A stretch of DNA of 40,942 bases from a virus (lineage: Duplodnaviria; Caudoviricetes). The notes beneath the pieces were generated by a model, which was not told where the DNA came from, made no database searches, and saw only the letters and a list, made by a program, of their open reading frames with translations. The translations under genes were made by a program, and so were the position numbers. The DNA is taken from positions 1 to 40,942 of the IMG/VR virus record IMGVR_UViG_3300037510_000114; one strand, written 5' to 3'. Below, piece after piece: positions 1 through 40,942 of this stretch. How positions within the stretch are numbered: the stretch's first letter is position 1; every line of letters begins with the position of its first letter.

Positions 1-11
1 GGGCAGAGTAT

Positions 12-509
12 ATGCGCTATACGGCGTTCGTGCGCTCCGAGGCGAAGCGCATCCTGCTAGCCTTCGCCTCCGCGGTCACGCCTGGCCTTGAGAGTGCGAT
101 GGCCGCCGAAAGCCTCGCGCTCAAAGACGAACTACGCGCATTGAGGGCGGACGCGCGGGCGATAGAGGAAGAGCGCGACGAAGTGAAGCAGGAACGGGAC
201 GAGATTCTCGGCTACCACGCCCACGCCGCCGCCGCGTACGAGACAGCGGTCGCTGAGATCAAGGCGCTCCGTGGCGAGCGGGACATTCTTCTTGATGAGG
301 TGGTTCGTCTGACGGAAGCGCGAGATGCGGCACGGCTGGCGCACCAGTGCAGTGAGGGCGTGCTCTCGATGACAGTTCATCGGCTGGAAGGGATCGTCGA
401 AGGCGCTCCGACTGGCCGCCACAACTTCCTGCAGCGCATCGACGCGTTGCGCGAGATTGAGAAGCAGTTCGCTGCCAGCGCATGCACACCTACGAAGTCG
501 GCCCCCTGA
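12..509 (+). CDS. hypothetical phage protein, coiled-coil rich
   Basis: 165-aa ORF with heptad-like charged helices (LKDELRALRADARAIEEERDEVKQERDE). Start is uncertain and could be the internal ATG of MAAES. Confidence 0.55.
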   Translation: MRYTAFVRSEAKRILLAFASAVTPGLESAMAAESLALKDELRALRADARAIEEERDEVKQERDEILGYHAHAAAAYETAVAEIKALRGERDILLDEVVRLTEARDAARLAHQCSEGVLSMTVHRLEGIVEGAPTGRHNFLQRIDALREIEKQFAASACTPTKSAP

Positions 510-569
510 GGCGCGCGGTGCGGGGGTAGGAGTAGAATCTGAGACTACCGATCAGCTGAGACAGACATC

Positions 570-761
570 ATGAGCACAGAAACGCCGAAGGTGAAACAAC
601 TCACCGCTCAGGACTTCATCCTCTGCGAGTGCGGCTGCGGGCAGTACATCCCGCCACCGCGAAGCCCAGAGGTGCAAGCGAGCTACGAGAACTACCTGAA
701 GCTGGCCACACCCTGCTCTGATACACCTCGGAGGGAACCTACGGAGGGTGGCAATGCCTGA
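570..761 (+). CDS. small hypothetical protein with CECGCG motif
   Basis: 63-aa ORF. CxCGCG is a common phage metal-binding motif. It overlaps the next gene. Confidence 0.55.
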   Translation: MSTETPKVKQLTAQDFILCECGCGQYIPPPRSPEVQASYENYLKLATPCSDTPRREPTEGGNA

Positions 762-951
762 GCCTTCTCCCCACACGGCCCGTTCTCCCGGAGCGCAGGC
801 CGCAGACCGCACGTATACGGCTGACGAGGTGCGCGAGCTCATGATGCGCGCGTGGCGCGAAGGCTGGGCGCGGCCGCGGCACGGCAACCTCGGCGAGTGG
901 CGCCACGAGGATGTCGAGCGGCTGCTCGCGGAGTTCAACGATCGTGGCTGA
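754..951 (+). CDS. hypothetical phage protein
   Basis: GGAGG at 743-747 precedes ATG 754. Contains YTADEVRELMMRAWREGW and lies in a tightly packed plus-strand run. Confidence 0.55.
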   Translation: MPEPSPHTARSPGAQAADRTYTADEVRELMMRAWREGWARPRHGNLGEWRHEDVERLLAEFNDRG

Positions 952-1132
952 CGACCAGCCCCGCATCGAACGCGCCTCCCTGCCGCTCTCCCCCTGCTGT
1001 GATGCCACCTTTGAACAGCTCCAGCAGGATGGCCAAGCCTTCGCGTGTGCGGAGTGTGGACGGGCATACACGTTGCTGCAAATCGAACGGTTAGATATTC
1101 TCGGGATCCTGAAGAAGAGCGAGGAGCGATGA
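944..1132 (+). CDS. small putative zinc-ribbon protein
   Basis: GTG 944 overlaps the previous stop. Motif PCC...CAECG; ATGA overlap with the next gene. Confidence 0.5.
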   Translation: MADDQPRIERASLPLSPCCDATFEQLQQDGQAFACAECGRAYTLLQIERLDILGILKKSEER

Positions 1133-1590
1133 GTGACGCGGTCATGACGCAGGAGCCGGGGCTCTTCTATCCGTTCCTTCTGCGTTTTTGGGGCGGTGGC
1201 CAAGACAAGCTTGCGGCTCGCTATGGACTCGTCCAGAACGATGACGAGGCTTATGCGATGTGGTTCGAAACAGACGCAGCGCGGCGACAATTCATTGAGG
1301 CATACACGTACACGGATCCGATGGATACCGTCGTATTCGACGCCAAGGACCCATCAGGCGATGGCGACCCCTGGAAACAGACCATCGCGCGTGTCACGTT
1401 GCGCCTGCCGGATGGATCAACCAGAACCTACGATCAGAACTTCGGGTACGGCTACCCGTGGCATTCCGTCGAGTTCATGTATTACGACGGCAACTACTCC
1501 TGCGACTGCAATCGAGCCACGTTCGCTGGCATAGATGACGACATGCCGTGTGGCGATACGCTGGAACTAGTTCGGCTCGAACAGATCTAG
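1129..1590 (+). CDS. hypothetical phage protein (YSCDCNR motif)
   Basis: GAGGAG RBS, ATG 1129 coupled to the upstream stop. C-terminal GNYSCDCNR...MPCG Cys cluster. Converges on the late operon. Confidence 0.65.
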   Translation: MSDAVMTQEPGLFYPFLLRFWGGGQDKLAARYGLVQNDDEAYAMWFETDAARRQFIEAYTYTDPMDTVVFDAKDPSGDGDPWKQTIARVTLRLPDGSTRTYDQNFGYGYPWHSVEFMYYDGNYSCDCNRATFAGIDDDMPCGDTLELVRLEQI

Positions 1591-1599
1591 CCAGTCGGT

Positions 1600-1971
1600 C
1601 TAGCTCACCCCCACCAGATTCCGTACGTAGAACGACACGTTGTGGTTATGTTCCCCGCCTGAGAACACCACATGGAAGGCGAAGTAGCGCAGCTCCATGG
1701 GATTCGATCCCAAGATGACGGTATCGGCTGGATCCAGCGTGAAGGACAGGATCCCGCCCGTGACCAGCGTCCCGTTCCCCGTATTCAGCGCATTCTCGTT
1801 CTGCAAGCCGTTCACGATCGCGCCCACCGAATCGGTCAGCGTCACCGTCAACGCAGAGACCGCGCTCGGGTCGATCGGCGTGCCGGTCTGATCCTTGAGC
1901 ACGGCCCCATAGATGGCGGTGGACTTTTCCGGGATCGCATCCCCGGCAGAGAATCGGGTAATCGCTTCCAT
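1600..1971 (-). CDS. putative virion protein, BppU N-terminal/Ig-like beta-sandwich
   Basis: Pattern VLKDQTGTPID...LTVTL...GILSFTLDPADT resembles BppU-like baseplate domains. 1-nt overlap with the upstream gene. Confidence 0.5.
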   Translation of the reverse strand: MEAITRFSAGDAIPEKSTAIYGAVLKDQTGTPIDPSAVSALTVTLTDSVGAIVNGLQNENALNTGNGTLVTGGILSFTLDPADTVILGSNPMELRYFAFHVVFSGGEHNHNVSFYVRNLVGVS

Positions 1972-2201
1972 CAGATCGGCTCCAAGGTCTCGTCACGGAA
2001 GGACAGGGCTGACGTCAGGCTCTCGGAGGAGACCGTGATGGACGGCGTCAAGGTCTCAGCCGAGAACGAGAGGGCCGGCGTCAGCGTTTCGCCCGTGAAG
2101 GTGATGAAGTCATAGACGATCACCGTGAACGAGGCCGACGAATACGGCCCGAACGCACCAGGCACGAGGTAGCCGGACTGGACCGAGGCGTCGAGTAGCA
2201 T
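1971..2201 (-). CDS. small hypothetical protein with four 11-aa repeats
   Basis: FITFTGETLTP / ALSFSAETLTP / SITVSSESLTS / ALSFRDETLEP. Tightly packed between its neighbours. Confidence 0.65.
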   Translation of the reverse strand: MLLDASVQSGYLVPGAFGPYSSASFTVIVYDFITFTGETLTPALSFSAETLTPSITVSSESLTSALSFRDETLEPI

Positions 2202-2204
2202 CGA

Positions 2205-4547
2205 CTACGGCTCCGTCACAATGACCAGTTCGCGCGTCCGCGCCCCCGTGGCGCTGAACCGCAGCACGATCGTGTTGCCATTCAGGTCCGCTGCGGAGAG
2301 GTCGATCAGATACCAGCCATTCGACTTCTCGGTCGGCACATTCGTCGCCGGACTGAATCCGACCCCATCAATCATCCGCTGGGCCGCCACCGTTAGCCCC
2401 GTCGCGGGAGTTTTGCCGTCCGAGTCCAACACCATCAGGAACGGGAAGGCCGTCAGCGCCGTGTTCTTCTTGATCCCAGCCCCATCCGTCAGCGTGCGCG
2501 TGCCAGCCGCCCAGACCTGCGAGGGCGCCGCCTGCACCGCCGAATACAGATCCGATTGCACCCCGCTCATGACGCCCAGGTCGCTTGAGACGTCGCTCAG
2601 TAGGGAGTAGATATCCGAGACGCCCGATTGCGCCACCAGCAGGCGGCTGGCGTTCTGCCGGACCCCACTCAGGATGTCGCTCAGGTTCGAGGCGATCTCG
2701 AGGGCCACCGCCGAGGCGATATCGCTGATGGCGCTCTGGGTCAACGTGCCGGCGGCAATGGCTGAGCGAATGTCGCTCATACTGGACGCATCCACCGGCA
2801 CCCCGGCTGCCAGGGCTGAGATGACATCAGAGGTCAGCGCGGACAACTGCGAATCCGTGGCGACCCGTTTCGGCACACGCGACTGGAAGTCACTCTGCAT
2901 GTCCGACAGCAGGCTGTAGACATCCGAGATGCGGCTCTGGTTCAGGAGCACCCGGCTATTCGTCTGCTGGGCGGCGGAGGCCGCATCCGACGCCATCGAC
3001 GCCACCAGCACCAACTGGGAGCGGCCGGCGGGCTCGAGCGGGACCCGCGAGTTGAAGTTGCTGTTCAGGTCGGACAGCATCGAGTAGGTATCCGAGGCCT
3101 GCGATTGAATCAGCAGCACCCGCGAGTTCGCTTGCTGCGCGGCTGATAGGATGTCGCTCAGCCTCGAGGCCAAGACCTGATCCACCCGGCTGGCGATATC
3201 CGAGATGTCGGAGGTCGTGATCGTGGTCACCGCCGCGGCCACTGCACTGGCAATGTCGCTGATGTCGGACTGCGTCAGGTTGACGGTCACCGCCTGCACC
3301 GCGGATCGGATGTCACTCATCGTCGAGGCATCGAGCGCGATGCCCGCGGTGATGAGTGATCGGAGATCGCTGGCCACATCCGACAACTGACTGTTGCTGG
3401 CGACGAGCTTCGGCACGCGGCTCTGGAAGTCCGACTGCAGGTCGCTGACGTGCGAGCGGATATCGGACACGAACGACTGAATCACCAGTGCGCGAGAGTT
3501 GGTCTGCTGGGCCGCCGAGAGAATGTCCGAGATGTCCGAGGCCAAGACCGCTTGGACGCGCGAGGCGATATCCGAGATATCGGAGACGGTCAACGTCCCC
3601 GCCGAGCCAGCGGAGATCGCACTCCGTAGATCGGACATCGTCGAGGCGTTGAGCTGCACGCCCGTCGTGGTCATCAGCGACAGCAGATCAGAGAGCAGAT
3701 CCGAGGCCGAGGACCGGATGTCCGAGAGGAACGATTGCGCAACTAGCAACCGCGACGAGTTCAGTCGGACACCCGAGAGGATGTCTGAGACATCAGAAGC
3801 GAGCACGGCCTGCACCCGCGACGCGATATCGGAGATGTCCGAGACCGTGAGCACACCCGCAGGGCCGGCCGTGATCGCGCTACGGAGGTCTGACAGCGAG
3901 GACGCATTGAGTTGCACGCCTGTGACGGTCACGACCGACAGCAAATCTGACAGGAGATCCGACACCGACGAGCGGACGTCGGAGAGCACACCGCTCATAA
4001 CCACGAGGTATGACCGTAGATCCGAATGCAGGTCCGATAACTGCGAGTTCGTCGCGACGGCCTTGGGCACTCTCGACTGGAAGTCGGACATCAGATCCGA
4101 CAGCATCGAGTACGTGTCAGAGATTCGACTTTGATTGAGCAGGACGCGCGAATTGGCCTGCTGCGCAGCCGACGCGGCATCCGAGGCCATGGACTGGATG
4201 ACCGTCAGCGCCGACATGATGTCGCTGTCGTCGTTGTCCACGCACGACCACTGCATGATCTGTTCAGCGCATCCTGTCACACCAGCAAAGCGCGCCTGCA
4301 TCACGTCGAAGTTATTCTCCGTCGTCTTGAGCGTGACCCGGAACACCCCCGATCGGACAAGGCTAGCCAGCTTTGAGATCGCCCCGCTCGTCATCGCCGC
4401 GGACGTGCCGGTATTCATGCCGTAGAACTTGCGGGTGCCGGCATTGAACTGGCTCGCCGTCACGGCCGACTTGATCGACACGAAGTCTGTCGAATCGACC
4501 ATCGGTACGAACAGTTGGTGCAACGCGCCTTTCTTCGGGGCGGCCAT
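2205..4547 (-). CDS. Ser-Asp-rich helical repeat protein (putative fibre) with related N- and C-terminal globular domains
   Basis: 780 aa, GGAGG RBS. The central ~560 aa holds about 48 SD dipeptides in modular repeats. Confidence 0.8.
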   Translation of the reverse strand: MAAPKKGALHQLFVPMVDSTDFVSIKSAVTASQFNAGTRKFYGMNTGTSAAMTSGAISKLASLVRSGVFRVTLKTTENNFDVMQARFAGVTGCAEQIMQWSCVDNDDSDIMSALTVIQSMASDAASAAQQANSRVLLNQSRISDTYSMLSDLMSDFQSRVPKAVATNSQLSDLHSDLRSYLVVMSGVLSDVRSSVSDLLSDLLSVVTVTGVQLNASSLSDLRSAITAGPAGVLTVSDISDIASRVQAVLASDVSDILSGVRLNSSRLLVAQSFLSDIRSSASDLLSDLLSLMTTTGVQLNASTMSDLRSAISAGSAGTLTVSDISDIASRVQAVLASDISDILSAAQQTNSRALVIQSFVSDIRSHVSDLQSDFQSRVPKLVASNSQLSDVASDLRSLITAGIALDASTMSDIRSAVQAVTVNLTQSDISDIASAVAAAVTTITTSDISDIASRVDQVLASRLSDILSAAQQANSRVLLIQSQASDTYSMLSDLNSNFNSRVPLEPAGRSQLVLVASMASDAASAAQQTNSRVLLNQSRISDVYSLLSDMQSDFQSRVPKRVATDSQLSALTSDVISALAAGVPVDASSMSDIRSAIAAGTLTQSAISDIASAVALEIASNLSDILSGVRQNASRLLVAQSGVSDIYSLLSDVSSDLGVMSGVQSDLYSAVQAAPSQVWAAGTRTLTDGAGIKKNTALTAFPFLMVLDSDGKTPATGLTVAAQRMIDGVGFSPATNVPTEKSNGWYLIDLSAADLNGNTIVLRFSATGARTRELVIVTEP
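2541..4230 (-). repeat. degenerate protein-level repeat region (SD repeats)
   Basis: Recurrent modules such as SAAQQ[AT]NSRVLL.QS.[IA]SD.YS.LSD..S[DN]F.SRVP and ASTMSD.RSA...T.SDISDIAS.V. Confidence 0.85.
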
Positions 4548-4548
4548 G

Positions 4549-5154
4549 CTAGCCTCCAGTCACGACGATCAAGCCCTCAGCGAACAAAGGCCGGCCGTTA
4601 TACCAGGCGAACGTTTCGATCGTGTAGCCGGCTCTCGCCAGCAGCACACTCAGAGTCTTCCACGAATACCACGCGACATGATCTTTGTTCACGCACTCGA
4701 CCCCGCGCGCCAGTTGCGCCCGCCCCGCTTCTGCGAACGCGTTCGGCACGGTGATGATCACCGGCACGCCTTTATAGCGAGTTCGTAATCTGCGCAGAAA
4801 CTGGCCCGGGTTGCTCAGGTGTTCGATCACCTCGCCGCAGACGATCAGATCAACGTCCGCGTAGAACGGCAGGTGCAGATCCTGATTGTCCAGATCGATG
4901 CCGGTCACACCATCGCCATCTTCACGATCCCAGCCATAGGTCTTCGCCGCCACGGCCACGATCCGATCATGCATCGGGCCGGACGCCCCGACATCGAGCA
5001 CCGTGTGGCCCTTGCAGCGTTCCAAGATGAACGCCGAGCGATCAACCACCTCGGCGACCGGGACAGCATGCAGCATCTTCTTGGCGTACGCCTCTGAGAC
5101 TGGCGTAGCCTGTCCGAGTTGGCTGCGGAGATCGTCGATCGTGGCGTAGATCAC
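4549..5154 (-). CDS. class I SAM-dependent methyltransferase
   Basis: Motif I VLDVGASG plus DLIVCGEVIEHL and ITVPN, typical of Methyltransf_11/23 enzymes in glycan loci. GTG 5154 overlaps the GT stop (GTGA). Confidence 0.85.
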   Translation of the reverse strand: MIYATIDDLRSQLGQATPVSEAYAKKMLHAVPVAEVVDRSAFILERCKGHTVLDVGASGPMHDRIVAVAAKTYGWDREDGDGVTGIDLDNQDLHLPFYADVDLIVCGEVIEHLSNPGQFLRRLRTRYKGVPVIITVPNAFAEAGRAQLARGVECVNKDHVAWYSWKTLSVLLARAGYTIETFAWYNGRPLFAEGLIVVTGG

Positions 5155-6098
5155 AGATACCTCTGGTAGATGGCCGTCGCCTGTCTCACCGTCTCCTGAA
5201 CATCGTGCTTGCGCTCGGCCCATGCGCGGAAGTCGAACTGCCCCTTGGCCTCGTGCGCCTTGATGATCGCATCCGCCATTGATTCGGGCGTGAAGTCGCA
5301 TCGAAACGGGTACTCCTCATCTCGGTAGCCAGCGCCGATGAACGCCTTGCCGGCTCCGAAGGCTTCGATGCCTCTCGCAAAAAGAGGAAATAGCCCAGAC
5401 ACGACGATGTCAGCCCTGGAATACAGCAAGTTCACGTCTTCGTCTTTGACCGGTCCCATCAATGATCGCACGAACGTATGCCATTTCGCGTGCGCAATCA
5501 GCGCGCTGAACGTCTCGTACATCCGCTTATCTTCCACATTGAACAGGTGCATCCGCGCGTTCGGCAGCACCTGCGACACGCGCTCCATCGCCAGCAATGG
5601 AATCAGCGGATTGCGTTGCCCTCGCCAGTGCTCGCAGTAGAGCACCGCCGGATCGCCAGAGAGCCGAGACGCCGGATTCTTCGGATCATGCGCAGGCACG
5701 TCCAGAGGCGTGAACCTTTGTAGGTCGATGCCCTTCGGCACAACGTATGTGCGCTTGATAGCGTTCCATGCCGACCACTCCTCTTTGCGCATGGCGATGA
5801 ACGCTTCGCAGATCGGCGCTAGGTCGATGATCGCCTTCATCGAGACGCCATTGCCCACGCTCGACAATGGCTCGCCGTGGCAAAAAAGCAGCTTGGGAAT
5901 TCTGTCGTGATAGGTCCGCTGACTGATCTGGCTATGTATCAGATGAACATCAGGACGATCAATCCAACCATACAGCACTGTCTCGTCTGGTTGCCTGATC
6001 TCGACGCCATGTCCCTGCTGTTCTTCGGCCTTCACGAGTTCCAACGTCGTAAATGCTAAACCCGATTTTTCACGCTTAAGCCAGTGCCGTAGCTTCAC
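5151..6098 (-). CDS. glycosyltransferase, GT-B fold (GT4-like)
   Basis: GHGVEI, DVHLIHS, VVPKGIDLQRF, LLYSRADIVV, GIEAFGAGKAFIG. GTG 6098 overlaps the upstream stop (GTGA). Confidence 0.8.
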   Translation of the reverse strand: MKLRHWLKREKSGLAFTTLELVKAEEQQGHGVEIRQPDETVLYGWIDRPDVHLIHSQISQRTYHDRIPKLLFCHGEPLSSVGNGVSMKAIIDLAPICEAFIAMRKEEWSAWNAIKRTYVVPKGIDLQRFTPLDVPAHDPKNPASRLSGDPAVLYCEHWRGQRNPLIPLLAMERVSQVLPNARMHLFNVEDKRMYETFSALIAHAKWHTFVRSLMGPVKDEDVNLLYSRADIVVSGLFPLFARGIEAFGAGKAFIGAGYRDEEYPFRCDFTPESMADAIIKAHEAKGQFDFRAWAERKHDVQETVRQATAIYQRYL

Positions 6099-6826
6099 GC
6101 AGCCAGTCCCTTCCGAATCCCCAAGTTCGTCCCCAAGCGAATCCGATGAATGTTCTTCGTGACCTTGCCACCGCCCGTCTCTGGCTGGAAACTCGCCATC
6201 ACATGCACGATCGCCAATCCGAACGGATTCGTGCCGCTGCCGTAGTTCGAAATCAACGATCGGCTCCCGGCCGGCGTGACCGCCGCATTCGTGTCGAGCA
6301 GTGCCCACCCACCGTCGGCGCCATCAAAGGTGCGCCGCGTCGTGCTCGCACCCGCTGTTGGTGCCGAGCCACCGTCATATCCGCCATGCAGCAACACCAC
6401 CCAGCAGTTGTCGGCCACCGTCGTCAACGAAGTCGTGAGCGAGGTATCGGATGTGCTGCTGAAGTTCGTCGTCGTGTTGTCCGGTTGCGCGCTCTGCTTG
6501 ACCCCGGTATAGCTTACTGCACCGCCCTGGATCAGATGCGATGAACTGCACGTGATGACGACGTTGTGCGCCCCTGTCGCCGGCCCCAGGATGTAATAGA
6601 TGTACGAGATTCGGTCGCCGCCCGTGGTGCTCGTGATCTTCTGCGCCAGTGTCAGCGCCACACTGGCGTAGGTGACGGAGGACACGTCGTCGGCTCCGCC
6701 GAAGTTGTCTCCGGAGAAGCCGACGACCAGCAGCCCATTACTGCCGGTGCACGTGTGCGAGAAGGTCAGACTCGTCCCGGGATTAACCTTCCCGCCGTCG
6801 GTGGCCGCATCGAACGCAATCGCCAT
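6095..6826 (-). CDS. hypothetical Thr/Ser/Gly-rich beta protein, probably virion-associated
   Basis: 243 aa with two similar beta-rich halves (SLTFSHTCTGSNGLLVVG / SLTTSLTTVADNCWVVLL) and no signal peptide. Confidence 0.7.
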   Translation of the reverse strand: MAIAFDAATDGGKVNPGTSLTFSHTCTGSNGLLVVGFSGDNFGGADDVSSVTYASVALTLAQKITSTTGGDRISYIYYILGPATGAHNVVITCSSSHLIQGGAVSYTGVKQSAQPDNTTTNFSSTSDTSLTTSLTTVADNCWVVLLHGGYDGGSAPTAGASTTRRTFDGADGGWALLDTNAAVTPAGSRSLISNYGSGTNPFGLAIVHVMASFQPETGGGKVTKNIHRIRLGTNLGIRKGLAA

Positions 6827-6829
6827 CGA

Positions 6830-7072
6830 TTAGCCGCCCAGAATCTGGATCTCCGCTGGCACATCCACCGGAGAGACCGGGATCGGGGTCACGTCGTCGA
6901 AGCTCGAGTTGTTGATGATGATCTTCACGTGACTGACGTACCCGCCGACCCCGTTGGAGACATTCCCCGCCCACACCGATGCGCGCGTGGTGCCTGTGGG
7001 TAAGATCCCGCGGTTCACCAAGGCCGTCAGGAAGTCATCCGTCAGAATGTCGAGAATCTGCTGCTGCGCCAT
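6830..7072 (-). CDS. hypothetical protein
   Basis: 80-aa ORF ending 3 nt before the next gene, in operon orientation. Confidence 0.6.
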   Translation of the reverse strand: MAQQQILDILTDDFLTALVNRGILPTGTTRASVWAGNVSNGVGGYVSHVKIIINNSSFDDVTPIPVSPVDVPAEIQILGG

Positions 7073-7127
7073 GTGTTACGCGTTCCCTGTCGTGCTATCC
7101 GAATCTCCAGATCCGACCGTTGAACGA

Positions 7128-7201
7128 TCGGCGAGGCCCCCTCACAGTCAGTAACACACTGACCGTCCGCCTCCCTCAAGGTCCTGAGCGGACCTCGCCG
7201 A
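7128..7201. other. long intergenic stem-loop with internal hairpin
   Basis: TCGGCGAGG (7128-36) pairs with CCTCGCCGA (7193-7201), CTCA with TGAG, and there is an inner GTCAGT-aacac-ACTGAC hairpin (7147-63). Confidence 0.6.
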
Positions 7202-7215
7202 ATCTTTGCGCTGTC

Positions 7216-7527
7216 CTACACCGTGGGCGCCGGCGGCACCGACGGCACCGGATTGCTGCTGTCCACCGCGATGCCGTTCAGCGCCGTCCCGATGGCGTCG
7301 AGTCCGGTCGAGACCGTATCCAGCTTGGTCGTCTCGGCATCGAGCGTGGCCTTGACGGACGCCACGTCGGCCGGCGACATGGAGGTGTTGATCTTGTCGA
7401 TGAGCGCCGCGACGCGCGTCGAAACGCCGTCCACCGCCGTGCTCAGAGTAGCGACATGACCACCGAGGGTCGTCGTAGCCGTATCGACCGCATCGAGCGC
7501 GGCTTGGAAGTCCGGATTGATAGACAT
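7216..7527 (-). CDS. hypothetical helical/coiled-coil protein
   Basis: AAGGA RBS, heptad-like Ala/Thr/Asp helices and a Pro-rich tail. Confidence 0.7.
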   Translation of the reverse strand: MSINPDFQAALDAVDTATTTLGGHVATLSTAVDGVSTRVAALIDKINTSMSPADVASVKATLDAETTKLDTVSTGLDAIGTALNGIAVDSSNPVPSVPPAPTV

Positions 7528-7539
7528 GGTTAAATCCTT

Positions 7540-7755
7540 TTACGTGGTCGGTGGGTCCGGCGAGACCCGATCGAGTGTGTCCGCCGCTTCGCCGAGCGTG
7601 GTGCCCGCCTCCGTGATTCGCTGCGCATCCTTGGTGAGTGCGGCGATCACGGCAGGAGACGCGCTGGCATCGCCGCGGATCAACGCGACGAATGCCGTGA
7701 ATTCTTCGATACTCGTGATGACAAGATGGAAGCCCTGTCGATCGTGGCCGTTCAT
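7540..7755 (-). CDS. hypothetical protein
   Basis: 71 aa, AGGAG upstream, in operon. Confidence 0.6.
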   Translation of the reverse strand: MNGHDRQGFHLVITSIEEFTAFVALIRGDASASPAVIAALTKDAQRITEAGTTLGEAADTLDRVSPDPPTT

Positions 7756-7759
7756 GGAT

Positions 7760-8029
7760 TCAGGCTCCTGGTGATGTGGAGGGATCCGGGGCGCCCCACT
7801 TGTTGGCGATCGCCTGCGCGTGGGCGATCAGCTTGTCCGAATCCTCGCCCAGCTTCGCGATCCAGTAGGCGTCCGTCAGTTCCGCCGGCACAGGCGTGTT
7901 CGGATGATCGGCGACCCACTTATCCCGCGCCGACTTGAAGACCGCGAACAGGGTCAGGGCGCCCTGCAAGATGCCGGCGAGTTGATTCTCGCCCGTGATG
8001 ATGCTGCCGAGCGTGCCAGTTACAGACAT
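7760..8029 (-). CDS. hypothetical protein with N-terminal hydrophobic helix
   Basis: 89 aa, LAGILQGALTLFAVF, overlaps the end of the lipoprotein gene. Confidence 0.6.
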   Translation of the reverse strand: MSVTGTLGSIITGENQLAGILQGALTLFAVFKSARDKWVADHPNTPVPAELTDAYWIAKLGEDSDKLIAHAQAIANKWGAPDPSTSPGA

Positions 8030-8514
8030 ACGAGTGCCGTCCTTTCCAGATCGATGAGGTTATGCGCCGACGGCGGCGGGGGCAGGATGGCCAAAATGGT
8101 CAGCAGCGTATCGAAGATCGGCTGCAGGACGCCCCGCACGGTCGTCTTGATCTTCTCGTCCGTGATTTCATTGATCGCCGCATCGAGGGTGGACCGGATG
8201 CCGCTGACCGCACCCTGCACGCTCTTCCAGTTGTCCGCCGTCTGGCTCTTGCTATAGGCATCCAGCGCCGCCGAGAGGCCCTTCCCGCCGTGGCCGACCT
8301 TTTCCAGTGCCTTGGCCACGTTGCGCGTCACATCCTTCGGGACGATCGTCGGTGTCAAGCCATCGAGCACGCCCAGGGCGGTATCGGATGTCGTGATGAC
8401 TTGATCGGCCCCTTTGGCGATCTGGCCCGGGGGCGTGAGCGTTGGCGTCGGATTGCTGGCGCATCCAGCCATGCCGAGCACGCAGACGCAGAGTAGAACT
8501 CGAATCGTTCGCAT
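8020..8514 (-). CDS. lipoprotein (possible spanin-like lysis accessory)
   Basis: AGGAG RBS and ATG 8514. MRTIRVLLCVCVLGMAG-C is a lipobox-type signal, followed by a helical body and a hydrophobic C-terminal helix. Confidence 0.7.
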   Translation of the reverse strand: MRTIRVLLCVCVLGMAGCASNPTPTLTPPGQIAKGADQVITTSDTALGVLDGLTPTIVPKDVTRNVAKALEKVGHGGKGLSAALDAYSKSQTADNWKSVQGAVSGIRSTLDAAINEITDEKIKTTVRGVLQPIFDTLLTILAILPPPPSAHNLIDLERTALVCL

Positions 8515-8524
8515 AAAGGTTCTC

Positions 8525-8806
8525 CTACTTGGTATCCGGTGGTGTCGGCATAGCCGCCTGCCCCTTGACGTGCTCGCCGGTGTCGGCATCGACACGGGTG
8601 ACGACGCGATTGTTGGGCGTGACGGCGCCCCGATTAAACATGGCCAGAAAGGCACTGAGTGCCATCATGGCGCCGGCCATCTGCTGATCGCTCCAATGGA
8701 TCACACCAAAGAGGACGAGGGCCAACGCAATCTGGCGCACCGCCTCAAGCAGCGACGTCGGATTACTCGTCACAGTGTCCGTGATCCAATCCCAAAACTT
8801 CTGCAT
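8525..8806 (-). CDS. holin-like small membrane protein
   Basis: Two hydrophobic helices (IALALVLFGVIHW; MAGAMMALSAFLAMF) followed by R..VTP, similar to r1t/SPP1-like holins. Confidence 0.55.
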   Translation of the reverse strand: MQKFWDWITDTVTSNPTSLLEAVRQIALALVLFGVIHWSDQQMAGAMMALSAFLAMFNRGAVTPNNRVVTRVDADTGEHVKGQAAMPTPPDTK

Positions 8807-8821
8807 GCTGTCCCTTCTGTC

Positions 8822-9127
8822 CTATCGTCCTTCGTACGTCTGCATGACCGGCTTCGGTCCGACGCCACCGATCGCCGCGTGATTGGTGCGCGAGAAGTAG
8901 AACCCGACGACCGTCCCGAACGCCACCGCCATGATGGTCGGAATCTGCTCACCGGACACCGTCATAAACGCCTTCACCATCGTGGCACCCACTACTAGTA
9001 GGGCAATGACTGATTGCGTGTACTCCCAGATCAGGTTGACCTTCCGCTGGCCGGCCGTGACGAGGTCTTCCTGAGCTGTCGTCTTCGGCGGTAGGGGCTG
9101 TTCAGCGACAGCTAGCGGCGTAGTCAT
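8822..9127 (-). CDS. holin-like 2-TM membrane protein
   Basis: VIALLVVGATMV and IMAVAFGTVVGFYFSR. The latter motif is common in phage holin-like proteins. Confidence 0.6.
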   Translation of the reverse strand: MTTPLAVAEQPLPPKTTAQEDLVTAGQRKVNLIWEYTQSVIALLVVGATMVKAFMTVSGEQIPTIMAVAFGTVVGFYFSRTNHAAIGGVGPKPVMQTYEGR

Positions 9128-9128
9128 G

Positions 9129-9314
9129 TCATCGCCTCAGAATGAGCGGCCCACCACCGTAGAGCCCCAGCGCCTGCACCAAAATGAGGATCAGAATGAT
9201 GATGAAGATCACCTGCACGATGATCGGGAAGGGCGGGGGCAGCGGCAGTTGCAGCACGGCCCAGTAGATCAGCCCCAAGATCAGGATAGTCACCAAAAGT
9301 CCAATTAATCCCAC
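9129..9314 (-). CDS. small hydrophobic 2-TM protein (Thivi_2564-like pattern)
   Basis: AAGGAG RBS and GTG start. LLVTILILGLIYWAVLQLPLPPPFPIIVQVIFIIILILILV. Confidence 0.7.
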   Translation of the reverse strand: MGLIGLLVTILILGLIYWAVLQLPLPPPFPIIVQVIFIIILILILVQALGLYGGGPLILRR

Positions 9315-9359
9315 CGTAATCTCCTTTGCGATGCTCTCTCACCAAAGACTACATATCAG

Positions 9360-9368
9360 TGTTATAGT
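9360..9368 (+). promoter_or_regulatory. putative extended -10 promoter for a leaderless HNH transcript
   Basis: TG-t-TATAGT ends 6 nt before ATG 9375 with no SD. It is flanked by an AGACTA/TAGTCT inverted repeat (9346-51 / 9365-70). Confidence 0.45.
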
Positions 9369-9374
9369 CTAAGC

Positions 9375-10139
9375 ATGAGACAGCTCATTGACCTCACTGG
9401 GCAACGATTTGGACGGCTTACAGTTGTCGAACGAGCGACCACTGGCCGCCCACATAGAGCGTACTGGACGTGCCGATGCGATTGTGGTGCTACTCGCGTG
9501 GTGCATTCGCAACCATTGAGAGACGGACGCACCAAGAGTTGCGGGTGCCTTCAGCGCGATGTCTTGCGAAAGAGATTGCTTACTCACGGCAAGAGTCGCA
9601 CGTCCGAACATCAGATCTGGGGCAGCATGAAATCCAGGTGCCACAACCCCAGGGACCACGCGTTTCGCTATTACGGCGAGCGAGGAATAACAGTCTGCCA
9701 GCGTTGGCGCGATTCGTTTGAGGCATTCCTGTCCGACATGGGCACTCGTCCCTCGAAGCTCCATTCGATCGAACGTCGCGACAATAATGGACCGTACTCT
9801 CCTGAGAATTGTCGCTGGGCGACTCGCTCTGAACAGATGAGCAATATCAGGACGAATCGACTCGTGACAGTTAACGGTCAAACGTTTCCGTTTTCCGAAT
9901 GGCGCAGGCGTTCTGGCCGATCGAGTCTCCAGTACCGTCTGGACACCGGATGGTCCCCGGAAAGAGCGGTAGCAACAGAACCAAAACCAATTCGCAAGCT
10001 GACCATAGATCAGGTTAGAGACATTCGAGAGCGATGTTCCAAGGGCCAAACACAGACGTCGGTTGCTCGTATCTATGGCGTGGATCCATCTGCGATCAGC
10101 AATGTCGTTCGCCGCAGGAATTGGGCTCACGTTGACTAA
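9375..10139 (+). CDS. HNH homing endonuclease with C-terminal HTH
   Basis: DLTGQRFGRLTV..WTCRCDCG..SCGC, WGSMKSRC.NP....YYGERGI.VC.RW, SIERRDNNGPYSPENCRWAT and a C-terminal HTH (QTSVARIYGVDPSAIS). Opposite strand to the operon and visibly less GC-rich. Confidence 0.9.
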   Translation: MRQLIDLTGQRFGRLTVVERATTGRPHRAYWTCRCDCGATRVVHSQPLRDGRTKSCGCLQRDVLRKRLLTHGKSRTSEHQIWGSMKSRCHNPRDHAFRYYGERGITVCQRWRDSFEAFLSDMGTRPSKLHSIERRDNNGPYSPENCRWATRSEQMSNIRTNRLVTVNGQTFPFSEWRRRSGRSSLQYRLDTGWSPERAVATEPKPIRKLTIDQVRDIRERCSKGQTQTSVARIYGVDPSAISNVVRRRNWAHVD

Positions 10140-10157
10140 AGACATCGCGGTCTCCTC

Positions 10158-11318
10158 TCAGTGAACGATTTCCAACACGCGGCAACCAGGTAGCCCGTAG
10201 CTCTCCCCGGTCAGCCGCCAACCCGCACCGATACTCACGATGCCGGGATCGTCCCCGCCGACAATCACCACGCCGCCGTTCGATCCGTTGATGCCGGCGT
10301 ACGCCCGCACGGCTCGCCCCTCGTCGAAGTTCTGCACAGGTGACGAGGCCCATCCTCCGTGCCCGTTGCTGTTCTGATAGCTGCTTCGCTGGCCGTGCAG
10401 GTAGCCGTCCATCGCCTGGAAGCCTCGGACGAAGGCATCCGCGCTCGCATCCTGTGTTGGGCCGACCGGATAGCTGATGTGCAGGCCATCTTCGAAGTGA
10501 TAGATCGCGCCCACCTCGAACAGCCGCGACAAGGCCCCGAGACAGAGGAATGCGGCTGGATCGTTGAGCCGTTGCCCGGGCGTTCCAGGTTCCGCTGCGC
10601 CGATCGGCTCATTGTTGACGACGGCCTTCCCGGTTGCGTCGGAGACAGCCTGCATCTCGCGCACGCGGCGGACTTGGTTCCACATGTCCCGTCCGCGATC
10701 AAGATGGACGGTCACGTAGTCGCCACCGCCGAACATGGTCGATTCGTCGTCTTGAGCGGCCCCGTAGGCAATCAGGCCGGTATAGCCGGCACGGCGCGCG
10801 AGGTCTCGCAACTCAGCGAGGAAGTTGGTGTCCGTCAGCGCCGGATTCTGGGTCTGGTGATACAACTCGTTGCCCAGCTCGAGCCCGAATACTTCCGGCC
10901 GTCCCGCGCAGATGGCCGCCACCATTTCGACATGCTGACGGATCTCGTCCTTCGACATGTTCGCGGTGTCGGTGCAGGCGGTCACCTCGCATCGCAACCC
11001 TCGCGCCTTGCCCATGTCGAGCACACCCGGCAGCGCCGCACGCGCCTGTGCTGCTGTCGCGCCATCGAAGGTCAGGTTGCCAGCGAACACGCGGAAGCCG
11101 TTGAAGCCTTTCTTGCGTCCCCAGTTGAGGAATGCTTCGCTCGGCTTGTTGGCACCAAGGATCGACAGCGCCGAGAAGAACAACGGCCGGAACACCCCGC
11201 CGTCGTCCACGAACAGCTTGCCATCGCGACGCACGAAGCCCTTGATCGCAGGACCCGACACGATCGGCGCGCTACCACCGCGGCCGGCGAGTAGCAGGAA
11301 CAGGTCCGCAGCCTTCAC
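10158..11318 (-). CDS. putative glycoside hydrolase, GH-A clan TIM barrel (GH5-like)
   Basis: GGAGG RBS and GTG overlapping the upstream TAG. GFNGFRVF, ELGNE (acid/base-like), VTVH, VVNNEP (nucleophile-like). Confidence 0.6.
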   Translation of the reverse strand: MKAADLFLLLAGRGGSAPIVSGPAIKGFVRRDGKLFVDDGGVFRPLFFSALSILGANKPSEAFLNWGRKKGFNGFRVFAGNLTFDGATAAQARAALPGVLDMGKARGLRCEVTACTDTANMSKDEIRQHVEMVAAICAGRPEVFGLELGNELYHQTQNPALTDTNFLAELRDLARRAGYTGLIAYGAAQDDESTMFGGGDYVTVHLDRGRDMWNQVRRVREMQAVSDATGKAVVNNEPIGAAEPGTPGQRLNDPAAFLCLGALSRLFEVGAIYHFEDGLHISYPVGPTQDASADAFVRGFQAMDGYLHGQRSSYQNSNGHGGWASSPVQNFDEGRAVRAYAGINGSNGGVVIVGGDDPGIVSIGAGWRLTGESYGLPGCRVLEIVH

Positions 11319-11569
11319 TACTGGCCTCCGATGATCACGGGCCAGACGTTCCCGCCAGGCGTGAAGATCAGCAAGTTGCCATCGCGCTCGCCGACCTCGT
11401 ACTCCCCCGTCGTCCCGGCCGCGCGCGTCTGGTAGTCGCCATTCGGCTGCACCGACAGCACCGAGCCGTCCGCCGTGCTGACCGTATAGCGGTTGCCGTC
11501 TACCTGATTCAGCGATCCGGGCAGGAACCCGGTGATGTCCTTGCCGATCGGCCGATTCGAATACACCAT
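11318..11569 (-). CDS. small beta-rich hypothetical protein
   Basis: GGGAGA RBS and ATG 11569. VLSVQPNGDYQTRAAGTTGEYE. Confidence 0.7.
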   Translation of the reverse strand: MVYSNRPIGKDITGFLPGSLNQVDGNRYTVSTADGSVLSVQPNGDYQTRAAGTTGEYEVGERDGNLLIFTPGGNVWPVIIGGQ

Positions 11570-11583
11570 CTGTCTGCTCTCCC

Positions 11584-11774
11584 ACCGCAAAACAAAAGAC
11601 CGCTGGGCTCACGCCTCAAAAGGCGCAATTCCACAGCGGTCCTGTCTGTGCGGTCCTTGTATGTATCCCCCGGGCTGGACCTCAGCCCTTCGTCGATCGG
11701 TTCATGAGGCCGATCCAGGGGGAACCTTGCTATTAAACGATCCGGGCGTTTCCTTTAACTGGACGTGTCCGGAT
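11584..11774 (-). promoter_or_regulatory. structured leader: hairpin, three-way junction and terminator-like stem with U tract
   Basis: Paired arms ACCGCA/TGCGGT, GACCGCTG/CAGCGGTC, CGCCT/AGGCG, TCCCCC/GGGGGA, GGGCTG/CAGCCC, GATCGG/CCGATC and ATCCGG/CCGGAT fill almost the whole gap. Confidence 0.55.
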
Positions 11775-11785
11775 TAAAGATCGCT

Positions 11786-12178
11786 TCACTCGACGACCTC
11801 GCCGTCTCCATCGTGACGCCGCGGCTTAGCCGCTTTGGGCCTACCAGGAGCTACGGTTACCGGTCCCTCACTGTCCATCCAGCCGACGGCGTCGGAGGCG
11901 CTTCCGAACGTTGCTGAGAACTCCGACTTCTTCCACTCAGGTAATTGATCGCCCTTGTCAGCAATCTCACGCGCCAACCTGTACAGAGCCTCGTATTCTT
12001 TGCGAGCATCAACCCCACGATCGAAGTCATGCAGGAGCGTCCGCAACGCATGCTGTGGGCATATATTGACGTGCGTCTCTGGCGGCCCATCTGACGAACA
12101 CCACAGACAGCCGATGCGGTCGCACTGAGCGATCAGCTTTCTGGCCGTCTCGATGGCGAATTGTGCTTGGTCGGTCAT
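11786..12178 (-). CDS. hypothetical protein with Cys/His cluster
   Basis: ATGA coupling to the upstream gene. GCLWC...H...CP.H. Confidence 0.6.
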   Translation of the reverse strand: MTDQAQFAIETARKLIAQCDRIGCLWCSSDGPPETHVNICPQHALRTLLHDFDRGVDARKEYEALYRLAREIADKGDQLPEWKKSEFSATFGSASDAVGWMDSEGPVTVAPGRPKAAKPRRHDGDGEVVE

Positions 12179-13926
12179 GGCTGCACCGCCACGGGTCGCT
12201 TGTTGCCGCTCCGATCCTCGCCCTTCGCGTTCTTCAGCGAGACGTATAGCGATCCGTTCACGATCTCCACCTTGCCCCGAACGTCATTGAAGCGGTCGTG
12301 AAACTCCACCGCCCAGGGCTGGCCCGGCCGGATAGCGGTCCCATAGCTGTCGATCGTCACGCCCGGTGCATTCATCTCGTCTTCTCCCGCGATCGGCCCG
12401 TAGGGCTGCGGCCTCGGCGCTACGACAAAGGCTTCCGTCCCAGTGAATGGCACCGGCTGTGTGTGCTGGACCATGGCGCCCTTGTGCCACATCTCCCAGC
12501 GGATCTCTCGCATGTTGCGATCATAGTACGAATACTCGATATCGTTGTCGTCAACGGACGCGTCGTAGGTGTGTCGGTAGACGACCTCCACGCCCTTGAA
12601 GACAGCACGGCCGACCTCAAAGGCCATACTGACGCGTTTCGGATCGCCGGTCGCCTTCCCCGCGATCGCGTGATGGCGCCAGCGAAACTCGCAGTCGTAG
12701 GTGACCGACCAGCCCGACGTTCCGACAAGCGGAAACCAGAGTCTCGCCTTGTCGAAATACATCCAGTCGTTCAGCCCGTTGATCTTCTGGCCTGTTGAGG
12801 AGTCCGCCAGCAGACCGACGTTGTTGGTTACCGGATCAAGGTCGAGCCATGCCCCGACATCGCCCTGCGGATCGTTCTCGACCGGATCGCCCTTGCGGAA
12901 CCAAAAGACGTTGCCCTGTCGTGCGGTGGCGGTTGCCTGCCACGATGCACGGATGTCGAATGGAGTCCAGACCGGACCGGACTTCCAGGGAATGTCCGGC
13001 AGCGTCGCCGGCACGGCTGGATCAGGCACCGGGATGCGCGCGGTGTCAATCGGGACGACATGCACCTGAAGTGGCGTTGAACGCCCCAAGTTCGCGCTGC
13101 CAGCCACGACGTAGGCCCCATGCGTGTCCCATTCAGCGACGCAGATGGTATCCGCTGGAAACGCCGTCAGGACAATGCATTCCGCCTCGGAACGCCACTT
13201 CCCATTAGTGCCAAATGTCAACCGCCGCCCCAGCACCATCGGTTCGTCGATTCGGTTGTTCGTGGACGACCACGCCCAGACTTCCCCGTCAACCGTGTGG
13301 ACGAGTCTCGCGACGCCTTCCTTGCCCCAGGGCGCCACCGAAATGTCGTGGATCATGCCATCGGGCGTGATCATCTTGGCGGGTCCGTAGTAGCCGTACG
13401 TGATCCAGCCATGCGTCGAGATCTGGAATTCGTTTGCCTCGGTAGGCTTGGGTGCGCTCCAGTCAAGGACGCCGTTCAGATAGACCTCGAAGGTCACGTT
13501 GTCGCGGACCGTCAGCAGGAACTGACCGGCCATGCGGACCGATGTGACGCCTGTCGTAAGCAGCCGATTATCGAATGCAACCCGACGCGCAGCCGTGAAC
13601 GCGCTCGCCCAGTGACTTCCGCTTGCCTCAAATTCATTCGCTGCGACGAAGAACGGATCGTCACCCGTGGGCGGGATGTTGGCGTCGAAGGCACGGAGAT
13701 CAGCCACGAAGCGCTGAGCCGTGACCGCGCTGACTGGCCTGATCCACGTCACGTGATCGTCGTCGATGAACCGCAGCGAACGTCCCGATCCGATCGGCCA
13801 GATGGCGGCCGGATTCGGCACATGGACAACCTGCAGAGACGTATTCCCGAAAGCCACTTTCTGGCCATCCGGGCTGATCGCCTGCACGTTGCCTTCCGGC
13901 TCGAAGGTGTAGACCAGCGTGCTCAC
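12175..13926 (-). CDS. large hypothetical beta-rich protein (N-terminal beta-propeller-like)
   Basis: GTG 13926 overlaps the upstream stop (GTGA). AISPDGQKVAFG is a WD40/TolB-like blade motif, and there are Pro-rich linkers between domains. Confidence 0.7.
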   Translation of the reverse strand: MSTLVYTFEPEGNVQAISPDGQKVAFGNTSLQVVHVPNPAAIWPIGSGRSLRFIDDDHVTWIRPVSAVTAQRFVADLRAFDANIPPTGDDPFFVAANEFEASGSHWASAFTAARRVAFDNRLLTTGVTSVRMAGQFLLTVRDNVTFEVYLNGVLDWSAPKPTEANEFQISTHGWITYGYYGPAKMITPDGMIHDISVAPWGKEGVARLVHTVDGEVWAWSSTNNRIDEPMVLGRRLTFGTNGKWRSEAECIVLTAFPADTICVAEWDTHGAYVVAGSANLGRSTPLQVHVVPIDTARIPVPDPAVPATLPDIPWKSGPVWTPFDIRASWQATATARQGNVFWFRKGDPVENDPQGDVGAWLDLDPVTNNVGLLADSSTGQKINGLNDWMYFDKARLWFPLVGTSGWSVTYDCEFRWRHHAIAGKATGDPKRVSMAFEVGRAVFKGVEVVYRHTYDASVDDNDIEYSYYDRNMREIRWEMWHKGAMVQHTQPVPFTGTEAFVVAPRPQPYGPIAGEDEMNAPGVTIDSYGTAIRPGQPWAVEFHDRFNDVRGKVEIVNGSLYVSLKNAKGEDRSGNKRPVAVQP

Positions 13927-14048
13927 AGTGCTTCTCGAATCACAATGCCATTCAACTTGAACGCCTCGATCGCCGCTTCGCTCTGGCTGTCGGCCTGGAT
14001 CAACCACACTCGCCCCGAGGCCGGAATAGCGATCCAGAAGAACCTCAC
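13923..14048 (-). CDS. 41-aa hypothetical protein
   Basis: GTGA overlaps at both ends: VRFFWIAIPASGRVWLIQADSQSEAAIEAFKLNGIVIREAL. Confidence 0.5.
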   Translation of the reverse strand: MRFFWIAIPASGRVWLIQADSQSEAAIEAFKLNGIVIREAL

Positions 14049-14320
14049 CGCGTCACCTGAAAGGACCGCGATGCAGCCGTCCGATCCATGCAGCCCTCGA
14101 TCGTCTCGATCTCCGCCATCCAGACGTCGGCGCCGAGCTTCGTCGGCTGCACCAACACCCCCGGCAGGAATTGCAATCCCGTCCCGGTTAGCGTCCACGG
14201 ACTCGCCGGCGGCGGGACGCTCTTCTGATACACGCTCACCCGCTTGATCGCCGTGCCCGGTATTGCCAGAAACGGTGGCGTCACCCGGACCAGGATCGTG
14301 ACTTGGTCGCCCTGATGCAC
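14045..14320 (-). CDS. hypothetical beta-sandwich protein
   Basis: 91-aa ORF in operon. Start is uncertain because the frame stays open upstream. Confidence 0.5.
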   Translation of the reverse strand: MHQGDQVTILVRVTPPFLAIPGTAIKRVSVYQKSVPPPASPWTLTGTGLQFLPGVLVQPTKLGADVWMAEIETIEGCMDRTAASRSFQVTR

Positions 14321-14370
14321 AAACCGCGGCCATGGCTCGAGGATCGTGATCCGCGGCTGATGCTCCGGTC

Positions 14371-14829
14371 CTAGGGCGTCGCCACTGGGCCCACGGCAGC
14401 CGGTCGCGGCGCCTGGCGGCTGGGCTGCCCAAAAGGGTTGCCGGCTGGGTACCTCGCAAACAACCCAGCATCCTCACCATTCACCGTCAGCACCGAAATG
14501 TATTCCTGCCCGATGGGCGTCGCGAAGAGCGTCGGGAGCGACGACTTGTTGACGATGATGATCTTGTTGGGCCCGGCATAACTGGGCTTACCCAGACTCT
14601 GCGACTGCACGGGTGCGCACGTCGCCGCATCGCTGCCCTTGACGCAGTATCCGATGGTGTAGCCGCTGACGACCGGCGTGCCGAGATCCAGCGCGTCATG
14701 ATCGGGACTCGCGACGAAACAGAGCTGCGTCGGCGAGACAACGGTGCCGCTTGGCGCCGTTGGGCAGGTCTGCGCCTGCGCGGTCGCCGCGATCCCCAGA
14801 ACACTCAACAGACAAACCAATCGCTTCAC
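14371..14829 (-). CDS. secreted protein (Sec signal peptide)
   Basis: GAAGGAG RBS and GTG start. VKRLVCLLSVLGIAATAQA|QT, with four Cys in the mature part. Confidence 0.75.
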   Translation of the reverse strand: MKRLVCLLSVLGIAATAQAQTCPTAPSGTVVSPTQLCFVASPDHDALDLGTPVVSGYTIGYCVKGSDAATCAPVQSQSLGKPSYAGPNKIIIVNKSSLPTLFATPIGQEYISVLTVNGEDAGLFARYPAGNPFGQPSRQAPRPAAVGPVATP

Positions 14830-14842
14830 GGGTTGATCTCCT

Positions 14843-16678
14843 TCACTGCGTGACGACCGGCGGAACGGTCGCGGGCCTCGGCGCCGGCATGGTGGATGTG
14901 GAATGACCGATCTTCCACACATAGACTTGGCCGCAGGTGCTGTAATTCGGCCCGCCCGTGCAGTCGGTGAAGCTCACGGTCGTCAAGAACTGCTGATGGG
15001 CGGGATCGGCGCCCGACCAGGACGGTCCGGTGTAGGAGTTGCCCCCACCGCCATTCTGTGCGACGCCGCGCCCAGTCGCCGGACCGCCAAACGCCGGCAT
15101 TAAGGCGGTCGCATCCACGTCGGCGTAATACGTCGGAAGATCGGGCGTCGCGTAGGTGCCGTTGAGCACCTTCGTGTATTCGTTGGGATCGATGATCTGC
15201 AACCGAAACGTCGCGCGTGGGAAAAACCCGCCGGTGGCGCCGTGGCCATAGAAGGGGCCGAACCACCATTGCATCCCAGGCACCGGCACATGGTTCCCCG
15301 TGCTGAAATCCAGGCCGCCGACCGCATACGTATAGGTCGTCGTGCCTGACGTGGGCGTGCTGACCCCCGTGATCGTCATCCACGTCCAGTCGCGGGCGTT
15401 CGCTGTATCACATCCCGCCACCGACGGGGCGCACGTTTGCGCCCACATCACGTCATCGACGTGCGGCACGGCGCCGTCATGCGTATCCACGGCACTCGTC
15501 GTCGAGAAGCTCCCTATGCCGGTGGCGGCGTTGTAGGACGGAGCCGGTGTGGCCGCGATCGTCCCAGTCGCCCAGCCCGACACGATGCGATAGGGCACCA
15601 CGACGCCACGGACCACGCCATCGTCATACCAGTCCATGCCCCAGGACGTGCCGCTACCCCAGAACCAGCCATGCCCTTGGTACGGATCCCACCAGTACGG
15701 AGAAAACGTCTGGCTGTAACCCGTATAGGCGAGTTTCGCTGGAAAGGGATGCGTGGGTGGATTCGCGCTGGTGGCGCATCCCAGCGACCCACCGCCGCAC
15801 GTTGGGCCGAGCGCGTTCGCGGCAAACCGCGCCAGCACGGTGCCAGCCGGCGTGGGAAACGGCGTGGTCGTGCCGTTCGTACAAGTATTACCGGAGGGGA
15901 CCGGCACGAGTTGCAGCGACGGACCGTTGCTCGTGATTTCCACCGTGCCTGTCGCGCCCCCGAGCCCCAGCAGCCAATAACCCTTGGCACTCGCCGGCAA
16001 GCGCGCCTGATTCGCGGTGACCCACGACGCGGGCGGAATCAAGAGGCCGCCGCCCGTGATCTGCTGATACGTGGGCGGGTTCGCCGCCCAACACCCCGTC
16101 AGGGCCAGCGTGTGGGCCGTGCTGTTCAACGTCGCCGCCCCGATCCCGTTCTTCCCCCACGTATCAAAGCCGTTGTAGATGGGAAACCACGTTTCGACGA
16201 GGAGGCCGTTCGCGTCGTCCCATTTGAGGCCACCGGGTTTGACTGCCCAGCAATCCCCAGGCAAGAAATCCGTATAATTTCCGGTCGCGCACCCACTGGT
16301 GCTGGCAATCGGGAAGGCGCCCCAATCGGATCCCGTCGCGCTCCCGTCAGGGCCTCCCCAGCCCCAAGCGGCGGCCTGCGAAAACGGCGTCGTGTTGACC
16401 GATGCTGTGCAGGCCGCGAGCGTGGCCGGTTCCACGGATTCGAGGACATGCCCACTCCCCGCGAGCACGTAATAGTGCCGACGCGTATCGCCTGGCACAT
16501 AGCGATAGGTCATGGCGGTCATGCCGCGGGAAAAATCCGCGACGGAGCCTTGCGGGACGGCGATGCGAAACGTGCCGACACAGGTGATCTTGCTGGGATC
16601 AATGAGGCCTGCCGGCGTCTGCGCCTGCGCGCTGGCCGCGAGCCCCAACACCAGCACCATGATCACTCGCTGTCTCAT
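14843..16678 (-). CDS. large secreted Cys/Trp/Thr/Gly-rich protein
   Basis: GAGGA RBS. MRQRVIMVLVLGLAASAQA|QT signal, many Cys, beta-propeller-like composition. Confidence 0.8.
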   Translation of the reverse strand: MRQRVIMVLVLGLAASAQAQTPAGLIDPSKITCVGTFRIAVPQGSVADFSRGMTAMTYRYVPGDTRRHYYVLAGSGHVLESVEPATLAACTASVNTTPFSQAAAWGWGGPDGSATGSDWGAFPIASTSGCATGNYTDFLPGDCWAVKPGGLKWDDANGLLVETWFPIYNGFDTWGKNGIGAATLNSTAHTLALTGCWAANPPTYQQITGGGLLIPPASWVTANQARLPASAKGYWLLGLGGATGTVEITSNGPSLQLVPVPSGNTCTNGTTTPFPTPAGTVLARFAANALGPTCGGGSLGCATSANPPTHPFPAKLAYTGYSQTFSPYWWDPYQGHGWFWGSGTSWGMDWYDDGVVRGVVVPYRIVSGWATGTIAATPAPSYNAATGIGSFSTTSAVDTHDGAVPHVDDVMWAQTCAPSVAGCDTANARDWTWMTITGVSTPTSGTTTYTYAVGGLDFSTGNHVPVPGMQWWFGPFYGHGATGGFFPRATFRLQIIDPNEYTKVLNGTYATPDLPTYYADVDATALMPAFGGPATGRGVAQNGGGGNSYTGPSWSGADPAHQQFLTTVSFTDCTGGPNYSTCGQVYVWKIGHSTSTMPAPRPATVPPVVTQ

Positions 16679-16687
16679 CTCATCCTC

Positions 16688-16906
16688 TCACTTCCCTACC
16701 TCGTGCCGTCTCCGATACACCAAGCGTTCGGCCCCAGCGCCTCTCCTAAACGGCCGTCCTTCCACATCCCCGTTCACGTAGAGCTGTTGCGCGTATTGTG
16801 TTCGTGGCCCGATCAAGGATGGACTGTCATGCCCGCCATCCCAGTAGATCACGAGTTCTTCGCCGTCGGGGCCGTGAACGACATCACCACGCGCCATCGC
16901 GATCAT
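16688..16906 (-). CDS. hypothetical protein
   Basis: ATGA overlap with the endolysin stop (MIAMARGDVVHGPDGEELVIYWDGG). Confidence 0.5.
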   Translation of the reverse strand: MIAMARGDVVHGPDGEELVIYWDGGHDSPSLIGPRTQYAQQLYVNGDVEGRPFRRGAGAERLVYRRRHEVGK

Positions 16907-17292
16907 CCAATCAGTTCGATGTGTGGAAAATCGCGTATCGCTTGAAAGCGACCTCCCCAGGTTAGTCCCAGAGCCTCCGCACACGCGCCATACGTCGCCC
17001 ATGGCATCTTGTCGTCCCACGTCGGACGCCCGTTCGCATCCACAAATGCGAGATCAACAGCGTGACCCAAGCCGTCTTCGTGCGGCTGGTGATTCGACTT
17101 CTTCGCATAGCCGTCCGCATTCGTCACGATCTTTCCGGGCTTCGTCCGACCTTGCTCGTAGAGCGCATGCTGTTCCTCAGCGGTTCTCACACCGTCGGTG
17201 ACCACCATTGGATGACCCAGGGCGTTCATCGCCATCAAGATGCGATGCACCTTATCGATCAGTTCCGGATGGACGCCTTCGAGCTTGTTCAT
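16903..17292 (-). CDS. endolysin, M15 family L-Ala-D-Glu peptidase (CwlK/Ply500-like)
   Basis: LEGVHPEL, VTDGVRTAEEQHALYEQGRTKPG.IVTNA, SNH...GHAVD, WGG.F..IRDFPHIEL, giving Zn ligands H/D/H. Confidence 0.93.
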   Translation of the reverse strand: MNKLEGVHPELIDKVHRILMAMNALGHPMVVTDGVRTAEEQHALYEQGRTKPGKIVTNADGYAKKSNHQPHEDGLGHAVDLAFVDANGRPTWDDKMPWATYGACAEALGLTWGGRFQAIRDFPHIELIG

Positions 17293-17463
17293 CTATAGGT
17301 CGCCAGTCGATGCACGCATGGCACGGATGATGATCGCCATGCCTAGCAGGAGTCCCACAATCTTGGCCGCAGGACTCTGTGGATCGTTCCACAGCCAATA
17401 CGCCGTGAACACAAACGGAATGCACCGAAGCGCCATGATGATTGCCTGATCAGCCTTCGACAT
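17293..17463 (-). CDS. 56-aa 2-TM protein, holin candidate (not in ORF track)
   Basis: Translated by hand as MSKADQAIIMALRCIPFVFTAYWLWNDPQSPAAKIVGLLLGMAIIIRAMRASTGDL. Its TAG abuts the endolysin ATG. Confidence 0.6.
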   Translation of the reverse strand: MSKADQAIIMALRCIPFVFTAYWLWNDPQSPAAKIVGLLLGMAIIIRAMRASTGDL

Positions 17464-17465
17464 GC

Positions 17466-17891
17466 TCAGTGCTCCCGCCCACGTTCGTGAATTTTGAACC
17501 GAAACCGTCGCGGCTTCATATTGATGACGACGTGCATGAACGAGAAGATGGTGATGGGCTTAATGATATAGCCTGCGGCCCCCAACATCCGCGCCGTATC
17601 TTCAGATTCTTTATCTTCAGCGCGTGATAGCACCACGAGCTGCGTCCGATCGAGATGCTTGTGATGCTCGCGAATCTCTTTGATCAACTCGAATCCTGAC
17701 ATGCCCGGTAAGACGAGATCGATCAGAATCAGCCCCGGCCGCTCGAGTTGCCCGGTATGGAGACGCACCAACAGTTCTTCCCCTCGCGAGAGGTAGGTGA
17801 ACGAGTTGTCCACCATGTCTTCGATCTGCGTCTGAATCATCCGCCGATCGACCGGGTCATCATCCACGACCACAATAGGGACAGGCTGCAT
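17466..17891 (-). CDS. single-domain response regulator (CheY/Rcp1-like receiver)
   Basis: IVVVDDD, LILIDLVLPGMSGFELIKEIR (phosphoacceptor D), VVLS, GAAGYIIKP. Alternative start is GTG 17906. Confidence 0.9.
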   Translation of the reverse strand: MQPVPIVVVDDDPVDRRMIQTQIEDMVDNSFTYLSRGEELLVRLHTGQLERPGLILIDLVLPGMSGFELIKEIREHHKHLDRTQLVVLSRAEDKESEDTARMLGAAGYIIKPITIFSFMHVVINMKPRRFRFKIHERGREH

Positions 17892-17898
17892 CGTCGTG

Positions 17899-18159
17899 TC
17901 ACTCACTATCCGAGTCTTCGAAGACTTTGGAACGCCCGACAATGCGGACCAGATCTCGGACACGTCCACTGATGTCTCGTTCAAATCTGTCCTGTTGCTG
18001 GACGATATTCCCCAACTTGACATTGATAACCTCAACGTCCGACTTCCGCTCGGCGTGTGCTTCCTTGACCTTGCCTTCGAGCCGCACTAGCCAGACAACC
18101 GTGGCGATCCCGGCCAGCAGCAGCGTAATGGCTTCCCCGGCCCCGATCTGGATCGACAT
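17899..18159 (-). CDS. membrane-anchored coiled-coil protein (holin/XhlA-like position)
   Basis: N-terminal TM (AITLLLAGIATVVWLV) followed by a charged helical segment, upstream of the endolysin. Confidence 0.65.
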   Translation of the reverse strand: MSIQIGAGEAITLLLAGIATVVWLVRLEGKVKEAHAERKSDVEVINVKLGNIVQQQDRFERDISGRVRDLVRIVGRSKVFEDSDSE

Positions 18160-18228
18160 GTCTCATGCCCCTTAGCCTCGCATGTCCCCCACGCCCTGCT
18201 CGCGTGGGTCCGTGTGCTGTGGTCTGCC

Positions 18229-18522
18229 CTATGGCTTGATCGCCGACTCCGCCGACGGCTTCTTCATCTCTGCGGCCTTCTTTTCGATCGCTTCGAGTTC
18301 GGCAACACGCGCCTTCAAGATCTGCAGATCCAACATATTCGCCTCACAGGAGGCGGCACGGCGCATCAATTCACCGATGGTTGCCTGTTTGGTGAGTTCG
18401 GACCTCTGCTGCGCAACCTGTTCCGGCGTGGGCATCATTGGCGCTGTTGGTGCTTGCGCTCTCACGGTGAAGCCGCTGATCAGCAATGCCGATCCGATTA
18501 TGATTAGTCGATATACTGACAT
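18229..18522 (-). CDS. small secreted coiled-coil protein
   Basis: MSVYRLIIIGSALLISGFTVRA|QAP signal-like N-terminus with AAGGA just upstream. C-terminal LQILKARVAELEA coiled coil. Confidence 0.6.
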   Translation of the reverse strand: MSVYRLIIIGSALLISGFTVRAQAPTAPMMPTPEQVAQQRSELTKQATIGELMRRAASCEANMLDLQILKARVAELEAIEKKAAEMKKPSAESAIKP

Positions 18523-18524
18523 CC

Positions 18525-20744
18525 TTAGGGCGCTCCACACGCCAAGCTGATCACAATGCCTTGTCTGATATTGATGGTCTTGATGGCTTGGCCGGTGGGA
18601 CACGTCACCGAGCCGCCACTATCGCCTGCCGCAGTGCCATTAATGGTTACCGTGCCGGTCCCGATATTAAGCGCATCGAAAAATGCATTGGACCATCTGG
18701 CGCCAGAGCGTCCCAGCGCCACGCTCGCCGTAGGCATAATCGGCACGTCCACCTGCACCTCTGCAGAATTCCCCGATACGCCGACGCCACTTCCCGTATA
18801 GAGACCGAGATGACCCGTAATTGCGGCGCCGCCAGACGATCGCCCTGATGCCTCGAATACGATGTAAGCATCCTTCGACGACCCTGAGGCGTAGTCGTTC
18901 ACGATCCTAGATTGACGTATCGTGCCGCCTGATCCTTCTGTTGAATACCCGATCGTGTCGCTACCACCCGTACTAAAGTTATACGCCTTTGAGGCCGTAA
19001 AACCTCCAGGCAGCGTTGAGATATCAATACGCAATCCATTGTCATCGATCGTGACTGCGCCCTCCGAGATGGAGAGGTGGCCGTCAGAGGCATAAGCACG
19101 AAACTTCTGCGTAGCGCCGTTCATAATGCGGAAGCCATTCACGTCGTCCTGAGCGATCCAGACCTTCGTCGAATCGCCAGAGACCAGACCGAATGTGCTG
19201 GATCCGTAACCATAGACACCTTGCAGTTGGCCCAAGCACCAGCGCGGCGCCCAATCGTTGTACGTGCTCGACAAGCGGACGTTCCCACAGAGCGTCGGAC
19301 CAATCTCGGTGCCAGCCTTCACGCCACGCGTGCTGTAGGCGTCGATGAATCCGTTGCCTGTCTGCCCCGTATTCGCCACCGCGGTCCCAGCCACCCAGGC
19401 GTTGCCGCCACTGCCATCGAGATTGCGTGTCACGGTGTAGCTGGCCGCCGTCTGCGACCAGGGTGTCATGGTCGAGCCGACTTCGACCTGCATCGCATCG
19501 ATATTGTGCGTCACTGACCCAGTGGGCATCTGCGTCACGCCCGCACGACTTCCCCCGCTACTGTGGGTACAGGTTCCATGTAAACGGTACCAGTGGCCCG
19601 TGCTCGTGGCCCCCAGATCATCCGCGACCGTCGAGGACGCGAGATCAACCGAGCTGCAATAGATTTGATACGACGACCCGGTCGGCACGATCGGCCCATC
19701 GTCGCTACGGCGCATCACGAGTTGAATCGTATAGGTCGTCGCGTTGGCCATCCATGTGGTGCCATCGAAATATTCGAAATTCAAGACGGTATTCGGGAGG
19801 CTGATCGATGCGTCGCCTTGCCACCGATGATCGCGATCGAGTGACGCGGTGCCGACGTTCAAGCCCCACGATGTCGTCGTGTCCGCTGTCGCGCAGGATC
19901 CGGATTGCGGACACAGGTTGATCAGGGTCGCGCCGCTCCCAACCGCCATGAATTCGACACGGCCCTCGCCCTCCATGTAGACGCGATCCCCATTGGCCAG
20001 ATTGTTGTCATTGACCGTGATCGTGGTCTGCGTGCTCGTGATATCAGCCCTGAGCTGCGTCGTCAGCAGGATCAAGAGACGTCCGCCCATCGTGGCCATG
20101 ATGTTCTGACGCACCAGCGTTTCGACATTCAGTTCAGCCGCATACACGGACAGGAACTTCCGCAACGGCGAGCCGAGATTGATGTCGTACGGCAGGTTCG
20201 GCAAGATCGCCTTGGCTTTCGGATCGACCAACAGATAATCGTACAACTGGAATGGCACCGTATCGGCACTACCACTGCTGTTGGTCCGATAAAACCGCAT
20301 GACGCCGCTGGCATTGTCGATCGTCCACTGCGAACTGCTCGCATCTTCCCATGTGACGCGTGGCGTGCCGGCGTTCTGATGAATACGGACGTTGTCGAAG
20401 CCGAGCGCCGGATCTGCGCCTGTACTCGTCGCCACCGTGAACGGACCATACAGCCAGTTTGAGAAGAACCAGTGGCCGGACGTGTCTATTGTCGTCCCAC
20501 TATCTTTCCGGACGTTACCGCTGGTGTCGATCCCGATCGCGCTCGAGGCGCCCCCAGAGACGGACGGTAGACCGACCACCTTCAAGACCTGGTCAAAGTT
20601 GCTCTGCACGTCGCCACTGGCACCAATCACGATCTTGGTCGAGACGCCGAGATAATCGGTCGTTTGCGCCGTCTGCGCCGCAGCCACGGTCGGCCACAAC
20701 GCCAGCAGACTACAAGCTCTGGCCCATCGCAAACACGGACGCAT
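18525..20744 (-). CDS. putative tail fibre / receptor-binding protein with signal-peptide-like N-terminus
   Basis: Follows the tail hub gene, GGGAG RBS. Contains tail-type motifs (YDINLGSPLRKFLSVYA, ELNVETLVRQNIMATMGG), a CBM-like segment ending IDAMQVEVGS..TPW, and VALGRSGARWSNAF. Confidence 0.7.
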   Translation of the reverse strand: MRPCLRWARACSLLALWPTVAAAQTAQTTDYLGVSTKIVIGASGDVQSNFDQVLKVVGLPSVSGGASSAIGIDTSGNVRKDSGTTIDTSGHWFFSNWLYGPFTVATSTGADPALGFDNVRIHQNAGTPRVTWEDASSSQWTIDNASGVMRFYRTNSSGSADTVPFQLYDYLLVDPKAKAILPNLPYDINLGSPLRKFLSVYAAELNVETLVRQNIMATMGGRLLILLTTQLRADITSTQTTITVNDNNLANGDRVYMEGEGRVEFMAVGSGATLINLCPQSGSCATADTTTSWGLNVGTASLDRDHRWQGDASISLPNTVLNFEYFDGTTWMANATTYTIQLVMRRSDDGPIVPTGSSYQIYCSSVDLASSTVADDLGATSTGHWYRLHGTCTHSSGGSRAGVTQMPTGSVTHNIDAMQVEVGSTMTPWSQTAASYTVTRNLDGSGGNAWVAGTAVANTGQTGNGFIDAYSTRGVKAGTEIGPTLCGNVRLSSTYNDWAPRWCLGQLQGVYGYGSSTFGLVSGDSTKVWIAQDDVNGFRIMNGATQKFRAYASDGHLSISEGAVTIDDNGLRIDISTLPGGFTASKAYNFSTGGSDTIGYSTEGSGGTIRQSRIVNDYASGSSKDAYIVFEASGRSSGGAAITGHLGLYTGSGVGVSGNSAEVQVDVPIMPTASVALGRSGARWSNAFFDALNIGTGTVTINGTAAGDSGGSVTCPTGQAIKTINIRQGIVISLACGAP

Positions 20745-22389
20745 TTCCGTCGCTCCCTTTCACCTGGAGATAGTAGTCGTGGACGCCACTGCTCGGCGTA
20801 AACGTCACCACCTCTTCGTCAGTCACGGTTGAGGTCGATGTCCCTCCGGTCGCCATTTGCGTATCGACACCCGCGACCCGCTTGACAATACGGGCCTGCA
20901 CACTCGTGCCGGCATGACCGGTTCTTTGCAGCACGCGAACGGTCTGCCCCACGCCAGCGGTGCCATCCAGGCGAATCGGCAAGGCATCCGGGACGTCTTT
21001 CCAGGTCGCATTCGCGATCTGGCCCGATGCCAGGGAGCCGCCCCAATAGGCATAGGGGATCGACGTCGGGGATGTCGCACTGGTACTGCTGACGGCCGTG
21101 GCCCCGCTGGTGGCCGATCCCCCCATCAAGTTCTTGAAATACTGCTGCCAGTTCGCGCGGTACTGATTGCCCTCAACGGCCGACACATCGAAGAAGAACA
21201 GATTGCTGCCGCTGAGTCCTGCCCCGATCTTCGCGACATGCTGCATGGAGACCTTGGTGATCAGGAAATCCACACTCGACATGTCGAACTTCGACACGGT
21301 GACGTTGACGGTCATGCCAGGCACGAGACCGGCCGTCGAGGTCTTCGCGGACAAGGTCCGCGGCACACCGAGACGGCGTGCGAGTTCACCCTCGCCCAGG
21401 GATGTCGCTTGTACGTAGTCATAGACATCCGGGTAGCTGACCACGACCGCAAAGTAGTCGTAGAGCGAGATCTCGGTTGGGTCCGTGACGTTGAGCGATG
21501 ATGGGAACTGCGCCGTATAGGGGACGCCGATCGTATCCGATGTGCCTGGTGGGCTACCGCTGTAGGTGATGGTGCCCGCGCCGGCATTATAGGTCCACGT
21601 GACGCCGTCGATGAGATAGTTTGTGCTATTCAGTGAGACCGTCGTCGGCGCGACCGCCACATTGTAATGCAGGGGAAATGTCGTGGACGACCCGTCGCCA
21701 AAGAACTTGTCGAGCACGACTTGCTGGCCGGATGACCCGAAATTGACCAGGATATAGTTCGAATATCCCGTCAACGTCCGCGAGACCTTCATGGAGAGGA
21801 TCGAGCCGTCCGTATCCTGGAGGGCGAACGGTGCCCCAATGGTGCCCGGTCCGTAGAAACGGACATGCTTGTCGAAGTCGTACCGATAATTCCAGCCTGA
21901 CACGGTGGCGAGTTGGTCAAAACACCCATTCACGGTCAGGAACGGGAAGCCCTGATCAACGAGAGTCGGCCCCGTGTCTTGCGCGGCGTCCAAGGTCACA
22001 CCATGACCGATATTGGCCGCAATCGTCGTCAGCATGGATTTCAGTGTCCCTGCGGCCGTAATGCCGTTGAAGAGACTCACGTCGCCATAGGCCGCGTAGC
22101 TGACACACTGAACGGTGTACTCGTGATGACGATAATCCACCACCGGATTCTCGTCCGCAGTCCACACGATGCCGCCAAACACGCGTACGCTATCGACTTC
22201 CACCACGACGTCCAGGTTATGGATCGTGTGGTAGGACAGGAGCGCCGAGATCTTGTCCGGATCGACGGACCGCAACACGCACCGCATCACGGGCCGACTG
22301 TTAATCTCATAGTCAATGGTCAATGTCCCGAGCTGGACATACCCACGCATGTCGTCCCCGCCGATCGTAAACGTCGTGACGACCGCCAT
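20710..22389 (-). CDS. tail tip / baseplate hub-like protein
   Basis: Directly follows the tape measure gene. VFGGIV, LATVSGWNYRYDFDKHVRF, GLVPGMTVNV...FLITKV and FFGDGSSTTFPL are typical siphovirus hub features. Confidence 0.75.
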   Translation of the reverse strand: MAVVTTFTIGGDDMRGYVQLGTLTIDYEINSRPVMRCVLRSVDPDKISALLSYHTIHNLDVVVEVDSVRVFGGIVWTADENPVVDYRHHEYTVQCVSYAAYGDVSLFNGITAAGTLKSMLTTIAANIGHGVTLDAAQDTGPTLVDQGFPFLTVNGCFDQLATVSGWNYRYDFDKHVRFYGPGTIGAPFALQDTDGSILSMKVSRTLTGYSNYILVNFGSSGQQVVLDKFFGDGSSTTFPLHYNVAVAPTTVSLNSTNYLIDGVTWTYNAGAGTITYSGSPPGTSDTIGVPYTAQFPSSLNVTDPTEISLYDYFAVVVSYPDVYDYVQATSLGEGELARRLGVPRTLSAKTSTAGLVPGMTVNVTVSKFDMSSVDFLITKVSMQHVAKIGAGLSGSNLFFFDVSAVEGNQYRANWQQYFKNLMGGSATSGATAVSSTSATSPTSIPYAYWGGSLASGQIANATWKDVPDALPIRLDGTAGVGQTVRVLQRTGHAGTSVQARIVKRVAGVDTQMATGGTSTSTVTDEEVVTFTPSSGVHDYYLQVKGSDGNASVFAMGQSL

Positions 22390-25300
22390 TTAATGCGCCA
22401 ATCCATGGAGCCCGAGCACTTCCGGCACGAATGGCACGATCGTATAGGCGACTTCTCGGCCATCCATGTTGACGTGGACGTGAATCTCCTGTGTGCCTCC
22501 GCCACGCATCTGGTTCAACGGAATGATGGCTTCCGGTCCCGCCTCGCCCACGAGTCGCACTTGCGGACGCGTCACGATGCCCCCCGTGGCCGTCGGCGGG
22601 GCCTCAATGCGCTCGCCCCCTGGAACCTGCAACGTCTCGTAGTCGTACTTGATCGGAATCCTGATGTCGCTACGCTGGGCGATCGCGCCCATTTGGTCGA
22701 TGCCGTCCTGCAGCGCGCCCGGCAGGCTGTCCTTGGACTTGCCGGTCAACACATCGATCAGTTCATGAATGGCGTCCGTCACGGGCGCGAACTGATCCGC
22801 GAGCGGCTTCCCGAATTTGATGCCGGTCAGATCCTTGAGCGCCTCGCCGTTCTCATCGATCAACTGCCCATTCGCGAGCAATTCTTCCAGGATCGGCCGC
22901 ATGTTCTCTGGGACTTCGGCCCCGGCTTGCTTCGCGTCAGAGACGAACTGACTGATCTCGTCGGACATGCCGGCCAGCGAGCCGCCGATATCGACGTTGA
23001 GATCCTTCAGTGTCGAGAAGTCCTTGAAGATGTCCTGTGCGCGTGCCGAGATCTGCGCTTGCTCAAACGAGGGGCCGAGCTGCGCGAGCGAGATCCCATA
23101 CTTCTGGGCGATCTCAGTCGCCTTCGCGAGGTCACCAGTGCTGGCGCTACCGATGCCGAGCAGCTTGTTCTTCGCATCATCCGAGACAAGCCCGAGTTCT
23201 ACCATCCGATCAAGGATCGGCTCCAGTTCGGCCGGAATCTTGCTGCCGCTGTCCTTGGCCGCAATCAACAGGGCGTTGAAGCTATCCGCCATCTTGGTGA
23301 TGACGGTATCTTTCGGCAGGTTGCCGCCGACACCGGTTAGCGCCTTGAAGTCCGACTGCAGCTGCGCGGATTGATCCGCGAAGAGTTGCTGGGGATTCTT
23401 CTGGGCATCCTGGAGTTCAGACAGCGTAATCCCATACCGCTTCATGGCGGCATCGAGGTTGTTCCATTTCGTTTGGAACTCGTCGATCACCTGATTGAAC
23501 ACCTTGACGCCATCAACGCCGCGGCCAATATTGGCAAAGGCTTTGTCGATATCGACGCCGACGAATTGCGCCTGCTTGCGGACGTTCTCGATCGAGCCGA
23601 AGGTCTTTTCGAGTTCGCCGCGAACCTCGCGCATCTCCTTTGAGGCGTCGCTATTGGCTTTGTGCGCGCCCCAGGCCCCAGCGATCGCGCCCACGCCAGC
23701 GCCAATGACGGTACCCCAGGGTCCGGCGAGCGATCCGACGGCTGCGCCCGTCCCGGCCCCAGCGGCGATACCGGCGGCATAGTTACCCGTCGCCCTGCCA
23801 ACCTTCCACCCGACAATGCCGCCAGCCACCGGACCACCGATATATCCAACTGCGCTCGTGGTCGCCAAGCCGCTAAGAGCACCGTGGGAAGCCGCCACAC
23901 CGGTACCGGTGGTGCCGGCGCCCATAATCGTCTGTGCCGCTGCGTTGGTTCCAGCTTGCGCGCCGCTACTGACCGCCGCATTCGCCACACCAGATTGCAC
24001 GCCGCTGGAGAGCGCCGTTCCAATCAGGGAGGACCAGATCCCGCCACCAGCCAGCAAGGATGCGGTGATCTTTGCGATGAACATGCGCTCGAAATACGCG
24101 ATGATGTCGCTGAGAATGTCGCCGAGGCCCTTCTGAATGTCGTGCCAGATGCCAAGGAAGCCATCCTTGAAGGACTCCTGCCCCGACAACATCTTGCCGA
24201 TCCCATCAGTGAACGAGGTCACGACTCCGTCAAAGAGTCTGGGGATATCACTCGTGATGGTGCGCCAGAGCGTCGGCAGCTTCCCGGTCGCCGCGAGTTG
24301 CGCATCGATCATCTGGTCATACGCGGACTTGATCTGCGCCACCGTCGCTGTGCCACTAGCCGCAACAATCTGGTAGTTCTGGCTTGCCGCGATCGCGGCC
24401 TGTTGCAGTTCTGCCCTGGAGGTCAATCCGAAAGCACTAAAGGCGTCAGACGTCTTCTTGAGCGATCCCTGGAACGCATCGTCCGCGTCCTTCAGATCCT
24501 TCGGCACATTCTTCAGGCCAAAGGCCTTACCGATATCAGGTAGGGTATTCAGGTTGTGTGCGTACGCCCCGATCGTGATGTCGGTCGAGGTGAGCGTGTC
24601 CGTGAGCTTGGGAAGCTCCTTGATCACGTCCTCAAGTCCGAGCTTCATCGGTCCAAGCGTGGTATGCCAGTTGGCCGTGGCAAACGCTAGCTTCGTAAAC
24701 TTGTCGTAGAGGGGACCGGACGCAGTTCCCATGGCCTGCATGGCTTGCGCCGCATCGAGAAAGAGCTTGTTGGCTTCCGCTTGTTTGGCGCCGAGATTGG
24801 TGATGGAGAGTTTGCCGTTATCGAACTCGGCCGCCGTCTTCGTGGCCTGCGCAATAGTCTTGGCCATCTCGTCGCCGAGCGACTTGATCTTGTCTTTCGG
24901 CGCGTCCAAACTGTCGCCAAGGCCAGAGAAACTCTGCTGACTTTTGCGCGCAGCCTCGGCCGACTGAGCGATTTGATCGCGGATCTTCGCGAGCGAACCA
25001 GCGGTCGTTGTGCCGAGTGCAAAACCCAGCTTGTCGAGAATGCCCGTGACGTTCTTCGACGCGTCGCCGAAGCCTTCCAGCTGCTTGCCTGCTTCGATGA
25101 ATGTCTTGCCCGATTGTCCGAAATCAGGGATGACGTACTGCAGGGCCTTGCCGAACGAGACAAGACTCTCGCCCGCACCACGGGCCGATTTCAGGAGGTC
25201 ATTGATCGCGAGGATCGTCGCGCCGATAATCTGCACAACTTCCGCGGCGACCTGATCGAGCGTCTCGGCGAAGTTCACGTAGGACGTGCTGGCGTTCTTC

Positions 25301-26427
25301 GTCGCGAAGATCCACGCATCAGCAAACTTCGTCAGCACCGCGGCGACGGTAGGCAGGAACGCCGCGCCGATCTTCAGCCGCACGCCTTCGAACGCCACCC
25401 CGATGTCATTCATGGCGTCATGCACGGCATCGCCCGCGTTCGCCATTTCCTGGGTGACGCCCCCGCCGAGATCATGGAAGCGCGCAATCAGCGACCCGAT
25501 ATCCTCGCGTGTCAGTTGCGAGACTTCTTTGAAGCCCTTCCCGAACAGCGCGACGCCGATGGCCTGTTGTTGTGCGGTATTTCCGACCTTGCTCAAGGCC
25601 TCGATGGTCTGGATGAACGCCTCTTCCGGGCGTGCATTCTTGATCTCGGTAAATGACAGGCCGAGCTGCTTGATCGCCTTTTGGGAAACCTCACTGCCCT
25701 TGCCCAGGTTGACCGACATCTTGAACACGGCGTCGGTGATGCTCTCCAACGACGTACCGGTCTGCTCGCCCACGTACTTGAACGAACTCAGGGCGTCCAC
25801 GCCGATCTTCGTCTTGTTGGAGAGCGTGAGCATCTGGTCGCCGGCATCGGCAGCATGCTCCACCATCCCAATAAGGCTCGAGACGGCTGTCCCGCCGATC
25901 GCCACCAAGCCCACGGCGGCCGCCGCCACGCCGGCAATCGCGATCCCCACTGGACCAAGGATGGAGGCCGACGATCCAAGTCCGGTGAACTTGCCGGCCA
26001 GTCCTTCAATCGCTGCGCCAGCTGGGCCTGCTTGCCCGCCGAGATCCTTCAGACCGCCGATCGCCTTCTCGACATGCCCCACATCGTTGAGGGCCTTCAG
26101 TTCGGTGGAAATCTTCTGCAGGCTCGGCGGGATGTCGGCACCCTGGCGCTTGAGCGCATCCATCGCCCCAGACAGCTGCGACTGCAGTTTCAACGCATCC
26201 CCAGATGCGAGCTTGCTGGCGCCACCGATCGCCTCGACCGCTTTCGACGCCTGCACCGCATCGGAGATGAGCTTGTCACCGCGAAACGAGGTCGCCAGCT
26301 TCCCTATCTCTAACGAGGCTCTACTAGCGGACTTTTCGAACGTCTGGAAATGCACGTCCGCGCCCGCCACAGCTTTCTGCAGTGCGGAGAAGTCGGCGTC
26401 GAAACGTGCATTCAGAGACGTGGCCAT
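22390..26427 (-). CDS. tail tape measure protein
   Basis: 1345-aa Ala/Gly-rich helical protein after the tail chaperone. C-terminal GGIVTRP..LVGEAGPEAIIPL and VNMDGREVA. Confidence 0.93.
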   Translation of the reverse strand: MATSLNARFDADFSALQKAVAGADVHFQTFEKSASRASLEIGKLATSFRGDKLISDAVQASKAVEAIGGASKLASGDALKLQSQLSGAMDALKRQGADIPPSLQKISTELKALNDVGHVEKAIGGLKDLGGQAGPAGAAIEGLAGKFTGLGSSASILGPVGIAIAGVAAAAVGLVAIGGTAVSSLIGMVEHAADAGDQMLTLSNKTKIGVDALSSFKYVGEQTGTSLESITDAVFKMSVNLGKGSEVSQKAIKQLGLSFTEIKNARPEEAFIQTIEALSKVGNTAQQQAIGVALFGKGFKEVSQLTREDIGSLIARFHDLGGGVTQEMANAGDAVHDAMNDIGVAFEGVRLKIGAAFLPTVAAVLTKFADAWIFATKNASTSYVNFAETLDQVAAEVVQIIGATILAINDLLKSARGAGESLVSFGKALQYVIPDFGQSGKTFIEAGKQLEGFGDASKNVTGILDKLGFALGTTTAGSLAKIRDQIAQSAEAARKSQQSFSGLGDSLDAPKDKIKSLGDEMAKTIAQATKTAAEFDNGKLSITNLGAKQAEANKLFLDAAQAMQAMGTASGPLYDKFTKLAFATANWHTTLGPMKLGLEDVIKELPKLTDTLTSTDITIGAYAHNLNTLPDIGKAFGLKNVPKDLKDADDAFQGSLKKTSDAFSAFGLTSRAELQQAAIAASQNYQIVAASGTATVAQIKSAYDQMIDAQLAATGKLPTLWRTITSDIPRLFDGVVTSFTDGIGKMLSGQESFKDGFLGIWHDIQKGLGDILSDIIAYFERMFIAKITASLLAGGGIWSSLIGTALSSGVQSGVANAAVSSGAQAGTNAAAQTIMGAGTTGTGVAASHGALSGLATTSAVGYIGGPVAGGIVGWKVGRATGNYAAGIAAGAGTGAAVGSLAGPWGTVIGAGVGAIAGAWGAHKANSDASKEMREVRGELEKTFGSIENVRKQAQFVGVDIDKAFANIGRGVDGVKVFNQVIDEFQTKWNNLDAAMKRYGITLSELQDAQKNPQQLFADQSAQLQSDFKALTGVGGNLPKDTVITKMADSFNALLIAAKDSGSKIPAELEPILDRMVELGLVSDDAKNKLLGIGSASTGDLAKATEIAQKYGISLAQLGPSFEQAQISARAQDIFKDFSTLKDLNVDIGGSLAGMSDEISQFVSDAKQAGAEVPENMRPILEELLANGQLIDENGEALKDLTGIKFGKPLADQFAPVTDAIHELIDVLTGKSKDSLPGALQDGIDQMGAIAQRSDIRIPIKYDYETLQVPGGERIEAPPTATGGIVTRPQVRLVGEAGPEAIIPLNQMRGGGTQEIHVHVNMDGREVAYTIVPFVPEVLGLHGLAH

Positions 26428-26433
26428 GGCGAT

Positions 26434-26634
26434 CTACGCGCTACTGATCGTGGTCGTCGTGCTCCCGGCGGCGGTGGTATTCATCCGCCGCGCCTCATCG
26501 TTCAAATAGCTGGTCAGATTGCGAAACGTGCTCAGCGGCAACGACGCCACATCCCAGTACGTCCATCGCCACTTCAGGCGGCTGCAGACGTCGAAGATGT
26601 GGTCGTCTCGGTCGTCGCCGCCTGCGACTTTTTT
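26434..26634 (-). CDS. -1 frameshift extension of the tail assembly chaperone (gpT-like)
   Basis: The -1 frame after A AAA AAG reads VAGGDDRDDHIFDVCSRLKWRWTYWDVASLPLSTFRNLTSYLNDEARRMNTTAAGSTTTTISSA*, stopping 6 nt before the tape measure ATG. Confidence 0.8.
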   Translation of the reverse strand, partial: KKVAGGDDRDDHIFDVCSRLKWRWTYWDVASLPLSTFRNLTSYLNDEARRMNTTAAGSTTTTISSA

Positions 26635-26993
26635 CCTTCCAGGTATGCCTCTTCGTGCTTGTCGATCGCGGCCGTGATCTCTTCCCAGCTATCGCGATCC
26701 AACGCGCGGAGCTGTGACAGCCGCGCCTTCTGATCGTCGTGGAGTTTCACCGGCCCATCTGCGTTCCAGAGGGACCAGGACACCAGATAGACGACGGCCT
26801 TGGCGAAGGGTGTCAACTGATAGTCGTGCTGTAGCTTGTTACGGCCCTGTTCGTCCATGCCGACGGATCGCAAGGCCAACAGCGAGACATCTTTCTCCTC
26901 GCCGATGTTCAGTTCTTTCTTGATCTCGATCCAGTCGCCGTCAGAGAGCGGGAGCCGCACCACATCGGGCTGCGGGAAACGATTCCTTGCCAC
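26574..26993 (-). CDS. tail assembly chaperone (gpG-like)
   Basis: AAGGA RBS and GTG 26993. Lies between tail tube and tape measure, contains LVSWSL..ADG, and ends in the slippery site. Confidence 0.8.
   Translation of the reverse strand: MARNRFPQPDVVRLPLSDGDWIEIKKELNIGEEKDVSLLALRSVGMDEQGRNKLQHDYQLTPFAKAVVYLVSWSLWNADGPVKLHDDQKARLSQLRALDRDSWEEITAAIDKHEEAYLEGKKSQAATTETTTSSTSAAA
26628..26634 (-). other. programmed -1 ribosomal frameshift slippery site A AAA AAG
   Basis: In-frame GGA AAA AAG (G-K-K) fits X XXY YYZ at the lambda G/GT-equivalent position. Confidence 0.8.
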
Positions 26994-27043
26994 AACACAC
27001 GTCCTTCTAGATGTGGCTCCGAGCACCATACCCGGAGCGTGAT

Positions 27044-27331
27044 CTATTCCACGATCGGATCACCCGTGACCCGGTACTGAGTGTCATTGAGTCGTTCGGC
27101 CGAGCGCCACACCCACAGACGCTGGCCGACTTGCAACTTCAGCGATTGCGGATACTGGTCGAACCAGAACCCATCGGGCTCCAGCGCCGAGACCGAGATG
27201 ATGGACGACGCCGACCCGCGCTCCACGTTGAGCGTCCAGGCTCCGAACCGCGCCGCGACGTGGTAGCCGTGACGCAGTTCCCCGGACATACCCTTGGCCG
27301 CGAGCGACGGCGTGACCATCAACTCAGACAT
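27044..27331 (-). CDS. hypothetical tail-region protein
   Basis: 95 aa directly after the tail tube gene. The N-terminal GMSGELR..Y..AA....WTL weakly echoes the tube N-terminus. Confidence 0.65.
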   Translation of the reverse strand: MSELMVTPSLAAKGMSGELRHGYHVAARFGAWTLNVERGSASSIISVSALEPDGFWFDQYPQSLKLQVGQRLWVWRSAERLNDTQYRVTGDPIVE

Positions 27332-27334
27332 GCG

Positions 27335-27736
27335 CTAGATCCCGTACACCCCGACGTTGCCGTTCGCGACCCACGATCCGCTGATCTCGACCGCGCCACC
27401 GACGGTGACGTTCATCTTGAAGTCCACCCAGGCCGGCCCGTAGACGTACGAGTTCGGCTTGTTGGTGATGTCGGGATAGAGATACAGCTTCACGCCGTCC
27501 GTCGAACGGCTCGCCGTATAGAGCGTGGTTTCGGTGTCTTCCCAGAATCCCGAGAAGTCGCCGGAAGCATCCGGCAGGCCAACGACGTTGACCTTGTTCG
27601 CATCGCGGAACGACGTGACATTGATCTTGTCGGTCGTGAAATTGACCGACCACGCCGCCTGCGTGATCGAGATCGCCGCCGTCGATCCGCTCGTGCTCAT
27701 GTAGACGGCGCCGTAGCGCCCTGCATGCCTAGACAT
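27335..27736 (-). CDS. major tail (tube) protein
   Basis: 133 aa with AWSVNFTTDKINVTSF.D..K..V.GL.DASGDFSGFWE, a typical tube pattern, upstream of the chaperone and tape measure. Confidence 0.8.
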   Translation of the reverse strand: MSRHAGRYGAVYMSTSGSTAAISITQAAWSVNFTTDKINVTSFRDANKVNVVGLPDASGDFSGFWEDTETTLYTASRSTDGVKLYLYPDITNKPNSYVYGPAWVDFKMNVTVGGAVEISGSWVANGNVGVYGI

Positions 27737-27917
27737 CGTTCACTCGCTTTTGTCCGCTCGACGCAGACATAGGACGAGGTGGCCGCAGGGCGTGCTCGTC
27801 TTCATGAGAATGGGACATAACCCCAGGTTGGGCGTCACGCCACTGCAGTACTTCCTTACCAAGCGCGATCAGATGCCGGCCGATCGCCCCTACGAGCCGA
27901 TGCGTTGATGGCGTCAT
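27729..27917 (-). CDS. small hypothetical protein
   Basis: ATGA overlap with the GT stop (MTPSTHRLVGAIGRHL...) and overlaps the tail tube start. Confidence 0.45.
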   Translation of the reverse strand: MTPSTHRLVGAIGRHLIALGKEVLQWRDAQPGVMSHSHEDEHALRPPRPMSASSGQKRVNDV

Positions 27918-28999
27918 GCCGCCGCCTCCTGATGCTGGTAGCGCCGGAGGTCTGTCATCATCTGCATCCCACGGGTAAACCACGTATGCCCGCGTCCGCG
28001 CAGTTGCGCGAGATCCGCGCATCGCCGGCGCCACACGTCGTCCGCGAGCGCGCGTCGGATCACCGCTTCACATTCGGCTGGCGTCGAGAACGTTGGCACG
28101 GCATCCCCGAAGATCTCCGCGACTTCCGCCCGTGGTTCACTGATCTGGAAACAGCCCACGGCCGACAATTCGTAGGCGCGCGGATTCATCGATTCCGCCC
28201 CCGAGATCCGTTCTTTCCCAGTCCACCCCTTCGTATTGCGATAGAGGTTGAGGCCCACCTTCGCGTGGCGATAGAGCGCGGCCGTGGTCTCGTTCTCCTG
28301 GATGCCGCCGCGCACGTACTGCCGCAGCGGACTCTTACGGGGCAGCTTCTTCCAGTGGCCGTAGAGCCCGAGATCGATCCCGGTCCAGTCGATCGACTCC
28401 AGGAACTGAATCCGTTCCTTGAACGCGGACCCCACGAACACGACGTCGTGCCGGGGGATCGCGCTCAGGTCTTTCGGGATGACATCGTGAACCCCGGGCA
28501 ACCACGCATGCGGCAGGTAGCGGATCGCCTGATTCGCACTACGGAGTCGCTCGACCACGCTACGTTCGTTCGTCCATACCACATGCGCTTGTTCGGCCCA
28601 TCGCGCTTCGTGGTCCGTGTCGTAGGGCGATTCGGTCAGCAGCAGCGCAATCGGGATCCGGCTATATCGCCGCCACGCCTTCAACACGGGAAGCGGGATA
28701 AACATGCCCGAGACGAACAGCACGAAGTCGGCCTCGTTCAACTGCGCGATCATCTGTGCTTCGCTAATCGCATTGAGCTGCACATGGAGAAACGGCGGTT
28801 TCTCGATCGCGGGATTGTCTTTCCGCTTCCGCTTCCACATCAGGTTCAGCACGTGCTTGAACGCGCCGAGTCGCTCGTCATACGCATAGGTGCCGACCTC
28901 GGCGCCGGCCGCACGCAGCCCTGCGACGACGCCATTGTCGACGTCCTTCAGGCTGAACGATGCCCCACCACTTACGACAAAAACTCGGGTAGGCTTCAA
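27914..28999 (-). CDS. glycosyltransferase, CgeB / Glyco_trans_1_2-like (GT-B)
   Basis: LLLTESPY, YLPHA, DVVFVGS...R, LYRHAKVGLN, NPRAYELSAVGCFQISE. Confidence 0.88.
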   Translation of the reverse strand: MKPTRVFVVSGGASFSLKDVDNGVVAGLRAAGAEVGTYAYDERLGAFKHVLNLMWKRKRKDNPAIEKPPFLHVQLNAISEAQMIAQLNEADFVLFVSGMFIPLPVLKAWRRYSRIPIALLLTESPYDTDHEARWAEQAHVVWTNERSVVERLRSANQAIRYLPHAWLPGVHDVIPKDLSAIPRHDVVFVGSAFKERIQFLESIDWTGIDLGLYGHWKKLPRKSPLRQYVRGGIQENETTAALYRHAKVGLNLYRNTKGWTGKERISGAESMNPRAYELSAVGCFQISEPRAEVAEIFGDAVPTFSTPAECEAVIRRALADDVWRRRCADLAQLRGRGHTWFTRGMQMMTDLRRYQHQEAAA

Positions 29000-29502
29000 T
29001 GCGCTAACTCCTCGCGCATGACCTGTCTAACAATCACCGGTTGCCAGCCTTCCACGATCGACGTCGAACTGACCCAAGGCGTGTAGGGCAAGGTCACCAT
29101 CGTGATGCCGTGATCGCGCAAGAACTCCGGCGTCAGTCCCATCTGCCGCATCAACGGTTCGCCCACCCAGTCGCTGCCATGCACGATGCAGTCAACGCCC
29201 GCATGCACGATGGCCGGCTTCGAGTCCTCGTCGCCGACGTTGAGGACCACGTGATCCACTAACCGACAGGCACTCAGCACCGCGATCCGATCGGCCAGAC
29301 ACATCACCGGCTTGCGCTTGTAGCGTTCGGCAAATTCGTCCGTGTTCACCCCGACGACGATCTCCTTCGCGATCCGCCGCGCCCGCGCCATAAGGGCCAG
29401 ATGGCCGCGATGGAAGAGATCGAATGTGCCACCGAGATACGCCCGTGCGAACGGTTCGGTCCGGCCGTACTGCTCGAGCAGATCGCGATCGGGCACGTTC
29501 AT
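28996..29502 (-). CDS. cytidylyltransferase, TagD/glycerol-3-phosphate CTase-like
   Basis: GGTFDLFHRGH (HxGH), VVGVNTDEF...YKRKPV, HGSDW, LPYT..VSST. Confidence 0.9.
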   Translation of the reverse strand: MNVPDRDLLEQYGRTEPFARAYLGGTFDLFHRGHLALMARARRIAKEIVVGVNTDEFAERYKRKPVMCLADRIAVLSACRLVDHVVLNVGDEDSKPAIVHAGVDCIVHGSDWVGEPLMRQMGLTPEFLRDHGITMVTLPYTPWVSSTSIVEGWQPVIVRQVMREELAH

Positions 29503-30083
29503 GCCAACTCCGCTCGGTAGTAGCGATGCGTCACGCCATCCGGCGAGGTTCGGTCATACGTCGCCATGACCACATAGCCCGCATGACGCAGGTCCGACTC
29601 GAACATCACCGGACGTGCTGTCCAGAGCGCCACGGTGCCACGACCATCCCCAGGGATGATGTCCACCAGCAACTGACGCGATCGGGTCTTGAACTCGGCC
29701 AGATACGCCACATGGTCCGCACGGTTGATGTGCGTGAAGACCGAAAAGCAACAGATCGTGTCGAAGGGACCTTCCGGCAGATCACACGGCTCGTCGAAAC
29801 TGCGCGCATGCACGCCCTGCGCATGGCAGTAGGCGACCGCATCAGCCGCGATATCCACGCCGAGATAGCCCTGACAGAGCGGGGCCAGACGACCTGTGCC
29901 GCACCCAACATCGAGCACATCGCCGAGTGGCAGATCCACTCCTAAGCCACGGCAGGCATCGATCAGGTCTGAGCAGTCCATGACAGACGCGGCTCCCGTC
30001 ATCATCGGCACGTTCGCCACGCCCTTGTTCCAGTAGGCGCGATCGCGGGTGACCTGCGAGATAGGCGCTTCAATTCTTGGCAT
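29499..30083 (-). CDS. class I SAM-dependent methyltransferase
   Basis: VLDVGCGTGRL, YLGVDI, FDTICCFSVFTHI. ATG 30083 overlaps the GT2 end. Confidence 0.88.
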   Translation of the reverse strand: MPRIEAPISQVTRDRAYWNKGVANVPMMTGAASVMDCSDLIDACRGLGVDLPLGDVLDVGCGTGRLAPLCQGYLGVDIAADAVAYCHAQGVHARSFDEPCDLPEGPFDTICCFSVFTHINRADHVAYLAEFKTRSRQLLVDIIPGDGRGTVALWTARPVMFESDLRHAGYVVMATYDRTSPDGVTHRYYRAELA

Positions 30084-30630
30084 ACAAGACCCCCGGCGCC
30101 TTCCCATGCCGAATGCCCGCCGCGACCAGGGCCTGCACCCATTCACCATCAGCCGTCTGATGCCCACCGGTCCACGGCACCTGTTTCATCGCCTCGCGCG
30201 TCACGAGAAAGCCGCCCACGTCGATGTGTCCGACCACCGGCTGCGCGCACCACGGCACGTAGCCCATGATGTCGAACAGCCAATCGCAGTAGACGAGCCC
30301 CAGCTTGTCGCGCTTCAGTGTCCCGGCCATGCGCTCGAGATACGTGGGCACGTAGTAGGCGTCATCGTTGGGGAAGCCCAAGACCGCGCCCTTGCTCATC
30401 TCAGCGCCGAGTCGCTTGACCGTCTGGCCCCAGTCGTTGAACCGATCGCAGGGGACGTGCTGGATTCGGTCGTCATCGATCGCCGCCACCACATCGAAGT
30501 TCACGCGATCGGGTGATTCGTCCATCACCAGGCATTGCCAGTCCTGATGCGTCTGGACCCGCAGGCAATGGAGCAAGACCGGCAGGAAGTGTGGACGATT
30601 GAACGCCGCGCAGATCAGCGAGACGGTCAT
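30070..30630 (-). CDS. glycosyltransferase family 2 (GT-A)
   Basis: VSLICAAFNRP..L...L..QT..DW..LVMDES, FPNDDAYY (DxD-like), ADGEWV. ATG 30630 in an ATGA overlap. Confidence 0.88.
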   Translation of the reverse strand: MTVSLICAAFNRPHFLPVLLHCLRVQTHQDWQCLVMDESPDRVNFDVVAAIDDDRIQHVPCDRFNDWGQTVKRLGAEMSKGAVLGFPNDDAYYVPTYLERMAGTLKRDKLGLVYCDWLFDIMGYVPWCAQPVVGHIDVGGFLVTREAMKQVPWTGGHQTADGEWVQALVAAGIRHGKAPGVLYAKN

Positions 30631-30875
30631 GCACGCCTCGCCATCCGCAGGCCTTGCACGACGCCGCGAATGACGCTCCATGCCAGACCGAATGCGACCA
30701 ACATCGCCGCTGTCCCGACAAGGTCAAGCGACGAGTAACACACCCCAGAGATCCATGCTTTCAGCGATAGACCAAGTAGCACTCCGGCGGCGGCGAATGC
30801 ACTCCCGGGCAGATCAGACGCTCGGCCTGTCCGCTTATCTGGCGGAGAAGAATTTGGAGAGAATGGTGTGACCAT
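30627..30875 (-). CDS. small 2-TM membrane protein
   Basis: AFAAAGVLLGLSL and LVGTAAMLVAFGLAWSVI, coupled to the GT2 start. Confidence 0.5.
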   Translation of the reverse strand: MVTPFSPNSSPPDKRTGRASDLPGSAFAAAGVLLGLSLKAWISGVCYSSLDLVGTAAMLVAFGLAWSVIRGVVQGLRMARRA

Positions 30876-30888
30876 CTGGTGTGACCAT
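30864..30888. repeat. tandem 12-bp direct repeat TGGTGTGACCAT (period 13)
   Basis: Copies at 30864-30875 and 30877-30888. Each is quasi-palindromic (ATGGT-gtg-ACCAT). Confidence 0.8.
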
Positions 30889-31302
30889 TTATGTGGTGGG
30901 CTGCGCCCACAATTCGTAAACACCACCGCACTGCTGTATGCGCTGATCGCCGTCTTCAATCACGCTGCGGTACCGTCGGCGTCGAATGCATTTCAGCAAG
31001 GTGTAGCCCGTGATCGTCAGCGTCGGATCCTGCAGTAATGCGTGGATCCGGTCGTACGCGGTCATGACGCCACTGGAGGACGGACTGTCGTCCATCGCCT
31101 CGATCGCATACTGCGTGGCCTGATACGCCGTGCCACGAAAGATCTGCTCGTCCACGTCTTCAGCCAGCGTAATCACGACGTAGGGCACCGCCGCATCCTG
31201 TGGCGCCAACTCCCACCACACGCCGCCCGGGGCTGCGGTCGTCAATGCCGCATCAGCGGATAACCGACTGACGAGGGCCTGATCGATCGCGCTCTGGCTC
31301 AT
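30889..31302 (-). CDS. tail completion/terminator protein (DUF3168-like)
   Basis: ALVSRL.AD..L...GVW...AP....PYVVI, located after the HK97 gp10-like gene. Confidence 0.8.
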   Translation of the reverse strand: MSQSAIDQALVSRLSADAALTTAAPGGVWWELAPQDAAVPYVVITLAEDVDEQIFRGTAYQATQYAIEAMDDSPSSSGVMTAYDRIHALLQDPTLTITGYTLLKCIRRRRYRSVIEDGDQRIQQCGGVYELWAQPTT

Positions 31303-31715
31303 ACGCCTGCACTGGACTCAAACGTCGCACCCGTCTGCCGCTCGACCATCGCTTCCAACCGCGAGACCATGATGGCGCGGTAGCGCACGGCTAACGGGAT
31401 GAAGATGTCGGCTGCCGGCATCACACCGCGATTCGCCCCGTTCCGTCGCAAATACCGCTGGACCGTGCCCTCTTCGAAGATGAACGCGATGTTGCTCTGA
31501 CTCTTCACCCGCCACGAGAGTGACCCGGTCTGTACCAGCTTCACGCCTCGCAGAAGGTTGCCGGTCTCGCCTTCGGGATACTCGGCTTTCAACGTGCGGA
31601 AGACCGACTCACTCACCTCGGCGATGATCGGCTCGGCCTCTCGGATCAACAGCGCGGGCATCTCCTGGATCGCCCGACGAATCTCGTTGAGGCCTTCGAT
31701 CTTGACGCCCGCCAT
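31299..31715 (-). CDS. HK97 gp10-like neck protein
   Basis: VKIEGLNE, P..ETGNL, FIFEEGT, GVMPA..IF.P. Confidence 0.8.
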   Translation of the reverse strand: MAGVKIEGLNEIRRAIQEMPALLIREAEPIIAEVSESVFRTLKAEYPEGETGNLLRGVKLVQTGSLSWRVKSQSNIAFIFEEGTVQRYLRRNGANRGVMPAADIFIPLAVRYRAIMVSRLEAMVERQTGATFESSAGV

Positions 31716-32059
31716 CAGACCTTCTCTTCACACGCCAACGTCAGTTGCACGTTCCGCTCGTAGCGGTTCGCAATGCCGCGAATCCAGAAGATCCGAGTGC
31801 CGAACACCACACGGCCCGTGACCAACACGCCGGCCACATACCGCACCGTGACGAGGTGCGAAACCTTGGCTTCTACCTGTCGCCCAACACGGCGTTCCAC
31901 ATTCGAGGCCGTCGCAGGTTCGATCGCCGCCCACCAACCGTTCGGCGTGAGGTCGGTCCACGTTTCCGTGAACCCGCCTTTCCCGTCCGGCACTCGTGGG
32001 CCTGGCACCTGAATCGTGACGCGCTTGTCCAGCCCGCCTGCATCAATTCCGATGTCCAT
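31715..32059 (-). CDS. head closure (head-tail joining, SPP1 gp16-like)
   Basis: AGGLDKRVTIQ...DG.GG..ETW....WA.IEP, VTVRY, RVVFG.R.F.I. Confidence 0.88.
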   Translation of the reverse strand: MDIGIDAGGLDKRVTIQVPGPRVPDGKGGFTETWTDLTPNGWWAAIEPATASNVERRVGRQVEAKVSHLVTVRYVAGVLVTGRVVFGTRIFWIRGIANRYERNVQLTLACEEKV

Positions 32060-32658
32060 CAGCTACACACCGGAAACGTCCGATACGGCCCAAGCAGGGC
32101 ATCAACCGCCTGCGGCAGCGTCGAGACGCTCGCTGGCGAGATCACCACCGATTCCCGGTTGCGATACCAGTGCGCGATCAGCAGTAACTGCGCCTGAACG
32201 ATCGGCAGCGGCACCTTCGTGGCGTCCCCGTAACCGGCGGTAAACCGCACCGTCACATTGCCCGACTCACAGCGCGCGATCGGCCAGTAGGTCGCATACG
32301 CCTGCTCGATCTTGGCCAGCGGCGCGGCCGGATTCACCGCCGAGCCCACCGCGCCGATCACCTTGTAGTTCGAGGTCGGCACGGTCTGCGTGACACCAGC
32401 GGTGTCCACGTACTTGACCGAGACCACCGACTGTAACGGCGGCTTCGGCAGATCGATACAGCACGAAAAGCCGTCAAGGATCAGATCCCACGTAGCCGTG
32501 ATCAACTGCCGTCCCGTGATCTCTTCGACCAACTGCCTAGCGGCCGTGATATAGCCCTCGATCAGGGCGTCGTCGTCCCCGAGATCCACCCGGCACTGCT
32601 GCTTCGCTGTGGCTAGATCGATCGGCTCCGACGTCGGCGGTGTCACCAGGCTGAGCAT
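32059..32658 (-). CDS. head-tail connector (HK97 gp6 / phiE125 gp8-like)
   Basis: PP..EPIDLATAK..CRVD..DDDALI...ITAAR..VE..TGR.LIT.TW, VRFTAGYG, LLIAHWY.NRE. Confidence 0.9.
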   Translation of the reverse strand: MLSLVTPPTSEPIDLATAKQQCRVDLGDDDALIEGYITAARQLVEEITGRQLITATWDLILDGFSCCIDLPKPPLQSVVSVKYVDTAGVTQTVPTSNYKVIGAVGSAVNPAAPLAKIEQAYATYWPIARCESGNVTVRFTAGYGDATKVPLPIVQAQLLLIAHWYRNRESVVISPASVSTLPQAVDALLGPYRTFPVCS

Positions 32659-32776
32659 CGGTGTCCTCGGTCTCCAGTCGCTCGGCCGTGCCCGCCTGTA
32701 AGGCGCCGATCACCGCCATCGGTGCGAAGTCTCGAACCTGCCCCGCATAGGGGCCGACCAGCACGCGTAGCAACAT
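32537..32776 (-). CDS. small hypothetical protein
   Basis: AGGA upstream and sits in the usual slot for a small post-capsid gene. Its C-terminal part overlaps the connector gene. Confidence 0.4.
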   Translation of the reverse strand: MLLRVLVGPYAGQVRDFAPMAVIGALQAGTAERLETEDTDAQPGDTADVGADRSSHSEAAVPGGSRGRRRPDRGLYHGR

Positions 32777-32788
32777 GGAAGATCCTGA

Positions 32789-33259
32789 CTAGGCCGCCGT
32801 CACAACAGCGCCGTCGTCGATCGGCAGATAGATCAACTTCCACTTCACCGACCCGGTATTGCTGGCCGCGCAGTTCAGGTCGATCGTCCCGATCGGCACG
32901 ACCACCGGGCGATCCGGAAGGACCGTCGCACCCGCGTTGGCGCCGACCATCGCATCAGCGAACGTGCCGGTGATGCCGAACAACGTGCCGACTTCCTTCG
33001 CCGTGATACTGAGGACCGCGCACAGATCCACGTCCGTGCCGGTCGTCGGATTTGAGACGATCTTCGTGTTGTTTGCCTGCGTCTGAATGACCGTTGTCAC
33101 TTCACCGATGATCCCGAGCACGGCGATGCGCCCACCGGCCACCGTGAAGAGCGCCGACTGCGTGGTCTGCGGCAGGGCCGCGGTCGCGCGATCGACCGAG
33201 AATCCGAGTCGAATCTGTGAGAAGGCCGCCTGATTGACGGCCCCTGGAATCGCTGCCAT
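32789..33259 (-). CDS. putative capsid-associated (decoration) protein
   Basis: GAAGGAG RBS. Beta-rich 156 aa directly downstream of the capsid genes. Confidence 0.65.
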   Translation of the reverse strand: MAAIPGAVNQAAFSQIRLGFSVDRATAALPQTTQSALFTVAGGRIAVLGIIGEVTTVIQTQANNTKIVSNPTTGTDVDLCAVLSITAKEVGTLFGITGTFADAMVGANAGATVLPDRPVVVPIGTIDLNCAASNTGSVKWKLIYLPIDDGAVVTAA

Positions 33260-33276
33260 GTCGTCTCCTTCAGGGC

Positions 33277-33756
33277 CTAATCAGTGATCGTCGTCGGCGG
33301 GTTGCTCTGCGGGAAACGCGTCTCCAGGAAGTACTGGATCGACGTGAGATTCGCCGCGTTCGAGGCACCCGTCTTGATCGTGATGCAGTCGAAGCCGTTG
33401 TTGGTGTCGAGCTGCGCCGGGTCGATCTGGAAGATGACCTGCTTGTGCTTCAGCGCCGCCGACGTGGTGTAGTTCACGGCGTCCGTCGCCCGCGTGAAAG
33501 TGTCCGCGGTCGCGGCATCTTCATTCGCCCAGATGGGCACGGCGTTGGCCAGCACCTTCTCCGAGGTGCCGGCAACGGCGGTCGCCTGATACGGCGTGAG
33601 TGCGACCGTGGCCGCGTTGCCCTGGTCCATGTAGACCACGATCCAGGCGCGGATGACGTTCTTCAGACTGACGTACTTGGCGGTACGCCCAGCGGCGTCG
33701 GTCGCCGGTGGGGCGCCCTCGACAATCTTGTAATGCTGCGGCAGCGTGATTGGCAT
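33277..33756 (-). CDS. putative capsid-associated (decoration/cement) protein
   Basis: GAAGGA RBS. Beta-rich 159 aa immediately after the major capsid gene. Confidence 0.65.
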   Translation of the reverse strand: MPITLPQHYKIVEGAPPATDAAGRTAKYVSLKNVIRAWIVVYMDQGNAATVALTPYQATAVAGTSEKVLANAVPIWANEDAATADTFTRATDAVNYTTSAALKHKQVIFQIDPAQLDTNNGFDCITIKTGASNAANLTSIQYFLETRFPQSNPPTTITD

Positions 33757-33784
33757 ATGCGTTGTCCTTCAGATCGTCCGCACG

Positions 33785-35107
33785 TTATCGCGCGGCGAGC
33801 GCCACGAACGGCGACGTGGTTGACGATCCGCTCTTGGGCGTCAGCGGGGCGTTCCATTCCGGCTGGCCATCCACGCGGTAGACGAAGCGGAAGACCGACT
33901 CGTCGTAGAGGAACCGGACGTGCATCGACACGGCGGACTGCACATCGCCCTTGTCGATCAGCAGATACTGCGTCGGATCGACCAGCATGATGTCGCCAAC
34001 CGAGCCGAGCGCGGCGCCGTATTCGTGGACGACGATGGGACGCCCGAACAGGGTCGAGAACGGCGCCGCCGATGCCCCACCGGCGGGCAGGAACACGGGC
34101 GCACCACCCGCGCCGACCTGCAGCGACATGGTGTAGAGCGCGGCCTCGGCGGACGGATCCACCAGCCAGATCGCATTGGCACGCGAGGGCGCGTAGAGCC
34201 GCGCCCACATGTTGATGATGTTGGTGTAGCTGATCGTCGCCGCGGCCTGGCCCGCATCCTTGGCCACGGTGATCGTGGCGCCCGAGTTCAGGAACCCCAA
34301 CGGCATACCGGCACCGGTGCCGTTGATGATCGAATCCTCGACGCGGAACTTGAGTTCCTGCGGCAGCTGCCGCTCCACCCAGGCCTGCAACGCCGCGGCG
34401 TCGGCCATGAGTTCGTCGGTGGTGTAGACCAGCGCCGCGATCTTGTTCAGCCGGAGCTTCATCTCGCGGAACTTCGGCTGGCTGGGCGTCTTCAGACCCG
34501 CTTCAGCGGTCCAGTACGACAAGATGCCGCCGAACCGAGACCCGTTGGCGCGGCTCGTTTCGTCGATCGCCGGCAGCGTGATGCCGTTCGAATTGGCGCT
34601 GATGGGGATCTTCGAGACGCGACCGAGCAGGTCACCGACGGCGTAGGTGCGCTCGAGGAGCGTGGACGCGCGATCGGTGCCGACCAGGAAGCCGCCATCC
34701 GAGCCGACGCTCTCATTCAGCCCGGTCGGACCAGCCATGAGGCGCTGGTCACGATGCCCGTGCGGCTTCGCGGCGTTGGCGACGGCCTGGAGCATCTCAC
34801 CGAAGCTGCCGAACTTGTCGGCGGCCTTGGGCTCCTCGACGCCCTTGCGGTCGTCGGCCTGCTGCTTGGTGTCTTCGTTGCCGTTGGGAACGACGGGGGC
34901 CTTGGTGCGCTCCCATTCCTGCGCGTCAAGCTCCATCTTCAGCTCGGCTTCTACCTCGCTGCGTTCGGTCTTGATCGCTTCGAACCGAGTCTTCTGCTCG
35001 GCCGTCATCCGCTTGTTGTCGTTCTTGTCTGCCGCAGACAGGAGCGCGCGCGCTTCCGTCTGAAGTGCGGCCTGCTGGTCCTGCAACGCCTTGAGGCGAG
35101 ACGCCAT
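33785..35107 (-). CDS. major capsid protein, HK97 fold
   Basis: AGGAG RBS 7 nt before ATG 35107. N-terminal coiled-coil delta domain, SDGGFLV, WTAEA, INGTGAGMPLG, TLFGRPIV, FRFVYRVDG. Confidence 0.95.
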   Translation of the reverse strand: MASRLKALQDQQAALQTEARALLSAADKNDNKRMTAEQKTRFEAIKTERSEVEAELKMELDAQEWERTKAPVVPNGNEDTKQQADDRKGVEEPKAADKFGSFGEMLQAVANAAKPHGHRDQRLMAGPTGLNESVGSDGGFLVGTDRASTLLERTYAVGDLLGRVSKIPISANSNGITLPAIDETSRANGSRFGGILSYWTAEAGLKTPSQPKFREMKLRLNKIAALVYTTDELMADAAALQAWVERQLPQELKFRVEDSIINGTGAGMPLGFLNSGATITVAKDAGQAAATISYTNIINMWARLYAPSRANAIWLVDPSAEAALYTMSLQVGAGGAPVFLPAGGASAAPFSTLFGRPIVVHEYGAALGSVGDIMLVDPTQYLLIDKGDVQSAVSMHVRFLYDESVFRFVYRVDGQPEWNAPLTPKSGSSTTSPFVALAAR

Positions 35108-35130
35108 CGCATGTCTCCTGATGGCACCCA

Positions 35131-35228
35131 CAACGCAAAAAGGCGCGCGAATCTGCTTGGCGCATGATTCGTCGCCTTCATCGGAAGGATCGGAGTCAAT
35201 GCGTCAGGCAAACTCGCGCGCCTCGTTG
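35131..35228 (-). promoter_or_regulatory. long hairpin with U tract directly upstream of the capsid RBS (attenuator, terminator or RNase III-like site)
   Basis: About 30-bp imperfect stem 35141-35170 / 35193-35223, inner CCTTC-atcg-GAAGG hairpin, CAACG/CGTTG extension, and TTTTT on the minus strand 3' of the stem. Confidence 0.6.
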
Positions 35229-35309
35229 GAGTGCGCGAATGTCTGCTTGCGTCAGTGCCGGACTACATCACTCAATGGAGGACGGAGGCGGCGAGACGAA
35301 AACCCAGTG

Positions 35310-35323
35310 CAGGCTCTAGTGTG
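35310..35323 (-). promoter_or_regulatory. 14-bp motif CACACTAGAGCCTG, copy 1 (candidate late promoter/operator)
   Basis: Identical to 38361-38374. Both copies are intergenic and have ATCCTGA upstream. Confidence 0.55.
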
Positions 35324-35356
35324 CTGGACCTTTTTCAGGATGGCTGACGAAACTCC

Positions 35357-35545
35357 CTACGTGCGACGGAACAGGACGCGTTCTCGGTAGTCCGCCACGT
35401 ATTCGTTCACCGCCTCACGAATCACTTTCGCGGCAGGGACTCGGTTGTCACGCGCCACGCGATTCAGATCGGCGCGCTCGGATGGCGTCAGACGCACCGA
35501 AATGCGCGAGCTGGCCGGTTCATCGACCCGTGCAGGTCTCGGCAT
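35357..35545 (-). CDS. ribbon-helix-helix (CopG-like) DNA-binding protein
   Basis: GGAG RBS and ATG 35545. RISVRLTPSERADL..VA......A.VIREAV.EY. Confidence 0.8.
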   Translation of the reverse strand: MPRPARVDEPASSRISVRLTPSERADLNRVARDNRVPAAKVIREAVNEYVADYRERVLFRRT

Positions 35546-36572
35546 CGGACTGCTCCCATTCGCTGAGATAGGCTGAGGCGAGGTCGTCGTACCCATCATC
35601 TGCCGCAACATCGACTGGTGCGGGCGGTGCCGGCTCCTGCTGCGGTTCCGGCTCTGGCTCTGGATCTTTCTCCATTGAGAGGCGCATCGGTTCGTCCTCG
35701 GCCTTCTTAGCGCCAGGCGCCTTCCACTTCCCGCTCGCGACCCGATCTAGCGTGTCGCTGAACGTCCCGATCCGATCGACCATGCCGGCCGCGAGGGCAT
35801 CCGGCGCCGTCAGCATGCGACCCTGGCCGAATCCGGCCCTGACGTCCTTGACGGACACGCCACGGCCTTTTGCCACGTCCGCGAGAAAGCCGCCGTAATA
35901 GTGATCGACCGTCGCCTGAAGCGCCGCCGCGGCTTCATCGCTCAGCGGTTCGTAGGGATTCCCCTCGGTCTTGTACTTCCCCTGCGAAATAAACGTAACC
36001 TTGATCCCCTGATCTTCCAGGGCTTGGCTCATGTCCACATGCATCATGAACACGCCGATGCTGCCGGCTTCACCCGATGGCGTGATAGAGAACTCAGTCC
36101 CCTGCGCGCCGATGTAATAGGCCGCGCTCGCCGCCATCGGATCCGCGATCGTGATCACCGGCTTGGACGCCCGCACCGCCCGCATCTGCTGCGCCAGCTC
36201 CATCAGCCCATAGACCGAGCCGCCCGGCGAATCGATCGGCATGAGGATCGCGGTGACGTTCGGATCCGCCGCGGCTCGTTTCAACTGGCCGGCAATGGAC
36301 GACACCGAGGCCCCGCCGAACATCTCACTGAACCAATCCGCGCGATACGACACCGGCCCGATCACGGGGATGACCGCCACGGAGGAGACTGGCTGCTGCT
36401 GCGCCGCCATGACGGCCGCCTCCGGACTCGGCTGGTCCGGCAAGGTCTCTCGAATCGCCTCCCTCGGTGCGCCGTCGAGGAACAGGCGTGTCGCGGCCTC
36501 GAGGAACGGCTTCCAACTCGGCGGGAGAGCCCAGCAGCTATCAGGCTGCGTCAGCGTTCTCGGTGCATGCAT
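35520..36572 (-). CDS. prohead protease, S49 (SppA-like) family
   Basis: AGGAG RBS and ATG 36572. VAVIPVIG, IDSPGGSV, AASAAYYI, AGSIGV, GKYKTEGNP. Confidence 0.93.
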   Translation of the reverse strand: MHAPRTLTQPDSCWALPPSWKPFLEAATRLFLDGAPREAIRETLPDQPSPEAAVMAAQQQPVSSVAVIPVIGPVSYRADWFSEMFGGASVSSIAGQLKRAAADPNVTAILMPIDSPGGSVYGLMELAQQMRAVRASKPVITIADPMAASAAYYIGAQGTEFSITPSGEAGSIGVFMMHVDMSQALEDQGIKVTFISQGKYKTEGNPYEPLSDEAAAALQATVDHYYGGFLADVAKGRGVSVKDVRAGFGQGRMLTAPDALAAGMVDRIGTFSDTLDRVASGKWKAPGAKKAEDEPMRLSMEKDPEPEPEPQQEPAPPAPVDVAADDGYDDLASAYLSEWEQSDAETCTGR

Positions 36573-38112
36573 CGTCGTACTCCTGCAAGGCCAACGTGAC
36601 GAGCGCGTCACGGTGGACCTGCGTGTGCTCCGTCCAGGGATAGCTTTTGGCGAGCCGCTCGGCACAATAGGCCGCGGCAACTAGCGTCGGCAGGGCCAGC
36701 GCTTCCGCCACGAACGTCGCGTGCTCAGCGTAGAAGGCCTCCGCCCACGCCTGATAGGCTTTGGGCTCCTTCGCGTATTTCTGCTGCGCCTTCGAGACGG
36801 CGCCAGCTTCGCGACGTAACACCCGGTCCACGGCCGCACGGGCCAATGAGGCGCCGCGCTGCTGCTTAGATGGCGGCTGCTGGGTCACCTGCTCCTGTCC
36901 CGCCGGCGGCGGATTGCCGGTGCCCATGTTCAATGGAACAAGCGGTTCGTCCAGCCCGTCGAGCGGGTTCAAGTTCTCTTTGATGCGGGCTTCGTTCCGC
37001 GTCATCCAGCCGTTCGTGATGGCCGAGGCGTAGAAGTCTTTCCGCGCTGTCGAGTCCCCGCGCATCAGCGCGTCCATCAAGAACTCGGCGAAATAGGTAT
37101 CATCCGCCACGATCAGATCGCGGGAGATGGCCTGCTCGATCCGCACCGCCCAGGGTCGTAGCGTGTGGATCACCAACTCGATGTCGAAGGCCTCCACGCT
37201 GGCGTAGGTCTGAGCTTGCTTGTTCGAGCGCAGGAGATGGACCGGGACGTTGAACCAGCGCGCCACTTCCTCGATCCCGAACTCCATCGTCTCGATTAAT
37301 TGGGTATCTTGGACGTTGAACCCGATGTTCTGCCATTTCATGCCCTCTTCGAGGACCATGATGCCGTGCGGGTTCGCCATCTGCGACTCAATCGACTGCT
37401 TCAGGTTGACCGCGGCATTCCCCTTCAGTTCCTTGGGATGCTCCACGATGCCGGCCACCGTGGCCCCCTTGCGGAAGAACGAGGCGCCATAGTCACTGGC
37501 GGCTTTCGACAGCCCGAATGAGTCGATCGCATGGTCGGCGAGGATCAAGCCCGTGATGCCGTCACTCGTCAGCCCGCGGATGTGGAAGACCTCGTCCTGG
37601 GTCAACACCACCGGAGGCTGACCGGGTGGCGTCCAGGTATACCGGAGCCGAAGGCCTCGCGGTGTCTCGATCGATTCCACCTTCATCCGATCGGGATGCC
37701 TCGGCAGTAGCTGATCGACTGCGCCTCGAGCGCCAGGAATGATCTGCGCGTAGGCGTTCCCGCGCAGCACGACGTGGCCCATCATCATTTCCCAGAACTC
37801 GATCGCCGTCTGCCAGGAGTTCGGGTACCGTTTCAGGAGCGTATAGAGCGGATGCGTCTTCGCGCGTTCCTTGCCGCCGTTGTCCAGCTGTTTGTAGACG
37901 ATGCAGGGGAGTGCCGCGATACCCTCAACGAGGATCCGCACGGCCGCCCACACCGCCGACAACCGCAAGGCCGCATCGGCGCTCATGCGTACGCCACTGG
38001 TGGATACGCTGAAGCGCCCGTCCAGTGTGCCGTCGTACCAGACGTCCGCATCGTCCGGTGGGCGTTGACGCGGGGCTTCGGCCTGCGTACGGATGCGGGT
38101 GAACAGGCCCAC
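36541..38112 (-). CDS. portal protein, HK97 family
   Basis: ALRLSAVWAAV, HPLY.LL..PN, LRGNAYA, EVFHIRG, VLEEGMKW, IARWF-like VARWFNVP, GWMTRNEAR..ENL.P. Confidence 0.95.
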   Translation of the reverse strand: MGLFTRIRTQAEAPRQRPPDDADVWYDGTLDGRFSVSTSGVRMSADAALRLSAVWAAVRILVEGIAALPCIVYKQLDNGGKERAKTHPLYTLLKRYPNSWQTAIEFWEMMMGHVVLRGNAYAQIIPGARGAVDQLLPRHPDRMKVESIETPRGLRLRYTWTPPGQPPVVLTQDEVFHIRGLTSDGITGLILADHAIDSFGLSKAASDYGASFFRKGATVAGIVEHPKELKGNAAVNLKQSIESQMANPHGIMVLEEGMKWQNIGFNVQDTQLIETMEFGIEEVARWFNVPVHLLRSNKQAQTYASVEAFDIELVIHTLRPWAVRIEQAISRDLIVADDTYFAEFLMDALMRGDSTARKDFYASAITNGWMTRNEARIKENLNPLDGLDEPLVPLNMGTGNPPPAGQEQVTQQPPSKQQRGASLARAAVDRVLRREAGAVSKAQQKYAKEPKAYQAWAEAFYAEHATFVAEALALPTLVAAAYCAERLAKSYPWTEHTQVHRDALVTLALQEYDDACTENADAA

Positions 38113-38336
38113 TAGCGCGTCACCTCACGAGAAGGCGGCCGGGGCCCAGGCCACGTCGCAGAGATGAACAGCAAGCCACCAGGCACGATAAGTCCCAGCG
38201 AGGGCGTGACCCACCAGCAGCCAATGCCGATCATGACGAGGGCCAGGATGATGACGCAGTCCTGCAAGTCGATGACAGATCCACACGCCGCCCAGTAAGC
38301 GGCCATCGCGGACCGCAGGGCGCGTACGATGGTCAT
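38112..38336 (-). CDS. small membrane protein between terminase and portal
   Basis: VIILALVMIGIGCWWV..LGLIVPGGLLFI. Stop overlaps the portal GTG. Confidence 0.65.
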   Translation of the reverse strand: MTIVRALRSAMAAYWAACGSVIDLQDCVIILALVMIGIGCWWVTPSLGLIVPGGLLFISATWPGPRPPSREVTR

Positions 38337-38360
38337 GAGGGATGTAGAGAACGAACGTTC

Positions 38361-38374
38361 CAGGCTCTAGTGTG
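38361..38374 (-). promoter_or_regulatory. 14-bp motif CACACTAGAGCCTG, copy 2
   Basis: Identical to 35310-35323 and 24 nt upstream of the ATG at 38336. Confidence 0.55.
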
Positions 38375-38410
38375 GCAGGAATTAGACGGTCAGGATAGCC
38401 GCAAGCGGTT

Positions 38411-38428
38411 GAATGTCCTGAATGTCCT
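38411..38428. repeat. tandem 9-bp direct repeat GAATGTCCT x2
   Basis: Copies at 38411-19 and 38420-28, running into the parS-like palindrome. Confidence 0.7.
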
Positions 38429-38443
38429 GTTTCACGTGAAACT
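38428..38443. promoter_or_regulatory. parS: parS-like palindrome TGTTTCACGTGAAACT
   Basis: Perfect 14-bp palindrome GTTTCACGTGAAAC (38429-42), 15/16 identical to the chromosomal parS consensus TGTTTCACGTGAAACA. Confidence 0.7.
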
Positions 38444-38672
38444 ATGCCGCGATGTTCAGGAGTTTGAAGACGTACCGCTTCGCCTCTACCCATTCAATTC
38501 GACGATGCGCGCGTTGACTGCGGCGAGTGGCCTTTAAGTGTCCGCACTCGACATCGCGCTGAATCGTGCGCAGAGAGAGACCGGTGAGCCTTGCGATGTC
38601 GCCAGTCGTGATCGCCGGCCCTTCTTCACAGGTAAGGTCGATCGTGCGATGTCGTTTTCTGGCCATCATCAC
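38442..38672 (-). CDS. excisionase/MerR-like (HTH_17) DNA-binding protein
   Basis: ITTGDIARLTGLSLRTIQRDVECGHLKA.R...HRRI. AGGAG overlaps the terL stop, so the true start may be ATG 38666. Confidence 0.8.
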   Translation of the reverse strand: MMMARKRHRTIDLTCEEGPAITTGDIARLTGLSLRTIQRDVECGHLKATRRSQRAHRRIEWVEAKRYVFKLLNIAA

Positions 38673-38674
38673 TC

Positions 38675-40468
38675 CTACAATGTGAGAATTCCGCGGCGTT
38701 CATAGACAGAACCACCATCGTCTGTCTTGACAAGCCACCGATCGATCGCGATGACGAGTGCCATGATTCCGTCGATCTTCTCGCCGGACTCGTCCTTGTC
38801 TAAGCGGAGCTGACCATCTCTTCCGTGTCGAGCTTCGGCGTTGCCGGCCATCCAGGACAAGATGCCGTCGCCGCCATGACATAGCCGCGCATCGGTTACC
38901 AGTTCAAGCAGGCGACGAATCGCCGCGGTGAAATAGAACCCCTGCGGCGTATCCGTCATCTTGATCCCGGCGCCCTGGAGGTTCTGCGCCATCTGCTCGG
39001 CGAATCGCTTGTCATAGCCCACCTCGCGCACGCCCCACTCGCGACAGTCGTCTTCGATCGCCTGTTGCACAAGCCCATACTCGGTCGTGTTGCCTTCCGT
39101 GACCTCAAGCAGGCCGTTCCGGCGCCAGACGTCATACGGTCGGTTGGGATACCGCTCGAGCGCTAGCTTCGGCACCCAGAAGCGCGGACGCACCGCCAGG
39201 CGCCCATCCTCAAGCTCCCAGATACGCACCCACGCGGAGAAGTCGTCGCTCTGCCCGAGGTCGATCCCGCCGTAGCAGGGCCGGCCGCGAAGCTGTGCGT
39301 CAGGAATCGCCTCGCTACAGGCCGCCCATTCCGTCGTGGGAATCAGACGCACGTTCTGCGCCGTCCACACACAGAAGTTCAAGCGCAGCACCGTGTTCAT
39401 CTCTGCGGGCTTGTTCGTCGCGTTCTGGACCTGCCGAGCGAGGTACTCCTCGGTCACCGAGACGCCGAGCAGGGGATTAGTCTTGATCCAGCAGGATCGA
39501 TCCGTCAGCGGGTTGTCGCCCTCATCCAAGTTGCAGATGTAGACGAACAGCCGATCATCTTCGACCTGCCCCTCCAGCACGAGCCGACCGTGCTCGTGAT
39601 GCTGCCAACAGATGGTCGTGCGATCGAAACCGCTGTTGGTGATCTCGCCAAAGAACGGCTGCGGGCGCCGCTTCGCGCCGGCTTGGATCTTGAGAATGAT
39701 CTCGCCGGTCTGATGCTCATGGACCTCATCGATCAAGCCCATGTGCGGGCGCGGTCCGGAACGCGTGCCCTCATCGCGTGAGAACGGTCTGAAAAACGAA
39801 TCCGTCTCGGGATCGGCGATGTTGTTGACCGTCCGCCGCAGCCTCGCCCGCAGTTCCGGCGAACAATCGACAATGCGCTCGGCATCGCGGAACAGAATTT
39901 TCGCCTGGTCTTTTGTGACAGCTGCTGCGTATATTTCCGCGGCTTGTTCCTCATCCTCGGTCATCCCGTAGAGGCCGAATCCCGCGAACAAGGGCGTCTT
40001 TCCATTGCCCTTGCCCATCTCGATGTAGCCCTCACGGAATTTCCGCCAGCGATCCTCGCCCTTCCAGCCAAAGATGTTGCCAGCAATGAAATCTTGGGCC
40101 GGCTGCAGCAAGAACGGCAGGTGATCGCCGTCCTCGTCCTTCATGTCGGGCAGACGTAGCGTCGTTTCGAAGTATCCGATGATGAAGTCGGCCGCGCCCT
40201 CGTCGAACCACCAACCGCGAGGATGTTTCGACTTGCCGTACGCCAGCTCGCGATCGCGCAGATGCCGCTGACACGCCAGCCGCACGAGTGGACCAGCGAC
40301 GATCCGTTCGCCCGCGGCGTCATCACCGAGCACACGACGAGCGTACAGGTCCGTCCGATGCCCGAATGGCGACCACTCAGACCGCCCGGAGCGAGCGCTG
40401 CGCCGAGCGCGCGGCTCTGAGCTTCTCGAGCGGGGTCGGTTCCTTCTTTGTGCCGTCGCTGTTGCCAC
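38675..40468 (-). CDS. terL: terminase large subunit
   Basis: LQPAQDFI, Walker A MGKGNGKT, Walker B GLIDEVHE, W.KTNP.LG, nuclease GGIDLG and KIDGIMA. Confidence 0.96.
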   Translation of the reverse strand: MATATAQRRNRPRSRSSEPRARRSARSGRSEWSPFGHRTDLYARRVLGDDAAGERIVAGPLVRLACQRHLRDRELAYGKSKHPRGWWFDEGAADFIIGYFETTLRLPDMKDEDGDHLPFLLQPAQDFIAGNIFGWKGEDRWRKFREGYIEMGKGNGKTPLFAGFGLYGMTEDEEQAAEIYAAAVTKDQAKILFRDAERIVDCSPELRARLRRTVNNIADPETDSFFRPFSRDEGTRSGPRPHMGLIDEVHEHQTGEIILKIQAGAKRRPQPFFGEITNSGFDRTTICWQHHEHGRLVLEGQVEDDRLFVYICNLDEGDNPLTDRSCWIKTNPLLGVSVTEEYLARQVQNATNKPAEMNTVLRLNFCVWTAQNVRLIPTTEWAACSEAIPDAQLRGRPCYGGIDLGQSDDFSAWVRIWELEDGRLAVRPRFWVPKLALERYPNRPYDVWRRNGLLEVTEGNTTEYGLVQQAIEDDCREWGVREVGYDKRFAEQMAQNLQGAGIKMTDTPQGFYFTAAIRRLLELVTDARLCHGGDGILSWMAGNAEARHGRDGQLRLDKDESGEKIDGIMALVIAIDRWLVKTDDGGSVYERRGILTL

Positions 40469-40892
40469 CCTTGGCCCTCGATCGTGATGTCTGCGTGATC
40501 CCCAGCTCGGCGCACGCCTTCCGGTATGCGTCCCACGCCAGCCGCGCCTGCTGATGTGCGGGATGCGGCTTCTCCTCGGTCGCCGTATTGCCGTCCGGCA
40601 GCGGTTTCTCGACTTCCTTCATCAACGCCGTGTCATCCGACAGCCGTTGCCACCGCACCGCCATCGCGTAGAGGTTCGCGGCGTTCTCTATCTGCTGCCC
40701 ATCCGACTTGTGGAGGCGATCTTCCTCACGCAGGATGCCCGCGATGATGTCCCACTGCGCCGACGCGAGCTCTGAGAGGTGCCCAGGCTTCACTGGCTCC
40801 CCAGAAACAGGCGTCGGCTGCTTGTGGTGGTAGGGCCTCGACTTACTGCCGTCCACCACGCGCTGCGCCTCCGTCTTTGGTCGTCTACCCAT
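40377..40892 (-). CDS. terS: terminase small subunit, P27 family
   Basis: MGRRPK, P.HLSELA..QW, KPHPA, ELGITQTSRSR, directly upstream of terL. Confidence 0.9.
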   Translation of the reverse strand: MGRRPKTEAQRVVDGSKSRPYHHKQPTPVSGEPVKPGHLSELASAQWDIIAGILREEDRLHKSDGQQIENAANLYAMAVRWQRLSDDTALMKEVEKPLPDGNTATEEKPHPAHQQARLAWDAYRKACAELGITQTSRSRAKGGNSDGTKKEPTPLEKLRAARSAQRSLRAV

Positions 40893-40942
40893 GGTAATTT
40901 CCCACTAACCGAATGTCCGTTTCGGCCCGTTGCGAACTTGGG

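Follow-up and report, generated by a model that had tools for sequence, protein, structure and literature searches.

The viral DNA analysed here (40,942 nt, IMG/VR record IMGVR_UViG_3300037510_000114; "the window") carries four linked genes that probably form a portable phage module: a tagged cargo, a GT4-like glycosyltransferase (GT), a methyltransferase (MTase) and a fibre. The GT likely adds a sugar to Ser residues lining the outer face of the fibre, predicted to be a coiled-coil trimer, and the MTase likely caps the Ser-linked sugar; to this reading we assign a probability of about 0.6. The fibre and its adjoining GT and MTase recur in dozens of phages, and such phages therefore likely sugar-coat their own fibre.

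As shown in Table 1, all six minus-strand ORFs of the locus were confirmed by an ORF check of the window. They belong to the late genes of a long-tailed phage and are closely coupled. From the cargo gene to the 123-aa ORF the junctions were -4 (GTGA, beta/GT), -4 (GTGA, GT/MTase), +1, +3 and -1, in agreement with the tight packing (GTGA overlaps, gaps of 3 nt or less) described in an initial annotation of this DNA. That annotation also counted the two small downstream genes as parts of the system, which was not upheld: they were not conserved, matches being confined to the window's twin contig and one close relative, and they had no Pfam or PHROG match. The 123-aa ORF presumably resembles the small Ig-like phage adaptors. 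No promoter or terminator rose above shuffles in a scan of positions 1200-9500, and no NCBIfam, Pfam or PHROG family exceeded its cut-off for the window GT, fibre, beta protein or small ORFs.

Table 1. Genes of the candidate module and its downstream neighbours in the window.
Feature	Position	Strand	Basis
Cargo gene, 243 aa, beta-rich phage protein	6095..6826	-	Viral clusters; divergent C-terminal tag copy
Soluble GT-B, GT4-like glycosyltransferase (predicted), 315 aa, GTG start	5151..6098	-	Predicted fold, Foldseek, VIA-align
Class I SAM-dependent methyltransferase, 201 aa, GTG start	4549..5154	-	PF13489
Fibre, 780 aa: Ig-like / helical rod / Ig-like (predicted)	2205..4547	-	Motif, model, relatives
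Small ORF, 76 aa, coupled, non-conserved	1971..2201	-	Twin contig and one close relative match
Small ORF, 123 aa, non-conserved by sequence	1600..1971	-	Twin contig and one close relative match

The fibre contains 49 SD dipeptides, of which 48 lie within residues 105-675 (shuffle mean 11.3, sd 2.9, maximum 23; 10,000 shuffles), and Ser precedes 48 of the 54 Asp residues of this region. These pairs use all six Ser codons and are spaced by 3, 4, 7, 14, 17 or 21 residues, never in tandem. The count of about 48 SD dipeptides given initially was thus right, but the implied Sdr-like tandem tract was not: SDSD occurred neither in the window fibre nor among the 5,973 SD of 120 family members. The family motif was S-D-Φ-x-S-x-Φ in a heptad pattern, with ILVMF at +2 of SD in 88% and Ser at +4 in 82% of the 5,973 cases; because these homologues were collected by similarity to the query, the shared motif is partly by construction. 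Dipeptide counts in the family were 5,973 SD, 396 TD, 240 AD and 58 SE. Fibre relatives numbered 371 among 7,995 candidates scored (90% clustering); DUF496/YeeX labels on fibre relatives were below cut-off and were rejected as spurious.

The fibre rods consisted of 19.1% Ser, 0.8% Glu and 1.6% Lys, against 7.1, 4.5 and 6.5% in the window's tape measure, and the window rod (about 105-675) holds 119 Ser. A general SD enrichment of late proteins was rejected, as 17 of 18 others had 0-3 SD; the window's tape measure had 10 (5.9 expected). The hydrophobic seam of the window fibre gave a periodicity peak at 3.5-3.67, and no significant internal repeat was detected in it by BLAST. Ser lay 193-200 degrees away from the hydrophobic seam (R 0.90-0.93), with a weaker stripe at two loci, L142 (R 0.53) and L144 (R 0.45). 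Outward phase alone is expected, because polar residues of any amphipathic helix face outward; the unusual feature is only the dominance of Ser.

Modelling predicted the fibre as a segmented helical rod (about 105-675) between two Ig-like domains of the same family, the N-terminal one spanning residues 1-104, and with the heptad motif Ser and Asp would face outward from a trimeric coiled coil. The predicted trimer of residues 1-330 scored 0.48 against 0.00 for the best of three controls, with three copies assumed throughout; in the calibration, done on two copies and so rough for a trimer, 20 of 30 solved homodimers attained this mark, as did 1 of 23 single chains. The trimer runs had at least 26% of contacts in common and a pLDDT of at least 63, and confident interface residues in the model comprised 23 of 34 ILVMF, 3 of 23 Ser and 2 of 11 Asp. 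The full-length monomer model was poor (pLDDT 59.4). The N-terminal domain fell among viral clusters and weakly resembled BppU N-terminal and minor tail protein domains (Foldseek E 8e-4 to 6e-3). Searching the fibre model against the PDB with Foldseek returned weak Ig domains and nothing at E 0.001 or better, and T4 fibritin gave no sequence or fold match to the fibre. Neither a cell-wall anchor nor a signal peptide was seen in the model or by hydropathy: both ends are Ig-like, and the maximum 19-residue hydropathy (1.33) is mid-rod. The fibre-like architecture suggested initially is therefore borne out by the heptad seam and, at the level of prediction, by the helical rod, Ig-like domains and trimer.

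The window GT model (pLDDT 89.9, pTM 0.87) showed two Rossmann domains like those of the GT4-type structures BshA and MshA, consistent with the GT-B fold first proposed. Its best Foldseek match was MshA (E 1.8e-15), and VIA-align superposed it on BshA with Z 26.2 and rmsd 3.1 over 298 aligned residues. The nearest folds were small-molecule enzymes (BshA, sucrose-phosphate synthase and PimA), with GtfA (4pqg, Z 22.8), T4 alpha-glucosyltransferase (Z 20.5) and SdgB (Z 20.1) ranking lower. The SdgB chain (502 residues) aligned over 292 residues of the model, and an inserted DUF1975 is absent from the window GT because its 315-aa length leaves no room. The window GT itself had no Pfam match; the relative L016, from a second GT clade (clade 2, below), matched PF00534 (Glycos_transf_1) at 35.9 bits (cut-off 26.4), and the GT alignment profile found 0 matches among PDB sequences at E up to 1. 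GT4-type GT-B enzymes have a C-terminal E-x7-E motif; in this region of the family only the second Glu (E245) is invariant, and position -8 is Phe/Tyr. The maximum 19-residue hydropathy was 1.53, and there is no strongly hydrophobic segment. GT relatives numbered 876 among 1,518 candidates (90% clustering).

Assignment of the next gene to SAM methyltransferases was confirmed by a match to PF13489 (Methyltransf_23; 38.5 bits, cut-off 27, E 1.2e-9) and by a Gly-rich SAM motif. Residues G56, A57, G59 and D76 were invariant in 33 sequences, and the SAM-motif and His/Glu columns of the alignment were conserved. The best family matches were Methyltransf_23 and small-molecule O-methyltransferases, with no CheR or PIMT family match. 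The nearest solved chains were 3cc8 (E 1.9e-8) and 2p7h, both uncharacterised, and then weakly UbiG (E about 0.01). There were 547 MTase relatives among 2,037 candidates.

The beta protein of the initial annotation is a real beta-rich gene; it does not appear to be a fixed part of the system. Sequence comparison indicates instead that the gene upstream of the GT is an exchangeable cargo with a conserved C-terminal tag. The tag was present in 46 of 59 loci, and in 37 of the 59 it immediately precedes the GT. It contains Thr residues, most of which are missing from the divergent window copy. The tail of the window cargo (last about 26 aa) was identical to the tag consensus at 9 of 20 positions, a level that 17 of 100,000 shuffles attained; by the tag HMM it scored 2.7 bits, matched by 188 of 5,000 shuffles, and it was not detected in the HMM search. 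The same tail occurs on the LamG cargo of a close relative (88% over 26 aa). The window cargo had a viral clusters score of 0.97 and no Pfam family, and its domain relatives lay upstream of the GT in only two other loci (L024 and L036).

Linkage was followed across 104 GT loci, reduced to 77 by collapse at 95% identity. Among the 29 clade-1 GT representatives whose downstream flank reached 2.5 kb or more, a fibre was found in 29 and the window-type MTase in 28. Conversely, 18 of 21 fibre loci had upstream DNA, and GT and MTase were present in 18/18 (15 distinct). Co-occurrence of SD protein, GT and MTase in viral metagenomes, proposed initially as a test, thus held both ways. The Ig-domain profile retrieved 19 loci: 16 had a GT, one was cut off upstream, and two had neither GT nor MTase; the proteins of these two have the domain but no Ser rod (6% Ser).

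A second GT clade (17 tree rows, SH-aLRT 100) was separated in a tree from a quick search, drawn with midpoint rooting, so that the contrast between clades is a single split. Its 11 informative loci had a fibre in 11 and the MTase in 0, suggesting that a methyl cap is optional across the family. L099, a 53-aa GT fragment binned with clade 2 by identity, was removed from it by hand; it carries an MTase and an SD fibre. Clade-2 GTs have a different loop following H-G-E-P, and their rods have an [ST]-I-L-x-D motif with Ser still at 192-195 degrees. L067 combines a clade-2 GT with an SD-Φ rod (3.4 per 100) and has no adjacent MTase; L009 has an SD-Φ rod without the window-type MTase. Across 33 loci, pairwise identities of the GT were uncorrelated with those of the fibre N-domain (Spearman 0.02); for GT and MTase the value was 0.46. 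Some cassettes hold an inserted sugar-pathway gene: in L049 it encodes a UDP-glucose dehydrogenase, in L079 a Gfo/Idh/MocA oxidoreductase. In L009, L142 and L144 the window-type MTase gives way to a different MTase family, which in L146 stands alongside it. The 187-241-aa ORFs beside this alternative MTase looked GT-A-like by eye; they had no Pfam match and no meaningful PDB match.

The module is located among structural genes in both long-tailed and short-tailed phages. Fibre position varies among phages of different tail types and is often between capsid and head-tail genes; in the window the fibre occupies the distal end of the late operon, past lysis-type genes. Neither GT nor fibre matched any of 50,697 GenBank phage records (for the GT, tblastn at E 1e-3, a level at which remote homologues may escape), and a search of 185,579 species genomes gave only three loci, each lying amid phage structural genes. 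The window phage is probably temperate, because its twin contig has an integrase. No description of such a module came up in the literature searched.

Under the preferred reading, the enzymes would act in the cytoplasm, late in infection, on host nucleotide sugars, and the Asp adjacent to Ser would be part of the recognition signal. The fibre would be ~70-85 nm long (460-580 rod residues x 0.148 nm) with up to about 350 Ser per trimer. Its N-terminal Ig-like domain may attach it to the particle, and the tagged cargo may dock on it as a binding tip. Most likely the sugar coat would keep proteases off a long, helix-poor fibre and prevent its aggregation, or it would adjust how strongly the fibre sticks to cells and particles. 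The shield, host-glycan mimic or adhesin role suggested initially is a putative function. A more specific proposal, held tentatively and at somewhat less than even odds, is a plug-in appendage kit of long- and short-tailed environmental phages: a trimeric coiled-coil fibre bearing a heptad O-glycosylation code over its whole outer face, with Ser at b/f and Asp at c, one small dedicated GT, a methyl cap, and swappable lectin-like or enzymatic cargo docking via a conserved 25-residue C-terminal tag, with GT clade, acceptor loop and rod motif co-varying.

The Ser/Asp stripe could instead be structural, serving side-by-side packing of trimers or metal or water binding, while GT and MTase act on some other component of the module (the tagged cargo, for example) or produce a small glycoside. 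The Thr-containing tag directly upstream of so many GTs, the small-molecule enzymes nearest in fold and the uncorrelated GT and N-domain distances all fit this idea, which we nevertheless consider unlikely: little of the Thr is left in the window's tag, the GT is absent from both Ig-domain proteins without a Ser rod, the rod motif shifts with GT clade, and Thr or Ala seldom replaces Ser before Asp, though Ala would pack equally. Distinctly unlikely is a variant in which the GT sugars the fibre Ser and the MTase, rather than capping the sugar, esterifies the neighbouring coiled-coil Asp, as CheR does chemoreceptor Glu. Presence of the MTase goes with Asp at +1 (clade 1) and its absence with Asp at +4 (clade 2), and the frame is similar to the chemoreceptor methylation consensus, given as [ASTG]-[ASTG]-x(2)-[EQ]-[EQ]-x(2)-[ASTG]-[ASTG] in PMC6391922; small residues occupy position -3 in 65% of SD sites and position +4 in 85%. 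Only 19% of the sites, however, have small residues at all four flanking positions; the MTase matches small-molecule O-methyltransferases rather than CheR or PIMT, and L067 and L009 have SD-Φ rods without the window-type MTase.

That the modified fibre is no part of the virion, being a decoy released at lysis or acting inside the infected cell, we regard as improbable. Its place after lysis-type genes in the window and its variable position with tail type would suit such a role, but the N-domain resembles, weakly, phage structural-protein domains, and the gene often stands between capsid and head-tail genes. There is only a very slight chance that the GT modifies phage DNA or, in lysogenic conversion, the host envelope, with the fibre an incidental neighbour. 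T4 alpha-glucosyltransferase is among its fold matches and the phage is probably temperate; against this, a fibre follows the GT in all 29 and all 11 informative loci, the GT has no strongly hydrophobic segment, no base-hydroxymethylase was found among the 45 window ORFs scanned (record estimated 74% complete), and the three loci in species genomes all lie amid phage structural genes.

If Ser glycosylation of the fibre is correct, phage virion glycosylation would extend from the mycobacteriophage capsid and tail-tube subunits of the accounts found to a dedicated, densely modified fibre, and would reach hundreds of uncultured phages, judging by the GT and fibre relatives counted above. It would also yield a protein O-glycosyltransferase that is compact, has a single subunit and reads a helical-face sequon, together with a natural peptide tag by which cargo can be attached to a fibre. 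The module is readily testable, with two small enzymes and a sharp-motif substrate, and the two GT clades allow a specificity swap.

Several known systems resemble parts of the module. T4 fibritin-type fibres are segmented trimeric coiled coils with an N-terminal attachment domain, as is predicted for the window fibre; unlike it, they are not known to have a serine stripe or linked enzymes. GtfA/GtfB and the serine-rich repeat proteins likewise pair a dedicated GT4-type enzyme with an adjacent Ser-rich, fibre-like substrate. Their repeats alternate S-x and they are exported by SecA2/Y2, whereas the window fibre has Ser at heptad spacing and no export system.

SdgA/SdgB and the staphylococcal SDR adhesins share with the module a GT-B enzyme, Ser beside Asp as candidate site and a long stalk, as far as they are described in PMC3794999 and PMC8561734; SdgB binds SD peptides through its DUF1975 domain, a ten-strand insert (PMC8561734). 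The structural likeness to ClfA/Sdr drawn initially did not hold: the window module has a heptad Ser stripe on a predicted coiled coil, an MTase, no tandem (SD)n, no room for DUF1975, and neither export nor a cell-wall anchor. Chlorovirus PBCV-1 (A064R/A061L) and mimivirus fibrils, compared here by description, also pair a virus-encoded GT with a SAM methyltransferase, giving O-methyl-capped particle glycans and glycosylated fibrils; these are eukaryotic giant viruses, with a GT-A domain and capsid N-glycans or polysaccharides in the account of PMC9614988. Similar in kind are mycobacteriophages Che8, Corndog and Myrna, whose own GTs are proposed to decorate the particle, capsid and tail-tube subunits being modified (Freeman et al. 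2023, as cited in PMC12363180, PMC12619734 and PMC10877033). Relative to those accounts, the present module differs in having as candidate acceptor one dedicated fibre with hundreds of sites, a linked methyltransferase and a tagged cargo.

The six ORFs of the module were confirmed in coordinates and coupling as reported in the initial annotation, and lie at the distal end of the late operon. The window is an entire virus record with an estimated completeness of 74%. Its minus strand also carried terminase, portal, S49 protease, major capsid, head-tail, tape-measure and holin-like genes, indicating a long-tailed phage. An integrase was found on a 56.8-kb twin contig, whose GT and fibre are identical to those of the window. 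Positions are listed in the table.

Features of the window and of related loci (L-numbers) in other contigs
Feature	Position	Strand	Remarks
Cargo gene	6095..6826	-
Glycosyltransferase (GT)	5151..6098	-	315 aa, GT4-like GT-B
SAM methyltransferase (MTase)	4549..5154	-	201 aa
Fibre	2205..4547	-	780 aa, Ser-Asp (SD)-rich
Small ORFs	1971..2201; 1600..1971	-
HNH endonuclease	9375-10139	+	strand opposite to surrounding late operon
Three large ORFs	10158-16678	-	484, 610 and 611 aa, among lysis-region genes; no match in Pfam or PHROG; first two with relatives in L091 (by eye)
Probable endolysin	16903-17292
Response-regulator receiver protein (PF00072)	17466-18035	-	between tail genes and endolysin
Second glycosylation-type cassette	27914-30681	-	GT2, methyltransferase, cytidylyltransferase-like, GT-B (PF13524)
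Two Thr-rich ORFs (12-13% Thr)	32789-33756	-	156 and 159 aa, directly after major capsid gene
187-241-aa family	L009:8391-8957; L142:4601-5164; L144:6930-7505; L146:8605-9330		beside alternative MTase; H-D-D motif conserved, GT-A-like by eye; no match in database searches

Loci came from viral, metagenome and genome collections scanned with the GT as anchor, and from further scans anchored on the fibre. The GT was present at 104 loci (77 after 95% clustering), and two clades were distinguished. Among the 59 clade-1 representatives, 29 had at least 2.5 kb downstream, and in these the proposed co-occurrence held: fibre was found in 29/29 and MTase in 28/29, with at least 4 SD-Φ (Φ, hydrophobic) per 100 rod residues in 28/29. 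MTase was present in 47 of the 50 with at least 300 nt downstream; the exceptions were L009, with another MTase, and L040 and L056, with another ORF and then the contig end. From the fibre side, 18 of 21 fibre-anchored loci carried GT and MTase, and the other three started inside the gene. A different MTase family with a 187-241-aa ORF occurred in L009, L142 and L144, and both MTases in L146; a UDP-glucose dehydrogenase or Gfo/Idh/MocA gene was inserted in L049 and L079. Two proteins with the Ig domain and no Ser rod had no GT nearby. HNH-like ORFs (by eye) were repeatedly inserted at cargo/GT or GT/MTase junctions, upstream of GT in L008, L036, L045, L049 and L101 and downstream in L040 and L088.

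Clade 2 comprised 17 representatives after removal of L099. In the 11 with at least 300 nt downstream, MTase was found in 0/11 and a fibre of the same N-domain family in 11/11, beginning within 34 nt of the GT in 9/11; this contrast with clade 1 is one split, not multiple independent contrasts, and SD-Φ in the clade-2-type fibres of L067 and L110 is an exception to it. Clade-2 rods carried a [ST]-I-L-x-D-T motif, with Ser again opposite the seam, and the GT loop following H-G-E-P was unlike that of clade 1. Identities of GT and N-domain were not correlated, which speaks against strict co-evolution. Among the genes next to the module were capsid genes of three different families, those for Ad3/Hc3 connectors accompanied by ejection proteins, and those for major tail proteins, indicating that the module moves between virion types. 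Genomes of 185,579 species yielded three loci, all among phage structural genes. The module is real, widespread and phage-associated. One 36-kb contig binned in a bacterial MAG carried two related, non-identical full modules (L087 and L089), each with downstream structural genes, and may represent two phages or a chimera.

The gene upstream of GT, in most cases with a 4-nt overlap, ended in a conserved tag (G-G-G-R-T-T-K-N-T-x4-L-G-x3-G) that had escaped the initial annotation. In 59 loci picked for having upstream DNA, a profile seeded from these loci (making its scores circular, not its positions) placed the tag directly upstream of GT at 37 loci and up to 2.5 kb away at another nine, with no match in 13, including the window's twin; each matched locus had a single copy, and the tag turned up at no other place. 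The window cargo ended in a divergent copy. Synonymous codon variation indicated that the tag acts as protein. The 37 directly tagged cargos, which include some fragments, split into 30 groups with no link to one another; the 27 scanned gave two LamG, three weak and 22 without a match. When every viral contig was scanned with a pattern for the tag, 19 matches came up: eight true C-terminal tags, all upstream of the module's GT on contigs known from the GT scans, and 11 not reading as a tag and without GT. The tag may dock cargo on the fibre or recruit the GT.

The SD excess was substantiated: fibre residues 105-675 contained 48 SD, versus 11.3 ± 2.9 (maximum 23) in 10,000 shuffles, encoded with all six Ser codons and limited to the fibre among 19 late proteins counted. 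Its likening to staphylococcal SD-repeat adhesins failed, since no tandem SD occurred in the window fibre or among 5,973 SD of 120 listed members of the 371 found; the motif was S-D-Φ-x-S-x-Φ. In these 120, ILVMF occupied +2 in 88% and +6 in 77%, and Ser +4 in 82% and -3 in 55%. If the hydrophobics are taken as heptad positions a and d, Ser would fall on b and f, and Asp on c; the Ser direction was 193-200 degrees from the hydrophobic seam.

The full-length fibre monomer model was weak overall (pLDDT 59.4), with a confident beta-sandwich (residues 1-104), followed by 15 helical segments totalling ~460 residues and by another beta domain. The two terminal domains aligned to one family. C-terminal modules varied between family members, and their patterns suggested roughly four classes. 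Modelled in three copies, residues 1-330 formed a parallel in-register bundle scoring 0.48 (best control 0.00), a mark attained by 20/30 solved homodimers and 1/23 single chains, a calibration only roughly applicable to a trimer; runs shared at least 26% of contacts, with pLDDT of at least 63. In residues 107-207, 3/23 Ser and 2/11 Asp versus 23/34 ILVMF were named as interface; the others are uncertain, and exposure is not implied.

We consider it probable (about 0.6) that the GT would draw on a host nucleotide sugar to glycosylate rod Ser, that the adjacent Asp would serve in recognition, that the MTase would cap the sugar, and that the coated trimer would be a virion appendage bearing the tagged cargo. 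Rods across the family were 19.1% Ser, with Glu at 0.8% and Lys at 1.6%. Any amphipathic helix is expected to turn a polar face outward, the unusual part being Ser as that face. Thr and Glu seldom replaced Ser and Asp (TD 396, SE 58, against the 5,973 SD). A purely structural Ser stripe, with another acceptor for the enzymes, is unlikely. Asp methylation by the MTase, a Methyltransf_23 enzyme with uncharacterised closest solved relatives, is a somewhat slimmer prospect.

Foldseek with the fibre N-domain gave weak matches (best E 1.7e-4) to phage proteins without a name and to BppU-N or minor tail proteins, and Atlas grouped it with viral clusters; a fibre absent from the virion is improbable. 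The GT model (pLDDT 89.9) was a two-domain GT-B closest to BshA (Z 26.2, rmsd 3.1, 298 aligned), also matching sucrose-phosphate synthase and PimA, with GtfA (22.8), T4 alpha-glucosyltransferase (20.5) and SdgB (20.1) scoring lower; the fold therefore gives the enzyme class and not the acceptor. DNA or envelope as GT target is very improbable. The GT family was compact: among 1.84 billion representatives of 50% clusters, 12 scored below 1e-30, and most of these were fragments.

The second cassette lies between the tail terminator and what we take to be the tail-tube gene, and was not found next to the module in other loci. Its target could be the tail or the capsid, or it could lengthen the fibre glycan; the Thr-rich ORFs may encode head decoration proteins and might serve as its acceptors.

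A literature search covering few subscription papers found no description of a GT/MTase/fibre module. SdgB binds SD peptides through an inserted DUF1975 domain (PMC8561734), for which the window GT has no room. Related published work concerns SdgA/SdgB and the staphylococcal adhesins (PMC3794999), particle glycans of chlorovirus and mimivirus (PMC9614988), the chemoreceptor methylation consensus (PMC6391922) and a phage tail protein whose methylation depends on the host (PMC13445384). Virion glycosylation is known from mycobacteriophages (Freeman et al. 2023, as cited in PMC12582341, PMC12363180, PMC10877033 and PMC12619734). The module, its chemistry putative, is an unfamiliar form of two things already known, protein O-glycosylation by dedicated enzymes and glycosylation of virions.
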